A DNA stretch of 64,000 nt, from the sequence record PQ850594.1; one strand, given 5' to 3'. The notes beneath the pieces are model-generated. The model made no database searches. It was not told the origin of the DNA and worked only from the letters and a program-made list of their open reading frames with translations. Shown here in pieces: positions 1 to 64,000 of the stretch (within the stretch, counting starts at the first letter, position 1; each line of letters starts with the position of its first letter). Both the position numbers and the translations under genes were made by a program. The stretch is from Escherichia phage AnnaHegner_Bas87.

Positions 1-50
1 AATAAGTAATGAAACTACTATATCCAAAAGGAAAATGAAAGGAGAAGAAA

Positions 51-269
51 ATGAAAATGATGAAACAGGTAACTTATGGTCTAGCTTGCTTAGGGACAGG
101 TTTTGTGATTTCCACAGCAGTACCTGTAAATGCAGTAGGCTCTCATTCTATTATAGAAGCTCCTGTAGAGAAGCTTAGTTCTCAATGTAAACAAAGGACC
201 ATTCAAAATAATTTGGTTGTTATTTGCCCAGACGCTCAATCTTCAGCTCTGAGAAAAATTCTTCCTTAA
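51..269 (+). CDS. small exported or membrane protein, possible lysis accessory
   Basis: GGAG RBS 5 nt upstream; N-terminal MKMMKQ + hydrophobic stretch + VNA-like cleavage site; sits immediately upstream of endolysin. Confidence 0.3.
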   Translation: MKMMKQVTYGLACLGTGFVISTAVPVNAVGSHSIIEAPVEKLSSQCKQRTIQNNLVVICPDAQSSALRKILP

Positions 270-302
270 TTGACCTAAAATAACAACAAAAGGAGGTCAA
301 AG

Positions 303-794
303 ATGGACGCTATCGCATTGCCGCCTGTACAGATGAGCCTAAGTCCGGCTGGTATGGAGTTTATCATGAAGCATGAAGGCATGAGAACTAAAGCCTATAA
401 AGACTCCGCTGGAATCTGGACTATATGTGTAGGGGCTACGCGCGATATGAATGGGTATCCAGTAAGACAAGGATTAACGTATTCTATAGAGGATTGTCTA
501 GCTCTGCTAGATAGAGACACACAAGACTCTGTTCGTGCTACTCAGAAAAACATAAGAGTTCCTATGCTAGCTCATGAATTTGATGCTGTCACTTCTTTCA
601 ACTTTAATGTTGGTGGTGGTGCTTTGTCAGCTTCAAAACTTAGGAAAGTGATCAACGGAGATGTGAAGGGTGATGTTTACTCAGAGTTCTTACGTTGGGA
701 TAAGATAACTGTTAAAGGTGTAAAGCAGCGGAGTCCGGGACTTCACAATCGCAGGGTTGCAGAAGCAAATCTATACACTACAGGAAAATATTAA
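303..794 (+). CDS. endolysin, T4-lysozyme-like (GH24) muramidase
   Basis: HEGMRTKAYKDSAGIWTICVGAT matches the catalytic E...D...T region of phage lysozymes; RBS AAGGAGG upstream. Confidence 0.85.
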   Translation: MDAIALPPVQMSLSPAGMEFIMKHEGMRTKAYKDSAGIWTICVGATRDMNGYPVRQGLTYSIEDCLALLDRDTQDSVRATQKNIRVPMLAHEFDAVTSFNFNVGGGALSASKLRKVINGDVKGDVYSEFLRWDKITVKGVKQRSPGLHNRRVAEANLYTTGKY

Positions 795-806
795 TGGAGG
801 TGCCTT

Positions 807-1610
807 TTGGCTATCGAAACAACTGCAGTAGTTACTACCGACTTAAACCCTCTGTACCCACGGGACAGGGATTATCTTTATGAAGGGGCTGCCCAGATAC
901 GACTGGTCAAACAAGTCTTAATTAACACTTTCCCTAACATCACAGAGCCGGTTCAACTTGATTCGGATTCTTTCAATATCCTAGCAAACAAGGTCTCTTT
1001 TACTGGAGACTCTATGGATGTTGGTGGTTTGATGATCAAAAACTTAACTCCGGGAACAGGAGACAAAGATGCTGTAACCAAGGGTCAGATGGAAGCTTTC
1101 ATGTTAAACTGGATGCAGAATAAACTCTATCGTATTGGAGCTTACTATATCACTGAAGAAGATATCAACCCCGGAGATTCTAGCTCTCTTGGCTTCGGTT
1201 CTTGGGCTAAAGTAACTGGTGTTGTTATGGGTACTGGTGTTGTTAACCCTGACGGTTCGGTTCCTAACGCCCAGCGTGTGGAATTCCAAGCAGGTGGCAC
1301 AGGAGGTCGAGTATTCAACACAATCCGTGCTGACAATATGCCTCTTACTACAATCAATGGTTCCAGTTTTCAAGTTAGTTCTTATTCTCACTCACATAAT
1401 ATCACGATGGGTCGTGGAGATGCTAGCGGTCACAACAGCAGTCCTAATTGGTACAGTCCGGGTGGTGGTTATACTCAGGTAACTGATACTAACACTCACT
1501 CTCACTCGATTACAGGTTCTGTTAGTTTTGGACGTGATGATGTATCGAGACAACCTATCAACACTTTGCCGCCTTTCAGAGCAGCGCATATCTGGAGACG
1601 TATTAGCTAA
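807..1610 (+). CDS. tail fibre / tail-associated structural protein
   Basis: Gly/Ser/Thr-rich with HSHS repeats, in structural block after endolysin; no enzymatic motif. Confidence 0.4.
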   Translation: MAIETTAVVTTDLNPLYPRDRDYLYEGAAQIRLVKQVLINTFPNITEPVQLDSDSFNILANKVSFTGDSMDVGGLMIKNLTPGTGDKDAVTKGQMEAFMLNWMQNKLYRIGAYYITEEDINPGDSSSLGFGSWAKVTGVVMGTGVVNPDGSVPNAQRVEFQAGGTGGRVFNTIRADNMPLTTINGSSFQVSSYSHSHNITMGRGDASGHNSSPNWYSPGGGYTQVTDTNTHSHSITGSVSFGRDDVSRQPINTLPPFRAAHIWRRIS

Positions 1611-1619
1611 GGAGGAACT

Positions 1620-4600
1620 ATGGCGCTTTATCCAATAAAATCTTTAGGGGCTGTAGGGGTTATTGCTGACCAAGCTCCGACTGATTTAGCACCTAATGCT
1701 TTCACTAATGCTATCAATGCCCGCTTTGTAGAGCAAAGAGTTTTTAAGACGGGGGGCAATGCCCCTCTTTCTTATGTAGAAGAAGATAAAGAGATTACAC
1801 CACTTTCTTTTATATCAATGCCTTTTGACTACTATAGTGCAGGTAATAGCTTTCTGATTGTTGGTACAGACAAAAAGCTATACAAGCTAACAGATGAAAG
1901 TTTGACAGATATTAGCCGAAAGGTTGCTACTGTCACAAAAAGAGCTTCCGCTTCTATTAAGATATATCCGGTTGTTTCTCAGATTGTTCCTAAAGAAACT
2001 TCTATTTCAATGAATTTCAATCAAACTAAAGCCTTGGAAGTTTCTATTCTTCCTGAAGATGCTAATAACACAGCTTTAGTTTGGGAGGTTAGTAATTCTT
2101 CTTATGGTAAAGTAGAAGCTGACACCGAGAACCCTAAAACTGCAACCTTGACGTCTTATGAAAAAGAAGGGAATTTAGTAGTTACTGTATCAACAGCTGA
2201 TAAATCTATTAGTGCTCAGATTGCAGTAAACATCATAGATGGTGATTCTGGTATCTTCTTAAGTCAGGATACAATAACTGTCCGCAAAGGTGGTAACACA
2301 ACGCTAACTGCTGTTACTGGAAAAACTCCTGTAACTTGGGTCTCTAGTAATGCTTCTGTTGTGTCTGTAACACCTAATGCTAATACACTGACAGCTACTT
2401 TGTCTGCTAATGGTGAGGGTACTGTAACAATAACTGCTGATAACGGAACTAAGAGTGCTTCTTGTCAAGTTACTGTTATACCTCAGATAGATAGTATCAC
2501 TCTGAGTCAGACAAGCGTTCAAATGAGCAGGGGTACTCAGTATGTTTTAACTGCTACGGTTAATCCTTCAGATGCTCCCAATAAAAGCATAACTTGGACT
2601 TCCTCTAATCCTACCATTGCCACAGTTTCTGGAAATAGTACAGAAGCGGTAATAACAGGGTTACTAGCTGGGTTTACTGAAATCACAGCTGTTACTCAAG
2701 AGGGTGATAGATCAGCAACCTGTACAGTGAGAGTTGATTTAGCTGGGAGAATGATGCGAACTTCTGCAATGGCTTTATCAGAACCTGTTGTAGATTCTAT
2801 ACAAGAAGAAGAAACCAATAATACTCCTATCGAATCAGAAGAGGTTTTATATTTTGTTAATGAGCCATCTGGAGTTGATACCTCAGGAATGTATGAAGGT
2901 AACAACTTCTATGATTACTCAAACGTCAACGATATGGAAGGTTTTGCACGAGCTGCACTCATGTCCAGCGATACTCCGTTGCAATCTTTATCACTAGATA
3001 TCATCGATGCCTCTCTTGATGTTGGGGAAGATATTGTAATCACAGCCAATGCTTTGCCTGAGGGAGAGTATTTCTATCAGTGGACAGTGGACAAAGCAGG
3101 ATATGTTTCAACCACATCTACTACCGGGAAATCTCTAAAACTGACAGCTATTCGTAAAGGTGAGATCAAAGTTACTTGTACTGCTAGTCAAATGACTCAG
3201 AAAGATTATGATGCTTTTGACGACTATCCTTGGTATCACACCATAATCTCTAACTGTGCAGTGGCTACCACTCACTATGAAACACCACAGGTCAAAGAAT
3301 TTGAATCTGAGTATTTCGTAGATCTTCCGGGATGGGGTGAGCAAACAGTCGTTGATAATGATGGCAACCCTTCTGTTAAGAAATTTAACTGGAAGTGTGA
3401 GCGTATTCGTGCATTCAACAACAGACTTTTTGCTCTGAATATGAGGGAATCTAATGCATCTGGTGTAACTACTCACTACCCTCTAAGACTTCGGTGGTCG
3501 AATTTCGCTAACGAAAACAAAGCTCCATCTCTTTGGGATGATTATGCTTATGATCGTTTAACAACTTCAGACCTATCAGCAAACATTGTTGGTCAAACTG
3601 AGGCTTTGGAAAATGGGTACGCTGGGTATATAGATTTAGCAGATTCTAACGGAAGCTTGATTGATGTACTTCCTCTGAAAGATTACCTTTTTGTTTACAC
3701 GGAGTTCGAAACCTACATTGGCTCTCCAACCAATAACACATATCAGCCCCTTATGTTTAAGAAGCTGTTTAATGACTCTGGCATACTTGCTCCTGAGTGT
3801 GCAGTTGAAGTCGAAGGTGGACACTTCGTAGTAACTCAAAATGATGTGATCTTACATAATGGTGCATCTAAAAAATCTATAGCATCTAACCGAGTCAAGA
3901 ATCTTCTCATTAATGAGATCTGTCTAGTAAACCCTCTAGCTACTAGAGTTCACCTACACCAAGACAAGAAAGAGGTTTGGGTTTTATATGTAGGTCCGGG
4001 AGAGCCTAAAGAGAGTTTTGCTTGTAATAAAGCCGCTGTTTGGAATTATGAGTTTGACACTTGGTCTTTCCGTACAATACCATATGCTCAGTGTATTGGG
4101 TTAGTCGATCCACCAGTTCTTGAGAGAGGTCCAATCTGGGCAGATTTTCAAGAGATCACTTGGGATGATCCCTCTATTAACCAATTAGTCTGGAGAAAGG
4201 ATGCTAATAACTTCCGTCAAAGGATTACAATAGTTGGCTCTTTCCTGAAGGGATTCTATCAAGTGGATGTTGGTGCTCTGGACTACATCTACGATAGAAC
4301 CAATGATAGGATTATAGAAAAACCTTTAGAAATGAGGCTAGAAAGAACTGGTATTGATTTTGATAATGTCACTAATGAGTGGAATCAAAAACATATTAAT
4401 AGATTTAGACCTCAAGTTACTGGTACAGGTACTTATACTTTTGAAGTCGGTGGAAGTCAATTCTCAAACGAGTATGGACACAATCACTCAACTAAAGAGT
4501 TTAGGGTAGGCTCAGATCGTCATGTATCCGTGAGACTGAACCATCCATACCTATTCTATAATGTTATAGATAATGATGTTAACAGTAATGCTTCTATGAA

Positions 4601-4640
4601 TGGTTTAACCATAGAGTTTAGTGTTGGCGGTCGAAGATAA
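1620..4640 (+). CDS. tail fibre or tailspike protein with bacterial Ig-like (Big_2-type) repeats
   Basis: 1006 aa; repeated ~80 aa Ig-like units (e.g. VTITADNGTKSASCQVTV, ITAVTQEGDRSATCTVRV); T7-like tail-fibre style N-terminus. Confidence 0.6.
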   Translation: MALYPIKSLGAVGVIADQAPTDLAPNAFTNAINARFVEQRVFKTGGNAPLSYVEEDKEITPLSFISMPFDYYSAGNSFLIVGTDKKLYKLTDESLTDISRKVATVTKRASASIKIYPVVSQIVPKETSISMNFNQTKALEVSILPEDANNTALVWEVSNSSYGKVEADTENPKTATLTSYEKEGNLVVTVSTADKSISAQIAVNIIDGDSGIFLSQDTITVRKGGNTTLTAVTGKTPVTWVSSNASVVSVTPNANTLTATLSANGEGTVTITADNGTKSASCQVTVIPQIDSITLSQTSVQMSRGTQYVLTATVNPSDAPNKSITWTSSNPTIATVSGNSTEAVITGLLAGFTEITAVTQEGDRSATCTVRVDLAGRMMRTSAMALSEPVVDSIQEEETNNTPIESEEVLYFVNEPSGVDTSGMYEGNNFYDYSNVNDMEGFARAALMSSDTPLQSLSLDIIDASLDVGEDIVITANALPEGEYFYQWTVDKAGYVSTTSTTGKSLKLTAIRKGEIKVTCTASQMTQKDYDAFDDYPWYHTIISNCAVATTHYETPQVKEFESEYFVDLPGWGEQTVVDNDGNPSVKKFNWKCERIRAFNNRLFALNMRESNASGVTTHYPLRLRWSNFANENKAPSLWDDYAYDRLTTSDLSANIVGQTEALENGYAGYIDLADSNGSLIDVLPLKDYLFVYTEFETYIGSPTNNTYQPLMFKKLFNDSGILAPECAVEVEGGHFVVTQNDVILHNGASKKSIASNRVKNLLINEICLVNPLATRVHLHQDKKEVWVLYVGPGEPKESFACNKAAVWNYEFDTWSFRTIPYAQCIGLVDPPVLERGPIWADFQEITWDDPSINQLVWRKDANNFRQRITIVGSFLKGFYQVDVGALDYIYDRTNDRIIEKPLEMRLERTGIDFDNVTNEWNQKHINRFRPQVTGTGTYTFEVGGSQFSNEYGHNHSTKEFRVGSDRHVSVRLNHPYLFYNVIDNDVNSNASMNGLTIEFSVGGRR

Positions 4641-4644
4641 CAAA

Positions 4645-4673
4645 TAGGGGCTTCGGCCCCTTTTATTGTTTTT
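4645..4673 (+). terminator. rho-independent terminator
   Basis: GGGGC-TTCG-GCCCC hairpin followed by TTTTATTGTTTTT directly after stop codon. Confidence 0.75.
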
Positions 4674-4687
4674 AATTGGAGGTACTT

Positions 4688-5656
4688 ATGGGTGCTGGAG
4701 GTTTTCGAAAGAATACTGGTAGAAACAACACCACACTTCCGTACAATGTTGGTTTTCTAAACAATGTGCAGGATACAGAAACTTACAACGTTGCCGTCTA
4801 TGATGAACTACAAAAAGTTAGTACAGCAACTAATCAGATGTTTCAAGCTATTGATGAAATACATGAAGAAATTGATGTTAGGATTAAAGCTCTTAATGCA
4901 ATGAATCTTCAATTTGATGAACTTGAAAACAGAATTACTACAGAGATCGAAACAGCTATTGCTGATATTCAAACACAGATGGGCAATCTGTCCACTGAAG
5001 ATATTTGGGATAATTCAGTACAACCGCCAGTTAAGCTAGAAAGTTCTATGGCAGGGTTTAAAACTTCTATAGAAGGTAATGAGGTTAAGATACAATCTGT
5101 TGAGGGAATCGTAAACCAGCAGGGAGAGGAAATTGGCTTAGTTCAAACAGAGATCTCCAACATTAACAGCAGTCTATCTTCTTATATGAAGCTATCTGAC
5201 TACGAAGCTACGTGGGGAATTAACTCAAATGTCAACGGTAGGTATGCTGGTGTCAAACTAACTAACAACGGCACGAATAGTCAGTTCCAAGTTACAGCTG
5301 ATAAGTTTGTTGTAGGTGATGGTAACTCGGGTAATACACCTTTTGTATTTGAAGGAGGTCGAGCTAAGATAGAGTTTGCTGATATTAAGAACGTCAATAT
5401 CACAACTGCTCAAATTGCTAATGCTCGTATTCAGTTTGCTCAAATAGATAACGTGTGGATTACTGATGGTCAGATTGCCAATCTTACAGCTAACAAGATC
5501 ACTGCTGGCTCTATGAGTGGTTCAAACTGGAGACTTACTGTTGGTGGGGATTTTGTGATGGGTGGCACAGGTGGGGCACAGCTCTGGATGAATGGTAATA
5601 GAATTGATTTCTATGATGGGAGCGGTGCACTGAGAATCAGAATAGGGAGTTGGTAA
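4688..5656 (+). CDS. tail fibre-like structural protein
   Basis: start moved to ATG at 4688 (GGAGG RBS; track ORF begins at in-frame TTG 4676); coiled-coil N-half, Gly-rich C-half. Confidence 0.4.
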   Translation: MGAGGFRKNTGRNNTTLPYNVGFLNNVQDTETYNVAVYDELQKVSTATNQMFQAIDEIHEEIDVRIKALNAMNLQFDELENRITTEIETAIADIQTQMGNLSTEDIWDNSVQPPVKLESSMAGFKTSIEGNEVKIQSVEGIVNQQGEEIGLVQTEISNINSSLSSYMKLSDYEATWGINSNVNGRYAGVKLTNNGTNSQFQVTADKFVVGDGNSGNTPFVFEGGRAKIEFADIKNVNITTAQIANARIQFAQIDNVWITDGQIANLTANKITAGSMSGSNWRLTVGGDFVMGGTGGAQLWMNGNRIDFYDGSGALRIRIGSW

Positions 5657-5657
5657 T

Positions 5658-6689
5658 ATGGCTTATGGAATATGGTGTCAACCTGTAGGACCGGGACCAG
5701 CTTCCCCAGCTCCTCTCTTTATTGATAGCGGAAGCACTTTTCCTCAAATAAAAAATTCAATAAGTGGGAGTTTCAACTTTAACGGGGCTGGTAGATCTTT
5801 TCCTATTAGTGGGTGGGATGGGAGTGGTCAAATAGTGATTGTACCAACAGGCTCTCTTTGTTGGCAATGGGAGGTTCCTCCTAATTTAGTTCCTGATGTA
5901 TATTGTGTCAACAATATCTATGTAGAGAATAACACATCATTCAGGGTTACATTAAACCAAAACCCGGGAAGCAACCCTTTGTTTGACTGTGGTTTCAATG
6001 TATATCAAATCTACCCAAGAGCTGATAGGAACTATGGAATAACCTTCTCTAATACAGCTGATTATTTCTCTATCTCAGATGCTGGGATTGTGGGTCAATG
6101 CATCTGGGCTTGGCAAGGAACTATAAACAACGCTCTACAGATACCTGATATTGGTGGTTTCTATATGCCTAATGCTGTAGTTTTTGCTAACTGGTCTGAT
6201 GGTGGTGTTGGTTTATCTTATACATCAGGAGATAGGGTGATTCGAGTTTATCAAAACAGGTCTTATAACAATGGCAACACTAATGAAGGTGGTTCTGTGT
6301 TTGCTAGGGTTGCTGTATTTTGTAATGGTGCTGGGGTTCCTGAACACAACGGCGGTTTAAATATATACTCTCCCGGAACTACTCAGTGCGTATTCTCTAC
6401 TTATAGGTCTCCTTTTACAGTAGACACTTTCGTAGGCTCAGCAGGTGGAAATACTGGCTTAGCTTATCCTATGATTCCTCTGTCTTCTGGAGTTGGAGCT
6501 ATCAGAGGAAGTGGGAGTGGTTGGTATTATCAACAAATGCGTTCTCATACCATGTCAGGGTCTTCAATAGGAACTGGATATGGTAGATATATGTTCCAAT
6601 GGTCTAACAGTTATGACTTAGGTTCTAATGCTGCTGTTAATATCTCCATCCCTGTAATCAACGCTGCTAAGATTTTTGCAGGTTTATGA
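5658..6689 (+). CDS. tail fibre / receptor-binding-like structural protein
   Basis: Gly/Asn-rich beta-type composition, structural block; no catalytic motif. Confidence 0.35.
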   Translation: MAYGIWCQPVGPGPASPAPLFIDSGSTFPQIKNSISGSFNFNGAGRSFPISGWDGSGQIVIVPTGSLCWQWEVPPNLVPDVYCVNNIYVENNTSFRVTLNQNPGSNPLFDCGFNVYQIYPRADRNYGITFSNTADYFSISDAGIVGQCIWAWQGTINNALQIPDIGGFYMPNAVVFANWSDGGVGLSYTSGDRVIRVYQNRSYNNGNTNEGGSVFARVAVFCNGAGVPEHNGGLNIYSPGTTQCVFSTYRSPFTVDTFVGSAGGNTGLAYPMIPLSSGVGAIRGSGSGWYYQQMRSHTMSGSSIGTGYGRYMFQWSNSYDLGSNAAVNISIPVINAAKIFAGL

Positions 6690-6701
6690 TAAGGAGTTTT
6701 T

Positions 6702-7499
6702 ATGACAAAAATAATGGGAGTGTCAGAGCTTGACCCTTTGGTCCAACAAGCTTCTAAGAAATATGGCATTCCTGCTGCTCTTATACATGCAGTGATTCAG
6801 AGAGAGTCTAATGGAAGACCTTCTGTTGAATCTGGTACAGGACCAGTAGGTTTAATGCAAATCAGTAAGGGGTTGGCTAAAGATTATGGATATAAACTTG
6901 AAGATAGGTTAGACCCTGCAAAGAATATTGACATGGGTGCTAGATATTTAAGAGATAACCTGAAAGCTTTTGATGGTGATGTGAGGAAGGCTTTGGTGGG
7001 GTATTCAGAAGGAACTGGTGGTGCTAAGCAAATGTTTGCTGGTAAGAGAGGGTTTACACCTCAAGCTTTAGATTCAATGAATAATAAGCTGTTCCTACCA
7101 TTCTTTGATAAGAACACAGCAGCGGCACAAGTGGCTAATCCTGTAGGTGCTTTGAAAGCAGTTCAGCCTGTGGACCAGTTTGATTCTAATACGCTGACTA
7201 GAGAAGGTGCTGCAAACGCTCCTACTCAAGCAGAGATAGCTGCAAGCAAGGCTGGAGCTTTAGGTGGTCGTCCTGTAGAGTTTTACTCTGATGAACAATC
7301 TACTGGGGAAAATCAAAAACCTCAACAGAACTTTGGAAATGCTGTATTGGCAGCTGCTTCTATGCTTGCAGGAAAACAGCCTAACTCTCAAACCGTACAG
7401 AGAGCACATGCCCCTACTCAAGCAGGTTCTCGATACAGTCCACAAACACAAGCCGTGCTGAGACGTTTGTCTAGCATAGGTACTGATATTTACAGATAA
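6702..7499 (+). CDS. virion-associated lytic transglycosylase (SLT domain)
   Basis: ESNGRPSVESGTGPVGLMQIS matches the SLT catalytic Glu and GLMQ motif. Confidence 0.7.
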   Translation: MTKIMGVSELDPLVQQASKKYGIPAALIHAVIQRESNGRPSVESGTGPVGLMQISKGLAKDYGYKLEDRLDPAKNIDMGARYLRDNLKAFDGDVRKALVGYSEGTGGAKQMFAGKRGFTPQALDSMNNKLFLPFFDKNTAAAQVANPVGALKAVQPVDQFDSNTLTREGAANAPTQAEIAASKAGALGGRPVEFYSDEQSTGENQKPQQNFGNAVLAAASMLAGKQPNSQTVQRAHAPTQAGSRYSPQTQAVLRRLSSIGTDIYR

Positions 7500-7508
7500 G
7501 GAGGACGT

Positions 7509-8561
7509 ATGTCTCTTTTCGGTTCTGCTCCTAAATCTAAGACTACGGTAGCTCCGTCTTCTCAGGTTGATGCTCTTCTGAAACAGATTGTAGCAAATGC
7601 TCAGGCTATGAATCAAAACGATCAAGGTTTTATTAATCGTAACATAGCAGGTTTTAATGAAAATCAAACAGCAGCTCTTTCTAATTTAGCAAATTCTAAC
7701 ACACTCAACCAACTCAGTAAGATGTACACCCCTAGAACTCAACAAGGGTTGGACCAGATGAATGAGTTGGCTCAGAAATATCAAAACCTAGTTAATAAAG
7801 GTGGTATCACTGCTCAGGATGTTAATAATTTTAGCTCTGGATTGAATAGCTCTGCTTTAGCTAAGTCTACAGGTAAAGCTGCTGCTAATGTATCTCTTGG
7901 TAATGGTTCTGATTCAGGTTCTCTTAGACGTGCTGCTGCTCAAGGTGCTGCTCTCTCTTCAGCGAATACAAACCTTTCTCGTTCTATTCAAGGTAAAAAC
8001 ATGGGTGTTAGCAATCTTATGAATAACAACTCCTATCAGCAAGGTTTGCTCAATGCTCAATCGGGTCTAGCAAATCAGAATCTGAATCTAGGAGCTGCTG
8101 GGGTACAAGCTGGTCAACAGGCAATACAGAATCAGCTCACTGCTGGGAATCTTCAACAACAGCAAGATCAACTCCAAGCTAACAACAATTGGGAGAATGC
8201 TATTGGCAATCAGCAGTATGGTTGGAATCAGCTTAACAACCAGCTTAATGTATTAAACTCAGTAAGCCCAATGGCTGGGTACACCATTACTAACAAAGGT
8301 GCTGCCCCTAATGTTTCACAACAAATCCTTGGTGCTGGGGTTACTGGTCTTGGTATTGCTGGACGTCTAGGTGCTTTTACCCCTAATCAGCAAACTACTA
8401 ATGCTTGGAACTCATACAATGCTTCTGGAGGTCAAGCTGGGATGGCTGGTCCTATGATTGGTGGCTCAAACCTGTCTCAACAGAATGGTCAGAGCAACTG
8501 GTTATCTACCGCAGGAAGTAATATCTTAGGTGGTGTTCTAGGAGCCTTTGGAGCAAATTAA
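7509..8561 (+). CDS. N/Q-rich internal virion protein
   Basis: low-complexity Asn/Gln/Gly-rich; N-terminus MSLFGSAPKSKTT paralogous to next gene. Confidence 0.4.
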   Translation: MSLFGSAPKSKTTVAPSSQVDALLKQIVANAQAMNQNDQGFINRNIAGFNENQTAALSNLANSNTLNQLSKMYTPRTQQGLDQMNELAQKYQNLVNKGGITAQDVNNFSSGLNSSALAKSTGKAAANVSLGNGSDSGSLRRAAAQGAALSSANTNLSRSIQGKNMGVSNLMNNNSYQQGLLNAQSGLANQNLNLGAAGVQAGQQAIQNQLTAGNLQQQQDQLQANNNWENAIGNQQYGWNQLNNQLNVLNSVSPMAGYTITNKGAAPNVSQQILGAGVTGLGIAGRLGAFTPNQQTTNAWNSYNASGGQAGMAGPMIGGSNLSQQNGQSNWLSTAGSNILGGVLGAFGAN

Positions 8562-8570
8562 GGAGGAGCT

Positions 8571-9539
8571 ATGGCTTTATTTGGTAGTGGGAGTAGCAAG
8601 ACTACTTCTAAAATGACAAGACCTGACTACATTCAGTCCTATATTGATCAGTTGGTCAATCAGGTTAATAACACTAGTTCAGGCGATTATGTGTATCGAG
8701 AAAATGTTGGACTTAATCAAAACCAGCAAGAAGCTCTGAACAATCTATCACAATCTGGTGCATTAGGTGCACTTTCTTCTCAGTATATGGATGCTGCTCA
8801 ATCTGGTTTAGGTTATCTAGATAATGCATACTCTGGATATAACAACCTGTCTAACTCTGGTCAAATCACTGGGGAACAGATTGGTGCTCTTGCAGGCCAG
8901 CTCTATGACGACGAGGCTGTGCAAGCAGCTATTGCAGCGAATAATGAACAAACCCAACAGAGTTTGGCTAGGAATGCACTTCCTCAAATCTCTCAGCAGT
9001 TTGCTGGTCAGCAAGGTTCTGGTGCACGTATGGCTAAATCTTTTGCTCAGGGTGATGCTCTGAACCAGATGCAGAACACAGCAACTAATATTACTAACAG
9101 TGCTTATGACTCCGCTCTAACTCAAGCACAGAACATTCTTTCTGGTAATAGACAAACACAAGCATCTGCTTTGGGTGGTTTATCTAACATTGGCTCCAAT
9201 CTTGCTAATCTAGGAAACCAAGCTGGTCAGTTATCACAACAGCAAATGATGAATCAGTGGAATGCAGGACTGCAACAGCAGCAACAACAGCAGTCTGATT
9301 TGAACAATGCTTATGAGAATGCTCAGAATGCCGCTAATTGGGGTTGGCAGGATATTAACAATCAACTAGGTGCTGCCGGGGTTCTTAATGGAGCTTTAGG
9401 GACAACCACAACTACTAAAACATCTGGTGGTAGTGGAGGCTTCCTAGGTGGTGCTGCTAGCGGTGCTGCTGCTGGCTCAGCTTTTGGCCCTTGGGGTGCT
9501 TTAGCTGGCGGTGTTATCGGTGGCTTAGCTAGCTCTTAA
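8571..9539 (+). CDS. N/Q-rich internal virion protein (paralog of 7509-8561)
   Basis: MALFGSGSSKTT N-terminus, QQQQQQ tract, Gly-rich C-terminus. Confidence 0.4.
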   Translation: MALFGSGSSKTTSKMTRPDYIQSYIDQLVNQVNNTSSGDYVYRENVGLNQNQQEALNNLSQSGALGALSSQYMDAAQSGLGYLDNAYSGYNNLSNSGQITGEQIGALAGQLYDDEAVQAAIAANNEQTQQSLARNALPQISQQFAGQQGSGARMAKSFAQGDALNQMQNTATNITNSAYDSALTQAQNILSGNRQTQASALGGLSNIGSNLANLGNQAGQLSQQQMMNQWNAGLQQQQQQQSDLNNAYENAQNAANWGWQDINNQLGAAGVLNGALGTTTTTKTSGGSGGFLGGAASGAAAGSAFGPWGALAGGVIGGLASS

Positions 9540-9553
9540 TTAGGAGAATAATT

Positions 9554-11221
9554 ATGCAACAAACTTCTTATGCGTATCTTCGCAGTCAAGACCCAAGAAA
9601 TCAGATTTATGGTGTTAAACAAGGGGCCGCTTCGGCCTCTCCATACATGGCAAGACCTGCTTATCCAGCTGCTGATGTTTCTATGTATAACCGGAGACCT
9701 CCTGCCTCTCCTGTAGGTTTATCCTCTCTTGTTGCTACTACTCAAGAAGACCAAGAAGCTATGTTAAATCCGGGATTTAGGCAGCGCCTTATGGAAGCAG
9801 AGAATCAAGGGACTCCTACAAGCCTTCAGGGTATTGATATTGGCGAACCAGCTCCTGCTATGAATAACCCAGATCTATCCTCTGATGAGGGTCTACAAGC
9901 TGCTGGGTTGATGCCTAGTGACCCACTTCCTGTTACTCCTCCTCGTAAACCTCTGGAAGAAACAGATAAAGAGTTCTCTCCAGTTCAGGTGGAACAGGCT
10001 CAGAATGTTATTAACACTTTAGCTAATAGTAATCCAGCTCCTGAAGGTATGGCTGGTGCAACTCGTGCTAAAGACCAAGAACGTATTAATAATGATATTA
10101 TGGAAGTAGCTAAAGCTAAAGATCCAGCACAAGCTTGGAATGAGCTTCAGAAGCAACCGTTCTACCAGAAGTCTAGTTTCTATACTGGCTTAATGGGTGT
10201 TGGTCTTTCTATCATGTCAGGTAAATCCCCTATTGAAGCTTTCCAGATTGGTTCTGGCTTAGCTGCTCAGGATGAAACTAAACAACAACTAGAAGCCAAC
10301 CGTGATGCTCTGTTAGAACAAGGCTATTCTCAAGATTCAGTTGCTGCTGCAATTGCTTCGGGAGATCCCTCCCTTCTCAAAATGCGTCAGATTAGTCCTC
10401 AGGAGAAGATGGCTCTTGCTGCTCAGGATGAAGAACGTGCTAATCGTGAGTGGGATAGACGTCAACAGATTCAAGAGAATTCGATGCGGGAACGTGCTGC
10501 TGAAACTCGTCGTGCTGCTGAAGAACGTGCTAATGCTCAGTTCGAGAAACAGAAAGAACTTATTGGATATCGTGATCAAGTTAAAGCAGAGCGTGCAGAG
10601 AAGGCTGCTCAGAGCTTTACTTTCAACCCTAAAGAAGTTCGTCTGGCTCAGAACACAGCAGAAGGTACAGTTGCTAAGCAGTGGGCAGAGAAAGCAGGTC
10701 TGTTCAACCAGTCTCATAAGGACTTGGATTTAGCAGACAAAGCTGTTAAGGATAAGGATTACCAAACTGCTCGTTCTGCTTACATGCAGGCTATTATGAA
10801 CTCCGCAAGGGCAGAAATTGGTGCTAACCGTTCTCTCCAAGCTGATGACTTGGCTCACTTTGCAGAAGACCCGTCAATCTTCGTTAAGGTTGGTAATACT
10901 TGGTCCCTTAAAGCAGGCTATCGTCCTTCTGATGCTGCTCTGTCATATGCTCGTAAGCAGGCAACTGTTGGTGCTACTTCCGCTGAGAAAGGTGTGAAGG
11001 ATGCTAAGAAAGCAACAATTGAGGCATATATCGGTTCTGGTATGGATAAGAAAAGAGCTACAGCTCTTGTCAACCGTGCTATCCCATCTGCTGGTTTCTA
11101 TGACCCATTCGGTACGTTTGAGAGTGAAGCTGAAGCAGCTGTTGGTGGAGATACTACAAATCCTCGCTTAACAGGTGCTCTTTCTTCTTCAGCGGCAGAT
11201 ACGAGTTGGATGTTCCAGTAA
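9554..11221 (+). CDS. internal virion protein
   Basis: 555 aa, charged coiled-coil middle, structural-block position. Confidence 0.35.
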   Translation: MQQTSYAYLRSQDPRNQIYGVKQGAASASPYMARPAYPAADVSMYNRRPPASPVGLSSLVATTQEDQEAMLNPGFRQRLMEAENQGTPTSLQGIDIGEPAPAMNNPDLSSDEGLQAAGLMPSDPLPVTPPRKPLEETDKEFSPVQVEQAQNVINTLANSNPAPEGMAGATRAKDQERINNDIMEVAKAKDPAQAWNELQKQPFYQKSSFYTGLMGVGLSIMSGKSPIEAFQIGSGLAAQDETKQQLEANRDALLEQGYSQDSVAAAIASGDPSLLKMRQISPQEKMALAAQDEERANREWDRRQQIQENSMRERAAETRRAAEERANAQFEKQKELIGYRDQVKAERAEKAAQSFTFNPKEVRLAQNTAEGTVAKQWAEKAGLFNQSHKDLDLADKAVKDKDYQTARSAYMQAIMNSARAEIGANRSLQADDLAHFAEDPSIFVKVGNTWSLKAGYRPSDAALSYARKQATVGATSAEKGVKDAKKATIEAYIGSGMDKKRATALVNRAIPSAGFYDPFGTFESEAEAAVGGDTTNPRLTGALSSSAADTSWMFQ

Positions 11222-11246
11222 TCTAAGACCTAAGTCCTATCTCTTA

Positions 11247-11255
11247 TAATGTATA
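11247..11255 (+). promoter_or_regulatory. TAATGTATA phage-sigma promoter-like element
   Basis: exact TAATGTATA about 37 nt upstream of the 11292 start codon, followed by AAGGAGA RBS. Confidence 0.5.
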
Positions 11256-11291
11256 TAGGAGGTAGGACATTTTTATTTATAAGGAGACGTT

Positions 11292-14200
11292 ATGGCTAAT
11301 TTAAAATCGTGGGAAGAAGCTTCCAAAGCTCCTGCGTATCTGAATGCCTCTCCAGAGCAACAGGCTCAAATGAGAGAACAATACAAGGCAGCAGGGGGCA
11401 CTATTCCTGAGACTCAACCACAAGAGCAACCACAACAAGAAGAACGAGGTGTTATTGGGGAGTTTGCTCAAGGTGTGTCTAACGCTCTTCAATCAGGTGG
11501 TGCTAACATTGCAGCTAGTGCTGCTAAAGGTTTAGGTGGGCTGGTAGAGATTGGTGAAAACCTAACTGGTTCGGAAACAAGCTATGGTAAGCGCATTCAA
11601 GAGAACTCTAAGCAATTGCTGGAAGAACGCTTATCTAAGATAGAAGATGGTTTTGGTAAAACAGCTGGTCAGTATGCTGGTGTTGCTGCTGATATTGGTT
11701 TGACAGTTGCAAACCCTGCTGTTGCTGCTGCTGTTATCGCAGCTCGTGAAACAGGTCGTGCTTATGCTGATCAAACTCCTAAAGAAGATGAAGATAAGTC
11801 AATCTTAGATGCTGCTCTTGTTGGTGGTGCTAACTACGCTGCTCAGAAGATACTTCCGGGCATGACTGGTACAGCTTCTACTACTCTAGGTCGTGTAGGA
11901 CAAAGCGTAGCCTCTAACGCGGTTGCTGGTGCTAAGGGTGGTGCTATTGTTGGTGCTGCTGAAGCTCAGAACAAATATGGAGATGATACTACTCTAGCTA
12001 ATGTCTTAGAAGGGGCTATTGAAGAAGGTGCACTCGGTGCCGCTTATGGTGGGGCGATTGGTGGGGTTCATGGGTTAATAAGTCGTCCTAGTCCTCAAGT
12101 GTTTGATCGTACTCCTGAGCATGTTAAGACTGACATTGCTGCTGAAGATGAGGCTATTCGTAAAGCTGCTAACGCTGATGAACTTCGTGAAGCCTATGCT
12201 AAAGCTGAGAATGCTAATGCTGCCTCTGCTTTAAACCTTCTGGATGAAAATGGTTTCCGAATCACAGATGCAGTTGCTATGGACTCTCCTGCTGTTCAAC
12301 GTATATTAAATACAGATCAAAATCGTGCAGAGAAGGCTGCTACGGTTCAGAAAGATAGTTCTAACGTTCCCGGTCTTAATCCTTTAGCTTCTCCTAAGAA
12401 GACTCAAGGTAAAGCTTTTGCGGACAACGAGTACAACCAGAAACAAGCTGTGGCAATGAAAGATGCAATGGCTGACTACACTAAAGATAACACCAAAGCC
12501 CTTACTGATGTTCTAGACAACCTAGACCGAGAGTTAGTAGCTCTGAGAGCAAGTGGTGATTTTACTGGTAGTGCTATTGACATTAAAAACCGTACTCAAG
12601 CTGATCGTGATTTTATTGATGCTTATAAAACTTTTTACAGTGAAGCTAATCGTTTCAAAGCTCGTGATGGTGAAGACCTAAACAACTTCATTGATAAAGC
12701 TACTCAGTTGCAGAAGCTCTCTGAAAATGTTTCTCCAGAAATGAAGAAGGCCATTGGTGGATTAAAGAAACTAAAAGGTATGCCTGAAGGTTTTAACCCT
12801 ATCCAAGATGCTTTCACTCTGAATAATACAGCTAAGTTCATGAGTAACCAAGACCGTGGTTGGACCTCTCTGACTGATGACGGTTTTCGTGAAGCTCCGG
12901 CTCCTGTGTTAGTTAAGAATCCTCTCGGTGCAGCCAAGTATGTACTTAACCGCTTTACTTCCGATCGTGCTCGTGCTCAACGTGAGAAGCAACAGTCAGC
13001 TAATAGTGAAGCTATCCGCTCTTTGGCTAGGGCTGATTTAGAAGTACAACGAGCTAGAACTCAGGCTGAAGAAGCAAGAGCAAAAATGGAAGAAGAACCA
13101 ACTACAGAAGATATCAAATTCCGTACTCAAAATGATGCACCTTCCGAACCGGTTCGTGAGGAGCCTTCTGCTACTACTGTGACGGAAGAAATTCCTTCCT
13201 CTCCAGCTCCAGCTGAAACACCTCTTACTGCGAGGGATTTGGTTGCTCAAAGACGTGCTCTCCAACAAGCAGAGCTTAGACGTCAAGAAGCTGAAGCTGC
13301 TCAGGCTCAAGAAAGTGCTACATCAGAACCTGAACCACAGCAAGAAGCTCTTACAGCTAGAGAATTAGTAGCTCAGCGTAGGGCTGTAGCAGAGGCTAAG
13401 AAACGTCAAGAGGCAGAGGAAGCAGAACGTGCTAAAGAAGCTCCTGAGGAGGCCGTAGAAGAGCCTAAAGAGAAACCTGAGCCATTACCTGCTCGTGCTC
13501 CTAAAGCTCCTGAGAAGGCTCCTGAGCCTGTTAAACCATCACTCGGTGTAGAGCGTCTGGCTTCTATGTCAACTGCTGCCCGTCAGGCAACAAAAGATCG
13601 TGCTGACCGATTTGCTCGTTCTTTGTATTCGGCTGCTGCTAAAGCTAAAGCTACTGCGGAAAACTTCCTTTCTTATAAAGGAGACCCTAAAGAGCTTATG
13701 CGTCGTATCCGTCAGGAAGACCAAGCAAACAACACACAGCGTCATGAAGAGATGGCTAGAAACCAACTAGCTTCACAGCAAGGCATTGCTTCTGCTAAAT
13801 CTCAACATGTTCGTGCTTCTTTTGCTGATTGGGTGAAAGAACGTGGGTTGCCTTCTGATATTGCTACTAAGGCTTTACGGGCTGAAGAGAAAGGTTTAGG
13901 TGGGAACGTCACAAGTCTAGATTCACTGAAGCGAAGAGCTGAGCGTTTATATCAGAAACAAAGAGATGATGAGTTTGACCGTCTCTATAGAGAGGCTCTG
14001 GAAGAGAATAAAGCTTTTGATAAGAGAGATGCTCCTAAACTGGTAGACCAGAAGAAAGAGCTTCAGGATGAAATTGGTGCGTTGCTTGATGCTGAACCGT
14101 TACGTCCTGCTCAGAAAGATGCTATGCGTAGGATTATGGAAGACTTCGTGGAGAGCAAGTTTAAATCTTCAGAGAAAGCTGGAAGGGTTGAGGCTTTGGA

Positions 14201-15737
14201 AGTTGGTCAGATGAAGGATGTGTGGGATGGGTTTATTAATACCTATAACCGAGAAGTTAACATGTTCAACAAGGCTAACAAGAATTCTCAATACGAAGCA
14301 GCAGCTAAACACTTGCAAGCACGTCAAGAACGTCTTGAGACGCTCCGTAACAGAGCTAAGGCTCGCAGTGATGCTAAGGCAGCCATGGAGGCTGAGAAGC
14401 AGTCCTTGGAGGCTATAGCGGCTCAGAAATCAGAGATAGAGAAGATGTTCAAAGAATTGCCTGAAAGTGTCAGAGAGGCTCAGGAAGGGCGTACTTTGAA
14501 ACAGCTTGCTGCTCACCATGATAAGAACTCTCCAGTACCACCGGAGCGTTTCCGTAGTATTATTGAACGTATCCACAACGCTGAGAGTGATTACCTCGAT
14601 CGCAAACGTCGTTTGACCGAAGCAGAGGAAGATGCTCGTGAAGCTAAGTGGAACAGGATGTATGAACAGGCTGAGGAAATGAACCGTAGGTTTGATATCG
14701 ATGCTAGAGTGAAGAGAGATAAAGCTCTAAAGGAAGCTCAAGAACGAGAGAATGACTTAATGGCAGTTCAACGTCAGCGTGATGACATTCATAAGCGTTT
14801 AGTCAATACTCTGGAAGAGAAGGGAGTTTCTAGGGAAGATGCTGAAGCGTATGCTGGGTCTTACATGGATAATCGGTATGCTTTGTTAGAGAAACCAATG
14901 ACTCCAGTGGAACACCAGAATGCTCGTGCTCGTATTGAATCTGACGTAGAGAAGTTTGTTAAGAAATACGAAACAGCTACTCCAATCGAAAGAGAGATCG
15001 CTAAAGCAACTGGTGATGTAGATGGGAAACCTTCTGACTTAGATGCAGAAACATTAAAAGCTATCGAAGATGCTCGTAAAGTTGATTCCGATTTTAAGAA
15101 ACTCTTAGATGAAGAGAAGGAAATGGAGAAGATTCGTTCAGCTCTACCTGAAGATGAAAGATCTCAGGCGAACTCTGATATTCTGGAAAGTATCAAGAAA
15201 CAGGAAGATGATTTTGCTAGCAAAGCAGAGAAAGCTTTTATTGAAGGGAAGGATTTGCAGGAGTTAGCGAGTGTTGCAGAAGTTCTAGATAGGGTTCATG
15301 GTGCAGACAAGGCTGGTAACAACCGTCGATTTGTACGTGCTCTACAGACTGCTGCCGAGAACAAGAAACGTTATGGGGATAATCCAGTGGCTTGGTTTAG
15401 TGCTGATGATTACTCTGCTATTGCGAAACTTGGTGCTGCTTCGGCAGGTGGTAACAAATCTCGAGCACTTGAGAAAATCTTTGGTTCTACAGCAGAACAA
15501 GCTAAAGGGAAACTTTTAGGGCGGGATGATGTAGCTAAGATTAGGCGTGTGATTGAAGCGAATCCTAATGTTAAGATTCCTTCTTACAAGACAACTACTC
15601 GACAAGAGTACATGCAGTTCTTGGAGAAGTATAATGACGAGGGAGAGTTGAAAGTCAAACGTGGTTCTCTGTCTGACAAGTTGGAGAGAGGTAAGCGTCA
15701 AGCCAAACTCCGTGTTAGAGTTCGAGCTAAAGAGTAA
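11292..15737 (+). CDS. giant internal virion / ejection protein
   Basis: 1481 aa; Ala/Gly-rich N-terminus, long Glu/Lys/Arg coiled coil, internal ~30 aa direct repeat (LTAR-D/E-LVAQRRA). Confidence 0.45.
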   Translation: MANLKSWEEASKAPAYLNASPEQQAQMREQYKAAGGTIPETQPQEQPQQEERGVIGEFAQGVSNALQSGGANIAASAAKGLGGLVEIGENLTGSETSYGKRIQENSKQLLEERLSKIEDGFGKTAGQYAGVAADIGLTVANPAVAAAVIAARETGRAYADQTPKEDEDKSILDAALVGGANYAAQKILPGMTGTASTTLGRVGQSVASNAVAGAKGGAIVGAAEAQNKYGDDTTLANVLEGAIEEGALGAAYGGAIGGVHGLISRPSPQVFDRTPEHVKTDIAAEDEAIRKAANADELREAYAKAENANAASALNLLDENGFRITDAVAMDSPAVQRILNTDQNRAEKAATVQKDSSNVPGLNPLASPKKTQGKAFADNEYNQKQAVAMKDAMADYTKDNTKALTDVLDNLDRELVALRASGDFTGSAIDIKNRTQADRDFIDAYKTFYSEANRFKARDGEDLNNFIDKATQLQKLSENVSPEMKKAIGGLKKLKGMPEGFNPIQDAFTLNNTAKFMSNQDRGWTSLTDDGFREAPAPVLVKNPLGAAKYVLNRFTSDRARAQREKQQSANSEAIRSLARADLEVQRARTQAEEARAKMEEEPTTEDIKFRTQNDAPSEPVREEPSATTVTEEIPSSPAPAETPLTARDLVAQRRALQQAELRRQEAEAAQAQESATSEPEPQQEALTARELVAQRRAVAEAKKRQEAEEAERAKEAPEEAVEEPKEKPEPLPARAPKAPEKAPEPVKPSLGVERLASMSTAARQATKDRADRFARSLYSAAAKAKATAENFLSYKGDPKELMRRIRQEDQANNTQRHEEMARNQLASQQGIASAKSQHVRASFADWVKERGLPSDIATKALRAEEKGLGGNVTSLDSLKRRAERLYQKQRDDEFDRLYREALEENKAFDKRDAPKLVDQKKELQDEIGALLDAEPLRPAQKDAMRRIMEDFVESKFKSSEKAGRVEALEVGQMKDVWDGFINTYNREVNMFNKANKNSQYEAAAKHLQARQERLETLRNRAKARSDAKAAMEAEKQSLEAIAAQKSEIEKMFKELPESVREAQEGRTLKQLAAHHDKNSPVPPERFRSIIERIHNAESDYLDRKRRLTEAEEDAREAKWNRMYEQAEEMNRRFDIDARVKRDKALKEAQERENDLMAVQRQRDDIHKRLVNTLEEKGVSREDAEAYAGSYMDNRYALLEKPMTPVEHQNARARIESDVEKFVKKYETATPIEREIAKATGDVDGKPSDLDAETLKAIEDARKVDSDFKKLLDEEKEMEKIRSALPEDERSQANSDILESIKKQEDDFASKAEKAFIEGKDLQELASVAEVLDRVHGADKAGNNRRFVRALQTAAENKKRYGDNPVAWFSADDYSAIAKLGAASAGGNKSRALEKIFGSTAEQAKGKLLGRDDVAKIRRVIEANPNVKIPSYKTTTRQEYMQFLEKYNDEGELKVKRGSLSDKLERGKRQAKLRVRVRAKE

Positions 15738-15790
15738 ACAAAAAAAGCCCCCAACCTGTAAAAAGGAAGGGGGCTTCTTTATTTCTAGAT
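15738..15790. terminator. bidirectional terminator between convergent blocks
   Basis: AGCCCCC...GGGGGCT hairpin with A-run on the left and T-rich on the right. Confidence 0.6.
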
Positions 15791-15842
15791 GTTAGAATCC
15801 ATCGAATTCATCACACATCCCAATTTTCTTCTTCGAAGTCAA

Positions 15843-16109
15843 TCATAAGACCTCCCAATCATCTGCAAATAAATCACCCTGAGATGGAACCCATCCGGGT
15901 TGCATAATACCCTGAGCATTCTTTAAGTCTAAATGAGGGGCGATAGTGAATCGACCTGTGATGCCAGCTTTTTCATAATCAGAACCCGGTCGAGCTTCTT
16001 CTACTTCATATCCACCTGCTTTGATGACGAACTGATTTGCACCATTCCAACCAGAACGAGCAATCTTCTTACCTTCTTTTACTTTAATAAGTGCTGAACT
16101 AAAATCCAT
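15843..16109 (-). CDS. DUF2829-family protein, Tad2-like anti-defence candidate
   Basis: MDFSSALIKVKEGKKIARSGWNG ... PGWVPSQGDLFADDWEVL matches my recollection of the DUF2829 signature. Confidence 0.55.
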   Translation of the reverse strand: MDFSSALIKVKEGKKIARSGWNGANQFVIKAGGYEVEEARPGSDYEKAGITGRFTIAPHLDLKNAQGIMQPGWVPSQGDLFADDWEVL

Positions 16110-16117
16110 TTGTTCTC

Positions 16118-16420
16118 CTAGATTAAATCATAATACTTAATAATATCGGAGAGCTTAAACTCTCGAATGTCATTCTTGTCGTTGTCCCAAGCGGTCATTA
16201 TCCAACAAGGTTTGCCCCCATTATGATAGCGGGAAGAAGCAACTGAGGTTCGTAAAGGAATAACGGAGCGGTCTGCAACTTCACCTCTCCAATTACGATA
16301 GCTAAAGCGAAGAACTTGTTTCGTAGATACTTGATCATGTGTGTTTTCCTTGTTCATAGATTCAAAGACTTCTCTTTCTTCAGGAGTCTCTAGATTTTTT
16401 AAATTCACGTCTTGCATCAT
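16118..16420 (-). CDS. hypothetical protein
   Basis: AAGGAAG RBS before ATGATG start; no recognisable motif. Confidence 0.4.
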   Translation of the reverse strand: MMQDVNLKNLETPEEREVFESMNKENTHDQVSTKQVLRFSYRNWRGEVADRSVIPLRTSVASSRYHNGGKPCWIMTAWDNDKNDIREFKLSDIIKYYDLI

Positions 16421-16784
16421 TCTCTTCCTTAGTTTTTATCTTATGGCAAGGCTCTTTGCATAAGACTTGAAAACCATCTTTCTCAACTAAAGCCCTCTCG
16501 ATGATTTCATCCCAAGTAGCTTCATGGTCCACTGGAACAATAGGCTCTACATGGTCTACTGCTACGTCTTTAAGAGGAGAATCATTACCACACATGGCGC
16601 ATTTGTAATGCATTGCCAGTTTGCCAGTTTTAGGGTTGATTTTACGTTCTGTCTGAGCCTCTTTGAGAGAATCAAACATAGGTTTCCATTTCCTAGTCAG
16701 AGAACGAATCCCTGACTTAATGAAGGAGTTATAACGTGCTTCAGTCCACTGACCAGAGCATCTTGTCTTCTCAGCTTTCGCCAT
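16380..16784 (-). CDS. HNH endonuclease
   Basis: CAMCG...VAVDHVEPIVPVDHE...LCKEPCHKIK, HNH with Cys pairs. Confidence 0.6.
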   Translation of the reverse strand: MAKAEKTRCSGQWTEARYNSFIKSGIRSLTRKWKPMFDSLKEAQTERKINPKTGKLAMHYKCAMCGNDSPLKDVAVDHVEPIVPVDHEATWDEIIERALVEKDGFQVLCKEPCHKIKTKEENDARREFKKSRDS

Positions 16785-16962
16785 AACCTACATCCATATC
16801 AGCGTCTTCCCAAATGCGTTTATTGACTCGGTGTGATTCTTTATCAGCACGAGGGATACGACCTGTGCGACGATCAAATGCTTGGTGCTTAATCTTTTGA
16901 TCTTTACGAGATTCACGAGTAGAGAAGTTTTCATCATACGAACGATAGTCAAATTTACCCAT
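16771..16962 (-). CDS. hypothetical small basic protein
   Basis: ORF only. Confidence 0.3.
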   Translation of the reverse strand: MGKFDYRSYDENFSTRESRKDQKIKHQAFDRRTGRIPRADKESHRVNKRIWEDADMDVGYGES

Positions 16963-16972
16963 TATAATATCC

Positions 16973-17818
16973 TTATTCCCAAGTTTTATCTAACCATGAC
17001 CAATCAAAGAGGTCACCTTCAGCTTGTCCAACGAAGAGCAATCGAGCGTTTTCTAACATCTTATCTTCTGCTTCTTCCTCGAACCTCTTATAGTATTCCA
17101 TTCGTATAATATGATAAAGAGTCCACTTATCGAATACCTTCTCAATAAGTTTGATTGCAGCCTTGCTACCAATGCCTTTACGACGCATTACTAGATTGCC
17201 ACCCCACATCATTTCAACCTTCTCACCACATCCGGGAATGTTATCTGTGCTATCCCCGATCAGCATCTGGTAGAAGAAGTTCTGCCATGCTACTTCCTCT
17301 GGTACATAGTGGGGAGGTACTTCTTTCTGTCTCTCCCCGCAAGCCCAACGGTAATGCCATCCGGGGGTGATTAACAAATCTTTATCACGGGTGCAAATGA
17401 TAGTGTTCTTATCACGTCTCTGTCTTTCAGCTAAGGCATCATCTGCCTCTCTCCCAAAAACTTCAACGAATTCATAATTCTCTTTAATGTAATCACTGAC
17501 ATTTTGCCAGTGGTGAGGTCTTTCTCCCGGTGGTCGATTAGCTTTATAACCTTGCTGCTTAGCAATATCAAACCGAAAATTACCACCTTCGCTGAAGTAA
17601 AAGATTGTTTTCTCGCAACCAGACCTTGCAATGATTACATCTATTTTATGTTGAAGTCGTTCAATCAAGAATCCATAATCAACTGGAACACGACCTGTGT
17701 CTAGAAAAGGATGCTCTTGTGTAAGAGCACCGACTTCATATCGCAGAACATCTGCATCCACAATTGCTACTTCAGGATAGATTACATCAGACATAGAGAC
17801 CTCTCCGTGTCCCTTCAA
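16973..17818 (-). CDS. 5'-3' exonuclease / flap endonuclease (T7 gp6-like)
   Basis: IVDADVL, READDALA, GDSTDNIPG and GIGSKAA motifs of the FEN/5'-nuclease family. Confidence 0.8.
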   Translation of the reverse strand: MKGHGEVSMSDVIYPEVAIVDADVLRYEVGALTQEHPFLDTGRVPVDYGFLIERLQHKIDVIIARSGCEKTIFYFSEGGNFRFDIAKQQGYKANRPPGERPHHWQNVSDYIKENYEFVEVFGREADDALAERQRRDKNTIICTRDKDLLITPGWHYRWACGERQKEVPPHYVPEEVAWQNFFYQMLIGDSTDNIPGCGEKVEMMWGGNLVMRRKGIGSKAAIKLIEKVFDKWTLYHIIRMEYYKRFEEEAEDKMLENARLLFVGQAEGDLFDWSWLDKTWE

Positions 17819-18383
17819 TAATCCACTCTAAATCCTCAACTGCCTCTTCTACAGAACGGTCATTAAAGAGGAGGTAGGTTGGTAGGTTTGTTCCTTCAAT
17901 ATAAGAACGGGAGTCTCCTTCAAAGGAGCAGCCATCGCGGAGAATCTGAACTACTCGAACATGGAAGTGTTTCTCTAGTTCTTCAACTTCTGCTTTAAAT
18001 CCACCATCAGAGAAGACGATAACATCATTCTGTGATGGGATACGTTGTTGAATACTGCTAACAGCAAGTTTACCCATGCAGGTCTCACCAAACATAGGCT
18101 TCAGGTAATTCTCGCTAGTTGCAATCATCAAGTCTCGAACTGACTTACCGTCCCATTCAGGACGGCTATGTTCTTTCCACTCACGGTCGTTGTACAGCTC
18201 CATGAACTCGTAAAGAGGTAGACCTAATGCAGCAGCAGCCACTCGATACATAGGCTCCTTAAAAGCCTTTACATGCGGCCTAAACTCGGTGTTACCAAGT
18301 GTTTTCTCTAACCAAGAATTAGCGATTGTATCTTTACCACAACCCGGTGGTCCATTCAGAATTACTACTAATGGTTTACTCAT
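17787..18383 (-). CDS. P-loop kinase, putative dNMP kinase
   Basis: Walker A GPPGCGKDT at N-terminus; size consistent with phage dNMP kinases. Confidence 0.5.
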   Translation of the reverse strand: MSKPLVVILNGPPGCGKDTIANSWLEKTLGNTEFRPHVKAFKEPMYRVAAAALGLPLYEFMELYNDREWKEHSRPEWDGKSVRDLMIATSENYLKPMFGETCMGKLAVSSIQQRIPSQNDVIVFSDGGFKAEVEELEKHFHVRVVQILRDGCSFEGDSRSYIEGTNLPTYLLFNDRSVEEAVEDLEWIIEGTRRGLYV

Positions 18384-19033
18384 TATTGAATCATCCCTTG
18401 AAGATCTTCTTTATCAAAGTGCTTCTCTACTACCGCTTCATACAGATCACGATTCTCTGAATAACGACGATAGAAGGTTCCGTGTGAAATTCCCAACTCT
18501 TGCTGGATGTGATCATGTGGGATGCCGAGAAAGAGCATTGAGAACATGCTTGCCATCTTACGGTTTTCCATAATGTCACTCAGGTCTTGGAAGAAGAAAA
18601 AGATTCTAGATTCCAAGAACGGGTCTCCAGTAGAATCATGCTTATCCATCGCAATCTCTAAAGGACTTTCCCATGAATTCATCTCAGGAGGTCTAAACAT
18701 ATCAGCCTCTGGAATAGAGTAGATACGTCGGTCTCCAACTGTCTGACGATTAGAACGAATCGACCAGATGATATTCTTGACACGATAAGTCATGTGCTCA
18801 ATATCTTTTTCATCAGTGAGCAGAAGTTCTTCTTGCTTTGCAAATACAAAACGCCAAGCGTTCAGTAACACTTCCTGAGCAACATCCTCTGCCTCGTGAT
18901 AATCTTTAATGTCATACATAAAATACTTATGCACAACTTTCCAGTTCTCTCGATAAAATTCATCGAAGGTTGGATAATATTTAATAGGAATGCCATGAAT
19001 ACGATAGCGTGTGGGTGTTGTCTTCTTCTTCAT
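18383..19033 (-). CDS. phage-encoded sigma-70-family sigma factor
   Basis: region 2-like [15 protein letters not shown] and C-terminal region 4-like HTH; ATGA overlap with downstream gene. Confidence 0.7.
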
Positions 19034-19057
19034 AAGTCGTCCTTAACTTACTTTATA

Positions 19058-19282
19058 TTAAACTACACAGAACAAATATATTGCTGTGTCAGGACAAGGG
19101 ATGTGATCACTAGGTTGCCTAATTCTATCCCATTCATCATCTTCTGCTATATAATAAGCCCAATAAGACTCACCATCGTTGATGAAGAATTTGAATGTTC
19201 GTCCCCAAATCTGATTATTATGTTCCCATACTGCATGAAATTGAGTAACACCTTCTGGTATTGTAAGTTCCGCTCTGATCAT
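19058..19282 (-). CDS. hypothetical protein
   Basis: ORF only. Confidence 0.35.
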   Translation of the reverse strand: MIRAELTIPEGVTQFHAVWEHNNQIWGRTFKFFINDGESYWAYYIAEDDEWDRIRQPSDHIPCPDTAIYLFCVV

Positions 19283-19578
19283 TGTATTCCTCTCTCCTTG
19301 AGAGCTTTAAGTAAACCATTATGGTTAGCAGCACAGGTTGTATAATTATCCTGATACCACTCAAGTGTTGTTGCAAATGCCACTCCCTGTGCACTCTGAA
19401 GTAAAGGGAGGTCTACATCACATTCAGCTTTTAGGTTTGTTGGTAAGGGCATTAGCTGCCTGCTGTTGTCGCTCATTGAACAAGCCATCAAACTAGAAGC
19501 GAGCAAAATCACCAAACAACTCTTTTGCTTTTTCTTTGTAAGCATTTTCTGCACCTTCTTGAGTGCTATGATAACCAA
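19279..19578 (-). CDS. o-spanin (outer-membrane lipoprotein, Rz1-like)
   Basis: signal peptide KKKQKSCLVILLASSLMAC with lipobox Cys, Pro-rich periplasmic part; true start probably internal Met. Confidence 0.5.
   Translation of the reverse strand: MVIIALKKVQKMLTKKKQKSCLVILLASSLMACSMSDNSRQLMPLPTNLKAECDVDLPLLQSAQGVAFATTLEWYQDNYTTCAANHNGLLKALKERGIQ
19448..19486 (-). repeat. duplicated spanin-junction segment, copy 2
   Basis: encodes GLFNERQQQAANAL in the HNH frame after its stop; near-synonymous copy of the i-spanin 3' end. Confidence 0.7.
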
Positions 19579-19843
19579 GCCAAATTACTTTGTTTTGATA
19601 TCCGATACGAGCACTCCATTTATTAATATCTGACCTGTATCCTACACCTTTTATTCCAGTTAAAGAGTTCTTTTGAACTATTTTATTGGCATTGTTGAGG
19701 ACAGGTGTTGCTTTTCTTAGATTGCTCCAAGAGTTATTAGACTTATCTAAATCTTTATGGTCTATTTGGAAATCGGGAATTTCTCCAGTTTTTATATACC
19801 AAGCAACTCGGTGAGCTTTGTATGTCTTTCTCTGAAAATTCAA
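19493..19843 (-). CDS. HNH homing endonuclease (HNH_3-type with AP2-like DNA-binding domain)
   Basis: HRVAW...IDHKDLDKSNN...NLR and AP2-like KWSARIGY...LGYH..EGAENAY; homologous N-terminal region extends upstream of the track start. Confidence 0.7.
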   Translation of the reverse strand: MNFQRKTYKAHRVAWYIKTGEIPDFQIDHKDLDKSNNSWSNLRKATPVLNNANKIVQKNSLTGIKGVGYRSDINKWSARIGYQNKVIWLGYHSTQEGAENAYKEKAKELFGDFARF

Positions 19844-19974
19844 TGTTACATAACCAGCTTTTGTTTTACACCCTGCAACCTTTCCTGCGAGTCTTGAGTT
19901 CCACTGAGCGCTCTTATCTTTAGAATGTTTCCAGTACAGAAGACCGGAAGCCTCGTCATAAGACAGATATTTAA

Positions 19975-20316
19975 TTAATTCTTTAATTTCAGTGCCTCCG
20001 CTGCTTGTTGTTGTCGTTCATTGAAAAGTCCTACATACTCATCGCTAGCACACACATTGTAAAAAACTGGCTTAGTCTTTTCATAATGCATCTCTTTGTA
20101 AATAGTTTCCGTGTTCTTCTTCCAGTTTGATAAACCAGTTAGAACTTTCTGAGCCACTTCATCAGCAGCCCTAGCCCTCTCAATCTCTATCTCGTGCTGC
20201 TTCTTCTCTTGGTCAAGAGTGTTGCTATCATTTCGATATTGCTCAAACTTCATTCCACCAAAGAAAATAAGAGCTGTGAAAATAAGAAAGCCTATATTGT
20301 TTTGAAGCTTTTCCAT
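19975..20316 (-). CDS. i-spanin (Rz-like)
   Basis: start moved to ATG 20316 (GGAG RBS; track start is GTG 20340 inside terminator hairpin); N-terminal TM, coiled coil. Confidence 0.5.
   Translation of the reverse strand: MEKLQNNIGFLIFTALIFFGGMKFEQYRNDSNTLDQEKKQHEIEIERARAADEVAQKVLTGLSNWKKNTETIYKEMHYEKTKPVFYNVCASDEYVGLFNERQQQAAEALKLKN
19996..20031 (-). repeat. duplicated spanin-junction segment, copy 1
   Basis: encodes GLFNERQQQAAEAL as the true i-spanin C-terminus. Confidence 0.7.
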
Positions 20317-20329
20317 TTTAACTCCAACG

Positions 20330-20351
20330 AAAAAAGCCACCCAAAGGTGGC
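20330..20351 (-). terminator. rho-independent terminator (minus strand)
   Basis: GCCACC-CAAA-GGTGGC hairpin followed on the minus strand by a T-run. Confidence 0.6.
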
Positions 20352-20374
20352 TAAGCTATTACAAGGAGAGATTC

Positions 20375-21115
20375 TTAGAATGGAGAGTCATCCTCTTCAA
20401 AGGTTGATTGCGGCTCTTCATTAATGGTAGGGATGCTTGGAGTAGCATCTTTCTGTTCAGTGTCAGAAGCTTTAGTAACTTCACGACCAGCCAGAGGGAT
20501 ATTCTTAGCATCGTTAGCTTGAGTCAAGAGGCTACGTTGGAATGGGAAGATTGCTTGATAAGCAGCTAAGTTAGCGTCAGTCTCAGCATACGGTTCGAAG
20601 AAGATCAACTCACTACGAGGAGCACCTACCGCGTCACGATATTTAGTCGGGATTGGAGTGATGCTTTTAATGGAGTTTTTCTTCTCACCAGCTTTGTTTA
20701 CATAGGAATTAACCAGAATGTTAACAGGCTGACCTAACAGCATATCTTTAAACCAACCCAAATCACCTTTCAGTGCTTGAACACTTGGGTCGATCATTTT
20801 AATCAGATTTAGAATACCAGAGTTCTTAGCTCGTGGATTTACATCGAAAGATTTAAACTGGCAAGCAGGACGAGGGTCCAGAGGTTTGCCTTCATTATCA
20901 GTCCCTGTTGCATCTACGCCAATCAGCTCAAAAGCTAAGTCCATACGGAAAGCTGGATTCTTAGGAGTAACTGCTTTGGTTTTAGGGTCAATCCAAGGGT
21001 CACGATTGTGAACACCCAAACCTACAACACGAACAATACGTGCTTCGTACTCACCATCAGGGATTACATCGTAGTTGGATTTACGGGATACAGACAGTTC
21101 AGGGATCATAGACAT
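20375..21115 (-). CDS. putative single-stranded DNA-binding protein
   Basis: acidic C-terminal tail ending EEDDSPF resembles SSB/gp2.5 tails; adjacent to replication genes; weak inference. Confidence 0.4.
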   Translation of the reverse strand: MSMIPELSVSRKSNYDVIPDGEYEARIVRVVGLGVHNRDPWIDPKTKAVTPKNPAFRMDLAFELIGVDATGTDNEGKPLDPRPACQFKSFDVNPRAKNSGILNLIKMIDPSVQALKGDLGWFKDMLLGQPVNILVNSYVNKAGEKKNSIKSITPIPTKYRDAVGAPRSELIFFEPYAETDANLAAYQAIFPFQRSLLTQANDAKNIPLAGREVTKASDTEQKDATPSIPTINEEPQSTFEEDDSPF

Positions 21116-21174
21116 ATTAATATTTCCTTATATAGATTTAAGATTGTTGCTCTCTTTGAGCGGTTTGTATACTA

Positions 21175-21183
21175 TATACATTA
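21175..21183 (-). promoter_or_regulatory. TAATGTATA promoter-like element (minus strand)
   Basis: exact motif about 60 nt upstream of the 21115 start. Confidence 0.5.
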
Positions 21184-21245
21184 CACTTATACAGATAAGG
21201 TTCTATTATACTATAACCTTTTTGGTAGTAGATAATGACAAGTAG

Positions 21246-21254
21246 TAATGTATA
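21246..21254 (+). promoter_or_regulatory. TAATGTATA promoter-like element (plus strand)
   Basis: exact motif on the plus strand back-to-back with the minus-strand copy, facing a ~190 nt ORF-free segment. Confidence 0.35.
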
Positions 21255-21448
21255 TATGGTATAGCTAGTAAAGCTATTGCAGGCTTGTATATTGGGCAAT
21301 CATTGTAACCCTTGCAAGTACCGAAGGGCAGGAGACACCTGCGAGATAAAAATAGAGAATTAAGGAAATCCTTGATTTAGGTTGAGGACTCCTAGGACTT
21401 TGATTCTCTATTAAAATCAAAAGAAAACTTAACTTAAAACAATAACTT

Positions 21449-22087
21449 CTACCATTCTAAAAGACCTTTAAAACTAGTTTGTTCTACTGTTCTCTGATAA
21501 GGTAAGTTAGATTCTGCTTGTTTGCTTAACATCTCTTGTACTTTATCAGTAATTGGATAATCTTTTTGTAATAAAGAAGCTATCCACTCTTTCCTACTTT
21601 CCAGTTCTTTTCTAATCTCTTGCAGAGACACAGCTTTGTAATCAATTTGTTCCATAGAGGTACAAAAATATCTCCAATCTTTGATAGTAGAGTTATGAGT
21701 ATGAGCATAGATATTATACTTTCCTCTCATTTCATCAGAGTGAATAGGAATATGAGTTACCCAAAATTCTTTGTATTTATAATCACCACTGATGTGTCTA
21801 AAGACTTTCATCATATCAGGGAGAAGTTCTAATCTGTCATGATTTCCTAAGACAAGATGTTTCTCTCCCTTTACTTCAGCGATAATATCAAGTGCATATT
21901 TCTCAAACACCCAATCACCTGTAAAGAAAGTTTTATCACGTTTAGTAACATGGTCGAACGCTGCTAAGATAGCTTTGTCATGTTCTTCAATACTACTAAA
22001 CTTCTTTCTAAAATTACAGATGTTACGATGGCCTAGGTGACCATCACCTGCAAAATAAACTTCAGCCATTCTCGTATGTGTCCTCAT
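21449..22087 (-). CDS. calcineurin-like metallophosphoesterase
   Basis: GDGHLGH, GNHD and HTHN metal-binding motifs. Confidence 0.65.
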   Translation of the reverse strand: MRTHTRMAEVYFAGDGHLGHRNICNFRKKFSSIEEHDKAILAAFDHVTKRDKTFFTGDWVFEKYALDIIAEVKGEKHLVLGNHDRLELLPDMMKVFRHISGDYKYKEFWVTHIPIHSDEMRGKYNIYAHTHNSTIKDWRYFCTSMEQIDYKAVSLQEIRKELESRKEWIASLLQKDYPITDKVQEMLSKQAESNLPYQRTVEQTSFKGLLEW

Positions 22088-22247
22088 AATATGAGTAGTT
22101 GAAGGATTCAGCTTTCGTTTCAGCCTCCTCCATATCGTCTGTTTCCAGAATCACTTTCCAGCCAGAACCTTCAGGATACTCAGCCCCTTCGTCTAGCCAG
22201 ACTTTATACCGTTTAGATAGTGCAACCATCGCAGATATAATCTCCAC
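22062..22247 (-). CDS. small acidic protein (paralog of 22797-22976)
   Basis: shares Y-K/S-VW...GW.VIL.TDD.EEAE...NYS.YYE pattern with the downstream paralog. Confidence 0.4.
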   Translation of the reverse strand: MEIISAMVALSKRYKVWLDEGAEYPEGSGWKVILETDDMEEAETKAESFNYSYYEDTYENG

Positions 22248-22416
22248 TCAAGGATTCTTGTAAGAGACGAGATTGCTCATCGGCATACAAAGCATCAATT
22301 TCTTCCTTGAGCTTTGCAAGCTCTACAAAGTTGATAAGTTGCCCATAATCTGTCGCATCTGTGATAAATTGAAACAAACCTGTCGCATCATTTTTAATAA
22401 TATATTCATTAGACAT
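22213..22416 (-). CDS. hypothetical small protein
   Basis: ORF only. Confidence 0.35.
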   Translation of the reverse strand: MSNEYIIKNDATGLFQFITDATDYGQLINFVELAKLKEEIDALYADEQSRLLQESLSGDYICDGCTI

Positions 22417-22640
22417 TATAGCAACTCCCTTTGTTTACTGTTGATAACAGTCATCGCTGTTACTGGGTTGTTTGTTCCAAGATATTCTAGAACAGAGACA
22501 CCCTTAGTCGGTTTATCAGCCTCTATGTAATTCTTAACCTTGCCACCAAGAACCGCTAGAGAAGCCTGAGCTTCTGCTTCATCAGTATGAACTCGGTCAA
22601 CTGTTTTCTTTCCAATCGTGTAAGTGTGAACGTAAATCAT
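22416..22640 (-). CDS. hypothetical small protein
   Basis: ORF only. Confidence 0.35.
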   Translation of the reverse strand: MIYVHTYTIGKKTVDRVHTDEAEAQASLAVLGGKVKNYIEADKPTKGVSVLEYLGTNNPVTAMTVINSKQRELL

Positions 22641-22843
22641 TTAACTTCCTCAATATTGACTAATTCAAAACTTCCTATTTCTTCAAGTTTGATAATCTCT
22701 TTAACCTTCTCAACAGCTTTAATAGGGTTTTCTTCTTCTACAACTTTACACCCTGACACTTCAAGACTTCCTGTTCCACGAAGGTATAAATTTAACTTAT
22801 AAACTACTTTGTAGTATTTCATCGTGCTCCCAATTTCTTTCAT
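22637..22843 (-). CDS. hypothetical small protein
   Basis: ORF only. Confidence 0.35.
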   Translation of the reverse strand: MKEIGSTMKYYKVVYKLNLYLRGTGSLEVSGCKVVEEENPIKAVEKVKEIIKLEEIGSFELVNIEEVK

Positions 22844-22976
22844 AATATCCAGAGTTGTAGTTTAGGGCGCATTTCTCGGCCTCTTCTATGTCGTCTGTGT
22901 TTAGGATATTAACCCAACCACCAACTTCATCAAAACCCTCTTCTTCTTCATTAAACCATACGCTGTATTTCTTCAT
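22797..22976 (-). CDS. small acidic protein (paralog of 22062-22247)
   Basis: start moved to internal Met (MKKYSVW) giving ATGA overlap with the upstream small ORF. Confidence 0.4.
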   Translation of the reverse strand: MKKYSVWFNEEEEGFDEVGGWVNILNTDDIEEAEKCALNYNSGYYERNWEHDEILQSSL

Positions 22977-23152
22977 CTTGATAAGACTCTCCCCCAATCC
23001 TTGATGTAACAGCGACCGTCAACCCACTTGGTCTCTGATTTAAACTCTTTTGAGATTCGAGTCTCGCAATCTTCTTTACTGTAATCTCCAAGAGCATCCA
23101 TCGCCCAAAGAAACAGAGCAATTACAATAGACCAGATTAGAAACTTCTTCAT
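22973..23152 (-). CDS. small secreted protein (sub-60 aa, not in ORF track)
   Basis: ATG overlapping the stop of the HAD gene; MKKFLIWSIVIALFLWAMDALG signal-like N-terminus; 59 aa. Confidence 0.35.
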   Translation of the reverse strand: MKKFLIWSIVIALFLWAMDALGDYSKEDCETRISKEFKSETKWVDGRCYIKDWGRVLSR

Positions 23153-23541
23153 CGTATCACCAGAGGCTCTTCAGAGTATACAGGAGAGGCTATTTCTACC
23201 GGAGGTGCTGCTCTAAGGTCATTAAGCCTTACGCCCTTCAGCATACCATCTAGGTGGTCCATTTTAGGGATACCTACAGGGAAGTCATCAATCCAAACAT
23301 CCACAAAGAAACCCAAGCTCTGAGTGACGGAATCCTTCTGAACACCGTTGCAAAAGATAACAGGAATATCTAGACTTGCTGCATCTGCTAGAAGCTCCTC
23401 ATTTGAATACCCATTGGGTTGAGCAAAACGATAGGTGACAATACGTACGTCATGTCCACGAGATTTCATAAGACCTACAATGTGGGTCCACATCTCTTTG
23501 TCCACTGTAAAAGTATCATCATAATCTAAACCAATATTCAT
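23149..23541 (-). CDS. HAD-superfamily phosphatase-like protein
   Basis: N-terminal GLDYDDT (DxDxT) and later VWIDD acidic motif. Confidence 0.5.
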   Translation of the reverse strand: MNIGLDYDDTFTVDKEMWTHIVGLMKSRGHDVRIVTYRFAQPNGYSNEELLADAASLDIPVIFCNGVQKDSVTQSLGFFVDVWIDDFPVGIPKMDHLDGMLKGVRLNDLRAAPPVEIASPVYSEEPLVIR

Positions 23542-23556
23542 ATTAGCCTCTTAGAC

Positions 23557-23580
23557 AAGAAAAGCCACCCGAAGGTAGCT
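23557..23580 (-). terminator. rho-independent terminator (minus strand)
   Basis: AGCTACC-TTCG-GGTGGCT hairpin with G-U wobble on the minus strand, then TTTTCTT. Confidence 0.55.
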
Positions 23581-23822
23581 TATTTATTCTGTGTTTCCAG
23601 TTCGCTGATACGAACTTTCAAACCATTGATTTCAGCCTGAGCGGCTTCTAGCTTAATTAGAGCTTCTTCAGCGTCAGCTTCTGTTTGAAGAACCGCAGTA
23701 GTTAGTTCATACAAAGCCTGACGTAGTGAATCTTTGCCCATAGAATGAATCTGTGCAACAAAGAATTGCTTACCTTCAGTTGTTTCTAGAGTCTCTTTCA
23801 ATTCTTTAGATGTTAAAGTCAT
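23580..23822 (-). CDS. small coiled-coil protein
   Basis: AAGGGAG RBS; heptad-like Ala/Glu/Leu composition. Confidence 0.4.
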   Translation of the reverse strand: MTLTSKELKETLETTEGKQFFVAQIHSMGKDSLRQALYELTTAVLQTEADAEEALIKLEAAQAEINGLKVRISELETQNK

Positions 23823-23824
23823 TA

Positions 23825-23992
23825 TTACTCCCTTTCATAAATTTTGAGAACTGTACCACCATCTGCTTTAATCTGAGCAGCGACTTCATCGCGTTCTTCA
23901 TCAGAATAAACCAGTTGGTTGTGAAATTTTCCTGTAGCATCTTGGAAATATACATTCCATTTTGGAGCAGGTTTACGAATCAAATCCATCAT
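23825..23992 (-). CDS. hypothetical small protein (sub-60 aa, not in ORF track)
   Basis: GAGGAG RBS then ATGATG; 55 aa ORF ending 3 nt before the next start. Confidence 0.35.
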   Translation of the reverse strand: MMDLIRKPAPKWNVYFQDATGKFHNQLVYSDEERDEVAAQIKADGGTVLKIYERE

Positions 23993-24180
23993 TGATCTTT
24001 CTCCTCTCGTTCAACCCATGTACGGAAAAGCTCCCCATACACTTTGGCATCATCAAAACGTCCTTCTTCCTGTGCGAGTTTTTGTTGCTTCAAGCACCAT
24101 TCAGAACTTTTTACTTCTTCCACTTCCTTGTCTCCTTAAAAAGAACTAATCAATAAGACTAGTTCATTTCGTAATACGAT

Positions 24181-24372
24181 TCAGCTCTTCCACGGGAGGT
24201 TGATGGTTAAATTCTTAATGGAGAAATCTTTATCAGGAAACTCTTCCATTAACTCAGCCGCTTCTTGAATAGCTTTTCTTTCTGTGTTATAGATGCAGAA
24301 ATGTCCATTACAGCAAACAATTGCATCTTTTGCTCCCGTAATGGCCCATGTTTCATGTACATGTCTAGTCAT
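24181..24372 (-). CDS. hypothetical small Cys-containing protein
   Basis: ORF only; CCNGHFCIYN. Confidence 0.35.
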   Translation of the reverse strand: MTRHVHETWAITGAKDAIVCCNGHFCIYNTERKAIQEAAELMEEFPDKDFSIKNLTINLPWKS

Positions 24373-24389
24373 TATTCCTCCACTACAAA

Positions 24390-26237
24390 TTAGTGAGTGT
24401 GATTCCAGTTTAACCCAATCTTACAGTCAGATGCCAGAGGGCATTCCATTTTGAGATACTCACCTGCTTTACGAACACACTCTTCAGTGAGGGTACGAAG
24501 TTTGTTAACATCGTCACGATGTACAGTGAACTGGCCTTCATCATGCATGTCAATAACCTTCGCACAACGAACACCATCACGCTCAATCCATTTATTAAGG
24601 AATAGCATTGCATACTTCATAACAATCGCCCCAGCGCTCTGTAAGAGAGTATTTAAGGCTTTATGAACCATAACCTTTCCAGTTGCATCTCTTCTCATTG
24701 TAATACGACGTCCATCCACACCGTAGATGTATCCACTTTGTGCTTTCTCTGTCATACGTTCAATAAGAATTGCAATACAAGGATTCTCTGCTAAGAATCT
24801 TGCCCTCATGACAGCTCCTTCATCAGAGCCACCGCCTACGATGCTTCCTAACTTAGCGTCACCAGCTCCGTAGTTGAATGCGTAGATAAATGTTTTAGCA
24901 TTATCACGAGTAGGAAGGCCAGCAAGTTTTTGGTTATGTGAGTGAATATCTCCTTCTAAAAGAATATCTCTGTACATAACAGCAGAAGCTAGACCGCGTT
25001 CAGCTTCTCGTTTCTTAGCCGGGTTGTTTTCTCGCTCTGCTTCAGCGAGCATCTCACGACACTCTTTAATAAGGTAGTGAGCTAGCATCCTCAGCTCAAG
25101 ACCAGAGCCATCGTAACCTAAGAAGATTTCACGACCAGCAGGAACATAGAACTTATAGGCACCTACAGGTTTGTCTTTCTTGCCCGGTTTTCCCACTTCG
25201 TAGATAGTGTTAGTACCCTTTCGTACGTAACACCCATCAGGGATATGGTTGGTAATGGTGAAAGGATGGTTATGACTATCGTCTGAGGAATAGTCAGATT
25301 GAAAAAGACTGCGGCACTCGTGACCAAACAAACCGCGAGAAGGAATATTAACAACAATGCGATGTTTAAAACGAAATGTCGGAGTAGCGCAGCTATTAGC
25401 TTCGGCGGACAACTTACCATCTTTACGTTCCTTGTCGATAAGCCCGCTAATCAAACCTAGCCTGTGAGCCGCTACAACGCGTCTCTTAAGCAAACTTCCT
25501 ACACCCCCTAGCTCACCCCCAAGCCCTTCTTCAAGAGTCTCCTCAAGGTTTGTAGGGGCTGTAGGCCACTTGTTTGATGTAGCCAAAGCTTTTTTGATTT
25601 CATCAAAGGTTACAGGCTTCTTCCTATTAGGGTTAAGACCTAAACCGCTGACATAGGCTTTCATATAATTGACAGTGTGATAACGGAAGTGCTTATCCAA
25701 AAACCTTCGGATATCAGCATCTATCATCTCTGCTGTCTGTTTCTCTTTAGCGTTACCTCGAATCCAAGCAGAATACCATGCAGAGTATGTACCATACTTC
25801 TTCATAGCTTTACGAATTTCAAAAGTATTCCAAGGTTTCTTAGAATAATTCCACTCTGGAGGTATAAAACCTTCATCCATCAAGGCTTCTTTAATACGTG
25901 CATCTTTTGATGGGTCAAAATCTACATACTCAACGCAAGTAAACGCCCCACCGATATCTTCTCTTTTAAGACCAACCCTATCGCAATAGAGCTGAGGCCA
26001 CTTCTGTAAAGCACCTGACTTCTTAAAAGGCTTAGCATAAGTTGAACCATCCACCCGCATTTTAGGGAGGAGAGGAATCAGTTCTTTATCAATATTGACA
26101 ATAATCTCTTTGAGAAGGTGAACAAACCACCGAGCGTTTCTTCTGTTGAAGTTGACTCCATGCTTCGCTTGTTTTGAGATTATATCAGCGACTGTCATCT
26201 CCGTTATGAAAGGTAACTTATCAGGGTTATCCATCAC
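24390..26237 (-). CDS. DNA polymerase, family A, polymerase domain only (T7 gp5-like)
   Basis: DGSGLELRMLAHY (motif A), RDNAKTFIYAFNYGAG (motif B), VIDMHDEGQF (motif C); no exonuclease domain in this ORF. Confidence 0.85.
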   Translation of the reverse strand: MMDNPDKLPFITEMTVADIISKQAKHGVNFNRRNARWFVHLLKEIIVNIDKELIPLLPKMRVDGSTYAKPFKKSGALQKWPQLYCDRVGLKREDIGGAFTCVEYVDFDPSKDARIKEALMDEGFIPPEWNYSKKPWNTFEIRKAMKKYGTYSAWYSAWIRGNAKEKQTAEMIDADIRRFLDKHFRYHTVNYMKAYVSGLGLNPNRKKPVTFDEIKKALATSNKWPTAPTNLEETLEEGLGGELGGVGSLLKRRVVAAHRLGLISGLIDKERKDGKLSAEANSCATPTFRFKHRIVVNIPSRGLFGHECRSLFQSDYSSDDSHNHPFTITNHIPDGCYVRKGTNTIYEVGKPGKKDKPVGAYKFYVPAGREIFLGYDGSGLELRMLAHYLIKECREMLAEAERENNPAKKREAERGLASAVMYRDILLEGDIHSHNQKLAGLPTRDNAKTFIYAFNYGAGDAKLGSIVGGGSDEGAVMRARFLAENPCIAILIERMTEKAQSGYIYGVDGRRITMRRDATGKVMVHKALNTLLQSAGAIVMKYAMLFLNKWIERDGVRCAKVIDMHDEGQFTVHRDDVNKLRTLTEECVRKAGEYLKMECPLASDCKIGLNWNHTH

Positions 26238-26250
26238 CCACTCCTTATAG

Positions 26251-26604
26251 TTATTGGTATATTAAATCTGTGAATGCTTGGTTGTCTTCAACAATATCTA
26301 AAGCTTCATATGAATCAGCCAATTCATCCACATAAAAGACTGCTGGAATATCTTCTGCTCGTTGTCTACGAGCTTCTCTCCGTTCGTTGCTGTTTCTCTG
26401 AACCTGTGCAAGTTTCATACCCCACACCTGCTCATATAACTCTGGATACTTGTCACTAACCACTACATAGTTTCGAGCTGGTTGGTTTCTATTAATCTTC
26501 GCTGTCAACTCAATAAACTGGCGAAACTCTTGAATAGAGAGGTTGTCATGAATATTATCCCACTTGAGAACGCAGTGACGTTCTAGGCGTTGAGGTACTG
26601 GCAT
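26251..26604 (-). CDS. hypothetical protein
   Basis: ORF only. Confidence 0.4.
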   Translation of the reverse strand: MPVPQRLERHCVLKWDNIHDNLSIQEFRQFIELTAKINRNQPARNYVVVSDKYPELYEQVWGMKLAQVQRNSNERREARRQRAEDIPAVFYVDELADSYEALDIVEDNQAFTDLIYQ

Positions 26605-26607
26605 AAC

Positions 26608-26877
26608 TTACTCCACTGTAGGGAATGGTTTTAGGTTGTTCATGGCTGTACGAACATCAGCACAGACTTCAGGGTCACGATAAGAGAGGAATTTACCATC
26701 CTTACCACGAATCATTACATTAGTCCGTGCTGTTTTATTAGGCAATAAAGAAATCCCTCCAATCAGGTGATTGGTAGGGTGTTGTCCTTGATTAACCTTG
26801 TAGTCATGAGTCTGAGCGTCACCATTAAAGAGATGATCACGAATTTGGATTAAGCTGATCTTCATATTATGCACCAA
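26608..26877 (-). CDS. small protein, tandem paralog A
   Basis: shares KTARTNVMIRGKDGKF...NLKPFP with the adjacent gene. Confidence 0.4.
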   Translation of the reverse strand: MVHNMKISLIQIRDHLFNGDAQTHDYKVNQGQHPTNHLIGGISLLPNKTARTNVMIRGKDGKFLSYRDPEVCADVRTAMNNLKPFPTVE

Positions 26878-27118
26878 AGTTAGGGAAAGGTTTCAGATTT
26901 TCAATAGACTTAGCAATACGCTTAGGAACAATCTTATCACGGAAGGAGATGAACTTGCCATCAGGGCCACGAAGGGCTACATTAGTACGAGCTGTTGTTT
27001 TGTTAAACTGAATCATCTCAACAGAGCTTGTAACATTTTCTACAGGAAAAGTATAACTCTCAGTTGTGTTCAGAGAAGGAAGGAAATCAGTTACAGTGAT
27101 ATAAGTTACTTTAGACAT
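26867..27118 (-). CDS. small protein, tandem paralog B
   Basis: TTARTNVALRGPDGKF...NLKPFP. Confidence 0.4.
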   Translation of the reverse strand: MSKVTYITVTDFLPSLNTTESYTFPVENVTSSVEMIQFNKTTARTNVALRGPDGKFISFRDKIVPKRIAKSIENLKPFPNFGA

Positions 27119-27140
27119 ATTTATTACCTTAGGTTACATA

Positions 27141-27170
27141 AAAGAAAAGGCCACCCGAAATGGGTAGCCT
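27141..27170 (-). terminator. rho-independent terminator (minus strand)
   Basis: AGGCTACCC-loop-GGGTGGCCT hairpin (G-U wobble on minus strand) then TTTCTTTT. Confidence 0.55.
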
Positions 27171-27174
27171 TATA

Positions 27175-27492
27175 TTAACTTGAGCTTAAAGCTCCTTTTC
27201 GACCGCCTGCTGATTTTCCAGCACGATCTCCACTTTTGCCGCCGTTCGAGCGATTTCGAGAGACTGATTCAACACGTAAGTTACTTGACGCATTAGAACC
27301 TCCCGACTTGATTGATCGTTTGTGTCCAACATCTTTACCTCGGACAGCAGCTTTTCCATCGCGCTTTTCAACGATGCGACGTGCACGGTGGCGCTGAGCA
27401 TCTCCGCTCTTGCTACCAACGCCGGTCTCACCCCTTGCGATTGCAGTTCTTCGTTCTTGTGCATAATCACGTTTCGCCTTATCGGTCATCAC
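27175..27492 (-). CDS. basic Gly/Lys/Arg-rich protein, KGG-repeat-like
   Basis: strong TAAGGAG RBS and TAATGTATA motif upstream; preferred over overlapping alternative-frame ORF 27186-27470. Confidence 0.45.
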   Translation of the reverse strand: MMTDKAKRDYAQERRTAIARGETGVGSKSGDAQRHRARRIVEKRDGKAAVRGKDVGHKRSIKSGGSNASSNLRVESVSRNRSNGGKSGDRAGKSAGGRKGALSSS

Positions 27493-27524
27493 AACTCCTT
27501 AACATATCAGTGTACACTAAGGAG

Positions 27525-27533
27525 TATACATTA
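27525..27533 (-). promoter_or_regulatory. TAATGTATA promoter-like element (minus strand)
   Basis: exact motif in the 44 nt gap between the PhoH stop and the 27492 start. Confidence 0.5.
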
Positions 27534-27536
27534 TGT

Positions 27537-28274
27537 TTATGATTTTTCAGATTCCATTGCTTTAACAATAGCTTTACAGAAACCTGAACGAACAATATCG
27601 TCTGATTCACCATCTACTAGAGCGGCAAATTCAAATAACTGGTGACGGTAGATGAAATCAGTAGCCCAATCCAGACCACTCTCACCACGCATATCATGCT
27701 GATTAGTATCTCCCATGCAGAACATCTGAGAGGTTTCACCAAGACGTGTCATGATTGAATATGCTTCATCAGGAGTAGTATTCTGGAACTCATCAACAAT
27801 CACGATGGCGTCATTGAATGATCGACCACGCAGATATTCCAGAGGTACGAACTCAATGTTACCATTACCTACTTGACATTCGTAGAAACCTTTACCGTAG
27901 CGCTGAGTAATAACATCAACGATTGGCATCAGGTATGGTTCAAACTTCTCACGAAGCCCACCGGGAAGTAGTCCAAGACTGTTACCCATACCAACAGCAG
28001 GTCGGCTTAGGATAATCTTCTCAATCTTCCCACTCTTCAGAGCATCGATCACTGTAGAAGTGATTACGAATGTCTTACCACAGCCAGCAGGAGCATCTGT
28101 GAATACAACCTGTTTGGTTTTAATTGCATCAAGCAGCTCACTCTGGAATTGGTTCTGAGGTACTACCGGCTTAGCAAGAACTACTTCTTCAAATTCCCGC
28201 TTTCCTTTCTTGGTGACGAGAGCTTCACGACGTAATTCTCTCCGTGATGCTTTCCGAGATTCTCTACGACTCAT
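27537..28274 (-). CDS. phoH: PhoH-like ATPase
   Basis: Walker A APAGCGKTF and overall PhoH-like layout. Confidence 0.8.
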   Translation of the reverse strand: MSRRESRKASRRELRREALVTKKGKREFEEVVLAKPVVPQNQFQSELLDAIKTKQVVFTDAPAGCGKTFVITSTVIDALKSGKIEKIILSRPAVGMGNSLGLLPGGLREKFEPYLMPIVDVITQRYGKGFYECQVGNGNIEFVPLEYLRGRSFNDAIVIVDEFQNTTPDEAYSIMTRLGETSQMFCMGDTNQHDMRGESGLDWATDFIYRHQLFEFAALVDGESDDIVRSGFCKAIVKAMESEKS

Positions 28275-28452
28275 TTCCTACCTCCGTGTTCTTCATATAA
28301 GAAGCTACAGGATTTACACTCTGAGCAATGGATACCTATAACCTTAATTTCGACAAACTTCTTATTCTTCCCTTTAGTCGGGGAGCCTTTGGCAAGCTCC
28401 CGTATTACTTTCGAGTCCAAATGGAGAAGAGTTGATTCACATTTAAAACATT

Positions 28453-28773
28453 TCAGATTGATTTGTCCTTATGTAAACGGTATACTTCAGTAGCCATACA
28501 AGCTATACGCTCGTCATGAGGAAGATGCATACCAGTGGAGCCATTCCATCCATTGAACTCTGAATCGAAGAATCCAATAGGCTCAGGATACATCTCTTGC
28601 AAGGTGGTTAAGTCATCAGCCACTTGTTGCCACTTATCGTCAGACCAGATTGGGTCATCCAACCAATAATACAAATAGGAGTGGATAAGCATCTGTGTTC
28701 TGTGTCGTTTAATCACTTCAGCAGGACTGATTTCATTTCCGTTACCAGTCCTAAATGTATTATTGTTGATCAT
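28453..28773 (-). CDS. small protein resembling the N-terminal Ia domain of NAD-dependent DNA ligase
   Basis: IHSYLYYWLDDPIWSDDKWQQVADDL...YPE parallels the LigA H.YLY...D.PEI.D..YD..L pattern; no adenylation domain present. Confidence 0.35.
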   Translation of the reverse strand: MINNNTFRTGNGNEISPAEVIKRHRTQMLIHSYLYYWLDDPIWSDDKWQQVADDLTTLQEMYPEPIGFFDSEFNGWNGSTGMHLPHDERIACMATEVYRLHKDKSI

Positions 28774-29249
28774 TCCAAAACCCTTTCTTCTAAATCATAA
28801 AAGATTTGATTTGTCCCATTATTCTCAACAAGCACTGTTCCATTATCTAACAGGGTAGCAACTTGGGAATAAGGAATGTTCTTTAACATCAGAGAGTTGG
28901 TGGTTGGCTTCTTTTTGAAGTAAGCGACAGGCTCAACGTAGAAGGAAATCCCACGACTCCCTTTGATTGGAGTACTCGAAGACAATACCCAAATTGTTTC
29001 TGGATTGCCTACTCCTTTTTCAACACCGACCTCAACAAGAGAGTCAGCAGCGAAACCTACAGGACGCCTAGAAGAACCAAGCAACCGAATATATCCCGGT
29101 AGTTTTGACATATTAGACCAACTGCCAGTGTTTTCATTAAACATAGGTCGTGTATTTCCATATGCCCAAACCTGATTATCACAATCGCGGGCTATGTATT
29201 TGGTCCACTCAGGAACATCATATTCTCTTCCTTCAAAAATAGCTTTCAT
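28770..29249 (-). CDS. hypothetical protein
   Basis: ORF only. Confidence 0.4.
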   Translation of the reverse strand: MKAIFEGREYDVPEWTKYIARDCDNQVWAYGNTRPMFNENTGSWSNMSKLPGYIRLLGSSRRPVGFAADSLVEVGVEKGVGNPETIWVLSSSTPIKGSRGISFYVEPVAYFKKKPTTNSLMLKNIPYSQVATLLDNGTVLVENNGTNQIFYDLEERVLE

Positions 29250-29558
29250 TTAGATAACCTTGTGCTTGTAGGTGTTAGGTTTGTAGTAATGCAACCAGTT
29301 TATGTGTTGCTTCTGTTCAAGGTAGTGCCTGCAATCATGACAAAAAGCATGACCCAAACCTGTTTCCTCGTTCAGCTTGAAATTGATAAGAAGCTTCTTC
29401 TTTTGACAGAAGCTACATACTTTAGTGGGCTTCACGTAGTGCGTCCCATGAGATTGGGAAAAGTTTACGAAGCTCTTCATCAACAGTTGATGCGAATAAA
29501 CGCACTTCGTATTGAGCATGGTCTGACAGACGTTGACGACACAACTCTGACCAACCAA
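29250..29558 (-). CDS. Cys-rich putative zinc-binding protein
   Basis: CSFCQKKK...CHDCRH; start uncertain because it overlaps the ThyX-like 3' end. Confidence 0.3.
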   Translation of the reverse strand: MVGQSCVVNVCQTMLNTKCVYSHQLLMKSFVNFSQSHGTHYVKPTKVCSFCQKKKLLINFKLNEETGLGHAFCHDCRHYLEQKQHINWLHYYKPNTYKHKVI

Positions 29559-30072
29559 ATAAAGACCCTGTCCACACCCACTCAGTGATCATGCCCTGAG
29601 GCAATACGAATCGAGCTTGCTCTGGAGCGATAAACTTAATCAATTCATCATACGACTCAAGAGCTGTTTCGTATGCCCGATTAATCAGAACTAGTGCAGA
29701 GTTTTGTGCTCCTGTGGTGAGGAGATTCCCCGCACCTGCATGGAGGTCCGAAGGTCTTTCAAAAATCTCTTTAGGGATGAAGAGTTCAACTGCTCCATCT
29801 TTATACCGCCGGGACATTTCGTTCCATGAGAATCCAACTTGGTGTTTATTGAGTTGTCTAGCAATTGCAATGGGAGCCTTACACCGAAAGGTGATTTGAG
29901 GGTGTCGAAAAGGAGTCACATGACGTTCCCGAGCTAAGAATTTAATCAACCGCTCGTCACGTTCGTTCAGATCACCATCTCGTGTCACACCAAAGGAAAC
30001 CCTTGCTGCATTGACCACAGATTTGTCGGAACCCATGTGCTCTACCAGTGTTGCTTTTAAAAAATCAGACAT
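29422..30072 (-). CDS. thyX: ThyX-family (flavin-dependent thymidylate synthase-like) protein with divergent signature
   Basis: overall ThyX pattern but the canonical RHR-X7-8-S motif reads KHQVGFSWNEMSRRY. Confidence 0.55.
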   Translation of the reverse strand: MSDFLKATLVEHMGSDKSVVNAARVSFGVTRDGDLNERDERLIKFLARERHVTPFRHPQITFRCKAPIAIARQLNKHQVGFSWNEMSRRYKDGAVELFIPKEIFERPSDLHAGAGNLLTTGAQNSALVLINRAYETALESYDELIKFIAPEQARFVLPQGMITEWVWTGSLFGWSELCRQRLSDHAQYEVRLFASTVDEELRKLFPISWDALREAH

Positions 30073-30532
30073 ACTTCAACTTCTCCTTGTTGTAAACTTC
30101 TTCTGCCTCTTCGCAAGAAGCAAAAGTCCCTAAATGTATATTCTTACCTTTGACGCCAATGATGGCTCGGTATCTATCACCAGAAGTTGTCTTACGAAGA
30201 TACACACCCCTAGGAAGATTTCCTATCTTGCTATCAACATCATACTGCTTTCTGTTATGGCAGTTAGTGGATGGATTTACATCTCTTAGGTTATCAATCG
30301 AATCATTAAGTTTGTTCTGGTCGATGTGGTCAATTTCAAACTCAGGAAACTTTCCATGAACAAAGAACCAAGCAAGGCGACAAGCTCTGTAGCTTTTCCC
30401 TTCATACTCAATATAACGATAACCTAGAGAAGATACATATCCAGCTTGATTCCCTTTAACCCTTCGACCTTTTGTGTTCTTCCAGAAGAAGGCTCCAGTC
30501 TTAGGGTTATATTCCAAGTCATCTTGTATCAT
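30065..30532 (-). CDS. HNH homing endonuclease (HNH_3-type with AP2-like domain)
   Basis: YRACRLAW...IDHIDQNKLNDSIDNLR and AP2-like RYRAIIGVKGKNIHLGTF..EEAEEVY; stop overlaps the ThyX-like start. Confidence 0.7.
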   Translation of the reverse strand: MIQDDLEYNPKTGAFFWKNTKGRRVKGNQAGYVSSLGYRYIEYEGKSYRACRLAWFFVHGKFPEFEIDHIDQNKLNDSIDNLRDVNPSTNCHNRKQYDVDSKIGNLPRGVYLRKTTSGDRYRAIIGVKGKNIHLGTFASCEEAEEVYNKEKLKYV

Positions 30533-30539
30533 CTCTTCC

Positions 30540-30752
30540 TTAATAATAAACTTTTGGTACTACTACAATGAAACCCGCTGCTGTCATATATGCACGGTGG
30601 ATTGAAATCTTCGAATCACGACCCATCTTCTTGAGGGCACGTTTAGTGCATCGTGCAGTTTTACGAGTAGCACACGTGTTAACCCTTGGATACTCCATCT
30701 CTGGATATTCAGAAACAACAGCCCAAAAATACACATCTTTTCCTTGAGTCAT
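30540..30752 (-). CDS. small protein, KVYY family member 1
   Basis: W.VV...TR..AR..KRALK....ISI.....Y ending KVYY; four paralogs in the window. Confidence 0.4.
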   Translation of the reverse strand: MTQGKDVYFWAVVSEYPEMEYPRVNTCATRKTARCTKRALKKMGRDSKISIHRAYMTAAGFIVVVPKVYY

Positions 30753-30767
30753 AATAGCACCTATTCT

Positions 30768-30983
30768 TTAATAGTAAATCTTTTTATAAATCAGGTTGCT
30801 TCCACTTTCTGTTTCAATCCCTTTCTGGATTGTAATCTTAGAAGCACCGGTATTAGCAATTTTTAAAGCTCGTTTAAAGCGGCGAGCCTCTCTCCGTGTT
30901 GTGTATGAGGAGAAGCTAGGGATTGTACTATCAAAATTAAACCACTTAACTACCCAAAAAGTAATCCAAGGTTTCTTTTCCAT
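30768..30983 (-). CDS. small protein, KVYY family member 2
   Basis: TRREARRFKRALK...ITIQK ending KIYY. Confidence 0.4.
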   Translation of the reverse strand: MEKKPWITFWVVKWFNFDSTIPSFSSYTTRREARRFKRALKIANTGASKITIQKGIETESGSNLIYKKIYY

Positions 30984-30984
30984 A

Positions 30985-31260
30985 TTAAATACCTTTCAGA
31001 GCTGTATCTAAAAACGCACGGAGGTTTGATTCAGTTTGCATACCGGACAAGCTGTAGTGAGCACCACTGTTCATGTTAGGAACCACAAAGGCTGGGATAC
31101 TGCGAACACCATATTCAATGGCTCGCTCTCGACCATCACCTTCAGAGATATTTACTTCTTCAACTTCTACGTTGTAATCAGCTACAACTTTCTTAAACAC
31201 AGGAGCCATAGCTGCACATGGAGCACAGGAATTACTATAAAACTTAATTACTTTACTCAT
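30985..31260 (-). CDS. thioredoxin/glutaredoxin-fold protein
   Basis: CAPC active-site motif; start moved to internal Met (MSKVIKF) with AAGGAA RBS. Confidence 0.6.
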   Translation of the reverse strand: MSKVIKFYSNSCAPCAAMAPVFKKVVADYNVEVEEVNISEGDGRERAIEYGVRSIPAFVVPNMNSGAHYSLSGMQTESNLRAFLDTALKGI

Positions 31261-31450
31261 TTTATTCCTTGTTAATAAACAGATTGATATGACGCTGGGT
31301 AGCAGGAACAACAATAAAAGATTTATACTGACCTTTTGCTAAGTCATGAGCAATCTTCTTTGTCTGACCAAGACCCATCACACAGCCACTAACGATAATG
31401 GCATGTGCTTGTAATTCTTCAGGTAGGTTTAGTTTCACTCTTTGGATTCC

Positions 31451-31636
31451 TTATAGCATACAAAGAATAATAACAAGAGGTAGTGTTATAGCAAAATGTA
31501 CCAGAACAACACTACCTAGCTTGATAGCTTTAACATCCTCTTCTGCTGGGTTTTCTTTAATTGCTAAATTTCGAGCTTTATATATAACAGTACCAACTAT
31601 TAACGACCACACGGCCCACACAATCAGTGAAATCAT
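31451..31636 (-). CDS. small two-TM membrane protein (paralog pair)
   Basis: two hydrophobic helices around a KENP loop. Confidence 0.4.
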   Translation of the reverse strand: MISLIVWAVWSLIVGTVIYKARNLAIKENPAEEDVKAIKLGSVVLVHFAITLPLVIILCML

Positions 31637-31645
31637 ATCAAACCC

Positions 31646-31867
31646 TTATGCAGTCAACAGGTGGAGAAGGAAAGGAATGACAACAGAGAAAACTACCAGA
31701 GCAATGCTACCATGTTTAATAGGTTTGGCATCATTTGGATTTTCTTTAAGCATCTGCTTCTGAGCCAGATAAACGATACCACCAACAAGGATTGCCCATA
31801 CAGACCATACGATTGCTGAAAACATACTCATATCCTTATAAAGAAGTTCGCCCCACCTCTTGAACAA
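31646..31867 (-). CDS. small two-TM membrane protein (paralog pair)
   Basis: AIVWSVWAILVGGIVY...KENPND...ALVVFSVVIPFLL. Confidence 0.4.
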   Translation of the reverse strand: MFKRWGELLYKDMSMFSAIVWSVWAILVGGIVYLAQKQMLKENPNDAKPIKHGSIALVVFSVVIPFLLHLLTA

Positions 31868-31888
31868 AGAGACAGGGCGGAGGTTTGA

Positions 31889-32464
31889 TTAGTAAGACAC
31901 ATCACCACTGGAGTGGGACATGTTGCTCTTGACGAAGTAACAGAACTTGCCAAGACCTTCATTAATTTCTTGAAGCATACTCTGGTCCACTGGATAGGTG
32001 CACAAGTCTGAATCAAACTCATCCATCTTCTCAATGATACACATAAGAGTCATGCACATGTCGGAAAGCATACCGTCCATGTCGAGATCAGCGTTACCTT
32101 CTCGGAACCAAGCATGGCCTAAATAATTACTAGCAGTAGCATCCACTTTAACACAATGAAAGCGCATACGCTCTGCTATTCGGTCGCCTGCCTCACGAGC
32201 ATAATCTTCTAGTTCATCGAACATACCATGAACACCTTGGAAACCAGCTCCAGAGACGTTCCAGTGGTAGTTCTTTGCTTTGATGTGTAGAAGTTCAAGG
32301 TTAGCTTGCACACCACACAAGATGTGTTCTAAGCTGTTACCGCTAATCAGTTTATTCATTCCCTCAAGACGAGAGATAGAAGAGTCAGTAGTAGAGAATG
32401 GGTTGCTAGAACCCACTCGTGTTAGTTCTGGTAAGTCGAAGACATTATTATGCATTAGGTGCAT
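31889..32464 (-). CDS. Dps/ferritin-like protein
   Basis: YHWNVSGAGFQGVHGMFDELEDYAREAGDRIAERM matches the Dps ferroxidase-site signature. Confidence 0.6.
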   Translation of the reverse strand: MHLMHNNVFDLPELTRVGSSNPFSTTDSSISRLEGMNKLISGNSLEHILCGVQANLELLHIKAKNYHWNVSGAGFQGVHGMFDELEDYAREAGDRIAERMRFHCVKVDATASNYLGHAWFREGNADLDMDGMLSDMCMTLMCIIEKMDEFDSDLCTYPVDQSMLQEINEGLGKFCYFVKSNMSHSSGDVSY

Positions 32465-32795
32465 CCCCTTCTAAGTTAGTTGAATTAGCTACATTACGAG
32501 CAATGTTATCCATGACCTGCTGGGTAATAACAATGCAATTCTGTGGGTCTACAGACTTAGAACGCCCCATTTCAGGGTCATAAACCTTAACACGCTTGGC
32601 TGTTGAGCCAGTAACTTGCAACACTTTGAGAAGATAACCTTGGTTTCCAATAGACCATGCAACAACATCACGATTCTTGATATAACGACCAAGCATATCA
32701 CGATGATAGAACTGCTGCATAACTTTAGCTTTGCTAATCTCTTCAGATGGCGGGGCCACTTTACTCAAATCTAACATAACTCTCTCCTGTTTCAT
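32448..32795 (-). CDS. hypothetical protein
   Basis: AGGAGAG RBS; AAATGTATA promoter-like variant upstream. Confidence 0.4.
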   Translation of the reverse strand: MKQERVMLDLSKVAPPSEEISKAKVMQQFYHRDMLGRYIKNRDVVAWSIGNQGYLLKVLQVTGSTAKRVKVYDPEMGRSKSVDPQNCIVITQQVMDNIARNVANSTNLEGDAPNA

Positions 32796-32813
32796 ACAAT
32801 ATTCTTATACTGT

Positions 32814-32822
32814 ATATACATT
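32814..32822 (-). promoter_or_regulatory. promoter-like variant AAATGTATA (minus strand)
   Basis: one-mismatch variant of TAATGTATA about 20 nt upstream of the 32795 start. Confidence 0.3.
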
Positions 32823-32847
32823 TGAGAGTTATCATATCTACTACCAA

Positions 32848-33063
32848 CTAGTAATAAACCTTGCTGGATATGAATCCAGCACTGTTATGGATATTTTCAA
32901 TCCAACGATGAATCTCCACCTTTTCAGCGATTCCTAAAGCTTTTGTAGCTTTTATAGTTTTCTTAGCAAGACGAGCCTCTTGTCTTGTGTTGAATAATTG
33001 AATACAATCACCACCAAGAGCTTTGTTAGCCCATTTAGTACGAACTGCCCATAATTTATCCAT
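32848..33063 (-). CDS. small protein, KVYY family member 3
   Basis: NTRQEARLAKKTIK...VEIHR ending KVYY. Confidence 0.4.
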   Translation of the reverse strand: MDKLWAVRTKWANKALGGDCIQLFNTRQEARLAKKTIKATKALGIAEKVEIHRWIENIHNSAGFISSKVYY

Positions 33064-33275
33064 TAGTAATGTACCTTTCCGCTGATATAGAAACGACCTG
33101 ATTTAAAGTCTTGAGCTTTGTGGATAGTGATCTTATTAATTGTGCTTTCACAACTTAACAAGAACTTCTTATGAGCGCGAGCTTCTTGACGGGTATTCCT
33201 AATACCCATTGACTCTGTACCACTGCTCCAGTGAATACGAACTACCCAACGTCTTTTCATTGTTCCAAACTCCAT
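33063..33275 (-). CDS. small protein, KVYY family member 4
   Basis: NTRQEARAHKKFL...ITIHK ending KVHY. Confidence 0.4.
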   Translation of the reverse strand: MEFGTMKRRWVVRIHWSSGTESMGIRNTRQEARAHKKFLLSCESTINKITIHKAQDFKSGRFYISGKVHY

Positions 33276-33466
33276 TATCTGTCAACCAATTTAGGGACAA
33301 ACTGCATTACACAGACCTGACTACGAGGGAGATTTATTTCACAAGCGGCTCTTCTCGTCTCAATCTTAACGCTAGAATCTGGACCAACGTTAGATATAAA
33401 TACTCCCATAGCAAATGCCCCAACTACAAAACCAATAGCTAAGTAAGTAGCTTTTTCTTCTTTCAT
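33275..33466 (-). CDS. small membrane protein
   Basis: single hydrophobic helix LAIGFVVGAFAMGVFI. Confidence 0.35.
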   Translation of the reverse strand: MKEEKATYLAIGFVVGAFAMGVFISNVGPDSSVKIETRRAACEINLPRSQVCVMQFVPKLVDR

Positions 33467-33471
33467 CTTGG

Positions 33472-34005
33472 TTATACACCTTTAGATGCAACTACCCCAT
33501 TGCTGCCATTGTAACGACCCTTCACTGCATAGGAATCATCACCAGCGTGAGAGTGTTCAAACATAACCATCTGACCAACACGCATCCCAGCACGAACTCG
33601 TAAGCTGTGGTTGTGGGTAACGTTATGGAATTCAAAGGTCAGCTTACTGCTGTTAAACCCTGCATCAGCCCAACCAGCATGTAAGTGGTTCAAACCACAA
33701 CGAGCCATTGAGGAGCGAAGTACAAACAGACTTGAGATGTTATCTGGAAGGTTAAACTCTTCCATTGAGTGCGCTAAGAAGAATTGTCCCGGAGTGATGA
33801 CAATACCATCTTCAGGGATTTTCACCTCTTTCCACTTGAGGTTTTCTTTAGCATCAATGTCAACAATGCCGTCAGCCTGTTCTTCAACAAGGATAGTATC
33901 ACCAATACGGATATCCACACTAGCAGCGTTAACATATTTATGCTCCGCATCTAAAAAGCCATTATCAATAACACTGTGTAATTCTTGAGAACCTAAAAGA
34001 CTCAT
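33472..34005 (-). CDS. dcd: dCTP deaminase / dUTPase-superfamily enzyme
   Basis: HAGWADAGFNS...GMRVGQMV matches the dCTP deaminase G.iDpGf...pGmri.Q pattern. Confidence 0.65.
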   Translation of the reverse strand: MSLLGSQELHSVIDNGFLDAEHKYVNAASVDIRIGDTILVEEQADGIVDIDAKENLKWKEVKIPEDGIVITPGQFFLAHSMEEFNLPDNISSLFVLRSSMARCGLNHLHAGWADAGFNSSKLTFEFHNVTHNHSLRVRAGMRVGQMVMFEHSHAGDDSYAVKGRYNGSNGVVASKGV

Positions 34006-35450
34006 GAGTTTCTGTTTCCTTGTACAGATGATGCCAAATTGTTAATCATGTTACGAGCTGTTTCACGAGTCAGCGTAACACCTGCTAAGTTACTATCAAG
34101 TTCACCAACTAATTCACGAGCTGTTGCTCGGAGTTCTGCACCAAGTGTAGTGTTAGAATGAGCCAGACCATTACGACGACCGACAGGTCGAGGAGTATTG
34201 TTAGCATCATTAGCTAAAGATGCAAAACCAATACGAGCAGCTTCACGAGCGGCTATAGCTGCTACCCGATCTTCCGTAGGGGTTGGCAAATCACCAACTT
34301 CTACACGTTCTATATCACTAGAACGTAGACCCTGAACAACAGAGCTAACTGTTTCCCATGAACGACGGGAGCGCTGCAAATCACCCATAGATGGAGAAGA
34401 AGCAGGTCGAACAGTTACTCCACCTGTATCATGAGTGACGTGCCATGTACGAGTACCCATTCCAGAAGAACGGGCACTACCAAAACTACCAGTGAAAGTA
34501 TCACGAGGTGACTCTGTAGCAGGTGCTGCGAATCTTGTCTGTTGCCAAGAGTCACGTCTGTCAGTTCCCGGAGTCCAAGGCTGCGTAATTGCTTCAGCAC
34601 CTATAGTGGTTAATCCGCTAGACCATTCTGTCTGTAGATTAACTTCCTCGTCCAGATAACTACGACCCCTTTCCTGAGGAATGTTTAATATAGTTTCCAT
34701 CATCTTCAGGGTATAATGACGACGCTGATTCTGATATAAATTTACACCAGCCATAGGTCCAACTAAATCACTAATCAGGTGAACTTCTGGCTCACCGAAA
34801 GCTCCCATTGCAAGGTGCATGTATTCAGTAGAACTGCTATAAACTGCAACAGTTGCTTCAGGCCACTTCTTGTGAACATACTTCATTTCACGACTAGATA
34901 CCACAGGAATGTCACGAGTGTATGACATTGCAAACAAACCTTCGTTTGACACATACAGATTACCAAGAGTCATAAACCCTTGACAGATCATAGGAAAGCG
35001 ACGGCTTAAAGTATCCATATCCAAAGGTAGATTAATCATCATCTGGATTTTAACTTGATCAATCTCAATTTCCAGAATCTCTTGGAAAGTGAAAAGCGCT
35101 TCAGCATAGGTTGTCCCGTTAACAGGCTGAATTAGTCGAGATGTAACCTGAAGCCCCTTACTTTCTGTCCAAGATAAGAAGTTGTCAAGGAATAGTGCAG
35201 CATTACCTACGTTAGCAGGGCTGTTTTCTTGACGAGTGTTCCAACGAAGCCCTCCTTGAACTAGGAAGATATCAACATCATTCGGAGTTCTATTTTGAAA
35301 GAACGTATCACGGATAGCACCACCTGCAATAACAGGATAGATGCCATCAGGGACTACGTTATCTCTGATCAAATTACGAATCAGGTCAAGCCCTACACTG
35401 AGGGCTTCTCCTTCTTGAAGGTTCAATTCAGATAGTGGAATCTTAATCAT
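34002..35450 (-). CDS. Pol-beta-superfamily nucleotidyltransferase (CCA-adding/poly(A) polymerase-like head) with low-complexity C-terminal half
   Basis: PVIAGGAIRDTFF...PNDVDIFLV (GG.xRD plus DxD); C-terminal ~200 aa Ser/Arg/Thr/Gly-rich. Confidence 0.5.
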   Translation of the reverse strand: MIKIPLSELNLQEGEALSVGLDLIRNLIRDNVVPDGIYPVIAGGAIRDTFFQNRTPNDVDIFLVQGGLRWNTRQENSPANVGNAALFLDNFLSWTESKGLQVTSRLIQPVNGTTYAEALFTFQEILEIEIDQVKIQMMINLPLDMDTLSRRFPMICQGFMTLGNLYVSNEGLFAMSYTRDIPVVSSREMKYVHKKWPEATVAVYSSSTEYMHLAMGAFGEPEVHLISDLVGPMAGVNLYQNQRRHYTLKMMETILNIPQERGRSYLDEEVNLQTEWSSGLTTIGAEAITQPWTPGTDRRDSWQQTRFAAPATESPRDTFTGSFGSARSSGMGTRTWHVTHDTGGVTVRPASSPSMGDLQRSRRSWETVSSVVQGLRSSDIERVEVGDLPTPTEDRVAAIAAREAARIGFASLANDANNTPRPVGRRNGLAHSNTTLGAELRATARELVGELDSNLAGVTLTRETARNMINNLASSVQGNRNS

Positions 35451-35452
35451 TT

Positions 35453-36001
35453 CTACATTTTCCAGTTGAGAGATGGGGGATTCTTATAATCAAATCCAGC
35501 CATTTGGCAAAGACACATGTAAACCTTAACTGTCAAGTTAACGTCTTGTTCACAATACGTGAACATGTCTTCAGTGAAAGCATCCCATGCTTCTTCCTGT
35601 TCACCATAGTCACCCTTCAGCTCTCCCAGAAATTCGCCCCATTGCTTGAGGCCATGACCGCGAGGTCCGTGTCTAGGGTCGCCTTTGGGATATTCTGGAC
35701 TGTCACCAATACGGTCAGGCTTGAGGTATCGACTCAGGCACAGGGTATCAAAGACATTAAAACGAAAAGGTATCACATGAGAGTAGAATTTAAACAAAGC
35801 AGGAAGGTCAAAATCAATAATATTGTGACCTATTACTACATCAGCTTCTTTCAGTTTGTGTAGTGCTTCTTCAATTTGGTGAGGGCGATACCCCCACCGT
35901 TCTCCAGACAGTACATCAAATATCCATATACACCAGACATTCTGAATACCATCATAGAGGTTATCACCTTCAATATCAAACGCATACAGTTTCTTTACCA
36001 C
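35453..36001 (-). CDS. 3'-5' exonuclease, DnaQ-like (T7 gp5 N-terminal exonuclease homolog)
   Basis: FDIEGDN (Exo I), HNIIDFDLP (Exo II), YCEQDV (Exo III); collinear with the T7 DNA polymerase exonuclease domain. Confidence 0.75.
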
Positions 36002-37785
36002 GGACGTGCCTCCCCTTCTTGTGAAAGTAAGGAAGCTGCATCTTCTCCGTTGGTGACTGTAAACGGATTATCTTCATCAACTTCATGATCTTCTCGTTCC
36101 ACAAGACGACCTGTTTCGTTAATGTATTTGGTATAGCAAACCCCTGTCTGTCCATAGTTACGCTCTTTGAGCAGACGTATGATTGACAAGTTTTTACCTA
36201 ACCCATCCGCTTGTTTATTACGTTCGAAACCGATAATACATTGACACCAGCGCATTAATGAACGTGAGCCAGTAAACTGTACTTCTTTAACCTGACCACC
36301 TTCTTCGTGAGGGGCACCGCCCGCCGGAGCATTCAAGTGAGATAACACAAAAGCAGTGAAGTCTAATTCCTTACACATACCAGCAAGCTCTGAAGCAATC
36401 TTACTGATTTCTGTATTCACTTCGGATGGAGTTAAGTGAGATACCAATGCAGTGATGTTATCAAGAATGATAAATTTACACTGATTCTCAACTACCCAAA
36501 AGCGAATACACTGCTTAATGTCTTCCCATTCGTTCTGCCCAAAGTTGTCATACAAGAAAAACTTATCAGCGTATCGAAGTGCTTCATCTCGTAGCTGGCT
36601 TTCTTCGTACTCAACATCTGGTCGGTGGAAAGGTACAGATGCTGACTTACCTGCAATGTTCTTAACAGACATGCCTACCTTCTCTTCCAAGAAGAAGCCA
36701 CCACCATTAAAACCATGCTCAAGGCAAAGCCATGCTACCAGTTCGTGTGCGATTAAGGTTTTACCTGAACCAACACCACCGCCGATTGCAACCATCTCTC
36801 CCCAACGAATACCGAAAGTCATGTCGTTAAGAGTTTTCCACGGATAAGGGATACCCCACTCCGCTTTCTTCAGAGCATCTTCAAGGCAATCAAAAACTGT
36901 AACAGCGCCGGCAGGAGATTCCCGCTTAGCTGAATATTTCAGATTGTTGAAAAGCTCTTGACCTCTCCCTGCAAGTAACATGTCGTTTGCATCTTTGATT
37001 TCCTTTTCTTGTCCGTTATAAGTGAACGTACCTTTTGGAATTCTTGCAAACTTGACATGTGGGTACAGAGAACGACCTTTAGTCAATGCAATCTCTCCTG
37101 CATCATCATTGTCCATGCAGAGTACAATCTCCTCGAAACCATTAATAAAATCACGATTTCTTGACAACACAGAAGAGATTGAACCTGCACCGAACGGAAG
37201 AGAGACACAAGCAGGTTTGATATTAGTTGCGTTTGTGAACGCAGTAAGTACGTGGAATCCAGACATACAAGAGAGTGGGTCTTCGAAGATGAAGAGCTTC
37301 TTATTGTAAACATCGCCACGTTGTGCTTGAGCCATACCAAATAAGTCGGCTTCTTTCACATTACCTACATAATAGAACTTCTTGCTGTCTAGAAGTTTTA
37401 CTTCATATCCAACAATATTCCCATCACGTTCACGAGGGAAGAAGTAGCTGTCAGGAGTTTGACCATCTGTTTGGCTTAAACCGATACGGCATCCATAACG
37501 TTCAGATACAGCTTTAGGAATTAAGCGACGAGTCAACTCTCCCTGAGGAAGCTCTAAGCAATCGTCTAAGACTTCTCGGAGTTCTTCAGGGGACAGCTCT
37601 TTCTTTTCATTAGGAGTGGGCGTCGTTCCTTTCTCGAAGATTTCATACGCACCACATCTGTTACATGAACCCCACTCCTCACCGGACTCTTCATTTCGGA
37701 AGAGAATCATGTGATTGCGGGTCTTATCACGACCATGAGAGATACACTCTTTACAGCCTGTGTCTCCCAAAATGATCTTTGACAT
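35995..37785 (-). CDS. primase-helicase (T7 gp4-like)
   Basis: N-terminal zinc ribbon CKEC...CNRC, TOPRIM region, DnaB-type Walker [10 protein letters not shown]. Confidence 0.85.
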
Positions 37786-37820
37786 GCTCTATCCTCCTTG
37801 GAATTCCTTGAGCAATCTTC

Positions 37821-38027
37821 TTAATAAAACGATCGTATTTCTTCCCACACGTCATCTTGCAAGTTTCGGAAACCCTGCAAGGTTTGCTTTGTTCTGTGAA
37901 TAAATTCTTCAGAGTGCTTATCAGGTGTGAGCATACTGACAAACTTTTCATAGCGATTAATCTTCCACCGCATCTTTAAGTAGTCAGATTCAAGCTTTCT
38001 TAATTTCTGCCTGTCAGTTACTGTCAT
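37821..38027 (-). CDS. hypothetical small protein
   Basis: start moved to internal Met to limit overlap with the upstream gene. Confidence 0.3.
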   Translation of the reverse strand: MTVTDRQKLRKLESDYLKMRWKINRYEKFVSMLTPDKHSEEFIHRTKQTLQGFRNLQDDVWEEIRSFY

Positions 38028-38445
38028 CCTTCTCACCTGCCAGATATGCTGTCCAGTCACCCGATTCAACCAGAACATCTTGTTCTTCGTCGATGTGATA
38101 AATCCACGCTTCCACAGTTTCGCCGCTGTCCAATAATACTGGAATCAGCGTACGCTTATAAAAGGTGTATGGGTTATCATTGCCACGGTGACCTTCCAGA
38201 CCGTCATATGGGCCTTCCAGACCAGCTTGGGTTGTTTCAAAGACTTCTACACGAACAGGCTTACCATTGCTGTCATGCTCCAAAGATACACTTGGGAAGT
38301 ATGCTGTGCAATACTGATACAGGTTACAGTTGTTTACTGTCCACCCTTCACCAATAGACACACCACCTGCACGAGCATTGATAGCATGGTTGTGTTGACC
38401 TTTTCTCAAGCTTCCGTAAGTTGCAACTAGTACTTTATCAGACAT
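38014..38445 (-). CDS. gamma-glutamyl cyclotransferase-like (AIG2/GGCT fold) protein
   Basis: N-terminal VATYGSLRKGQHNH (YGSL motif). Confidence 0.55.
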   Translation of the reverse strand: MSDKVLVATYGSLRKGQHNHAINARAGGVSIGEGWTVNNCNLYQYCTAYFPSVSLEHDSNGKPVRVEVFETTQAGLEGPYDGLEGHRGNDNPYTFYKRTLIPVLLDSGETVEAWIYHIDEEQDVLVESGDWTAYLAGEKDDSN

Positions 38446-38511
38446 TATATTACCTTTTAGTGTTTCAGTTAAATTCGAACTAGCCTCCTCTTTCGAAGAG
38501 GCTAAAGCAAA

Positions 38512-38697
38512 TCATTCTACTTCGAAGTGTTTGATCACACCAGTCAACACATCAGATTGGAATGTACCCACTAGCTCTGTACCTCGGAAGAAGTTAACAC
38601 TTGTTCCAAGTGATTCAAAGCGATCTGCTTGAATGTCCAGAGATTGAATATTTCCTTCTGCTGACATTGTACGAAACATGATTGTGTATTTATTCAC
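38512..38697 (-). CDS. hypothetical small protein in ligase cluster
   Basis: 61 aa ending in Glu (KHFEVE). Confidence 0.35.
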   Translation of the reverse strand: MNKYTIMFRTMSAEGNIQSLDIQADRFESLGTSVNFFRGTELVGTFQSDVLTGVIKHFEVE

Positions 38698-38936
38698 AGA
38701 CTTGTTACTCCCTTATCTGCTTGTGCAATTGCGATGATACGCTCAGCACATTCCATTGAATATTTATCACCTCGTTTGAGGAAGGTGATGATTGCAGAGA
38801 ACTGATTACCAATCATTCTCTTATTTGTGATACCGAACTCTTCACAGAGTTGGTTGATAGCTTTACGAGAGCCTACAATCAGAGGCTCTTTTTCTTCGGT
38901 CATTCCACGGCTGATCAAATCTTCGATAGACAACAT
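38694..38936 (-). CDS. hypothetical small protein in ligase cluster
   Basis: ORF only. Confidence 0.35.
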   Translation of the reverse strand: MLSIEDLISRGMTEEKEPLIVGSRKAINQLCEEFGITNKRMIGNQFSAIITFLKRGDKYSMECAERIIAIAQADKGVTSL

Positions 38937-38962
38937 TACAAATTCCTTTTTGTTTAATTTAA

Positions 38963-40198
38963 TTACAGAGTTACTGCTACTTCGCTACCTTCAACATTGA
39001 CAGACTCTAACTTGCGAGGGTTATGAATCTGTACCGGATTAACCGGAACGTTCCAACCACTACGGTAGAAGTTACGACCATCACAGAACAAAATGACATT
39101 GGCAGACATTGCATTCGGTTGCAGGTTGTTATGGACATGACGGATATCTGCAATCCAATAACCACGAGACAAAGTGTAACCAGTAGGTGCATTACGAATA
39201 GTTTGAGTATTCATCTGACCTTCCAGTTGCATCTCTTCAGGAACTACATCTACCGAATCAACTGGCTGTGCTACCTGATCTTCCAGTGCAAAGTTTTCAT
39301 CATTAGCGCTTTCGCTGTCATCTACCAACTCACCGTCTCCATCTTCAATCGGAGTCTGGTAAACCACTTTATACTGAGGAGTATAGAGAGGGTTCTGAGC
39401 TTTAACAAACTCAAGGATGTTATGGCGGTAGGTATCCAGAGTTGTACCAGTCAGGCCCGGTGCTGTATTAACTTCCAGTACCCACGCTTCTTGACCTTTG
39501 GTGATAATATCAACTGCACCGAAATCCAGACCCATTGATTCAACAGCTTTCACCGCATTGATCAGAGAGGCGTCATTCGGAGCATCTGTGAAGGAGCTTG
39601 AGTAAACCCAGCCAGTGTGGTGATTACGAATATCTTCACGATAGTTAGGGTCTTCGCGATAACCATTGCGACGAATCTTCTTCTGAACATAGGTGATTAC
39701 ACCTTTGAACACATGGACACGCCACTCACGACGTGGGCCTTGAATGCCTTTAGTGTACAGTTCAGCTCGACCAAGACCATCACCCGGTTCTACAACAACA
39801 ATACCCGAACCAGAGTGACCAGTCAGCTCATGGCGCTCATACACAATATTACCAGTGTTTGACCACTCCTGAGCAGTCTCTTGAACATCTGTGTATTCCA
39901 CAGTTTTAACACCTGCTTGGTCCATCACACTGAAAGCACGACGTTTGTTCGCTGCCATATATAAGGCTGCGGTACGGTTAAGGACGGTTGCAGAACCAAA
40001 GAATGATTCAGGATAGCGACGGTTCCCGTAGTTAACAACCACATCACCTTCACGAGAACGCCAGCGGCTATTCTCTGAAAGAAGACCCATCACGTTAGCA
40101 TTGATGCGTTCATCACGGATAGTATCACTGATAGCAGATACTAGAGCGTTAACAGAATCAGACGGGCCATACGGAAGAACACGGATACGAGTAGTCAT
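38963..40198 (-). CDS. ATP-grasp ligase (RimK/glutathione-synthetase-like) with C-terminal extension
   Basis: EWRVHVFKG ... AWVLEVNTAPGLTG matches ATP-grasp nucleotide-binding strands. Confidence 0.65.
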   Translation of the reverse strand: MTTRIRVLPYGPSDSVNALVSAISDTIRDERINANVMGLLSENSRWRSREGDVVVNYGNRRYPESFFGSATVLNRTAALYMAANKRRAFSVMDQAGVKTVEYTDVQETAQEWSNTGNIVYERHELTGHSGSGIVVVEPGDGLGRAELYTKGIQGPRREWRVHVFKGVITYVQKKIRRNGYREDPNYREDIRNHHTGWVYSSSFTDAPNDASLINAVKAVESMGLDFGAVDIITKGQEAWVLEVNTAPGLTGTTLDTYRHNILEFVKAQNPLYTPQYKVVYQTPIEDGDGELVDDSESANDENFALEDQVAQPVDSVDVVPEEMQLEGQMNTQTIRNAPTGYTLSRGYWIADIRHVHNNLQPNAMSANVILFCDGRNFYRSGWNVPVNPVQIHNPRKLESVNVEGSEVAVTL

Positions 40199-40200
40199 TT

Positions 40201-40431
40201 TTAGATACCTTTTAGTTTAAGAATTTCGTTACGACAGGATTGAATTTTAGCTTCGATTGCCCAATACTCAGCGAACATTTCGTCTTCTTGGGCATCGCTT
40301 GGAGAGTCAATTAAGTTAAAAGCAAACGGATACAGCTTTCGCTGCTCCGTTACCAGTTGTTGAAGTCGGAGTTGTTGATACTCCAGCATTGTCAGGTGAG
40401 GCTTAGCTCCCTTGCTTGACATGAGGCTCAA
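40201..40431 (-). CDS. hypothetical small protein in ligase cluster
   Basis: ORF only. Confidence 0.35.
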   Translation of the reverse strand: MSLMSSKGAKPHLTMLEYQQLRLQQLVTEQRKLYPFAFNLIDSPSDAQEDEMFAEYWAIEAKIQSCRNEILKLKGI

Positions 40432-40636
40432 CTTTAATCCCCTTCATTTTAACATAGTCAGCCAACACGTTATTGATAACGGTTGGAAAAGGGATTTCTA
40501 CTGGAGAGTCAACCAGCTTCCCAATACCTTCTTGCATCCACTTCTGGATTGCTCGGAGGTTATCACATCCTGTGCTTGTCATCGGAATACGGCGGGTAGT
40601 TACCACGTTATCCAACATCAGTTTACGAACTTCCAT
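40403..40636 (-). CDS. hypothetical small protein in ligase cluster
   Basis: ORF only. Confidence 0.35.
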   Translation of the reverse strand: MEVRKLMLDNVVTTRRIPMTSTGCDNLRAIQKWMQEGIGKLVDSPVEIPFPTVINNVLADYVKMKGIKVEPHVKQGS

Positions 40637-40647
40637 AACTATACCTC

Positions 40648-42681
40648 TTAGTGTTTACCTTTACAGTAATCTGAATTACAGATCACCCTGTTTTCTTTGT
40701 TCAGTGAGCAAGTTTCTGCATCACGCCACGGAATTTGTTTATAACAGACTGCACAAAACCCAATTGAAGTCCAGAGGGCTTTTGTAAACTCAGCTGTTCG
40801 TTGTCCATCGTAACTGACAACTGTTTTTCGGAGAGAGGTTGACTTTTCTGGAAATGTCTCCGCTTTCTCAGCGGGTACCTCCTTTGGGGCATTCTTTGGA
40901 CCATAAACAGAGATGGCATAAGTATCACCACCACGTTTTTCCAAATACGAATTAGGAACATCTGCAAGTGTGATGTCCCCTGAACGTTTTGCTGAGCTGA
41001 CCATTACAATCATACGGCTAAGCATACGTTCATCAACACGAACAGCTACTTCAGGACGACGTGGGTTGGTTGTGTCTACTGCTTTAGTCCAAATATAACC
41101 TTCAGATAGAGTAACATTCTTTACTTTATCTTTGATTTCTTTGGAGCAGATATAACAAACGTCTTCACCACGAAGTTTACTCATTTCGTTGTCAAACTCG
41201 AAATCAGTCTTGACTTCACCACAGATAGCACATACACCCAAAGGCACATCTTCTTCCTCTTCAGAGGTTTTAGATAACGCTTCGAAGCATTCTGGATGCC
41301 AGTATGCCTGATAAGCAAACACAGCCTTACGAGCATCTTTCCAGTCAATGTGCTTATCACAACCACCACAGTCACCATGAGAGTGAGATTCCCAGAACTT
41401 ACGAGTGACTTCTACACCATTCTTAGTGATGAAGGAGTCCTCTGCATCAAAAGGGATATCATCATCAAAATCAGCAGTAGTGCTTTGAGGCTCCTTATCT
41501 GTAGCATCAACAAACAGCCCTGAAGTTAGTACGAGGCGAATCATACTGTCCACTTCGGAGATACAAGCGATTGTCCCGCGATATACTACCTTTGGGTTTT
41601 CAAGAGCCTTAAGATATTCATCTTTGGCTACGTTGTGAACATCCCCTTCGACATACTCTTGGGCTTTATCATCGTAGATGTAACCAACCATCTTACCACG
41701 ATCTGTGTTGTTATAAGCATGGAACTCGTGAGGAATAATATCCACACGACCATCACGACGATAAGGAAGACCACGATCGGCAGCCAGTTTGTTCTGGTCT
41801 TCAATCGCTTTACGACGACGAATGTCTCCGCTTGTCACGCCGGGCTTGTCGTCTTTGTTTCCGTAAATGTCGCTTGTGCTGCTGCTTGGTTTGTTTGTCT
41901 GTTGGTTCTGATAAAGAGAGGAGTTCGAGTAATAGCCGCCCCAGCGACTCGTTACCGTAAAAACCGGAAGCTTGTGCTCCACCTCTTGAACCAGAGTCAT
42001 ACGACTGTTAGACACATCAAAGATATACTCAGTTCCCACTTTACACTCGAAGTGGTCATTGATACGGTTCTTGTGGGATTTAGAACGCTCTAAAATCCAC
42101 ATAAGCATAGCTTCTTCAGAAGCCCCAAACCAATCCAAACCACAGCGGGCTAGGTGGAAAGGACGCTCATCATTACGGATAATGTGAAGCGTGTTGTCTT
42201 TAGCATCATGCCAAATCAAAGTGAATGCACCATCCAGTTTTTGGATAGTCTCTGCTGCTCCAATGGTGTTAATTGAGTGGCAGATGTTTTCACTATCAAC
42301 TTCGAAACGCTTACTGTCAGGAAGGAGATCTTGATCTAACAGGGTTCCATTATGAACCAGAGTAATATCCCCGTGAGTAAATGGGTGAGCATTTCGAGCA
42401 TTGACAGCCCCACGAGTGGCATGTCGGCTGTGACCAACAATCCACGAAGGAGGAACTACGTAGTTCGTAAGCCCTTTGGTAATATTTGTATATTCTGTCT
42501 GGAGCATAAAAGCATAAGAAGGAAGAGCTTCTTTATAAGAGAAGACTTGCTTTTCACCTTTACGCTGACCAAACACACCAGTTGAGTGCTGTCCACGGAA
42601 AACACCAGCATACAGAAGTTGGTTGAAAATGTCCAAATCTGCTGAGGTCATGTTGCCGCCAGCTAATACGATACCACAAAT
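40648..42681 (-). CDS. class II glutamine amidotransferase / Ntn-hydrolase-fold protein fused to Cys-rich C-terminal domain
   Basis: GATase-II signature (RGQHSTG, HSRHATRG, HNGTL); upstream in-frame ATT-TGT-GGT-ATC-GTA supplies the CGIV nucleophile, so start set to ATT 42679-42681 with AGGTGG RBS. Confidence 0.65.
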   Translation of the reverse strand: MCGIVLAGGNMTSADLDIFNQLLYAGVFRGQHSTGVFGQRKGEKQVFSYKEALPSYAFMLQTEYTNITKGLTNYVVPPSWIVGHSRHATRGAVNARNAHPFTHGDITLVHNGTLLDQDLLPDSKRFEVDSENICHSINTIGAAETIQKLDGAFTLIWHDAKDNTLHIIRNDERPFHLARCGLDWFGASEEAMLMWILERSKSHKNRINDHFECKVGTEYIFDVSNSRMTLVQEVEHKLPVFTVTSRWGGYYSNSSLYQNQQTNKPSSSTSDIYGNKDDKPGVTSGDIRRRKAIEDQNKLAADRGLPYRRDGRVDIIPHEFHAYNNTDRGKMVGYIYDDKAQEYVEGDVHNVAKDEYLKALENPKVVYRGTIACISEVDSMIRLVLTSGLFVDATDKEPQSTTADFDDDIPFDAEDSFITKNGVEVTRKFWESHSHGDCGGCDKHIDWKDARKAVFAYQAYWHPECFEALSKTSEEEEDVPLGVCAICGEVKTDFEFDNEMSKLRGEDVCYICSKEIKDKVKNVTLSEGYIWTKAVDTTNPRRPEVAVRVDERMLSRMIVMVSSAKRSGDITLADVPNSYLEKRGGDTYAISVYGPKNAPKEVPAEKAETFPEKSTSLRKTVVSYDGQRTAEFTKALWTSIGFCAVCYKQIPWRDAETCSLNKENRVICNSDYCKGKH

Positions 42682-42758
42682 TTTCTAATCCACCTGAAGG
42701 GTAAACCCTTTCATCTAATTAACCTTTAAATGCGCCCTGTATAAGAGCGCCCGTTGTG

Positions 42759-43859
42759 TTACAGTAGTCGTTCTAATTGCATTTCCAGATGGTCTGGAAT
42801 ATAACCAGTGACGTTATCATCACTGCTACCTGATTCACGCATCAATGCAAACATGTGACGAATTTCACGAACCGTTGCGATTCGAGTGCTTTCAATCTGA
42901 GGGGTGTAGTAGGTCATGATCTCTTCGTAGACACTGTTGGCATTACCGCGCACATATCCCAAGAAACCATAGAAGTCATTCATATCACGTAAGTTGATAA
43001 GGACTTCACCATCAGGGCCAGTCTGTTGCACACGAACACGACCAACCAAAGTCACAGATTGCTCACGACAGAAGAGAATATCACGAGCAAGACGATACCC
43101 TTCAGTGAGATCACTGTCTCTTGGAGTATAGTCTAGGGGTAGATGTTGAATCATAGGAGCGAAGCGCAGCTCATTCAACTTCTCAACATAAGCTTCATTG
43201 TCTAAATCTGCATATTCAACAGCCAGTTTCTTGAGAACCAAGAAGCGGTTGACCAGATTCAGAAGTTGGCTCTTTTTCCACTTCGGCTCTGAGATACGGA
43301 ACTCAACAGAACCAAATTGAGATAGAGGCAAAAGATTAAGGGAGGTATATTTATCCCAGCTATTAACAAGAGAGTGGAAGAAAGCTTCCCCGTCTCGGTT
43401 GAACGCTGACGAAGCATTCATAACTTGTGCTTGAACGACAGCAAAAGCTGGACAGAAGTTGCTACGATAGCGATGGTATCCAGAACATTTGAACATCATC
43501 TTTTCATAGAACGTCCATCCAAGAATAACTTTCTTAAGGATGTTACTATCAGCGTCACGCATATCCATATGAACATGAGTGGAGCAGCGCCAAGTTCCCT
43601 CGGCTCCAGAATCCTGTACTGCTTCACTCAGATTGTTAATAGCACGAAGTAATTCTTCACCGTTGTAAGGTCGTGCACATACTAATTCACAACCATCACG
43701 AAGAGAGCCATCTTCAGTACAAACCCACATATCAGCGTCAATGTCAGTTGTACCTTCGACTTCTAACTCAATACCAACACCACACTGAAAAGCAATACTT
43801 GGATGCGGTTCAGATAAGCGAGGGTTACGGTATCCAAAAACTTGTGCTACGGTTGTCAT
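42759..43859 (-). CDS. glutamine-synthetase-like amidoligase (GCS2/YbdK-like carboxylate-amine ligase)
   Basis: GVGIELEVEG N-terminal acidic strand and STHVHMD His motif. Confidence 0.55.
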   Translation of the reverse strand: MTTVAQVFGYRNPRLSEPHPSIAFQCGVGIELEVEGTTDIDADMWVCTEDGSLRDGCELVCARPYNGEELLRAINNLSEAVQDSGAEGTWRCSTHVHMDMRDADSNILKKVILGWTFYEKMMFKCSGYHRYRSNFCPAFAVVQAQVMNASSAFNRDGEAFFHSLVNSWDKYTSLNLLPLSQFGSVEFRISEPKWKKSQLLNLVNRFLVLKKLAVEYADLDNEAYVEKLNELRFAPMIQHLPLDYTPRDSDLTEGYRLARDILFCREQSVTLVGRVRVQQTGPDGEVLINLRDMNDFYGFLGYVRGNANSVYEEIMTYYTPQIESTRIATVREIRHMFALMRESGSSDDNVTGYIPDHLEMQLERLL

Positions 43860-44482
43860 AATGATTCCACCAACTCTACATTATATGATGACAGGTCTGA
43901 AGAAATATGCTTGAACTTCTCCAGAAGGTTTAAAGATTGACGACCATTGTCGCCATAACCAGCTTCAAGAAGCACGTTTCCAACGTAAGCCCCTTTGTAA
44001 TAAACTTTTCCATCGACAGGATTGATATAGATGAAACGAGTAACCAACCCTTCAAACTCTGGATTAAACAGGTTGTACACCAAATCACCCGGAATCGAAC
44101 GTCCGAGAGAAGGTGGAGTACCACGAAGTTTATTCCCCATCAAGCCTTTAGCTCGCTGACGAACAGGGTTGATATGGGTCCAGCTCACCATGTTATTACC
44201 ATGCTGAAGGTATCCTACATCTGGAGACTCCAGAATGAGGCTGTGATCAAACACTGGGATATTACTAACAATCTGACGTTCAAACTGACCTTCGGAGTTT
44301 TTAGTCCAGCGTTCCGCCTCAAACACTAAAGACATTTCAGCGTCGTGTGAGTAGTCGTCAATATCAAAGTTACCTTGCTGACGAACATCAAGCACATATA
44401 GAGGGAGGTTTTTACCATCAGGTGATCGCTGGGCAATCCATGTTCCACAATAATAGTGTTGAAAATCTCTTAACAAGCTCAC
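43856..44482 (-). CDS. hypothetical protein in ligase cluster
   Basis: ORF only; overlaps neighbours by 4 nt. Confidence 0.4.
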   Translation of the reverse strand: MSLLRDFQHYYCGTWIAQRSPDGKNLPLYVLDVRQQGNFDIDDYSHDAEMSLVFEAERWTKNSEGQFERQIVSNIPVFDHSLILESPDVGYLQHGNNMVSWTHINPVRQRAKGLMGNKLRGTPPSLGRSIPGDLVYNLFNPEFEGLVTRFIYINPVDGKVYYKGAYVGNVLLEAGYGDNGRQSLNLLEKFKHISSDLSSYNVELVESL

Positions 44483-44491
44483 AATATCACC

Positions 44492-45298
44492 TTATACAAT
44501 CTGGAGTTTAGAGGAGAATTTATCCGCTTCTTTAACATCGTTACTGTTGATGATGTTGTGAAGCTTTTCAATTGGAAGGCGAGAATGAAGTGACATCAAT
44601 ACTTCCATATCACAGCCTTGAACAACCTTATCAACTTGCTCATAAACAAACTTGCGGGTTGACTTCTCGCCAATCCAGAAGTTAGAAAGAGAACGATATT
44701 CAATACCGTAATCTTTGTAGCGAATGGCAGAAGCCTTTCCGTATAACTCTTTACGACGAGTGTCTTTATCCATGATCACAGCTGGCAAGGACAGGAAGTA
44801 ATCACACAACACACCCAACATCATTTGAGTCTGACGACTAATTTCCAGCGTACCAGTGACGCCAAGGTGAACATGACCGCCAGCAGTACGCAGACCTTTG
44901 TCTGTCGCTACTGGAGATGGGTTTTTCTGACCAGTGAAGGCGTTGAAATCAGGAGTACAACCAAATACAAAAGCTGACGGGTGGAATGATTCAAGCTCTT
45001 CTGAAGTGAACACATGAGAGCTAATCCCAAGCGCTGCTTCCAGACCACGATCATTCAGGATTTTGTTAGTCAGATCAATACCACGCTGAATATTATCATC
45101 AAACGCTTCAAATCCTTTCTGTGGGTTAATATCGAATTCAGCCAGAACGTTGTCTTCTTGAAGACGAACATCAGGGGCCAGATCAATTTTGTTGTCTTTA
45201 GAGCAGCCCAGCTTACCAGCCACAGAGGTGATAATACCAGAAGCAGTACGAACAAACATTTCAGGGTCAGAACCAATAAGGAAAGCACGCTTAGTCAT
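44492..45298 (-). CDS. second amidoligase-like protein (weak)
   Basis: start moved to internal Met (MTKRAFLIGSDPEMF); GSDPEMF acidic strand and GGHVHLGV motif. Confidence 0.4.
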   Translation of the reverse strand: MTKRAFLIGSDPEMFVRTASGIITSVAGKLGCSKDNKIDLAPDVRLQEDNVLAEFDINPQKGFEAFDDNIQRGIDLTNKILNDRGLEAALGISSHVFTSEELESFHPSAFVFGCTPDFNAFTGQKNPSPVATDKGLRTAGGHVHLGVTGTLEISRQTQMMLGVLCDYFLSLPAVIMDKDTRRKELYGKASAIRYKDYGIEYRSLSNFWIGEKSTRKFVYEQVDKVVQGCDMEVLMSLHSRLPIEKLHNIINSNDVKEADKFSSKLQIV

Positions 45299-46241
45299 TG
45301 TAATACTCCACGAGTTCATCAAAAAGGGAAACAACACGAGCACCAGCTTCTTCTGGTGTCATTGAGGAAGGTACTGCTTGCATCAGTCGTTCGATAAAAC
45401 TGCGAACAGTGATTCTGTCCATACGCTGATCTAATACTTCTCGCTTGTGACCTGCACAAGTTGACCAGAGACGCAACCACTCACTCATACTTTCATAATG
45501 GTCAGGGTCTTGGTCACGACGGCGTGCCATACGACGGAGAACTCCATCATTATGGTTTCGTACATAACCATCTCGGTTATCATCAACACCGAACACATTC
45601 TGAACCCATACGTTTTCAGAAAATTCATCAGTGGTGCAAATTAGTGGCAGAAATGCAATTGCACTCATGTCACCATCAAAATAAGTCGCTGCTGACTCAT
45701 CGGTTGAGTCTACGTCATTACTATAACACCAGCGACCAAAGAAGTTACGACTTAAACCAGCTAAGCGTAGAGCTAAACCGATTCGTTGTCGCTTAAGCAA
45801 CTCTTCCTTGTCTTGTACGCCTTCCTGAAGGAACTCCATTCCATTAAAATCACCATCCAAATAACTACGGATGGTCATTAGTCCAGTAAACACCTTGTCT
45901 GCTGGATGGTTTCGAAGGTTCACGGCAATGGAGTTCACCGAAGTGACAGAGAACATATCTTTATAGCAAGACATTGAGTTAAAAATGTCTGTTGCTTCAA
46001 CTAAAGCTCTTTCGATATCTTTAGCCGGCACGCCATAAAAATTGTGAGGCCAGAAGTTAATAACTTCAATTTCTGAAGTTCTGTCACGAAGGCTTGTTCG
46101 GTTACGACTTTCACCGTTAATGTCTGTAACAGAATACATGTGCATACAGTTAAAAGTACCAAAGCAAGCTCTTCCTTTGAACACTGACTCACCGAAATCC
46201 TCTGCCGGTGTTACCGGAGCAATCGATGCGGAGATTGACAT
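45291..46241 (-). CDS. hypothetical protein in ligase cluster
   Basis: ORF only. Confidence 0.4.
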   Translation of the reverse strand: MSISASIAPVTPAEDFGESVFKGRACFGTFNCMHMYSVTDINGESRNRTSLRDRTSEIEVINFWPHNFYGVPAKDIERALVEATDIFNSMSCYKDMFSVTSVNSIAVNLRNHPADKVFTGLMTIRSYLDGDFNGMEFLQEGVQDKEELLKRQRIGLALRLAGLSRNFFGRWCYSNDVDSTDESAATYFDGDMSAIAFLPLICTTDEFSENVWVQNVFGVDDNRDGYVRNHNDGVLRRMARRRDQDPDHYESMSEWLRLWSTCAGHKREVLDQRMDRITVRSFIERLMQAVPSSMTPEEAGARVVSLFDELVEYYND

Positions 46242-46249
46242 ATTCGCCT

Positions 46250-47467
46250 CTATTTATTAAAGAATAATTTTTCCATAATGGTTTCCCACTCTTCTGAGGG
46301 GAGGGTTGAGAACCCGTTTCCGTGAAGCCTGTTTGTCATGCAACTAATAATATTGTACATGTTGTAGCTTCGGGTGGATTCTGTTCCATTGTTCCAGTTA
46401 TAACCGAAAACAATTTTATCGAAGGAGGTTTTATCCGTAGTTACTTCTCGGATGAACTCAACCAAGAGCGATTTCTCTGTGATGACCGCACGTTCACCAT
46501 CTGGCAGATTACAATACTGAGGAAGAAGGATTGGTAAGAACATCGAATTGTTCACTCGACAATCGCGCACACCTTCACTGCGATAGATTAGGCTTGAGAA
46601 GTCTTCATCACGCAGGTGTCCTTCACCTTCAGTGTATTCACACTGTCGCCATTTGGTCTGGCGAGGTTTAACCATTGTACTACCAACGCCTACTGTATAC
46701 AGAGACGCTTGGAAGATACATGAATCGTAATCATTCCCTGTTAAAGCAACTTGCTCATTGCCGAACACATCCACTGAAGAGTTGATCAGTCGGCTGAATG
46801 CAAGAGAGGCTAAAGGGGACCAACCTTTCTTATACATCTTGTTCAACATTTCATACACAGCAGATTTTTCATCATCTGTATAGAATGTACGATTCAGCAT
46901 CAGATAGAACAGAGCGCGATCAGCAGGACAACCATCAGTACAAACACCCATGAATCCTACTTCATGCCATACCAGACATGAGTCAGAATCCTTATCCATG
47001 AATGCTTCAAAGGCTTCCATTACAGCCCTGTCAGTAACATCAGGACGGTTGTTTTCTTCTGCCCATGTTTCTACATGAGAAGGAGGACGAGGGTCTCCAT
47101 TCTCCACCCCTTCGCGGAAATATTGAGTGGTAATAGGCTTTTTATCACCATAACGTTTTACACCATAAGCGGGAAGGTGTGTACCAGAGTTCCAGATGTA
47201 CTTAATTTCGGACATAGGCATCATGTTTTCAAGAACGTTCTCTTCAGCAGTGCCTTGACGAACCATCATATTTTCACTCCACACCTTAATGCGGATATTC
47301 CAGCCGTAGTTGCTGTCATACGTGTTATAATAATCAGGATCACCATCTTCATCTTCATCATAATCACCACCCTGATAGTAACCTGCTTTCAGGAAACCAT
47401 AACAAGGAGGCCAGATGGTTACAACATCATCTGATTCTTTCCAGCTTTGAAGTGTTACAGGGAACAT
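46250..47467 (-). CDS. hypothetical protein in ligase cluster
   Basis: 405 aa ORF, acidic N-terminal patch; no motif recognised. Confidence 0.4.
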   Translation of the reverse strand: MFPVTLQSWKESDDVVTIWPPCYGFLKAGYYQGGDYDEDEDGDPDYYNTYDSNYGWNIRIKVWSENMMVRQGTAEENVLENMMPMSEIKYIWNSGTHLPAYGVKRYGDKKPITTQYFREGVENGDPRPPSHVETWAEENNRPDVTDRAVMEAFEAFMDKDSDSCLVWHEVGFMGVCTDGCPADRALFYLMLNRTFYTDDEKSAVYEMLNKMYKKGWSPLASLAFSRLINSSVDVFGNEQVALTGNDYDSCIFQASLYTVGVGSTMVKPRQTKWRQCEYTEGEGHLRDEDFSSLIYRSEGVRDCRVNNSMFLPILLPQYCNLPDGERAVITEKSLLVEFIREVTTDKTSFDKIVFGYNWNNGTESTRSYNMYNIISCMTNRLHGNGFSTLPSEEWETIMEKLFFNK

Positions 47468-47478
47468 CTTTTACCTCT

Positions 47479-47841
47479 TTACTCTGCTACCAAAAGGCTC
47501 AGAGATTTGCGAATGTAGTCAATACTACGGAAGTTTCGATAGTTCTCTTGGAAGCGCATTTTTTCAAACTCTGCTTCCTGAAGCTCTACCTCTGCTGCTT
47601 TATATCCTGATAAAGCTAAACTTACCACATCCTGAGGTAAGGTATTACGACGGCGAATAAGATATTTATTCGCTTTTAGTTTACCTTGTGCACGAGCCAT
47701 TTTGGCCTTTGCCGCCTTGATACCATGAGAAATCCAAAGCAGTTGCTGTTTCAGATCTTCCTCATCCATACCACCTAAATCATTTGCTACTTTATGAAGC
47801 GTAGACAGGTTCACATGGCCTTTAATGGGGCGTAGGTTCAT
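47479..47841 (-). CDS. hypothetical protein
   Basis: ORF only. Confidence 0.4.
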   Translation of the reverse strand: MNLRPIKGHVNLSTLHKVANDLGGMDEEDLKQQLLWISHGIKAAKAKMARAQGKLKANKYLIRRRNTLPQDVVSLALSGYKAAEVELQEAEFEKMRFQENYRNFRSIDYIRKSLSLLVAE

Positions 47842-48208
47842 AACTTCTCCTGTTTGTCACATTGATTGGTTAGCCAGTTGTAAGACCCTCTGTTATTCTT
47901 GCTTAACTCGCAAGATGCAAAAGAGTACATCCTGACAAACCCCACAGTGGCTAAGCAAATAAAGATTGCTGCCAATAAGAATTTAGCTTTCAACTTATTA
48001 TCCATACAACCTCTTCTTTGAACTTAAAAAAGGACTCTCATAAGAGAGCCAAGCTTTAAGGCCAATTAAATAGATATCACCCAATATCTGTGGATAACCT
48101 GCTCTTAAAATATTCTATCCGACGGATGTTCGAGGATTATTCCTCTCCCTAGCATCGGCCCCATACGGGAAAGATTAAATTAAGATTAGGTTAGTTGAGC
48201 CAGAATAG

Positions 48209-48243
48209 CTCACATAGCCCTCTGATACTCACGAGGGCTATAG
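48209..48243 (-). repeat. conserved hairpin element, copy A
   Basis: CTCACATAGCCCTC-loop-GAGGGCTATA, 9 bp stem, immediately 3' of gene 48247-48498. Confidence 0.6.
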
Positions 48244-48246
48244 ATG

Positions 48247-48498
48247 TTACTCTGTATCTCCGTCGAAGCGGAGGATTGCTGTCGGAACAGGAATAACTGC
48301 CATGTCAATCTCTAAACGGAAGAGATGACCTGTGCTCAACTGAACTGCTGTTACCGGCTTAGCGATACCAGCAACAGAGGCAGAAGGGATTCGGATAAAG
48401 AATTCCCCCGGATATTCAACCGAACGAAACACATCTCCCGGTGTCATATCTTTTACTTGAACAGTAGGCTCAGGAGGTGTTTTATTGGAAATTTGCAT
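48247..48498 (-). CDS. small protein, PGDVFR family
   Basis: PGDVFR...G.LFRLE...VIPVP shared with 53775-54005. Confidence 0.45.
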   Translation of the reverse strand: MQISNKTPPEPTVQVKDMTPGDVFRSVEYPGEFFIRIPSASVAGIAKPVTAVQLSTGHLFRLEIDMAVIPVPTAILRFDGDTE

Positions 48499-48731
48499 TA
48501 CAAACCTTTCTTAGCACGATCTTTGGCAGTCTTGCCAGTGCGAATACGGTGGGAAACATTAACCAGTTCGCCGCCTTCGACGATGGTTACGCTTTTATTT
48601 TTCGCAATATCGAATACAGTCTTCTCTGTACCGCCCAGACGAATCTGTTTAGGTTCGCTGTGGGTCTGAGTTGATTTAGACTGGAACTGGAACGGCTGAC
48701 GGATGGCATCAATTGCGCTAACTTTAGACAT
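48498..48731 (-). CDS. hypothetical small protein
   Basis: ORF only. Confidence 0.35.
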   Translation of the reverse strand: MSKVSAIDAIRQPFQFQSKSTQTHSEPKQIRLGGTEKTVFDIAKNKSVTIVEGGELVNVSHRIRTGKTAKDRAKKGL

Positions 48732-48758
48732 GCTTTATTACCTTACATTAAAGAGAGA

Positions 48759-49187
48759 TTAAACAACAAATTGGAACGCTTCGTATCCAAACTTGTATGA
48801 GAAGTCATGCTTGAATTTCACTACACGACCACGATCACGGAAAGATTTCAGACGACTAATAAAGCCAGCCATCGGCTCAGGGTCAATAGGGCTACGAATC
48901 TTCATAGCTACAGAGTGCAGCTTGAAGCGTTTACCAGTGCTACAGGCCATCATCACATACTCCATACGAGTAGTCCAGATGTTGAGCACCATGCTTGTTT
49001 TCTCCGCTGACCAACCAGTCTTGCGGGCGATTTCTTTATGGACATTAAGCTCCAAAGGAAGAGGGAATTGCTTGTTGAATGAAGCCGGATATAGCTTGAC
49101 CAGAAGGTCAATGTTTTCTTTATACGTTAAGTAAGCCAATTTCTTGCTTACGTTAGGGAATTTCCCAGACATTTTTTGAAGCTCCAA
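48759..49187 (-). CDS. ProQ/FinO-domain-like RNA-binding protein
   Basis: KKLAYLTYKE...YPASF...PLPLELNVHKEIA...WTTRMEYV...GKRFKL parallels the ProQ N-terminal domain. Confidence 0.45.
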   Translation of the reverse strand: MELQKMSGKFPNVSKKLAYLTYKENIDLLVKLYPASFNKQFPLPLELNVHKEIARKTGWSAEKTSMVLNIWTTRMEYVMMACSTGKRFKLHSVAMKIRSPIDPEPMAGFISRLKSFRDRGRVVKFKHDFSYKFGYEAFQFVV

Positions 49188-49371
49188 AACAGCGCCGAAA
49201 AGAGAGGCGTCATAGTAGCTAAAGGGAGGAGAGAAGAGGGATTATTTACTTACCTTTTTCTGTCCATTGATATACCAGATAACTGAACCGTCAGGCTGTC
49301 GTTGACCGAAGCCTTTCAAGTTAACCATTTCTTCTTCAGAGTAGGCACGTTTTCTCACTGAGTTTCTCCTG

Positions 49372-49629
49372 TCAATAGAAGGTGTGTGTAGAGTCATCGT
49401 TCATACATAACCAAACGAAGAAGACAATCACACAGAAAGCAATAACACCGAGAACTGCAAGGATTATAGTGTTAGCTAATGTGGTATCTAACACGCTTTG
49501 CAGGTACATAAAGAATTGTACGATACCACATAACCCTAGCACGACCCCAACGACAATGAGGAGCCAATATGTGCAGAGAAGGACTGCATCTAATAGTGAT
49601 ACATACTTTGGATGATCTTTATGTCTCAC
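49372..49629 (-). CDS. small multi-pass membrane protein
   Basis: three hydrophobic segments. Confidence 0.4.
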   Translation of the reverse strand: MRHKDHPKYVSLLDAVLLCTYWLLIVVGVVLGLCGIVQFFMYLQSVLDTTLANTIILAVLGVIAFCVIVFFVWLCMNDDSTHTFY

Positions 49630-49885
49630 TGATCTTTTCCACTAAATCCAGAGTTGCTGATTCAAATACAACACCAACTACCATATTAGGTGCCATATTA
49701 CGAACGTATCCGCTCTGCATAGACACGGCCCGAGAGTATTCAGAACCGTTAGAACTTTTGTTTACCTTCATGTAAAGGGTTTGCTCTTTATCTTCTTTCA
49801 GAGTAAAGAAAGAGCCGGGAAGAAGCCTCTGAACAGTCAGAGGGATATCTGCAACATGAGTCTTATTGATAGTAAGAACTGTCAT
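49619..49885 (-). CDS. small protein, PGDVFR-family-like
   Basis: LLPGSFFTLKEDKEQTLYMKV resembles the family N-terminus. Confidence 0.35.
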   Translation of the reverse strand: MTVLTINKTHVADIPLTVQRLLPGSFFTLKEDKEQTLYMKVNKSSNGSEYSRAVSMQSGYVRNMAPNMVVGVVFESATLDLVEKISET

Positions 49886-49888
49886 TGC

Positions 49889-50143
49889 TTATTCCTTAAT
49901 AGTTGCTTCAGCTTTAATAGGAATAACAGCAACATCTTTACGAGGTGCGGTCGCTCGACCTGTGTTAAGGCAGGCTACAAGTCTGTGCTCATCCGCACCT
50001 TTAATACACAGTCGAGTTGAGAACTCGGTAGATAGTAAGATGTACAAATCGTCATCTTCACTGTTAGGATACATGAAGCAATCCCCAAGACGCAGAGCGC
50101 TGAGTGGTATTGCGTTCTTACTGGCTGGTTTATTAACTTTCAT
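49889..50143 (-). CDS. small protein, PGDVFR-family-like
   Basis: LRLGDCFMY...VAVIPIKAEA. Confidence 0.35.
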   Translation of the reverse strand: MKVNKPASKNAIPLSALRLGDCFMYPNSEDDDLYILLSTEFSTRLCIKGADEHRLVACLNTGRATAPRKDVAVIPIKAEATIKE

Positions 50144-50419
50144 TTTACCACCTTTAGTTATGGACCAATTTATGAGAGAACTCTCGGAAGAATGCTTTCA
50201 TAAATAGGGGGAGGGGACGAATCCTCCCATATCCTATTAATTAATGTTGCATGTAAGACCTAACAATCCGATGCTGTAGTGGATAGCGTAAAACGCTTAC
50301 CGGCATTAAACCCAGCCCATGAGGGGCTTATGTGATTAAAATGCTCAACATTGAGCGGTTAGTTGATAGGAGATCTGAAGTCCTATCTCAAAGGACTCTC
50401 GTAAGAATCCTTCACGATA

Positions 50420-50674
50420 TCACTTAGTAAGAAAGATTATCAACTTATCCGCTACCCAGCCTATTAACATAAGGACAGGTAAGAAGAAGATAAAGATCAG
50501 CATAAAAGGCCAGAAGAATATCACCGTCCAAATAGAAAGTATATCAGGCTGACCACTCCATGAGCAGTGGAAGAAGTTGTAGAGTGTATTGGTTTTGAAA
50601 CACCATTTAACTGCGATGGCTGCTAACCACCAACCAATAACATAAATCAGGAGGACATACGCTGCTGTAACCAT
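50420..50674 (-). CDS. small membrane protein
   Basis: two or three hydrophobic helices, Trp-rich. Confidence 0.4.
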   Translation of the reverse strand: MVTAAYVLLIYVIGWWLAAIAVKWCFKTNTLYNFFHCSWSGQPDILSIWTVIFFWPFMLIFIFFLPVLMLIGWVADKLIIFLTK

Positions 50675-50901
50675 TCACCGTTCCATTGATAGTTTCGAGT
50701 GACCACGTTTCCGTGGATAAGGAAGTGCTGTCGGCGAAGGATATCTTTAACGTTGTAATAAGCAGCGTTTCCAAGATGACCTTCTTTGATAAGCCAACGC
50801 AGATTACGAATATCAACCAACAACAGTTTTACTTGCTGTTGGCATGAAGTCTTAGCTGCTGTTTCAAGCAACGCTTTCGTATCAGAATAATGACCAGACA
50901 T
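50647..50901 (-). CDS. hypothetical protein
   Basis: ORF only. Confidence 0.35.
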   Translation of the reverse strand: MSGHYSDTKALLETAAKTSCQQQVKLLLVDIRNLRWLIKEGHLGNAAYYNVKDILRRQHFLIHGNVVTRNYQWNGEWLQQRMSS

Positions 50902-50902
50902 A

Positions 50903-51229
50903 TCACCACTCCTTACCCTTTGTTGTTACAGAGCCACTACACTGTACACCACGGGAGATAAAGTCATAACGCGACCAATCACCTTGTGTCTCCATATCAC
51001 GCCCTGCATAAGCCTTCTCATCAACAGCACCGCCGTTGGAACAAGAAGCACCAGCATAACGCATATCAATTTCACCACTAGGAATCTTCTCCCCGCTGTG
51101 CCAACGGGAAACACAGACACCTTCTACCGATAATGCACACCATCCATCAGGACGATGCTGTACGCAGCCTGTAAGAGCTACACAGGCGATAAAGATACAG
51201 GTTAAGGTAATTACACCACCCCAGCTCAT
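50903..51229 (-). CDS. Cys-rich lipoprotein, superinfection-exclusion candidate
   Basis: signal peptide with lipobox LTGC; mature part has 6 additional Cys. Confidence 0.45.
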   Translation of the reverse strand: MSWGGVITLTCIFIACVALTGCVQHRPDGWCALSVEGVCVSRWHSGEKIPSGEIDMRYAGASCSNGGAVDEKAYAGRDMETQGDWSRYDFISRGVQCSGSVTTKGKEW

Positions 51230-51366
51230 GATCCCTCCTGAAGCGCCTTACGGCGGCTATCTCGCCAAGCCATCCATAGGTAGGTTTTGAGTTCTTCTCT
51301 CTCTTCTTCGCTGAATAAAGGAGAAGTAAAGATATCATCAAACCACTCATTAAACTCAGGGGTCAT
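51226..51366 (-). CDS. hypothetical small acidic protein (sub-60 aa, not in ORF track)
   Basis: AGGAGG RBS then ATG right after the tRNA; 46 aa; stop overlaps the lipoprotein start (ATGA). Confidence 0.35.
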   Translation of the reverse strand: MTPEFNEWFDDIFTSPLFSEEEREELKTYLWMAWRDSRRKALQEGS

Positions 51367-51384
51367 ATACCCTCCTACGTTGAT

Positions 51385-51460
51385 TGGTGCACCCTACAGG
51401 ATTCGAACCTGTAACCAACGACTTAGAAGGTCGCTGCTCTATCCATTGAGCTAAGGGTGC
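51385..51460 (-). tRNA. tRNA-Arg (anticodon UCU), with encoded CCA
   Basis: cloverleaf folded by hand: 7 bp acceptor stem GCACCCT/AGGGTGC, D-arm GCTC/GAGC, anticodon loop CUUCUAA, T-arm ACAGG-TTCGAAT-CCTGT. Confidence 0.85.
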
Positions 51461-51469
51461 TGGATTTGT

Positions 51470-51679
51470 TTAACTAAAAATACGCAAGGCCACATCGTGA
51501 CCAATATGACCGGGAACTTTATGCTGCTCTATTTTCAGACAGCGCTTACAGATACGAGATACACGAGACTCTTTTCTCTCAACTGGAGTGTCTTTAGCAT
51601 GAGTGATTTGAAGGTTTTCAGTGATCACCCACTCATGTTTACATTCAGAATCTTCGGGCTTTTTCTTACGAAAGAACAT
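51470..51679 (-). CDS. small zinc-ribbon protein, HEW/CxxC family
   Basis: start moved to internal Met (MFFRKKK) with AAGAGGTG RBS; CKHEW...CKRC. Confidence 0.4.
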   Translation of the reverse strand: MFFRKKKPEDSECKHEWVITENLQITHAKDTPVERKESRVSRICKRCLKIEQHKVPGHIGHDVALRIFS

Positions 51680-51687
51680 AACACCTC

Positions 51688-51852
51688 TTAGATCAGATCT
51701 GTTTTCTTGTGCAGACCACACACTTTACAGCGAGAGTAGATACGCAACCCTTGTCGCTCTCTGTCAGTAAGTTTATTTGTGATCGTCAGTTCATAAGTAG
51801 AAAGATCTTCCCACTCATGGAAATGAAATAGACGTTTGAACCATTTGATCAT
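51688..51852 (-). CDS. small zinc-ribbon protein, HEW/CxxC family (not in ORF track)
   Basis: MIKWFKRLFHFHEW...CKVCG, 54 aa. Confidence 0.4.
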   Translation of the reverse strand: MIKWFKRLFHFHEWEDLSTYELTITNKLTDRERQGLRIYSRCKVCGLHKKTDLI

Positions 51853-51861
51853 AATGATTCC

Positions 51862-52023
51862 TTAGATTACATCACGATGACTAACATCACCACACACCTT
51901 ACACTGAATAACGTAACGTGTGCCCTTGTCATTGTTCCCATCTGAATCCGTATAGACCAGAGGACGGGTGTTAATAATCTTCCAATCATGACAATGGAAG
52001 ACACGCTTTAGCCACTTAATCAT
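51862..52023 (-). CDS. small zinc-ribbon protein, HEW/CxxC family
   Basis: start moved to internal Met (MIKWLKRVFHCHDW...CKVCG). Confidence 0.4.
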   Translation of the reverse strand: MIKWLKRVFHCHDWKIINTRPLVYTDSDGNNDKGTRYVIQCKVCGDVSHRDVI

Positions 52024-52024
52024 A

Positions 52025-52282
52025 TTAAGCACACGCCGGTAATTCAATTAACTGAGGAGTACGACAAGGGCCATCCTCATACACACCTACCAGTGTTGGC
52101 ATGTAAGGCCCAGCGCACTGGTATTCATCGAACAGTTCATTGTAAGTAGGCTTCCACTTCCAAGCCCACACATAACCCATTCGATCAATGGCAATGTAAC
52201 GAGTGTTCAGAGGAACCTGCATCATCACATCACCAACTGCTATTACTTTCGTAATAACTGCTGCTCGGAAGTTTGTCTTCAT
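52025..52282 (-). CDS. hypothetical protein
   Basis: ORF only. Confidence 0.35.
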   Translation of the reverse strand: MKTNFRAAVITKVIAVGDVMMQVPLNTRYIAIDRMGYVWAWKWKPTYNELFDEYQCAGPYMPTLVGVYEDGPCRTPQLIELPACA

Positions 52283-52587
52283 GACTTTGCAGCCTCCATC
52301 ATTTTATTCATTTTAGCCACACCTTTACAGATAAGAGGCATCAATTCATCAGCCAGTTCAGTGGATAAAAGTTCAAGTCCACCTGACTTAATACCATTCA
52401 CTGCATTCTCAACGTCATCCGACAACAACATCATTGTTAACCATGGGGATTTTATTCCCACAGTAAAGCCCGGTTCGTACCGTGAGTGACTATAGGTGAA
52501 ATCTAAATGGGTCACACCGGGCATTTTAGACATTTGAGCACGGATGACTACCTTAGGATTGCAGCGAGTTGAAGATGAAATTGTCAT
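52279..52587 (-). CDS. hypothetical protein
   Basis: ORF only. Confidence 0.35.
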   Translation of the reverse strand: MTISSSTRCNPKVVIRAQMSKMPGVTHLDFTYSHSRYEPGFTVGIKSPWLTMMLLSDDVENAVNGIKSGGLELLSTELADELMPLICKGVAKMNKMMEAAKS

Positions 52588-52835
52588 GGCTTTTTAATCT
52601 CAATCTGAACGTTGACGACGAATACAGTATGGTTTGCACTGTACACTGAAGTGCCTATGATTGGCTTATCATCACTGAGGATTTCAACAGCGTGCTCAAG
52701 GTTAATCTTCAGATGAAGACGCCCTGATTCCATGAAGAAATCACCAGCACGTATCTCACCGAACTTAGCTGGCACACCGATAGAGGGTATCAGTATGTCA
52801 GTGCGACCTTTACGGTCAAATAAACGATTGAACAT
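52584..52835 (-). CDS. hypothetical protein
   Basis: ORF only. Confidence 0.35.
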   Translation of the reverse strand: MFNRLFDRKGRTDILIPSIGVPAKFGEIRAGDFFMESGRLHLKINLEHAVEILSDDKPIIGTSVYSANHTVFVVNVQIEIKKP

Positions 52836-52844
52836 ATCAACCCC

Positions 52845-53054
52845 TTATGTAATATCAACCTCAAACCAACAGGTAAGAGCTTTTTCATTGTTGCGTTTTG
52901 GCTCAAAGGATTTAACAACCGATAATACTCGGCGCTGTTCCCCATCAAACCAGATAGTTTCATCTTTTTCAGGGAGTAGGTTGTGTGCAGCACAAACGAT
53001 TTCACCTAGCACAACCTGTCTGCCATCTTGCTTACGAACTAAACGAATGTTCAT
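52845..53054 (-). CDS. hypothetical small protein
   Basis: start moved to internal Met (MNIRLVRKQ) with AGAGAGG RBS. Confidence 0.35.
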   Translation of the reverse strand: MNIRLVRKQDGRQVVLGEIVCAAHNLLPEKDETIWFDGEQRRVLSVVKSFEPKRNNEKALTCWFEVDIT

Positions 53055-53099
53055 AACAACCTCTCTTGTTAGTTTAAGTAAGAGTTGTCCCTTAATTAA

Positions 53100-53130
53100 A
53101 ACAACAAAGGCCACCCCTAAGGGCAGCCTC
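53100..53130 (-). terminator. rho-independent terminator (minus strand)
   Basis: GGCTGCCC-TTAG-GGGTGGCC hairpin (two G-U wobbles on minus strand) then TTTGTTGT. Confidence 0.5.
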
Positions 53131-53134
53131 TTAT

Positions 53135-53338
53135 TTAAGCGCAAGCACTACGCAGTTTGTTATTCAAGAAGCGATCTTCTGCATTATACAGGAATGCATA
53201 GAACAACTCTTTTGCTACATCCCGATCGCAATTGAGACATTTAGAGATCTGTAACAACAAACCATCACGACTATTAGGATGGTCAATTATCGCAAGACGA
53301 ATAATCTCACGAATACCAATGTCATGCTCAGCCGCCAT
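53135..53338 (-). CDS. hypothetical small protein
   Basis: start moved to internal Met (MAAEHD) overlapping an upstream 46-codon ORF. Confidence 0.35.
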   Translation of the reverse strand: MAAEHDIGIREIIRLAIIDHPNSRDGLLLQISKCLNCDRDVAKELFYAFLYNAEDRFLNNKLRSACA

Positions 53339-53728
53339 AGAACCAATCACCCTGACGTTTACGGATGTTAGTTGTCAGACGAAGCATGGCAGACTCAATC
53401 TTCAGAGCACCATTTGCCACTGCTTCCATACGCTCAGGACGGTTCATACGCTTGGTTGACTTCTTCATAACGTTCTCTCTTTGTTAGTGGAGGCAGTATT
53501 GCCAGTTAATATAAAGGGAAGCCCTACACGTTAAGGCTTCCGCTTGTACAAACTGTCGAGAACTTTCTACCCCTAGATTGTTCTCTATCCCAAACCGATA
53601 CATACCCCTACATATCGGAAAGCTGTTCGAAAATTAACAGGTTTTAGTCTATCACCGGATGTTTGAGACAAGTCTCGCCCTAGCGGTGAGCCATATGGCG
53701 TTGAGATTATAGTTAATTGAGGAACATC

Positions 53729-53763
53729 CTCACATAGCCCTCTGATAAACACAAGGGCTATAA
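53729..53763 (-). repeat. conserved hairpin element, copy B
   Basis: CTCACATAGCCCTC-loop-AAGGGCTATA immediately 3' of gene 53775-54005. Confidence 0.6.
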
Positions 53764-53774
53764 GTCGATGTTAC

Positions 53775-54005
53775 TTAACCATTGATATGAGTTACTTGAA
53801 CATCAGGTACAGGGATGACTTCATGGTCTTCCTGTAATTGGAACAGTGTCCCCTGACTAAGACCAACCACACGACGCATATCGTTAAGGCTAGTGTCTGT
53901 CTTTAGGTAGACATTTTCAGAGTTAGTTGGTAAACGGAACACATCTCCCGGACGTAACTCACTGAGCTTTTTAGTAACAACTACAGAGAAGAGATTAATT
54001 TTCAT
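53775..54005 (-). CDS. small protein, PGDVFR family
   Basis: LRPGDVFRL...GTLFQLQEDHEVIPVP. Confidence 0.45.
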   Translation of the reverse strand: MKINLFSVVVTKKLSELRPGDVFRLPTNSENVYLKTDTSLNDMRRVVGLSQGTLFQLQEDHEVIPVPDVQVTHING

Positions 54006-54178
54006 TTGATTAACACCAAATCAGTACGACGTTCGAAGGAAGGAGAAGATTCACCATTCCACTGAACAAGATAACAGAGAACACCATCAATCGTTGTTCT
54101 CCGACGAATAACACCTGTTTGAGTACCGCCAACAAGGCGAACAGTGTTACCAGTGGTAAACTTAACCTTTGAGCGCAT
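54002..54178 (-). CDS. hypothetical small basic protein
   Basis: start moved to internal Met; overlaps the 3' end of the upstream gene. Confidence 0.3.
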   Translation of the reverse strand: MRSKVKFTTGNTVRLVGGTQTGVIRRRTTIDGVLCYLVQWNGESSPSFERRTDLVLIK

Positions 54179-54467
54179 CCTCTGTTTCCTCATTCTGGCG
54201 TTTAATTTCTTCAGTGAGTTGCTTGTTGAGATCTTGAATACGTTTAATCTCCCAACCCAAAGAAGCCAAACGATCATTACGTGCTTCAATTTGCTCCTGC
54301 ATCTTGAGCAGTTTGGAACGAACATCAGCATTAAAGACTTCCTCTTGCTCAAGAAGGAACTCATAACGACGCTTCCAGCTTGCTGACTTATTACTTAACG
54401 CAATAAATCCTAGAACAGAAATCGTTACGGTGAGTACGAGAAGGAATCTATAAACCTCTAAAGTCAT
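54162..54467 (-). CDS. membrane-anchored coiled-coil protein
   Basis: N-terminal TM (FLLVLTVTISVLGFIAL) then heptad-rich Glu/Lys/Leu/Gln segment. Confidence 0.45.
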   Translation of the reverse strand: MTLEVYRFLLVLTVTISVLGFIALSNKSASWKRRYEFLLEQEEVFNADVRSKLLKMQEQIEARNDRLASLGWEIKRIQDLNKQLTEEIKRQNEETEDALKG

Positions 54468-54668
54468 ATCTTTATCCTCTTAAAGTAAGATATTATAAGA
54501 AATGTTATTTAGAATTTATTATTTCTAAACTTAATTTCTATCAATAATTTTCAGAGGTCTATATACAGTCATTACCTCTGGTCCCAAATCACTTCCACTT
54601 TTTGCAGAGAAAATCATAAGTGTGTGATTTATAAGGAAATTTAGTTTGTCAATCTTGGCACCTATGAA

Positions 54669-55055
54669 TCAATCACGGGCACTATTATTGAACACTAAAT
54701 CACCACAATACATTGGATTGGTATACCACTTTGGCACCCCTTCGCTCTTACTCTGAAAGTATGTACCGCTGTATAAAGGCACATAACCTCTCTTCAGTGC
54801 ACGTCTTGCAAGCCCCTCGCTCTCTCTGATTGACTTCTTTATCAGAGGATTATCATCACGAATCAGCTTTACATAACGTTTAAAAGGTTTCTCCTTCTTT
54901 AATAGGACGGGTATCCACTCGAACTGGTTTCGTTGATTTATAACCTGCTCGGCAGTCAGTTTTCGTTGTGACATTCTGTTTATTACGGTATCCGCAACTA
55001 ATGCTTTACATGCGGTTGGCTGGTTCCCTGCCTCATAATAAATAGTCAATGTCAA
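54669..55055 (-). CDS. SleB/CwlJ-like cell-wall hydrolase domain protein
   Basis: IYYEAGNQPTACKALVADTVINR...QFEW and later ARRALKRGYVPLY..TYF parallel the Hydrolase_2 pattern. Confidence 0.5.
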   Translation of the reverse strand: MTLTIYYEAGNQPTACKALVADTVINRMSQRKLTAEQVINQRNQFEWIPVLLKKEKPFKRYVKLIRDDNPLIKKSIRESEGLARRALKRGYVPLYSGTYFQSKSEGVPKWYTNPMYCGDLVFNNSARD

Positions 55056-55107
55056 AAGTAGCTGGGCCGTTGTTATCAGAACTTACTACCCCCTTGTTTT
55101 ACGGGCA

Positions 55108-55134
55108 TAAAAAAGCCCCATCCGAAGACGGGGC
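55108..55134 (-). terminator. rho-independent terminator (minus strand)
   Basis: GCCCCG-loop-TGGGGC hairpin followed on minus strand by TTTTTTAT. Confidence 0.5.
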
Positions 55135-55373
55135 GACCTGAAAGAGTGAACATGACCTCACTCATTTAAGAATCCTCGTAAAGACTCTTAAAAAAGAGGC
55201 CTCGTTAAAGGCCCGGTCAAATGACCATCCAATAGGGATTGAACCATGCCAATGATTCACAAAGGGAGTTCCCTTTAGGCATCACTAGCTACGCAAAAAG
55301 CCGCACAAAGGCGGCAGACAAAAAGACGCTCAAGAAGAGCGTCATAGTAGTTGACCACTGGTACAGAAGGGGC

Positions 55374-55817
55374 TTACTTAACTCTTGCTGTTTTGATTGG
55401 GTCAATATATTTTTCAACTCCCCATTTATGTTTACTATCAGCGTAGAAAACATCTGGTGCACATTGGCTAGTAGTAGGAAATGCTTTCGGTGGCTTAGTG
55501 CTACCTTTATTCTTCTGCTTACCTTTAGTGCGACCATTACAGAAGATTTCTAAACGTTTCTCTTCTTCTGTTTTCGCTGCACCGTTGGTTAACAAGGAAC
55601 GCTTATGATCAGCAAGAAGAAGCGCATCAGCACGGTGAACACGACGACCTAACACCTTCGCTACGGTAGAAGGTTTATGTTCTTGAGCGGCTTGTTTGAT
55701 AGCTCTTCGTTTAAGGCTACGTTTGCTAATATGGTTAACAGCGGCTGGCTTTTCTTTTTCCAGCTCACTCATAGAGAACACTCGTCCGCCTTTCATGCTG
55801 ATTTTAGATTTAGCCAT
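55374..55817 (-). CDS. hypothetical basic protein
   Basis: Lys/Arg-rich 147 aa ORF. Confidence 0.4.
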   Translation of the reverse strand: MAKSKISMKGGRVFSMSELEKEKPAAVNHISKRSLKRRAIKQAAQEHKPSTVAKVLGRRVHRADALLLADHKRSLLTNGAAKTEEEKRLEIFCNGRTKGKQKNKGSTKPPKAFPTTSQCAPDVFYADSKHKWGVEKYIDPIKTARVK

Positions 55818-55887
55818 TTCTTTATTCCTTTCGCTGATAAATTATATCGTGCAAGCCTTACCATACAGCAAGGCTTAACCAAATAAC

Positions 55888-56097
55888 TTAATCAATTAAA
55901 CTAAATGACTTCCAACTACGTGTAATTGCTACTTTTTCGCCATCAAAGAGAACACTTACAGAGATCAGTTTACCGCGACAACTGGATACCGTGGTAATAC
56001 GTCCGGTTAATGCCTTACCTTTATTCAGGTAGTGATAGCGGACACGACGTCCTAACAAACGAGTAGCTTTCTTCTCTAACGTGCTTAAGCTGGTCAT
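55888..56097 (-). CDS. hypothetical small protein
   Basis: ORF only. Confidence 0.35.
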   Translation of the reverse strand: MTSLSTLEKKATRLLGRRVRYHYLNKGKALTGRITTVSSCRGKLISVSVLFDGEKVAITRSWKSFSLID

Positions 56098-56318
56098 TAA
56101 ATAGCCCCTTTATATTGGAGTGATCTTACACGACGATACATAACAGTTGATGCACTAATCGCCGCTTGTTTTCTTTCGTGCTCATGCTGATTCTTTTTAA
56201 TCTTATCCATCTCGGCATCGTTACGACGACGCTGTAGTATTCTGCTACATTTGCGATGGTTGTTATTAGCACGTGCTTTCTTACAGATAGGGCACAAATG
56301 GGATTGAGTTAAGATCAT
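56097..56318 (-). CDS. hypothetical small Cys-containing basic protein
   Basis: CPICKKARANNNHRKC. Confidence 0.35.
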   Translation of the reverse strand: MILTQSHLCPICKKARANNNHRKCSRILQRRRNDAEMDKIKKNQHEHERKQAAISASTVMYRRVRSLQYKGAI

Positions 56319-56539
56319 TTGCGTAACCCCAGCTTACGAAGGAATCGGCCTAGCTTAGTTTCCTGCGTGATAGTGTAAGTAACAGAGTTTTCAATCAAGG
56401 CTTGTTCTTGAATCGGTGACGGATACCACTCGCCAGTAAGAACGCATTTGCATTCGATTCCGTATTTATCGGTTTTACGATAGGTCATGTTGTTGAGAAT
56501 GTTACGATACATCTTAACTTCTGTTTTCAGTTTTGGCAT
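56315..56539 (-). CDS. hypothetical small protein
   Basis: ORF only. Confidence 0.35.
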   Translation of the reverse strand: MPKLKTEVKMYRNILNNMTYRKTDKYGIECKCVLTGEWYPSPIQEQALIENSVTYTITQETKLGRFLRKLGLRK

Positions 56540-56593
56540 GGTGTTTATCTCTTTTTAGTTTCTTTGATTAGCACACTGAATCAATGCACTAGT

Positions 56594-56627
56594 AAAAGAA
56601 AAAGGCGCTACCCTTTCGAATAGCGCC
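56594..56627 (-). terminator. rho-independent terminator (minus strand)
   Basis: GGCGCTA-10 nt loop-TAGCGCC hairpin followed on minus strand by a T/C-rich run. Confidence 0.55.
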
Positions 56628-56646
56628 CCATGTGTTTTATTGTTGG

Positions 56647-57558
56647 TTATGCTGCCAGTTGACGCGCTGCCATAATCTCAGCGGCCTTGCGCAATACTTC
56701 TTCCTCTTCCTGCGCAGCTTTCTCGTTAGCTTTAACAGTCGAGGCGTTTGAGATACGACCGCGAAGGTTAGATAATTTCTCAGTCATTTCGTTGATCGCC
56801 TTTTCCATTTCATCAGCGTATGAGTCCAGAGATTCAAGCTCTTTAGTCGAGGCATTAATCAGGTAGTCATCGCTGATAGAAACAGTTGAAGCGGTTACTT
56901 TCTTAAGGAGTGAATCGAAAGTTTTCTTAACTTTGCCTACTTCTTCACTCAATGCGATAGTATTGTCAGAAGATGCGCCGTTGCGTTCATCTGCCAGTAG
57001 TGCCGCTTCAATACGGATTGCAGCCAGACGGTCAACCAGTGCATAAATATCCTGATTAAAGTTTTCGTTAACCTTCTGGTTGATCTGGTTTGCTACCGGA
57101 ACGTTGTCGTTGCAACCTTTGTAGAATGCTGGGTTATCAACCTGCACGTCTTCACCTTTAGCAAAGCGTTCAAAGGAATTAGACCAGCGGGCGCGGTTTT
57201 GTTCCATTTTGGCCTTAACTTGTTCCGGTTTAGCATCCTCTTTCGCTTTCGCTTCACCTTCCAGATTAATCCATTTCTTTTTACCGTTCGCCCCGTCGCT
57301 GTTGTACTTGATCGGGGTTAAGAAAGAGATGGCAACCGCAATCACGTCTAAGTCACGATAACGCTCAGTTAACAAGAAATCAACCGCCGCCTGCAATACA
57401 TCCAGTTTCTTACCGTTGGTGCGGAAGTGCTGCAAATGGCCTAACAGGAAGTTAGAAACATCTTGTTTGATTGCCGCGTTGTTGCTACGAATGTTGTTAG
57501 CCAGTGCATTAAAGCCGGATTCGTTAACCAGATTAAAAACTTTAGCCATGATATTCAC
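56647..57558 (-). CDS. hypothetical protein, first long ORF after the ORF-free leader
   Basis: 303 aa; Ala/Lys/Glu-rich helical composition. Confidence 0.45.
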   Translation of the reverse strand: MNIMAKVFNLVNESGFNALANNIRSNNAAIKQDVSNFLLGHLQHFRTNGKKLDVLQAAVDFLLTERYRDLDVIAVAISFLTPIKYNSDGANGKKKWINLEGEAKAKEDAKPEQVKAKMEQNRARWSNSFERFAKGEDVQVDNPAFYKGCNDNVPVANQINQKVNENFNQDIYALVDRLAAIRIEAALLADERNGASSDNTIALSEEVGKVKKTFDSLLKKVTASTVSISDDYLINASTKELESLDSYADEMEKAINEMTEKLSNLRGRISNASTVKANEKAAQEEEEVLRKAAEIMAARQLAA

Positions 57559-57616
57559 CTTTCAATTGTAAGGGCACTATGCCCCGCTCTCTATGAGCTT
57601 TTTAAGTCACTATTGA

Positions 57617-57656
57617 CTTATCAATAATCACTCAATATCAAGTAATTATTGATAAG
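57617..57656. promoter_or_regulatory. perfect 12 bp inverted repeat, operator-like
   Basis: CTTATCAATAAT-16 nt-ATTATTGATAAG about 60-100 nt upstream of the 57558 start. Confidence 0.4.
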
Positions 57657-58468
57657 CGAGGCGGTCTTATCAGGAGTTAACCTTGCCGCCTCCTTATCCG
57701 TGATGTTTCATCTGGTATCTTTAATTAGTCGCTATAAATAAAGCCGACCTGATAGCGATGATCAATCATCACAATAAGGCAGTGCGTCCGACTCTATTTA
57801 ATTACTTTATCGTAACCGTCGGCAATATCGTCTACTTTGCTTTCGCTCCCGCCTATCCTTTTGTACTAACTCTCAATCGCTAACCATCGCCCACTACGGG
57901 AGGTTATTGCGAAAGAGTCATTAGCCGTCTAATACATTGACGTTTTATATCTTTCAGCAGGTTTACTACATAAACTGATTATGTACGCCATCAATAGTGG
58001 CCTCAAATCATTCACATCGTAAACGTTCACACTAAACCTTTTTGTTAAATAGCAATTTGCCACTTTTTAACCATTCACCGCCGCCCCCAATTGGGCGTTA
58101 ATTCGTCGGATTTGCCTACCCTGATAAACTTCTTTCACTGTAGCACCTTGTTAGCGATGGCCGCCGCTACCCTTTAACCGTGGGCGATTAGTTTAGGCCG
58201 TTGCGTGTACTCAATGAATCCGTTTTATCAGTGGTGACGTTTCCAGTTAAGGGATTGTAAAAACTGTTTACCCTGATAATTTAGGGAGTCTTACGCCGTT
58301 TTATCTGGTATGTTTTCCGATGGTTATTATCATCCAACATATTCAACCGATATAGGAGAATGTTTAAATTGTTAAAGAGCGGTAAATCTATCAGTGTGCT
58401 TTCTCACACTATGCAACTGTTAGCCGTTGTTACGCTTTTCTTAAGCGGTGAATTGCTTAAGTGTGCTC

Positions 58469-58497
58469 ATTATGAATCATGCTGTTTTAGCTGTCAA
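58469..58497 (-). promoter_or_regulatory. sigma-70-like promoter (TTGACA-17 bp-CATAAT), leftward
   Basis: on minus strand TTGACA at 58492-58497 and CATAAT at 58469-58474; part of a 38 bp repeat. Confidence 0.45.
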
Positions 58498-58955
58498 CCG
58501 CTTTTTTAATCTTTTTCGTCGTTCCCGCTGTTGGGAAGATATATCAACCAGCTTTGTTTGATTGAAGATTAAGCGGTAAGGCTTAACTTATGATTCATAT
58601 TTTTAAAGAGCGGTGAAGCATTTACAGCTTAACACATCGTGTTAGCTTGTCAACTCTTTTTATCATCTTCTTTTATTCTATTCCCTTATCTCGCTTGAAT
58701 CTTTGCGAAAGGGCAAGATGATAAGTCTGATTTGTCTTTTAGGAATCTAGTGCGCTTTCAAGCATCGACCATTTGAAAGTATCGAACAAATGAGGCTTAT
58801 TTTGTTGCTCATCGTCCGCCTGTTTCACGTATGAATCAGGAATCAATTCTAGTGGTCAACTAAGCGCCTTATAGTAATGACGTCGCCGCCACCTGTAAGA
58901 CAAATCATATTTTTAAAGAGCGGGGATATTTTAAGTCATCGCTGACTGAGTGCTT

Positions 58956-58984
58956 ATTATGAATCAGGCTGTTTTCGGTGTCAA
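58956..58984 (-). promoter_or_regulatory. sigma-70-like promoter (TTGACA-17 bp-CATAAT), leftward, repeat copy 2
   Basis: same arrangement and about 85 percent identical 38 bp block. Confidence 0.45.
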
Positions 58985-59161
58985 TACTATTTTTAAAGTA
59001 TTTTCACTTTCTAGCCTGATTTTTAAAGAGCGTAGCACTTTCATTGTGCGTCTTACTGTCGGTATTCCTACCGCTCCCCGTTGAAGCCTTTTACCGTGAT
59101 GCTAATCACCTATCGAGGAGTTTTTACTACTTGTTGTTACTTACTGCTTACTACGGGATTC

Positions 59162-59189
59162 ATATTACTATACAGGAAAACCCTGTCAA
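59162..59189 (-). promoter_or_regulatory. weaker sigma-70-like promoter within 85 bp duplicated element, copy A
   Basis: TTGACA on minus strand at 59184-59189 with TAATAT-like -10. Confidence 0.3.
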
Positions 59190-59393
59190 TACCCTTTTTT
59201 CAAATTATTTTATATCTCACTGTTTTATAAAGGAATTTATTTTAGGGAGGATAGGAACTACAAAGAAATCAGGAGGTAAAGGAACGTGCACGCGTGATAC
59301 ATCACAAGAAATGGCTTGTAAAGCAATAATAAGCGTCCTGTAACGCATCACAACGAGCTAAAAGGGAGTAAGGCATACAATCACCTTAGAAAT

Positions 59394-59417
59394 GAAAAAA
59401 GCGCCTCAAAAGGGCGC
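59394..59417 (-). terminator. rho-independent terminator (minus strand)
   Basis: GCGCC-loop-GGCGC hairpin followed on minus strand by TTTTTT; directly after stop of 59439-59765. Confidence 0.6.
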
Positions 59418-59438
59418 TTAGAGAGTCTTACGGATTGG

Positions 59439-59765
59439 TTACGGATTGGTGCAAGTGCCGTTACCGGATGATATTTCGTTCATCGACTCATCGAACAACG
59501 TCATTCTAGACCGCATCATGTGATCTATAGTGATTTGCTTTCCGGTAATTTCGTTAACAAGCATCGCATACTTGCCATCAACGACACGATGATCATAGTC
59601 ATTCAGGTCAATCAATACTACCTTGCTAGACTTCTTGCCAGTGTCGTAGTTTTCCATAAGATAGGTGCATTGCAGACCATCTAAACTGGCCTCGTTGAAT
59701 ACGGCAGCATGTGACACGGAAGAAACGGCGAACAAGGCAGCAAATACAGCAAATTTAATTTTCAT
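59439..59765 (-). CDS. small secreted periplasmic protein
   Basis: start moved to internal Met: MKIKFAVFAALFAVSSVSHA signal peptide. Confidence 0.45.
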   Translation of the reverse strand: MKIKFAVFAALFAVSSVSHAAVFNEASLDGLQCTYLMENYDTGKKSSKVVLIDLNDYDHRVVDGKYAMLVNEITGKQITIDHMMRSRMTLFDESMNEISSGNGTCTNP

Positions 59766-59857
59766 GATCCAACCCTTAAGCGGAACGTGCAACAAAGAAA
59801 AACAAGTCATAGATAAATGCTATGATACAGAGAACTAACAGACAATGCAAAAAATAC

Positions 59858-60133
59858 TTATGTAACATTACTCACCACTTTATCTAGATGATCATCGAAC
59901 GTTTCACAAATGGATTGCACTTCGTCAATATCTAATAGCAGACCGTGACGGGCAAAGAATTGAGCTAACTCAAGATAATCCGCACCAATAAGCATGACAC
60001 CATTGAAAGGGGCGATCTTAACATCTTGAGATGTTACCAATAATAAATTACCAATATCAGCAATAGCGTCATAATTCAGTGTAACGCCTACGCCGTAATT
60101 ATGTGTTTCAATAATGGCGATAGTTTCCATCAT
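59858..60133 (-). CDS. hypothetical protein
   Basis: ORF only. Confidence 0.35.
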   Translation of the reverse strand: MMETIAIIETHNYGVGVTLNYDAIADIGNLLLVTSQDVKIAPFNGVMLIGADYLELAQFFARHGLLLDIDEVQSICETFDDHLDKVVSNVT

Positions 60134-60396
60134 TAGTTATCCTCGATAGTCAATAACTCTTCCAGCGATAAGCCAGATTTAACCAGCAAATCACGATACT
60201 CGTTAGCATCCATCGGATCAAGGCCGGACAACTGAGCGATAGTCATGCGTGCACGTAATGAAGATAAAGACACTAGCGCACGGATAGGGATCAGTACAAG
60301 CCCATATTTACCGCTGATAACTAAATCACCATGCTGGATGCACATGTAGGCGTTTATCACGGTTGCAAATGATTCGTTCATTGAATAGCCTCGCAA
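60133..60396 (-). CDS. hypothetical protein
   Basis: ORF only. Confidence 0.35.
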   Translation of the reverse strand: MRGYSMNESFATVINAYMCIQHGDLVISGKYGLVLIPIRALVSLSSLRARMTIAQLSGLDPMDANEYRDLLVKSGLSLEELLTIEDN

Positions 60397-61238
60397 TTAG
60401 CAAAGTTAATAAAGGTTGTATAAACTGCTACACCGTCATTGTAAGCAGTGGTAGCGAGTACAGTTTCACTCACATCACCATAACTAACGAGATTAGTTAC
60501 AAACTGTAATTTCTCTTTCTCAACCTTCTGGTAAAGAGAATACGTCACCATATCACGATCACTATCAGCACGTTTCAATTTAATAACTGATTGAATGCCT
60601 GATTTCTCGTCCAACGGGGTAAGAGTGACACGAACATCTTTTACGGTTACAGAGTTAAAATGCACCTTCCAGAATGAATCATTACCATCACTGCCAACGT
60701 CACGGCAGACCATATCAGGAGCATTCTTAAACGTGCTAACAAAGGATTGCAGACCAGTAGAAAGAGAGTCTTTTGCCTGAACATTGGTAGCGATAGCACT
60801 AACACCGATAGCTGCAACCAGTGCATAAGAAGCCAGATTAACAGACTTCATAATCTTATTTGCAATAGAAGGCTTGCTATCTTTCTTCTTGTTCTGAATA
60901 GCTTCAACCATAGCAGACAAGCGGGCTAATACTGCGTTAACATCGCGGCAAGATTCAGGCCAATCCTTTTGAGTCCAACTATCTAAATTAGCCTGAATGT
61001 AACAGTTGATAGCATCTTGCATATCGGTAAAACCATTCTCTTTCATCGACTCTTTATCTTCACACTGTAAGGCGTTCGCGGTGGAATCAATGATAAGGCA
61101 AGCCAGAATGACAGAGTTTTTGAAGCTGGTACGAGCTTGCTGATTATCCATCCATTGAGAAGGCACACCAACGGAAAGACCTAACGAAGAAAGTACATCA
61201 TTTGCTTGATTCAAGTATTTAATTGCTAACTTTGACAT
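60378..61238 (-). CDS. membrane protein with central signal-anchor-like helix
   Basis: 286 aa; central MKSVNLASYALVAAIGVSAIATNVQA segment between two soluble domains. Confidence 0.4.
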   Translation of the reverse strand: MSKLAIKYLNQANDVLSSLGLSVGVPSQWMDNQQARTSFKNSVILACLIIDSTANALQCEDKESMKENGFTDMQDAINCYIQANLDSWTQKDWPESCRDVNAVLARLSAMVEAIQNKKKDSKPSIANKIMKSVNLASYALVAAIGVSAIATNVQAKDSLSTGLQSFVSTFKNAPDMVCRDVGSDGNDSFWKVHFNSVTVKDVRVTLTPLDEKSGIQSVIKLKRADSDRDMVTYSLYQKVEKEKLQFVTNLVSYGDVSETVLATTAYNDGVAVYTTFINFANCEAIQ

Positions 61239-61283
61239 TTCATTAATCCTTTCGGTTGATGTGAACTACAAACTACGATTGCA

Positions 61284-61311
61284 ACTATATATTAAAGGAA
61301 AAACCTGTCAA
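61284..61311 (-). promoter_or_regulatory. sigma-70-like promoter (TTGACA-16 bp-TATAGT), leftward, within 85 bp element copy B
   Basis: about 45 nt upstream of the 61238 start. Confidence 0.45.
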
Positions 61312-61424
61312 CTACTTATTTTCAAACTATTTCATAACTCACTGAATATAAAAGGAATTTAATTTACTAAACTTTCTTGTTCAGAGGAATGACTAACTAA
61401 AAGAATGTTACTTTATAACACTTA

Positions 61425-61975
61425 TAGAACGGGTAGCAGACCAACGGGATAGATAGATGGGTAAGACGTGCCGCATAGGTTAGCCAATGGGTAAGAAGCC
61501 TAACGAGGAAGGGGAAACGGGTGGGATATAATGTAAGTTAGTTACAGGTAACAGGTCAGACCATGCGGTAATAAATTACCAGTCAAAAATCTACTCATCA
61601 AAAGAAAAAAGAAACGCTGAAAAAGAAAAGAATAAAAGAAAGAATAAAAATAATAACTAAAGTAAACAACTACCAGTCTAAACATACATACATCAATAAT
61701 CCACTCATGAATAATCACATAAGTTATTACATTCAAACTATGGGGGATGGTCATCAATGGTATAGTTGCATAGTGTTACTAGTAGTTATCATAGGTTATC
61801 ATTAGCCTGATCATAGTCACTATTATAGCCCCTTAACAGAGGCTAGCCTTTCATCCTTCCTTAACATGAGTAAGAGAAATACGGGTAGGAAATCACTGGT
61901 TAGATATACATGGGTAAATAATGCATGTGTAATATCAATGGGTAGGGTATTTATGGGTAGGGATACCACTGGTAG
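61425..61975. repeat. iteron-like array 1 of (A/C)(T/C)GGGTA-type motifs
   Basis: at least 8 dispersed copies (e.g. GATGGGTAAG, AATGGGTAAG, CATGGGTAAA, AATGGGTAGGG, TATGGGTAGGG) in ORF-free DNA, separated by a purine-rich A tract. Confidence 0.6.
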
Positions 61976-62184
61976 CAGGTAGGCTAGGGCTTAGAGCTTA
62001 AAGGCTGATTGATTTCCTAAAGGCAATTGCATTGGTAATAACCCTTTTTTAAATGAGGACTCCCCCTTTTTAGGAAACGCGCTCGGAGAGGCTAGGTCCA
62101 TCCGGTCAAATTGAAATTTTAAACTCTTATATATAACTATATGCCCCAACGTTAGTTGTGGATTTAAGAATAAGGAACTATTTT

Positions 62185-62349
62185 ATGTGGAATATTAAGT
62201 TACTAATTAAGCAATTCAAATGTCAACACGAATACTACCCGATACGAATATCGAGAGGTGATGAACGGTTACACGCTTATTACAAGAGTACTTGGAGATG
62301 CGCAGACTGTGGTAAGGTTAGGAATAGTAAATGGGTGGATAGGCCTTAA
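62185..62349 (+). CDS. small zinc-ribbon protein, HEW/CxxC-family-like
   Basis: start moved to ATG 62185 with AAGGAA RBS (track start is GTG 62158); FKCQHEY...WRCADCGK. Confidence 0.4.
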   Translation: MWNIKLLIKQFKCQHEYYPIRISRGDERLHAYYKSTWRCADCGKVRNSKWVDRP

Positions 62350-62460
62350 TGGGTATGCCTTAATGTGGGGTAGCCTTTATGGAGTCCCTTTACTTCAGCG
62401 TACATGGGTTAGTACATGGGTGGGCCTTTAGATGAGTACGCCTTTATGGGTTGATCACTC
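62325..62460. repeat. iteron-like array 2 of ATGGGT(A/G/T) motifs
   Basis: 6 further copies, the first inside the 3' end of ORF 62185-62349. Confidence 0.55.
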
Positions 62461-62484
62461 TCTTATATCAGAGGAGATATAAAA

Positions 62485-62751
62485 ATGATTCTAGACTTTT
62501 TATCAGAGTTGATTCCTTACTTCCGCACTGAAAAATGTGCATTTAAAGTTGAAGAAGTTGGGGACACTGAAGTAATAACTTGTTTGGGTAGATTAGTAGA
62601 CCTAGACGATGATGAAGATTTTGATGTTACAATAGACCTGAGTTCATTGGGCTGGTTGTACATGAGATTTTGCATAACCTACAAACCTGAGACTTATAAA
62701 GACTATCGTTATAGTGATAACACTGACACTGAAGGAGAGAATGATGAATAA
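62485..62751 (+). CDS. small acidic protein
   Basis: GGAG RBS; Asp/Glu-rich, acidic C-terminus. Confidence 0.4.
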   Translation: MILDFLSELIPYFRTEKCAFKVEEVGDTEVITCLGRLVDLDDDEDFDVTIDLSSLGWLYMRFCITYKPETYKDYRYSDNTDTEGENDE

Positions 62752-63397
62752 TATGACAGGAACTAATACACTGAATGCAATCTATGAGAACATGGGATGT
62801 AAAGGCGAGGTTGTTTATAATGGTGGTCTCCGTCCTTTATCAGAGGACACTTTCTATCTGAATCGTGTTCATGAAACTACTGGAGGTAAATCCCGAGTTG
62901 AGATGGTAAAACAACTGGCTCATGGTTCTGTGTATGGTTATGCTCCTTCAACCCGTGAATTATGGGAAGGTTTGATTTCTCATACAGAAGCTAAGGATGT
63001 GAAAGATTATTTCACTGTAGCGAAAGAGGTTAAACGTAAACTTCCTTCCAGTTTAGAAGTTGTTCCGTATGTATCCGACAAACATGCACACCTACCGGAC
63101 TATGCCCGTGAGATGATTGAGATGATAGAAGAGGCTGAGTATGAAGCTCTGAATAACTATCTCAACTCGAAAGATCAATGGTCACGTAATGTAGTAATTG
63201 ATGAAGAAGGTAATGAAGTTGTAACGTGGGTGCATGTTAGTGAACAAGCTCTGGACCCCGAGCTTGAAGAATACAAAAAATTTTTGGCGTCCTCTTCTTT
63301 TGATGTAGAGAATGACAAATCTGTTCCAGTTAGCTGGGAAGGTGAAACTGTAGCTCTCCAGACTTTGTTCAACCTACACGTAGGTGATGTAGACTAA
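62744..63397 (+). CDS. hypothetical protein
   Basis: start moved to ATG with AAGGAG RBS at 6 nt spacing; overlaps upstream stop. Confidence 0.4.
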   Translation: MNNMTGTNTLNAIYENMGCKGEVVYNGGLRPLSEDTFYLNRVHETTGGKSRVEMVKQLAHGSVYGYAPSTRELWEGLISHTEAKDVKDYFTVAKEVKRKLPSSLEVVPYVSDKHAHLPDYAREMIEMIEEAEYEALNNYLNSKDQWSRNVVIDEEGNEVVTWVHVSEQALDPELEEYKKFLASSSFDVENDKSVPVSWEGETVALQTLFNLHVGDVD

Positions 63398-63408
63398 TAA
63401 AAGGTGTT

Positions 63409-63433
63409 GCCTCCTCTCGTGGGAGGCTTTTTG
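63409..63433 (+). terminator. rho-independent terminator
   Basis: GCCTCC-7 nt loop-GGAGGC followed by TTTTTGTT. Confidence 0.6.
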
Positions 63434-63462
63434 TTATAACGATAATGTAGAAGGAGTATAAG

Positions 63463-63933
63463 ATGTTTGGAGAAAAAGGAGAACTCACGCCTGCACAGGT
63501 AGCTGAGATTACAGGAAGACTGCCCGGAGTAACGGAAGAACTTGAATCCAAGGGCATGGAACCAAGCACAGGGAAGTTCACTAAAGGTAATAAATTTGGA
63601 CGTCCCAAAGGTAGTAGAGGTAAATTGACACAGCTCATGCTCGATCGTGTTGCTGCTAGTCATCTGTCTCCCGATGAAGTGTTGATTCAGATTTATGAAG
63701 ATCCAAGTATTCCACCCGATCTTAGATTCAAGGCTGCAAGTAAAGTCGCTGATCTGGTATATCCTAAGGCAGCTTCTGTTGAGGTTAAGATTGAGGAAGA
63801 GAATGTAATCAATGAAGAATCACTGAACGCACAGATTCGAGACTTCTTGACTGGTGCACTGAAAGTGGATGTGCTACCTCCAGAGGACTCTGAGGACGCT
63901 GAAAAGGAGGAGGAGGAAGCGGACGAGAGTTAA
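63463..63933 (+). CDS. putative DNA-binding protein, possible small terminase subunit
   Basis: GGAG RBS; basic KGNKFGRPKGSRGK patch and acidic C-terminal tail; position ahead of the missing packaging genes; weak. Confidence 0.3.
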   Translation: MFGEKGELTPAQVAEITGRLPGVTEELESKGMEPSTGKFTKGNKFGRPKGSRGKLTQLMLDRVAASHLSPDEVLIQIYEDPSIPPDLRFKAASKVADLVYPKAASVEVKIEEENVINEESLNAQIRDFLTGALKVDVLPPEDSEDAEKEEEEADES

Positions 63934-64000
63934 TAGGAATAAAGGGGGAGGGTTCTTTTCGCGAGGGATCTCTCCCTTTCTTATTTTATTGGAGGAATAT

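Follow-up and report, generated by a model that had tools for sequence, protein, structure and literature searches.

Tandem promoters, boxA elements and a large structured RNA in a gene-free spacer of a phiEco32-like Escherichia phage

The 64,000-nt stretch of Escherichia phage AnnaHegner_Bas87 (PQ850594.1) analysed here, hereafter the window, belongs to a phiEco32-like podophage and raises the question of what lies between its homologues of phiEco32 genes 124 and 125, where positions 57559-59438 form a known gene-free, unannotated spacer. We consider it likely that the main early transcription unit is controlled from this spacer and has its long leader here, that its transcription is Nus-modified, and that it yields a large structured RNA continuous with gene 124. 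The features that bear on this reading are collected in Table 1.

The borders of the spacer can be defined by comparison with related phages. The upstream unit is ended by an intrinsic terminator, already reported in an initial annotation, whose stem varies in sequence while its pairing is kept in phiEco32, SU10, YF01 and Paul. On the other side, the next gene had been placed at 57558; a GTG at this position is readable and opens the ORF, but the conserved start is the ATG at 57549, which has a Shine-Dalgarno sequence. Terminator-like hairpins occur on the minus strand at 56629 (directly 3′ of gene 124), 55343, 55315, 55214, 55134, 53541 and 53131, and no strong sigma-70 promoter was seen 3′ of these seven. 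The sole tRNA of the window is found at 51385-51460.

Table 1. Features of the spacer and its borders, in the order in which they would be transcribed (window coordinates).
Feature	Position	Strand	Sequence	Basis and remarks
Terminator of upstream unit (homologues of genes 128-125)	59399..59419	-		Intrinsic; terminator scan
Promoter Pa	59162..59189	-	TTGACA-16-TAATAT	Consensus scan; 10/12 matches; A-rich stretch upstream
boxA-a	59019..59032	-	CGCTCTTTAAAAAT	~120 nt 3′ of Pa start; small hairpin GCACaatgaaaGTGC immediately 5′
Promoter Pb	58956..58984	-	TTGACA-17-CATAAT	Consensus scan; 11/12 matches
boxA-b	58909..58922	-	CGCTCTTTAAAAAT	~25 nt 3′ of Pb start; hairpin AGTCAgcgaTGACT on 5′ side
Promoter Pc	58626..58653	-	TTGACA-16-TGtTAAGCT	Sequence reading and relatives; extended -10
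boxA-c	58599..58612	-	CGCTCTTTAAAAAT	~10 nt 3′ of Pc start; hairpin TTAAGCcttaccGCTTAA on 3′ side
Promoter Pd	58469..58497	-	TTGACA-17-CATAAT	Consensus scan; 11/12 matches; closest to structured RNA
Hairpin	58393..58410	-	AGTGTGagaaagCACACT	Ends 11 nt 5′ of boxA-d, at the boxB position of rrn leaders
boxA-d	58368..58381	-	CGCTCTTTAACAAT	16 bases GCTCTTTAACAATTTA identical to E. coli rrnH leader
RNA domain 1	58066..58368	-		Long-range closing helix, 58368-58355 with 58079-58066
Pseudoknot, 5′ strand	58180..58188	-	ATCGCCCAC	In domain 1; partner 57894-57886
RNA domain 2	57771..58045	-		Closing helices, 58045-58028 with 57786-57771 and 58025-58019 with 57835-57829
Pseudoknot, 3′ strand	57886..57894	-	GTGGGCGAT	In domain 2; partner 58188-58180
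Row of 3′ leader hairpins	57571..57770	-		A1 helices 31-39; up to ribosome-binding site of gene 124
Gene 124 homologue	56647..57549	-		300 aa; conserved ATG at 57549
Strong terminator-like hairpin	56602..56629	-		Directly 3′ of gene 124

The spacer differs from gene 124 in its pattern of substitutions. Among 20 genomes, the largest share of substitutions falling in a single phase was 0.34-0.45 in the spacer, compared to 0.51-0.89 inside gene 124. The longest spacer ORF (99 aa, plus strand, 59044-59343) contains stops or frameshifts in phiEco32, SU10, YF01 and Paul, and a 24-codon ORF (59375-59301) has lost its ATG in phiEco32 and SU10. Because three-base periodicity is absent and the ORFs are broken in relatives, we conclude that the spacer contains no gene, the initial annotation having seen no convincing ORF, and no conserved small protein emerged from either the substitution pattern or the ORF comparison. 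Short ORFs have been annotated here in the deposits of Paul, MN05, SU7, NJ01 and 101114UKE3, as might be expected if one or more small protein genes were concealed in the spacer; however, the place and strand of the annotated ORFs vary between genomes, the substitutions have no codon signature, and both the longest ORF and the sole ORF with a Shine-Dalgarno sequence are broken in close relatives. We give this explanation almost no credence. It is probable that the short “hypothetical proteins” called here in several deposits are spurious, and an RNA feature would be the better annotation.

The spacer carries a series of four promoters, all facing left. Near-consensus hexamers with the 16-18 bp spacing of sigma-70 promoters are found in Pa, Pb and Pd, while Pc has an extended -10 element. 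The two near-consensus sites described initially, Pb and Pd, were found at the same positions, and the repeat that bears them is real (family D2, 58463-58516 versus 58950-59003, 54 nt, 78% identity); the third, weaker site, Pa, was also recovered. The scan returned 14 promoter-like sites compared to 10.1 ± 3.1 expected, a raw number that is not above chance. The near-consensus promoters are kept in 20/20 close genomes and in the majority of the distant genomes, Pa is unchanged across six collinear genomes, and 7 of the 9 distant relatives have a promoter ∼75-110 nt 5′ of their last boxA, a distance like that of Pd. Three of the four promoters had already been predicted in the SU10 paper, which lists Pb, Pc and Pd as early and attaches the remark “alt -10?” to its Pc entry. 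The proximity to consensus and the conservation among relatives support the view, proposed in the initial annotation, that the spacer carries tandem strong host-type early promoters directed leftward. Pc was overlooked by the consensus scan, and the initial annotation missed it together with the four boxA elements and the prior description of promoters in this phage group.

Each promoter is followed by a boxA element. All four copies match perfectly the published gamma-proteobacterial boxA consensus, GYTCTTTAANA. Exact GCTCTTTAA sites occur four times in the 64-kb window when both strands are counted, all within 660 nt of the minus strand of this spacer, which likewise holds four exact 14-mers CGCTCTTTAAMAAT. 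The elements lie 10-120 nt 3′ of the inferred starts of Pa-Pd, which places them close to the beginning of a long untranslated transcript. The strand preference extends to relatives: 29 genomes have 106 matches on the transcribed strand (81 among the 20 close genomes, 25 among the 9 distant) and a single match on the opposite strand across all loci, and the copies vary at the N position of the consensus. The last copy, boxA-d, is invariant in 26/26 aligned genomes, and the hairpin preceding it (A1 helix 3) has compensatory changes in 3 of its 6 pairs; in distant relatives, a hairpin of other sequence occupies the site 5′ of the last boxA. No GU-rich boxC (TGTGTGGG-like) was seen by eye 3′ of any of the four copies. 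We infer from the sequence that the boxA elements are binding sites for NusB and S10.

The number of these elements is itself conserved, with 3-5 promoter-boxA cassettes per close genome that persist even in genomes whose upstream spacer part is swapped for other sequence. Together with the near-consensus promoters and the identity of the boxA copies to the strongest-binding, rrn-type form, this would be expected if the cassettes were mainly a decoy, in which a flood of boxA RNA draws NusB, S10 and SuhB off the host rRNA operons and ties up RNA polymerase, as part of host shut-off. The decoy explanation, however, leaves unexplained the conservation and fold of the 0.85 kb downstream of the cassettes, described below. 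Also against it, one boxA already suffices for antitermination in rrn and CRISPR leaders. We hold the decoy to be improbable.

The ∼0.85 kb between boxA-d and gene 124 are non-coding and yet conserved like first codon positions, with a column conservation of 0.913 compared to 0.783 for the third codon positions of gene 124. The single-sequence fold of this stretch has a z of -4.9, compared to -1.7 for a coding control. We built two alignments, A1 with 20 close genomes and A2 with 26 genomes including distant relatives, and found a fold of two domains and 242 base pairs in which 99.1% of the A1 cells are paired. Both partners have changed in 74 of the 242 pairs in A1 (34 in shuffles, 5-11 in slid controls) and in 164 of the 242 in A2 (95 in shuffles, 77-96 in slid controls). 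The two domains are connected by a 9-bp pseudoknot that is paired in 233/234 cells of the 26 genomes and has compensatory changes in TH42, NC-B and d29. Similarly, helices 32, 34, 36 and 39 of the row of 3′ hairpins have compensatory changes. The pairing is strand-specific, with 496 G·U cells compared to 13 A·C cells, and the consensus energy is -252 kcal/mol for the transcribed strand versus -178 kcal/mol for the other strand. Given conservation without coding signal, compensatory changes and strand-specific pairing, we conclude that this stretch is a structured non-coding RNA of the transcribed strand, which bears out one of the functions that the initial annotation had suggested for the untranslated region.

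The initial annotation had also suggested origin or packaging signals, and had raised the possibility that the physical genome ends fall here. In such an explanation the spacer would be a DNA element whose inverted repeats form DNA hairpins, and indeed shuffled sequence folds less well than either strand (z of -4.9 and -4.7), and T7 has transcription-activated origins beside strong promoters. The strand specificity of the pairing argues against a DNA element, as do the absence from the spacer of DnaA boxes, iterons, an AT-rich dip and a skew switch, the GC skew turning instead at ∼61.3 kb, and the position of the phiEco32 right end, which aligns to ∼62093 of the window. Neither of these suggestions is borne out by the comparison, and a replication origin, packaging site or genome end in this spacer is very improbable.

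The RNA has no counterpart among the families and genomes searched. With Rfam 15, no match at the gathering score was found in the window or in the 9 distant loci, the search of the window region at E ≤ 1 returned nothing except one chance miRNA, and no covariance-model score was reached for GOLLD, ROOL, HEARO or OLE. We rejected a host origin of the RNA, as similar sequence is absent from 5,426 complete E. coli genomes. The papers on YF01, SU7, 7-11 and gp79 do not mention the RNA, and an sRNA paper that names Kuraviruses proved unrelated. Neither a description of the 0.85 kb RNA nor a paper treating boxA together with phiEco32 was found in the literature searched, of which Savalia 2008 and Pavlova 2012, on phiEco32 promoter mapping, were not part.

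The RNA is constantly linked to gene 124: in every case found in which the contig is long enough, this gene lies directly 3′ of it. The linkage is seen in 97-100 phage records, 9 distant metagenomic relatives and 6 further metagenome contigs, although part of it stems from sampling, gene 124 having served to find the distant relatives. Pattern scans for the RNA gave true matches in 5 of 35 cases in IMG/VR and 8 of 24 in metagenomes, all of them close relatives, and no RNA without gene 124 was found in these scans where the contig reaches that far. In addition, the bases just 5′ of boxA-d may form a helix with the Shine-Dalgarno region of gene 124 (A1 helix 4). The constant neighbour and this possible helix would both be expected if the folded RNA were merely a very long cis-acting 5′ UTR that tunes how well the gene 124 message is translated or how long it lasts, as a sensor or processing platform without a function of its own. 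Helix 4, however, is invariant in close relatives and is not visible by eye in the distant relatives d21 and d24, the linkage is affected by the sampling just described, and a structure of ∼800 nt, 242 pairs and an inter-domain pseudoknot far exceeds any known bacterial 5′ regulatory leader. We regard a purely regulatory leader as unlikely, though the least unlikely of the alternatives to the reading that we prefer. Our best guess is that the RNA acts in its own right, with gene 124 as a cis target or the gene 124 product as a partner, the two grounds for this being its size and the constant linkage.

We propose the following sequence of events for the early unit. Host sigma-70 RNA polymerase would initiate at the four tandem promoters, and every transcript would carry an rrn-type boxA ∼10-120 nt from its 5′ end, usually beside a small hairpin. 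Binding of NusB and S10 to boxA would, with NusA, NusG and SuhB, give a fast, Rho-resistant polymerase, as on rRNA operons and CRISPR arrays. The modified polymerase would then finish the 0.9-1.6 kb of untranslated RNA and enter gene 124, and possibly go further. Over its last 0.85 kb, the leader would adopt the two-domain fold with its pseudoknot, and the Nus complex may aid the formation of long-range helices during transcription. Both Nus factor binding and resistance to termination are predictions from the motifs. Where it is structured, the transcript is G-rich relative to C and heavily paired and hence not an obvious Rho loading site, and so a need for protection from Rho is an assumption of the scheme. 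The rrn-type complex suppresses Rho far better than intrinsic terminators, and because of this weaker effect it would not, by itself, account for passage through the hairpin 3′ of gene 124.

The arrangement most resembles the E. coli rrn leader, in which tandem strong sigma-70 promoters, a small hairpin and a boxA likewise precede a highly structured RNA that is long and untranslated. Promoter, hairpin and boxA follow each other in the rrnH leader as they do here, in addition to the 16 bases shared with boxA-d, and a hairpin at the boxB position just 5′ of boxA is present at 58410-58393. The phage locus differs in its lack of a visible boxC, in having four promoter-boxA cassettes rather than one boxA behind two promoters, and in a product that is not rRNA, continues into a protein gene and is encoded by a virulent phage genome. 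The lambda nutL and nutR sites similarly combine a phage early leader, a boxA beside a hairpin and terminators to be passed downstream. Lambda boxA is CTCTTA, and its boxB hairpin binds protein N; the phage elements instead have the full rrn form, CTCTTTA, and their hairpins are mostly 5′ of boxA, whereas that of lambda is 3′. The sole hairpin 3′ of a boxA, that at boxA-c, has the loop cttacc, a GNRA-like loop being characteristic of nut sites. No arginine-rich N-like protein was recognised by eye among the neighbouring small proteins, which gave no Pfam match, and the present phage is neither lambdoid nor temperate.

The initial annotation had compared the locus to the early regions of T7-like phages; in T7, the strong, host-type promoters A1, A2 and A3 stand in tandem near the genome end, with a leader between them and the first early gene. 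The likeness extends to the several strong host-type promoters in tandem, their location near the genome end and the leader behind them; the T7 leader is a few hundred bases long and is not known to contain a boxA or a large conserved RNA fold. In size (hundreds of nt), multi-domain architecture, support by covariation and carriage by phages, the RNA resembles GOLLD and ROOL, but there is no sequence or model match to these (Rfam 15), the hosts differ, and the RNA described here is an mRNA leader behind a boxA. A boxA that opens an unusually long untranslated transcript and protects it from Rho is known from CRISPR array leaders and the suhB leader (Stringer 2020, PMC7665894; Baniulyte 2017, PMC5725501). 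The boxA elements of the spacer share this position at the start of a long untranslated transcript. Those leaders, however, are chromosomal and single-copy, and none is in a phage early unit or ahead of a large folded RNA.

New in this analysis are the boxA after each promoter, the conserved non-coding 0.85 kb, its two-domain fold, the pseudoknot and the strand specificity, whereas three of the four promoters were known. A bolder reading is conceivable, although we lean against it: that a large, ∼0.85 kb pseudoknotted RNA is made in the first minutes of infection by means of a borrowed rRNA-type Nus machine, which would serve both its transcription and its folding, and that the RNA acts in its own right, by itself or jointly with gp124, in host takeover or anti-defence. 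If this holds, virulent coliphages would have their first example of a large functional non-coding RNA, and the rRNA antitermination system would have been put to a new use. Large, intricately folded RNAs of bacteria and phages are rare, and most occur in hosts that are hard to handle; the present one is in a tractable, well-studied E. coli phage. As the phiEco32 transcription programme (gp36, gp79) has already been characterised, the role of the RNA is open to direct testing. The boxA elements are a candidate answer to the questions of how the long untranslated leader gets transcribed and how the terminator-like hairpins of the early region get passed, and, with four rrn-type boxA copies, the early unit of a virulent phage would join rRNA, lambdoid phages and CRISPR arrays as a setting of Nus antitermination.

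The segment between the homologues of phiEco32 genes 124 and 125 is matched at 77-97% identity by about 100 Escherichia and Shigella podophages of the subfamily Gordonclarkvirinae (phiEco32, SU10, EK010, SU7 and others), and its phiEco32 counterpart is the unannotated gap between those genes at 72787-74730. The initial annotation saw no convincing ORF here, and this is borne out. Substitutions in the segment have no three-base periodicity, neither a 99-codon + strand ORF nor a 24-codon ORF preceded by a ribosome-binding site stays intact in close relatives, and short ORFs that some deposited genomes annotate here vary in position and strand between genomes; a coding explanation was therefore rejected. 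Origin or packaging signals, also proposed for the segment, were rejected by the tests made. Nor do physical genome ends appear to fall here: based on the alignment of the phiEco32 right end, the segment would lie ~2.7-4.5 kb interior to that end. Taken with a strand switch just past that end and a nearby turn in GC skew, the alignment indicates that the window seems to span joined physical ends, as a permuted record or one assembled as a circle would.

Features of the segment and its surroundings (window coordinates unless stated)
Feature	Position	Strand	Remark
Terminator upstream of the promoters	59419..59399
Promoter Pa	59162..59189	-
Promoter Pb	58956..58984	-
Promoter Pc	58653..58626	-	TTGACA-16-TGtTAAGCT
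Promoter Pd	58469..58497	-
Folded RNA, last boxA to gene 124	58368-57571	-
boxA-like site in folded RNA	58049-58038	-	GCTATTTAACAA
Dense terminator-like hairpins, early region	53100-56630	-	24 found vs 13.9 +/- 4 expected over 44000-63900
Back-to-back hairpins	55134-55343		several
tRNA-Arg, anticodon TCT	51385-51460	-	single copy in window
Gene 125 homologue	59439-59810	-	123 aa
Promoter upstream of gene 128 homologue, right end	61284-61311	-	TTGACA-16-TATAGT (11/12); no boxA downstream; near-consensus
GC skew turn	~61.3 kb
Apparent joined ends, with gene strand switch (- to +) just after the phiEco32 right end	~61900-62150
phiEco32 right end, aligned	~62093
Gene-free region in L022, L024, L026, L027, L028 (distant relatives)	~500-4000		locus coordinates

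Among neighbouring genes, the gene 125 homologue has a signal-peptide-like N-terminus, MKIKFAVFAALFAVSSVSHA. It is called 'terminase' in several records (phiEco32, SU10, NJ01 and DE5 were examined) and in PHROG 13168, a label that looks like annotation passed between records. A single tRNA-Arg, as in the window, is likewise reported for SU7 and SU10.

Scans recovered the three leftward promoters of the initial annotation (Pa, Pb and Pd) and the terminator upstream, and the repeat bearing the two best promoters was confirmed as 54 nt at 78% identity. The fourth promoter, Pc, was found by reading the transcribed strand. Neither the promoters nor the gene-free gap is new: the SU10 paper describes three sigma-70 promoters in the spacer, as in phiEco32, and its supplementary table includes promoters corresponding to Pb, Pc and Pd. 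The suggested resemblance to the T7 early region extends to tandem strong promoters and to nothing beyond that.

A repeat tool found a four-copy repeat on the transcribed strand, CGCTCTTTAAAAAT in three copies and CGCTCTTTAACAAT in one, that agrees with the published gamma-proteobacterial boxA consensus GYTCTTTAANA, and we assign the copies as boxA from this match. Exact GCTCTTTAA sites number four in the 64-kb window (both strands scanned), all inside one 660-nt stretch of the segment and on the - strand. Each boxA follows the inferred start of its promoter by 10-120 nt, usually adjoining a small hairpin. Similarly, the E. coli rrnH leader runs from promoter P2 through a hairpin with a GAAAG loop to CTGCTCTTTAACAATTTATCAG, which shares 16 identical bases with the phage boxA closest to the folded RNA. 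Transcribed-strand boxA number 81 in 20 genomes (close relatives and the window) and 25 in nine distant metagenomic relatives, with one on the opposite strand across all 29. The copies vary among themselves at the N of the consensus. Relatives differ in a mosaic fashion across the upstream half of the spacer, yet its replaced versions still contain promoter-boxA cassettes (three to five in each close genome), the pattern expected if the cassettes themselves are under selection. No boxC was seen 3' of any of the four boxA on reading the sequence. The phage leader resembles rrn leaders in layout and boxA sequence but, lacking boxC and having a different product, is an analogue rather than a member; on the tests run, it does not appear to be a lambda nut site.

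Between the last boxA and gene 124, the spacer is collinear in every relative, with indels almost absent and a mean column conservation of 0.913, compared to 0.783 and 0.931 for third and first codon positions of gene 124. The single-sequence fold has z = -4.9 against shuffles (gene 124 control, z = -1.7). We scored the model of 242 base pairs on two alignments, A1 (20 close genomes) and A2 (17 close and nine distant, aligned by sequence only); the distant relatives were located via gene 124 homologues at 45-70% amino-acid identity.

Support for the folded RNA in the two alignments
Measure	A1	A2
Cells paired	99.1%	88.3%
Fraction paired in shuffles	93.8%	76%
Fraction paired in slid controls	34-47%	36-44%
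Pairs changed both sides, of 242	74	164
Pairs changed both sides, shuffles	34 +/- 3	95
Pairs changed both sides, slid controls	5-11	77-96
Cells changed both sides (shuffles)	291 (79)	682 (180)
Shuffles reaching observed values	0/500	0/500

Two domains closed by long-range helices make up the fold, together with a series of hairpins on the 3' side. A pair of invariant nonamers, ATCGCCCAC and GTGGGCGAT, separated by 300 nt, join the domains by base pairing (233 of 234 cells paired), with compensatory changes in TH42, in NC-B and in one distant relative. The excess of G·U over A·C cells (496 versus 13) and the lower consensus energy of the transcribed strand (-252 versus -178 kcal/mol for the other strand) assign the fold to the transcribed strand and point to RNA rather than DNA hairpins. 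We consider the fold very likely real, and the suggestion of a noncoding RNA is upheld by its conservation, covariation and strand specificity; overall, the initial observation is confirmed and its interpretation supported in part. The folded RNA also contains a nearly invariant GCTATTTAACAA, which differs from boxA in having A in place of C4. Its 3' half, TTTAACAAT, is retained even by distant relatives, and the motif could serve as another Nus site, weaker than the four boxA, or make a tertiary contact.

No family in Rfam 15 matches, and no similar sequence occurs in 5,426 E. coli genomes. In pattern scans followed by profile screening, the folded RNA was confined to the phiEco32-like group (five IMG/VR and eight metagenome contigs), with gene 124 directly 3' wherever the contig extends far enough; among isolated phages the two share the same distribution. 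It is of the same kind as the large folded phage RNAs GOLLD and ROOL but unrelated to them in sequence and covariance model. The literature searched, with the two primary phiEco32 papers outside that search, does not mention the boxA cassettes or the RNA family. Between NC-B (L019) and the window, gp124 is 99.7% identical while the leader RNA is only ~77%, which points to a recombination junction between RNA and gene 124. In five distant relatives, whose longer contigs measure 81-100 kb, the gene 124 homologue is preceded by a gene-free region of 2.7-3.4 kb, with an extra 1-2 kb on its upstream side; opposite-strand genes flank it, so the RNA unit stands at a divergent junction.

Established here are four host-type promoters, four rrn-type boxA in their transcripts, and a conserved 0.85-kb fold continuing into gene 124. 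Terminator-like hairpins are numerous on the transcribed strand of the early region downstream, and no strong sigma-70 promoter follows them, which makes processive antitermination of some form plausible. Intrinsic terminators are poorly handled by rrn-type complexes, and thus an additional phage factor may be needed as well. By analogy with rrn operons and the CRISPR-array and suhB cases (Stringer 2020, PMC7665894; Baniulyte 2017, PMC5725501), NusB/S10 would bind boxA of the leader transcripts and, with NusA, NusG and SuhB, render polymerase Rho-resistant on the long untranslated RNA; the complex may also assist formation of the long-range helices. As a caveat to Rho protection, G exceeds C in the folded part, which makes it a poor Rho loading site. 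We regard this full mechanism as probable. For the RNA itself, we rank first an independent activity, exerted in cis on gene 124 or jointly with the gene's product, ahead of a purely regulatory leader of gene 124, and third a decoy for Nus factors or for polymerase, the latter akin to the polymerase sink of the initial annotation. The locus is probably a further instance of a known principle, transcription of a long untranslated RNA that depends on boxA, set here in a virulent phage and linked to a large and new RNA family.

Follow-up and report, generated by a model that had tools for sequence, protein, structure and literature searches.

The motif repeated in the early leader of this phiEco32-like Kuravirus is best read, from its sequence, as boxA, a host-type RNA element with NusB/NusE as its putative readers. 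E. coli relies on this short signal to sustain RNA polymerase during rRNA synthesis. The window, meaning the whole 64 kb stretch of DNA that was analysed, contains four copies on the minus strand, all inside 660 bp. The preliminary description had reported four copies of one sequence; four are present, but they are not identical, two being exact and two carrying one mismatch. The irregular spacing that it noted is borne out by core-to-core distances of 110, 310 and 231 bp. On the transcribed strand the motif reads (C/A)CGCTCTTTAA(C/A)AA, and the copies are as follows.

58369-58382, minus strand: boxA copy 1; plus strand TTGTTAAAGAGCGG, one mismatch; transcribed CCGCTCTTTAACAA, leader type
58600-58613, minus strand: boxA copy 2; exact; transcribed CCGCTCTTTAAAAA, spacer type
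58910-58923, minus strand: boxA copy 3; exact; transcribed CCGCTCTTTAAAAA
59020-59033, minus strand: boxA copy 4; plus strand TTTTTAAAGAGCGT, one mismatch; transcribed ACGCTCTTTAAAAA and then TCAGG

The two flanks that were said often to precede the motif do exist, but each at a single copy, TGATTCATAT at copy 2 and ATCATAT at copy 3.

A search with TTTTTAAAGAGCGG at up to two mismatches returned exactly four matches in the window, all on the plus strand as written. Dinucleotide shuffles yielded a mean of 0.54 matches and none of 100 reached four, so the motif exceeds its frequency in shuffled sequence. The 9-nt core GCTCTTTAA is confined to the same four sites, each on the minus strand. Its count alone is mildly unusual (4 of 100 shuffles reach four), and the rough chance of four core matches on one strand within 660 bp is 5e-7.

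The gamma-proteobacterial boxA consensus is GYTCTTTAANA (PMC5725501). All four copies fit this consensus exactly, and the window holds five matches to it where 0.62 are expected. Copy 1, as GCTCTTTAACAATTTA, has an unbroken 16 nt in common with the boxA of the E. coli rrnB leader, and copy 4, as GCTCTTTAAAAATC, has 14 nt in common with that of the rrnB 16S-23S spacer; both identities include the 3' flanks. The rrnB spacer variant GCTCTTTAAAAA is carried by copies 2-4. The boxC of rrn operons is GU-rich, lies 18-19 nt 3' of boxA and forms the 5' strand of the leader-trailer helix; no GU-rich boxC-like element was found 3' of boxA after any of the four phage copies. Partition-function folding predicts an unpaired probability of 0.43 for boxA and 0.45 for its flanks, an equilibrium estimate that has little bearing on co-transcriptional binding. 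A phage sigma promoter was rejected as the identity of the motif, the gp36 consensus being the different sequence TAATGTATA.

Each copy lies downstream of a leftward promoter, as the preliminary description had stated, with near-consensus sigma-70-like promoters at 58497, 58653, 58984 and 59189. These promoters and the other elements that delimit the transcription unit are listed here.

59399-59419, minus strand: predicted intrinsic terminator of the upstream early operon; an annotated terminator in SU10
59162-59189, minus strand: promoter P-D, TTGACA-16-TAATAT; predicted only, absent from the SU10 table
58956-58984, minus strand: promoter P-C, TTGACA-17-CATAAT; SU10 promoter listed at 73996
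58626-58653, minus strand: promoter P-B, TTGACA-16-TAAGCT with TG (extended -10); SU10 promoter listed at 73668
58469-58497, minus strand: promoter P-A, TTGACA-17-CATAAT, 11 of 12 matches; kept in all relatives; SU10 early promoter listed at 73511
56647-57549, minus strand: gene for a 300-aa protein, the phi32_124 homologue; sole coding gene of the transcription unit
56602-56629, minus strand: intrinsic terminator after the gene 124 homologue, a 12-bp stem and then a T run; a terminator is annotated at the same place in SU7

Three of the four promoters are thus listed for SU10, where they are said to match phiEco32; P-B is missing from some relatives. The predicted starts precede boxA by ~82 nt at P-A (copy 1), ~28 nt at P-C (copy 3), ~124 nt at P-D (copy 4) and only ~7-8 nt at P-B (copy 2), which is unusually close. 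Lying on the transcribed strand and downstream of predicted promoters, boxA is expected in the nascent RNA. The upstream operon ends at the terminator at 59399-59419, and the promoter-boxA array therefore opens a separate transcription unit, whose end is probably the terminator at 56602-56629. The gene 124 protein matches no Pfam family and falls in PHROG 13018, a group without an assigned function. Pfam families are likewise lacking for the four small genes that are transcribed immediately before this unit, and their PHROGs matches are uninformative.

The core GCTCTTTAA is invariant in 18 genomes, the window and 17 relatives, across ~25% sequence divergence, while neighbouring positions vary. 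All leader boxA copies of the 17 relatives are on the sense strand, and each genome has three to five promoter-then-boxA modules whose upstream flanks have been swapped for unrelated sequences that form hairpins again. Copy 2 is kept in relatives despite at least four unrelated replacements of its upstream flank. This pattern indicates that the boxA core is conserved under selection independently of its flanks.

A hairpin lies 1-13 nt upstream of most boxA copies. It is on the 5' side at copies 1, 3 and 4; copy 2 alone has a 3' hairpin.

58392-58411, minus strand: hairpin before copy 1, UAGUGUG-AGAAAG-CACACUG, 10 nt upstream of boxA, the boxB position of rrn operons
58934-58947, minus strand: hairpin before copy 3, AGUCA-GCGA-UGACU with a GNRA-type loop, 11-12 nt upstream of boxA
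59035-59049, minus strand: hairpin before copy 4, GCAC-AAUGAAA-GUGC, whose last base is 3 nt short of the boxA core

The pairs of the copy 1 hairpin covary, and one pair is seen as UA, CG, AU and GC. Its covariation score is 0.357 compared to 0.157 for shuffles (none of 500 reach the observed value), and sliding the partners gives no more than 0.10. These compensatory changes indicate selection on the RNA. The GTCAGCGATGAC core of the copy 3 hairpin is found again in most relatives. The relatives carry unrelated hairpins at copy 4, for example GGCAAGAAATTGCC and GGCTAGATGTTTAGCC; the hairpin GGCACTTAGTGCC of a relative adjoins another boxA copy, not copy 4. Mean folding energy upstream of boxA is only modestly lower than in controls (-7.7 versus -5.9 kcal/mol). 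The host boxA identity, the strict strand-specificity in 18 genomes and the covarying hairpin together lead us to read the motif as an RNA signal. The preliminary description's view of a non-random binding signal near transcript starts is retained in this form. The evidence does not favour recognition of the DNA by a phage regulator, the motif on the transcribed strand being the host boxA sequence, and nothing specific speaks for an RNA processing signal.

The leader downstream of the array had been described as ORF-free. It has no conserved ORF, but that description missed that the leader is a large, conserved structured RNA.

57548-58368, minus strand: structured non-coding RNA of ~820 nt, with three domains, each closed by a long-range helix
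58066-58368, minus strand: RNA domain I
57771-58045, minus strand: RNA domain II
57548-57769, minus strand: RNA domain III

Directly after boxA copy 1 comes the 5' strand of a covarying long-range helix, the first of the RNA, and at its other end the RNA overlaps the beginning of the gene 124 homologue. The structure model has 229 pairs with 98.9% of cells paired. Compensatory changes are present at 71 pairs, compared to 29.5 ± 3.5 in shuffles, 5-10 when partners are slid and 10 in a matched coding control. The RNA has a z of -7.7, and its G-U pairs favour the sense strand. One-nucleotide indels and no codon periodicity accompany the lack of a conserved ORF in this region. A permissive Rfam 15 scan of the region with E-values up to 10, covering families that include GOLLD, ROOL, OLE, HEARO, introns, RNase P and tmRNA, gave only chance-level matches far below gathering scores. 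A literature search, outside which the primary phiEco32 transcription papers fell, found no boxA or structured RNA linked to phiEco32 or Kuravirus, and the ~820-nt RNA is apparently undescribed so far.

The boxA RNA probably recruits NusB/NusE and thereby establishes an rRNA-type antitermination complex that carries polymerase through the long untranslated RNA. The array consists of three to five tandem modules, each a predicted strong sigma-70 promoter, a small hairpin and boxA, and every host RNA polymerase that starts there early in infection would transcribe a boxA. The NusB-NusE(S10) heterodimer would bind this boxA RNA and, with NusA, NusG and SuhB, would convert the polymerase to an antitermination complex expected to be Rho-resistant and fast in elongation. 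These two properties would allow the complex to cross the ~0.8-1.6 kb of untranslated sequence that precedes gene 124. With boxA held at the RNA exit channel, the complex may in addition assist closure of the long-range helix after copy 1, a folding aid of the kind proposed earlier for the helix between leader and trailer of 16S rRNA. What the sequences show is the identity to host boxA, its strand and place relative to the promoters, its conservation despite swapped flanks, the covarying hairpin and the structured, non-coding nature of the RNA downstream; the binding of Nus factors, the antitermination and the folding aid are what we infer. Rho targets untranslated RNA, and boxA protects rRNA and CRISPR arrays from it; the phage array precedes a ~820 nt untranslated transcript, as expected for an RNA exposed to Rho. 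GC skew revealed no obvious C-rich site at which Rho could load, the RNA made from 57800-58150 being G-rich rather than C-rich, and Rho acts poorly on compact RNAs; both points speak against the proposal. Antitermination leaves three further boxA copies unexplained, since copy 1 is already downstream of all promoters.

This redundancy would be accounted for if the copies bound NusB/NusE mainly for titration. With several consensus boxA on each RNA and very strong early promoters to make it, the phage would tie up Nus factors that are in short supply and thereby disable the host's rRNA synthesis and ribosome assembly. The three to five copies would then have a purpose even with copy 1 downstream of every promoter, and the mimicry of both leader-type and spacer-type host boxA, flanks included, fits the same idea. 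A plasmid-transcribed consensus boxA competes for a host factor needed by lambda N. We nevertheless regard titration as an unlikely main role, because the copies are always tied to the downstream structured RNA and gene 124, T7 manages with one boxA copy, and the phage already has gp79 for shut-off of sigma-70 transcription. The two explanations are not exclusive, and titration is compatible with antitermination.

The hairpins that go with nearly all copies, including one whose loop is of GNRA type, bring to mind lambda-type nut sites, in which hairpin and boxA would be read by a phage N-like protein that allows read-through of intrinsic terminators, including the one after gene 124. The strong terminator at 56602-56629 would provide the target, and the four small genes of no known function just upstream would provide candidates for the protein. 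The order of elements is that of rrn, hairpin and then boxA, whereas lambda has boxA and then boxB, a hairpin with a GNRA-like pentaloop. The hairpin sequences differ between copies and between phages, so no single protein could read all of them. The copies also have the full boxA consensus, which is sufficient in rrn without a phage protein, and no N-like family was detected among the neighbouring proteins. Lambda-type nut sites are accordingly a decidedly improbable reading.

A motif that is repeated, clustered, non-coding and near promoters could act at the DNA level, as operators of a phage or host DNA-binding regulator or as iterons of a replication origin. This reading is very improbable. 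The motif is asymmetric and keeps one strand in 18 of 18 genomes, its copies lie 8-124 nt downstream of the starts and not over the promoters, and its sequence is that of a host RNA signal. The adjacent hairpin covaries, the G-U pairs of the downstream RNA fit the sense strand only, and the phage sigma factor recognises TAATGTATA and not the boxA motif. It is hardly credible that the motif plays no part in elongation and is just a remnant of duplication or recombination, or a signal for processing by an RNase: mosaic module junctions do fall at the motif and copy number does vary from three to five, but the flanks of the copies are unrelated, so that they are not recent duplicates, the 9-nt core stays invariant across ~25% divergence while its neighbours vary, and we know of no RNase recognition motif of boxA sequence.

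The antitermination reading draws on close likeness to the rrn operons of E. coli, whose complex (rrnTAC) comprises NusA/B/E/G, SuhB and S4. The boxA sequence is the same, and the phage has the leader variant AACAA as well as the spacer variant AAAAA. Both systems have strong tandem promoters, a hairpin 5' of boxA (the rrn order boxB-boxA) and a boxA immediately before a long-range helix, within which lies a large structured RNA that is not translated. The rrnB spacer hairpin ends ~2 nt before boxA, and that of phage copy 4 ends 3 nt before the core. The phage differs in being virulent, in having three to five boxA, one per promoter, compared to one per rrn leader, and in lacking boxC. Its product is a ~820-nt RNA followed by a protein gene and not rRNA.

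Lambda nutL and nutR share with the phage a boxA in early transcripts of the host polymerase and a modification of elongation, which is predicted here. Divergent boxA-boxB pairs of the lambda nut kind are common in IMG/VR contigs with the same 14-mer. The lambda boxA departs from the consensus (CGCTCTTA), its boxB is 3' of boxA and N is required, whereas here the hairpins are mainly 5' and boxA has the full consensus. The boxA elements of CRISPR arrays and the suhB 5' UTR have the same consensus and shield a long untranslated transcript other than rRNA from Rho (Stringer 2020, Baniulyte 2017). They are single chromosomal copies, while those described here are multi-copy, phage-borne and upstream of a folded RNA.

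The T7 genome has a single consensus boxA, GCTCTTTAACA at 813-823, which lies 63 nt beyond the A3 start. Three promoter-boxA modules each are present in a Klebsiella T7-like phage and in the T7-like Pseudomonas phage Njord. In T7 and other Autographiviridae boxA precedes translated early genes (0.3/ocr and others) and not a large non-coding RNA. Since T7 and other virulent phages have a promoter-proximal boxA, the element was known and the arrangement is new. The promoter-then-boxA layout is thus present independently in the early leaders of unrelated virulent phages, which supports the boxA reading. These cases suggest that the host Nus/boxA system is routinely exploited by virulent phages, not only lambdoid ones, in early units transcribed by the host polymerase.

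The ~820-nt RNA resembles GOLLD, ROOL, OLE and HEARO in its size of ~800 nt and its multi-domain covarying structure, and GOLLD and ROOL are also phage-associated; it differs in that no Rfam model matches it. For a structured RNA of this size outside the Rfam families, its support from covariation is unusually strong. We tentatively suggest that the Kuravirus unit may be a mini rRNA operon, with tandem strong promoters, boxB-like hairpins, host-identical boxA and a three-domain RNA, in which the RNA is made and folded via the host rRNA antitermination and chaperone complex and serves as an early effector. If so, the RNA might form a ribonucleoprotein together with gp124, which is co-transcribed with it, or it might be a decoy for Nus factors or ribosome-assembly proteins; large functional phage RNAs would gain a new class, and the Nus machinery would have been put to a new use. 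The boxA reading also gives a concrete candidate function to a 1.9-kb "empty" region of 97 sequenced phiEco32-like phages. Among them are a model for the study of transcription and several phage-therapy candidates. An RNA made in rRNA-like fashion in E. coli, the most tractable host, would be open to direct study of its structure and function.

Searches for gp124 (tblastn) and the structured RNA (blastn) each returned 97 phage records, and the named hosts are E. coli or Shigella. By blastn the RNA is present only in Kuravirus and Suseptimavirus phages of these two hosts. E. coli genomes searched for further relatives gave no match, an IMG/VR protein search added only five close relatives, and a metagenome scan with an invariant 16-mer gave three true relatives among the 120 matches listed. 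Salmonella phage 7-11, a relative, has no match to the ~820-nt RNA and no boxA in its early region, in line with the proposed link between the two. Its 711-nt ORF-free gap exceeds shuffles in folding by only a modest margin (z = -2.6), and tRNA-like sequence seems to be present in it.

The motif TTTTTAAAGAGCGG, allowing up to two mismatches, matches four times in the 64 kb, twice exactly and twice with one mismatch. Shuffled controls average 0.54 matches and 0 of 100 reach four. The 9-nt core GCTCTTTAA occurs in the window only at these four copies and only on the minus strand, and the rough chance of four same-strand matches within 660 bp is 5e-7. The preliminary description had reported four copies in the leader, each downstream of a predicted leftward promoter, and both observations hold: every copy is preceded by a predicted leftward, near-consensus sigma-70-type promoter. 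Three of these promoters were already known, because the SU10 genome paper places early promoters in the homologous spacer at exactly matching positions and states that phiEco32 has the same ones.

Motif copies and predicted promoters
58369-58382, minus strand, copy 1, one mismatch to TTTTTAAAGAGCGG
58600-58613, minus strand, copy 2, exact
58910-58923, minus strand, copy 3, exact
59020-59033, minus strand, copy 4, one mismatch to TTTTTAAAGAGCGG
58497, leftward, promoter TTGACA-17-CATAAT (P-A, the nearest upstream of copy 1)
58653, leftward, promoter TTGACA-16-TAAGCT with an extended -10
58984, leftward, promoter TTGACA-17-CATAAT
59189, leftward, promoter TTGACA-16-TAATAT

By sequence the motif is boxA, an RNA element known to bind NusB-NusE. 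The transcribed strand reads CCGCTCTTTAACAA once, CCGCTCTTTAAAAA twice and ACGCTCTTTAAAAA once, and all four copies match GYTCTTTAANA, the gamma-proteobacterial boxA consensus of Baniulyte et al. (PMC5725501). The Escherichia coli K-12 rrnB leader contains GCGAAGCGGCAC-TGCTCTTTAACAATTTATCA and the rrnB 16S-23S spacer contains TTTGAGATATT-TGCTCTTTAAAAATCTGG. Copy 1 shares the 16-nt GCTCTTTAACAATTTA with the leader and copy 4 shares the 14-nt GCTCTTTAAAAATC with the spacer; thus, both host boxA variants, partial 3' flanks included, are present in the phage. The roles first suggested for the motif (phage regulator binding site, RNA processing signal or repeated transcript start region) are supported in part, and the best explanation is instead that the copies are host-type boxA signals that probably act in antitermination. 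GYTCTTTAANA has one further match in the window (GTTCTTTAACA, 28878-28888, plus strand), which lies far from the leader and is probably a chance occurrence.

The spacer was compared in 17 relatives (SU10, phiEco32, ECBP2, NJ01, KBNP1711, EcoN5, MN05, Bas89, O18-011, 1-6bf, IMEP8, TH34, Bas86, SU7, TH43, NC-B and one metagenomic contig), a set that includes a duplicate phiEco32 locus. The window and these relatives carry three to five boxA copies per genome, on the sense strand only and with an invariant GCTCTTTAA core, and the promoter-boxA-promoter-boxA alternation is preserved in all. The flanks just upstream of boxA are exchanged among phages for unrelated sequences that again form hairpins. 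The replacement hairpins GGCAAGAAATTGCC, GGCTAGATGTTTAGCC, GGCACTTAGTGCC and GCGGTGTTATGTGAGCCGC each stop 1-3 nt before boxA, and others lie 10-13 nt upstream. The copy-1 hairpin (58392-58411) covaries, with one pair seen as UA, CG, AU and GC; its covariation score is 0.357, whereas shuffles give 0.157 (none of 500 is as high as 0.357) and sliding the partners gives no more than 0.10. The exchanged flanks that still form hairpins, the constant strand and the hairpin covariation therefore indicate selection on the minus-strand RNA. The hairpin-then-boxA order is the boxB-boxA order of the rrn operons. A phage N analogue acting as in lambda is a less likely mechanism, because the phage hairpins sit 5' of boxA and differ from copy to copy, and the boxA copies fit the full consensus.

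The promoter-boxA modules are mosaic (window 58600-59033, compared loci L001-L019). Blocks such as 58720-58909 are present or absent in relatives with three to five copies, and the breakpoints fall exactly at boxA, suggesting that copies have recombined with one another. Two hairpins (58569-58586 and 58441-58460, minus strand) share a TTAAGC/GCTTAA stem that is kept in relatives with variable loops; one lies 13 nt after copy 2 and the other right where the P-A transcript begins. NJ01 (L007) has an additional perfect CCGCTCTTTAACAA at about 5960 on the antisense strand, approximately 2 kb downstream of the leader, with no counterpart in the window.

The array is located in a gap of about 1.9 kb between homologues of phi32_124 and phi32_125 that contains no annotated gene in phiEco32 or SU10. 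The region is 92% identical to phiEco32 (EU330206, 73041-74637) and to approximately 100 further Kuravirus and Suseptimavirus genomes.

Transcription unit and structured RNA
59439-59810, minus strand, phi32_125 homologue
59399-59419, intrinsic terminator, upstream boundary of the unit
57548-58368, minus strand, non-coding RNA of about 820 nt in three domains, from covariation
58355-58368 with 58066-58079, domain I closing helix, covarying pairs present
58036-58045 with 57771-57780, domain II closing helix, covarying pairs present
57757-57769 with 57548-57559, domain III closing helix, without covarying pairs
56647-57549, minus strand, phi32_124 homologue (gene 124)
56602-56629, intrinsic terminator after gene 124, the other boundary

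Gene 124 encodes a 300-aa protein that is present in 97 records and has no assigned function in annotation searches. The 123-aa protein encoded just upstream of the array (59439-59810) falls in a PHROG labelled 'terminase', and its counterparts in Bas86 and Bas89 are annotated as such; the label is unexpected for a gene this small and early and may have been propagated in error.

Conservation across the approximately 830 nt from copy 1 to the start of gene 124 equals or exceeds that of the coding sequence. Among 18 sequences this region has no conserved ORF and no codon periodicity, and single-base indels are numerous. RNAalifold analysis of the 18 sequences gives 229 pairs, 71 with compensatory double changes, at -233.5 kcal/mol including a covariation term of -21.7. 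Shuffles yield 29.5 ± 3.5 covarying pairs (0 of 500 reach 71) and sliding the partners leaves 5-10. For comparison, 824 nt of adjacent coding sequence, taken from these genomes through the same pipeline, give 152 pairs, only 10 covarying, at -71.7 kcal/mol. An independent count finds 98.9% of cells paired on the sense strand compared to 87.8% on the antisense strand, the better sense-strand fit being due to 472 G-U cells. The single-sequence fold has z = -7.7 against shuffles. The RNA is full length in 97 of 97 phage records with a match; no Rfam family matches it and nothing in E. coli genomes resembles it. The gene 124 Shine-Dalgarno sequence (GGTGA) and start codon are predicted to pair about 200 nt upstream, closing domain III. 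The RNA may control gene 124 translation, a suggestion kept tentative because the domain III closing helices carry no covariation. A boxA-like GCTATTTAACAA (58042-58053, minus strand; C4 changed to A) lies at the junction of domains I and II, partly within a predicted hairpin, and is invariant in 18 genomes except for one C-to-T change in TH34. It recalls the second boxA of the rrn 16S-23S spacer, although the changed base is at a reportedly critical position.

The rrn boxA is necessary and sufficient for an antitermination complex (NusA, NusB, NusE, NusG, SuhB and S4) that resists Rho; by keeping the leader at the RNA exit channel, this complex has been proposed to let the leader-trailer helix form. 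Rho terminates untranslated transcripts, and boxA shields other long non-coding ones, such as CRISPR arrays. In the phage unit a boxA follows each strong promoter; copy 1, the last in line, directly adjoins the first long-range helix at its 5' strand. On the best-supported reading, the phage would borrow the host boxA system to make, and perhaps to help fold, its long untranslated RNA and to let polymerase get to gene 124. Predicted boxA accessibility is unremarkable, no boxC follows any of the four copies, and no C-rich Rho loading site is obvious in the transcript. Copy 1 would be enough for every promoter, so the redundant copies need another reason, possibly efficiency in competition with the seven rrn operons or possibly Nus factor titration.

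Outside the two primary phiEco32 papers, the literature searched does not tie boxA, antitermination or structured RNA to phiEco32 or Kuraviruses. For 7-11, a phiEco32 relative, the antitermination strategy 'remains to be defined' according to a paper on that phage. Salmonella phage 7-11 has no match to the RNA and lacks boxA in the early 15 kb. Its early region has 711 nt without annotated genes (L140, 7135-7845) that fold modestly better than shuffled sequence (z = -2.6); this stretch lacks boxA and its 3' part resembles an unannotated tRNA-like sequence. While boxA is a known element, the arrangement appears to be new: a virulent phage has multiple copies, one for each promoter, leading into a large non-coding RNA, which is itself more novel than the array.

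More than 120 IMG/VR contigs contain the 14-mer CCGCTCTTTAACAA. Among the matches listed, several two-copy contigs have boxA-boxB pairs in the divergent layout typical of lambdoid nut sites, and three contigs have three same-strand copies.

Contigs with three boxA copies
L025, 5294-6574, Klebsiella T7-like phage (98.8% identity to K1-ULIP33, positions 412-2512)
L111, 902-1646, Pseudomonas phage Njord (matched at positions 600-2200)
L024, 3775-4532, IMG/VR contig

In the Klebsiella phage and Njord, TTGACA promoters precede the copies, at the left (early) genome end. The 39.9 kb of T7 (L262) contain a single consensus boxA, at 813-823; it lies downstream of A1-A3, 63 nt beyond the A3 start. The T7 boxA resemblance was probably mentioned in older literature. 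Virulent phages therefore repeatedly carry boxA close to the promoters of early units that the host polymerase transcribes. This recurrence strengthens the boxA assignment and shows that Kuraviruses are not alone in having the element.

Follow-up and report, generated by a model that had tools for sequence, protein, structure and literature searches.

The window, that is, the whole 64,000-nt stretch of DNA from Escherichia phage AnnaHegner_Bas87 (PQ850594.1) that was analysed, is matched at 80-95% identity by 98 Gordonclarkvirinae records, with which the taxonomy agrees, and it reads as a phiEco32-like (Gordonclarkvirinae) coliphage genome in circularly permuted form. The direct terminal repeat of NC-B falls at the same place as the ends of the records for phiEco32, SU10, YF01 and NC-B itself, which puts the genome end at 62093. 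Leftward of this end, a sequence element occurs twice, as copies B and A, on either side of a small operon and its terminator; past copy A lie an array of boxA-like sites and a long segment free of open reading frames. From right to left, the features are:

61901-62093, no strand: direct terminal repeat, corresponding to the physical genome ends (record mapping)
61268-61375, minus strand: copy B, whole element (about -98 to +10; profile match, E = 1e-24)
61336-61366, minus strand: far-upstream conserved block of B, TAAATTAAATTCCTTTTATATTCAGTGAGTT, 90-100% conserved in 15 B copies
61314-61335, minus strand: UP-element-like tract of B, 9-10/14 to NNAAAWWTWTTTTNNNAAANNN
61284-61311, minus strand: predicted core of promoter B, TTGACA (61311-61306), 16-bp spacer, TATAGT (61289-61284), 11/12 to consensus
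59439-61238, minus strand: B operon, a putative early operon of four small genes (ORFs of 286, 82-87, 91 and 108-123 aa)
59399-59419, minus strand: predicted intrinsic terminator closing the B operon, ~210 bp upstream of the -35 hexamer of promoter A
59146-59254, minus strand: copy A, whole element, in the same register as B at an offset of 2122 bp
59214-59244, minus strand: far-upstream conserved block of A, TAAAATAAATTCCTTTATAAAACAGTGAGAT, from the alignment with B and conservation
59192-59213, minus strand: UP-element-like A/T tract of A (-59 to -38 register), 12/14 specified positions of NNAAAWWTWTTTTNNNAAANNN
59162-59189, minus strand: predicted core of promoter A, TTGACA (59189-59184), 16-bp spacer, TAATAT (59167-59162), 10/12 to consensus
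58372-59031, minus strand: array of further predicted promoters and four boxA-like sites, from sequence scans
57559-58400, minus strand: ORF-free, highly structured RNA segment, from the last boxA to the start codon of a 303-aa gene

The -35 hexamer of promoter B stands ~780 bp inside the right genome end and belongs to the outermost promoter. Copy B had been placed upstream of the gene for a 286-aa protein, and indeed the ATG of this gene (60378-61238, minus strand), with a ribosome-binding site, is found 45 bp downstream of the -10 hexamer. The same holds for the placing of copy A before an ORF-free leader, in which no minus-strand ORF is longer than 44 aa. Pfam returned no match for the five neighbouring proteins; four of the five fall in PHROGs families, three of which are of unknown function and the fourth of which is labelled 'terminase', a label that is doubtful here. 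A terminator is annotated in both SU7 and SU10 at the place where the one closing the B operon is predicted.

Copies A and B had been described as a duplicated element of about 85 bp, and the pairwise alignment bears this out. Over the coordinates first proposed, 61 of 86 positions are identical, and the core of the repeat (59171-59244 versus 61293-61366) has 58 of 74 positions in common (78%). The alignment is ungapped, at a constant offset of 2122 bp; the gap drawn in 'GGAAAA-CC' by the original prediction is not needed, the two copies differing there by a substitution. The longest exact runs between them are of 11 bp or less. A profile widens the homology to 59146-59254 (A) and 61268-61375 (B), and a search with it detected no third copy in the window (next match, E = 0.99).

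Each copy carries, as had been noticed, a leftward TTGACA at -35, and in each the hexamers are arranged as in sigma-70 promoters, with a spacing within 16-18 bp and a T-rich 16-bp spacer. The A and B cores are the top-scoring promoter-like sites in a region of 8 kb. Their start sites are predicted at about 61276-61277 for promoter B and 59154-59155 for promoter A, and the sequence CGTAGT (about +1 to +6) is common to the two. Of 22 copies compared, taken from 15 phages, 21 have TTGACA, and the -10 hexamer does not vary within either type: both hexamers are unchanged in the seven A copies and in 14 of the 15 B copies, the exception being a UViG contig with TTGTCG and TATAGT. The TTTTCCT spacer and the hexamers are kept across all 22 copies while the flanks diverge. 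Taken together, these features support the view that A and B are leftward sigma-70 promoters and would be active as such. Early genes of phiEco32 are known to be transcribed leftward by the sigma-70 holoenzyme. [quoted passage not shown] The homologue of copy B is listed in Table S2 of the same study, at position 76677 ('upstream of CDS125'), and the annotation of SU7 has a promoter at the position of copy B and a terminator at the same place as here; the promoter of copy A (at ~74202 in SU10) is not among the predicted early promoters of SU10 in Table S2.

Three readings of the repeat other than a duplicated leftward promoter can be weighed against these data. A chance likeness of two AT-rich stretches deserves mention, since the region is rich in A and T and has no excess of generic sigma-70-like matches over shuffled sequence (19 versus 20.2). 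However, when the 74-nt core is scanned over both strands of the window, the mean is 20.0 matches (sd 3.8) and the best unrelated match has 38/74, which puts the 58/74 of A and B ~10 sd above the background for AT-rich DNA, as the alignment check proposed with the original prediction called for. Moreover, copy A queried against 2.3 Gb of phage records retrieves B-type copies elsewhere (78% over 74 nt, E = 3e-8), and A and B are both kept at orthologous positions in other phages; the odds of coincidence are negligible. The repeat had further been interpreted as a promoter-plus-leader module. The promoter half of this interpretation stands, on the strength of the hexamers, their conservation and the listing of promoters in SU10 and SU7; the leader half does not, since the homology ends at ~+6. 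Both copies have a promoter and the short stretch CGTAGT at the start site, but identity is at background within ~10 nt downstream of the predicted start, and the transcribed sequences that follow are unrelated, a 38-nt 5' UTR for B versus a 1.6-kb untranslated region for A. In the direction of transcription, homology begins ~92 bp upstream of the predicted start and stops at CGTAGT, and ~85% of the sequence common to A and B is upstream of the -10 hexamer. The shared part, from about -92 to about +6, is therefore a promoter with its upstream region and not a promoter with its leader, and we regard a duplicated leader as very unlikely. Less probable still is a plus-strand function of the block, be it that of a divergent promoter directed rightward or that of a ribosome-binding site (AAAGGA) for a small ORF. 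The plus strand reads TATAAAAGGAATTTA, with -10-like and Shine-Dalgarno-like sequences, yet no plus-strand promoter-like site was found inside either copy and neither a start codon nor a conserved ORF comes after the block; to the right of B, all of the DNA as far as the terminal repeat is non-coding, and to the right of A there is the back of a terminator. The duplicated unit, then, reads as a core promoter together with an UP-element-like tract and a far-upstream block.

The two upstream parts differ in how well they are matched. The UP consensus NNAAAWWTWTTTTNNNAAANNN, at -59 to -38, is the one reported by Estrem et al. (1998). The 12/14 score of the tract of A is reached by only 7e-5 of the positions in the window; that of B (9-10/14) is weaker, with a background frequency of 0.4-1.8%. 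The far-upstream block, at about -58 to -92 in both copies, recurs upstream of early promoters in distant phages of Salmonella and Cronobacter; it is found in the Grimontviridae phages 7-11, SeKF_80, A24 and ECO319P1. The distance from CAGTGAG in the block to the -35 hexamer falls into two classes, one of 24 or 26 nt and the other of 35 or 37 nt. These are ~11 bp apart, or one helical turn, which suggests that the block may be a phase-dependent binding or bending site, an argument built on only two independent changes (the 11-bp insertion of PAS59 and SU7, and the 7-11 group versus A24). Pattern scans did not broaden it, because the matches were mostly due to chance: a scan of IMG/VR with AAATTCCTTTN6CARTGAG gave 15 loci, of which only Kuravirus contigs are genuine; the pattern WATAAATCARYGAGTTA is too short and gave more than 120 chance matches; and the scan of a single metagenome gave 48 loci, essentially all by chance, with the exception of a Kuravirus contig (L194) and a possible relative (L155). 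Several binding sites were also sought by eye in the block, and none held up. A CRP site would consist of a single half-site, which in several copies lacks the key G; a Fis motif is not seen in A, and its G...C spacing is wrong by one position; sites for H-NS and ArcA agree with their motifs at ~7-10 of 10-15 positions, and do not do so in both copies; the gp36 late-promoter motif tAATGTAtA is absent.

Copy B is present in all 15 genomes compared and copy A in seven of them (the window, EK010, phiEco32, SU10, YF01, Paul and EP335), as well as in two further contigs (L024 and L194). In the other phages compared, the position of copy A is occupied by a different promoter, which in the MLP3-like phages has TTGCAA with an extended -10. 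Between 58700 and 59400, the window is 97-100% identical to phiEco32, SU10 and Paul, and the flanks are MLP3-like. Copy A thus rides on a cassette of ~0.7 kb that has been exchanged between phage lineages.

Two further proposals concern what the repeat may do in addition to, or by way of, its promoter. One is that the far-upstream block is a site for the host DNA-bending protein IHF, centred near -72; the bend would fold the DNA upstream of it back against RNA polymerase, with a stimulating effect on the promoter. The 13-bp core consensus in use in the literature is WATCARNNNNTTR; an IHF-like core, ATTCAGTGAGTTA, is found at 61335-61347 in copy B, and the cores of SeKF_80, A24 and ECO319P1 (AATCAGTGAGTTA) match the consensus perfectly, as does that of 7-11 (AATCAGCGAGTTA), where the change affects an N position. 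At 8-19 nt upstream of the core comes an A/T tract, a feature also of the lambda H' IHF site. The block is, at ~35 bp, of the size of an IHF footprint, and its spacing to the -35 hexamer shifts by ~11 bp, one helical turn. Against this, there is one mismatch to the consensus in most coliphage B copies and there are two in the A copies and in the B copies of phiEco32 and SU10; the motif carries only ~15 bits; the TGAG at its 'N' positions is itself conserved, which is not an IHF requirement; the copies of the block are not independent observations, because they are homologous; and the phasing would be accounted for equally well by contacts of the alpha-CTD, by intrinsic curvature or by a phage protein. 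An IHF site is on balance doubtful, and in naming IHF we can offer a guess at a candidate site. The other proposal is that the copies serve mainly as patches of homology, much like the PeSL cassettes of T4, at which early-gene cassettes are swapped when phages co-infect a cell, or are duplicated and deleted inside one genome, the likeness of A and B being a by-product. In its favour, the homology between lineages in B copies breaks at the downstream edge of the promoter: CGTAGTTTG is where the shared sequence of SU7, PAS59 and Bas86 ends, and in IME267 and the UViG contig the break comes immediately past the -10 hexamer; the first downstream gene then differs (286-290 aa versus 163-166 aa). 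Relatives also vary in the genes that make up the B operon, and A sits on a phiEco32-like cassette within an MLP3-like background. However, two copies per genome, at 78% identity and with no exact run above 11 bp, make a poor substrate for homologous recombination, and conservation is concentrated at positions relevant to promoter function, so that selection on the promoter alone explains it. As the main role of the repeat, recombination therefore seems to us unlikely, and a recombinational link would be an added role, not an alternative to promoter function. A and B would be alike because of shared descent and selection for the same promoter functions.

Downstream of copy A, further -35 hexamers are found at 58984, 58653 and 58497 (minus strand), and further start sites are predicted at about 58949 and 58462. 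With GCUCUUUA(ACAA) in the RNA-sense strand as the definition of a boxA, the sequence GCTCTTTAA occurs at 59031-59023, 58921-58913, 58611-58603 and 58380-58372, one after each promoter including A. These four are the only occurrences of GCTCTTTAA in the whole window, all on the minus strand and within 660 nt, and the region of the fourth, GCTCTTTAACAATTTA, is identical to the E. coli rrnB leader at 16 of 16 positions. In 15 phages, the boxA core is invariant while its flanks vary, and the alternation of promoters and boxA sites is kept. The sites lie ~9-125 nt downstream of the predicted starts, and ahead of 0.8 kb of untranslated RNA and a terminator at 56602-56629. A candidate hairpin precedes each boxA, with individual z-scores of only -1.1 to -2.2. 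The canonical boxA GCTCTTTA was not found in the 1.2-kb leader of phage 7-11. By their sequence, then, the boxA sites of the array may act in Nus-factor antitermination. Our search of the literature found nothing that joins phiEco32 or Kuravirus with boxA or antitermination.

The ~830-nt segment that follows the last boxA has a predicted structure of 240 pairs, modelled as 35 helices, with 98.9% of cells paired. Compensatory changes are seen at 67 pairs versus 5-9 in slid controls (0/500 shuffles), the structure is strand-specific, and no coding signal was detected in the segment. Each of the 97 Gordonclarkvirinae genomes searched has the segment at full length, without annotation in any of them, and it is better conserved than the neighbouring protein genes. 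A search with Rfam 15 over 57400-62200 (gathering score or E <= 1) returned only a spurious mir-310 (E = 0.21), and nothing similar was found in genomes of E. coli. With a covariance model built from one domain, no match was obtained in 7-11, SeKF_80, A24 or ECO319P1, and by BLAST between leaders the common parts are the promoter and boxA only. We have little doubt that the segment is a genuine structured RNA, and we lean towards the view that it is not already described.

These observations can be joined in one explanation. [quoted passage not shown] Promoter B would transcribe the four-gene early operon, and transcription would halt at the intrinsic terminator. Past this terminator, copy A would open a tandem series of three or four promoters, with a candidate hairpin and an rrn-type boxA after each. 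The tandem promoters may launch transcription that is modified by Nus factors and resistant to termination, which would run through the 1.6-kb untranslated structured RNA and continue into the long leftward cluster of early genes. The stronger proposition, that copy A is the entry to a phage-borne mimic of an rRNA operon and drives a genuine and undescribed ~830-nt structured RNA, stands at about even chances.

The closest counterparts are the early promoters of phiEco32 and SU10, which belong to the same phage group and have the same genomic positions and hexamers as those described here. Early sigma-70 promoters have reportedly been characterised in phiEco32. The accessible phiEco32/SU10 literature gives the -35 and -10 hexamers, and does not describe the ~100-bp paralogy, the block at -58 to -92 or boxA. 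In the E. coli rrnB operon, as is predicted here, tandem strong promoters with UP-like tracts (P1 and P2) are followed by a leader in which a hairpin (in the phage a candidate one) precedes a sense-strand boxA shortly downstream, and a long untranslated structured RNA comes after. The rrnB leader has boxB, boxA and boxC and is served by an antitermination complex of Nus factors and SuhB. In rrnB, however, two promoters have one common boxA, whereas the phage has three or four promoter/boxA modules; moreover, the array of the phage lacks a GC-rich discriminator and a recognisable boxC, and its RNA resembles neither rRNA nor any Rfam family. Phage T7 has strong early promoters for the host polymerase (A1, A2 and A3) in the first kilobases from one genome end, directed inward, and their transcription pulls the genome into the cell. 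The promoters described here are also clustered near one end, promoter B ~0.8 kb from it, but no boxA follows the promoters of T7, and a role in DNA entry, which is known for T7, would here be an analogy. PeSL (promoter-early stem-loop) cassettes were reported from T4-type phages by Arbiol, Comeau and Krisch (2010). As in these, repeated early-promoter sequences flank variable early genes and adjoin the breakpoints of mosaics; in contrast to a many-copy, near-identical array, the window has two copies of 78% identity and none further, and the stem-loop (the terminator) is 210 bp away, outside the repeat. Lambda PL and Mu Pe are sigma-70 promoters stimulated by IHF. The likeness to these lies in a core resembling the IHF consensus, with an A/T tract, upstream of the UP-like region and with the helical phase kept; the difference is that the coliphage copies match the consensus imperfectly, making theirs a candidate site.

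phiEco32-like phages are known to begin infection at the right genome end, with strong promoters of host type, and the repeat adds detail to this picture: two of the early promoters would be paralogues that share, besides the core, ~55 bp of upstream DNA. This upstream DNA is kept as far as in phages of Salmonella and Cronobacter and is thus likely to be an activator or bending site. For phages of the 7-11/phiEco32 type, in which the mechanism of early antitermination is said in the literature to remain 'to be defined', the boxA signals provide a concrete and testable candidate and, if the proposal is true, would answer how phiEco32-like phages read through the terminators in their long early transcripts. 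The ~830-nt RNA, if it is real and undescribed, would add a new member to the large structured RNAs of phages, one made very early in infection under antitermination by host Nus factors. Since it occurs in a well-studied and easily manipulated group of coliphages, it would offer an accessible model for large non-coding phage RNAs.

The two copies, A and B, form a genuine duplicated element. Their alignment, offset by 2122 bp, needs no gaps and shows identity at 61/86 positions over the segments first delimited and at 58/74 over the core. The best unrelated match of the core on either strand of the window reaches 38/74, and the background score of the 74-nt core against both strands is 20.0 ± 3.8; the pairwise alignment places the identity well above AT-rich background. 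Moreover, a search of a 2.3-Gb phage database with copy A retrieves B-type copies from other phages (E = 3e-8). When both copies are combined in a profile, the element lengthens to the coordinates listed here, and no third copy is detected in the window. Because the genes of this region lie on the minus strand, the element is read as its reverse complement.

Features of the region
61268-61375, minus strand: copy B, reading ...TAAATTAAATTCCTTTTATATTCAGTGAGTTATGAAATAGTTTGAAAATAAGTAG-TTGACA-GGTTTTTCCTTTAATA-TATAGT-TGCAATCGTAGT
59399-59419: intrinsic terminator closing the copy-B operon, also annotated in SU7 and SU10
59146-59254, minus strand: copy A, layout as in copy B, -10 hexamer TAATAT
57559-58400, minus strand: structured RNA segment, 842 nt from the last boxA to the start codon of the 303-aa gene (RNA of about 830 nt)
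About 57885-57895, 57563-57577 and 57578-57591: hairpins with a shared loop in the structured RNA (coordinates approximate)

In a promoter scan, B, A and two further sites in the ORF-free spacer downstream of copy A are the top promoter-like sites in 8 kb (11/12, 10/12, 11/12 and 11/12, respectively). The sequence shared by A and B begins near -92 and ends with the start-site motif CGTAGT; about 85% of it is upstream of the -10 hexamer. Thus, of the promoter-plus-leader module originally predicted, the promoter is upheld and the leader is not. Between -59 and -38, copy A has a tract that matches 12 of 14 UP-element consensus positions (window frequency 7e-5), and the tract in copy B matches 9-10 of 14. 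We regard the finding as a genuine duplication in which what is predicted to be a strong early promoter was copied together with its upstream activating region. The duplication is of an ordinary kind, and relatives already have part of it annotated. The same layout is described for SU10, "like phiEco32", with a promoter upstream of its last gene, a post-operon terminator and three promoters in the next spacer (PMC4281155). Since the copy-B orthologue is listed in SU10 Table S2, at 76677, together with spacer promoters at 73996, 73668 and 73511 (PMC4281155), copy B is a predicted promoter already known. The copy-A orthologue (at about 74202 in SU10) is absent from the same table (PMC4281155), and appears to have been overlooked. 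Copy B is 45 bp away from the start codon (ATG) of the 286-aa gene and stands at the head of four small ORFs, none with an assigned function. The N-terminus of the small early protein encoded at 59439-59810 (minus strand) resembles a signal peptide (MKIKFAVFAALFAVSSVSHA). Its PHROG carries the label 'terminase', as do the annotations in MLP3, IME267 and Bas86; this label looks wrong.

By megablast, 98 phage records match 57500-62500 at 80-95% identity, all of them from Escherichia or Shigella phages of the Gordonclarkvirinae (Kuravirus, Suseptimavirus, Nieuwekanaalvirus), the phiEco32 group. Several of these records terminate within this interval. Position 62093 is the mapped record end of phiEco32, SU10, YF01 and NC-B, and the 194-bp terminal repeat of NC-B maps to 61901-62093, which makes the window a permuted assembly. 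Both copies fall within 3 kb of the right physical end, where phiEco32 and related phages are described as having a leftward-transcribed early region. The motif ATGGGT(A/G/T) occurs ten times at 61457-62446 (plus strand), within about 0.5 kb either side of the terminal repeat, against about 0.5 per kb elsewhere; these could be terminase or end-recognition sites. By sliding identity (58650-59400 compared with records L002, L005, L006 and L008), the genome is a mosaic. The segment 58700-59400, which includes copy A, resembles phiEco32, SU10 and Paul at 97-100%, and both its flanks are MLP3-like: left of about 58650 the window is about 100% MLP3/IME267-like, and right of 59400 it is MLP3/SU7/TH34-like. 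Copy A is therefore carried by an exchanged cassette, the right junction of which lies just past the terminator, at a conserved TTTCTAAGGTGATTG.

The comparison covered the right ends of 14 relatives, together with IMG/VR contigs. All 15 genomes compared contain copy B; copy A occurs in the window, EK010, phiEco32, SU10, YF01, Paul, EP335 and two more contigs. In 22 aligned copies the -35 and -10 hexamers, the TTTTCCT spacer, TTTGAAAA and the block TAAA-TAAATTCCTTT are 90-100% conserved, and the positions in between are variable. Where copy A is missing, its position is taken by another promoter, with TTGCAA and an extended -10 (TGTATATT), followed by a hairpin and then TGCTCTTTAA, the hairpin-then-boxA order of the rrn leader. 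This alternative promoter lies at about 3150-3330 (minus strand) of record L002 and at the equivalent place in L001, L010, L012, L013 and L015; its tight hairpin, AGGCTAGATGTTTAGCCT, abuts TGCTCTTTAA. At the B copies, homology between lineages often ends at the downstream edge of the promoter, and the first downstream gene differs, which fits promoters also acting as recombination joints, in a secondary role only.

The far-upstream block is conserved across phage families. As AAATAAATTCCTTTATAAATCAGTGAGTTA, it also precedes a TTGCAA-17 bp-TAATAT promoter in four phages of the Grimontviridae (Salmonella phages 7-11 and SeKF_80, Cronobacter phage A24 and Escherichia phage ECO319P1), at the corresponding end of their genomes; 7-11 and phiEco32 have no more than about 30% of ORFs in common (7-11 paper).

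Distance from CAGTGAG of the block to the -35 hexamer
Window copies A and B: 26 nt
A24, ECO319P1: 24 nt
PAS59, SU7 (11-bp insertion): 37 nt
7-11, SeKF_80: 35 nt

The spacings fall into two classes one helical turn apart, so that the block appears locked in helical phase, which suggests a site that has to be presented to RNA polymerase on one face of the helix. Such a site may conceivably bind IHF, a reasonable, unproven candidate to which we give rather less than even weight: in the Grimontviridae copies the block core agrees fully with the consensus WATCARNNNNTTR, most B copies deviate from it at one position and A copies at two, and an A/T tract lies upstream at the expected distance. Explanations that would fit equally are alpha-CTD contacts, intrinsic curvature or another protein. 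An unrelated 61-kb metagenome contig, Ga0210394_10000757, has the same block-to-promoter layout (L155 4448-4500, minus strand: AATTCCTTTACAGGTCAATGAGTTA, 24 nt, TTGACA, 17 bp, TATAGT); either distant relatedness or a chance resemblance may account for it.

Downstream of promoter A and of each of three further spacer promoters lies one copy of a four-copy repeat, CGCTCTTTAA(A/C)AA on the minus strand. All 4 occurrences of GCTCTTTAA in the whole window are on that strand, within 660 nt (58372-59031), and the fourth copy, GCTCTTTAACAATTTA, agrees at 16/16 positions with the E. coli rrnB leader in its boxA region. The promoter/boxA alternation, in 3-4 modules, is kept in 15/15 phages, and boxA also occurs in A24. 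A hairpin precedes each boxA, none being individually significant. Judged by sequence and position, the four sites are rrn-type boxA elements, from which we infer that Nus factors would bind and promote antitermination. A fifth boxA-like sequence, TGCTATTTAACAA (58042-58054, minus strand; 12/13 to rrn boxA), invariant in 15 phages, lies inside the structured RNA, partly in a predicted hairpin. In phage 7-11, too, a leader of about 1.2 kb without ORFs separates the right-end early promoters from gene 151 (record L031 2600-2890 joined to L154, reverse complement); this leader has neither a canonical boxA nor detectable similarity to the coliphage RNA.

The spacer is 85-98% identical to those of phiEco32, SU10, EP335 and Paul, the adjacent 303-aa gene 65-82%. 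Its 842-nt segment, more strongly conserved than the genes flanking it, is full length in 97/97 records found, where annotation is almost always absent. Fifteen sequences of 853-863 nt align at 90% mean column identity, and their RNAalifold consensus has 240 pairs in 35 helices, with 98.9% of cells paired. Compensatory double changes affect 67 pairs and 234 cells in these 15 phages; sliding the 3' partners by 1-3 columns leaves 5-9 pairs and 12-23 cells, and the observed values were reached in 0/500 shuffles. The RNA structure is strand-specific, with a consensus energy of -239.8 kcal/mol for the sense and -153.7 for the antisense strand, and 357 G-U cells in the sense structure. No coding signal was found in the segment (variable columns by position mod 3, 108/116/105; longest stop-free stretch at most 66 aa); neither Rfam 15 nor complete E. 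coli genomes gave a match, and a covariance model of one RNA domain found nothing in the Grimontviridae loci. In the outermost predicted helices, the boxA region is paired with the stretch around the next gene's Shine-Dalgarno sequence and AUG; these helices are unsupported because they never vary. Three hairpins (CCCGUAGUGGG, GGGGCAUAGUGCCC and AGCUCAUAGAGAGC) share a C-[R-U-A-G-W]-G loop, which may be a repeated protein-binding motif. Copy A leads, then, into an rrn-like promoter/boxA array and a large structured RNA previously without annotation.
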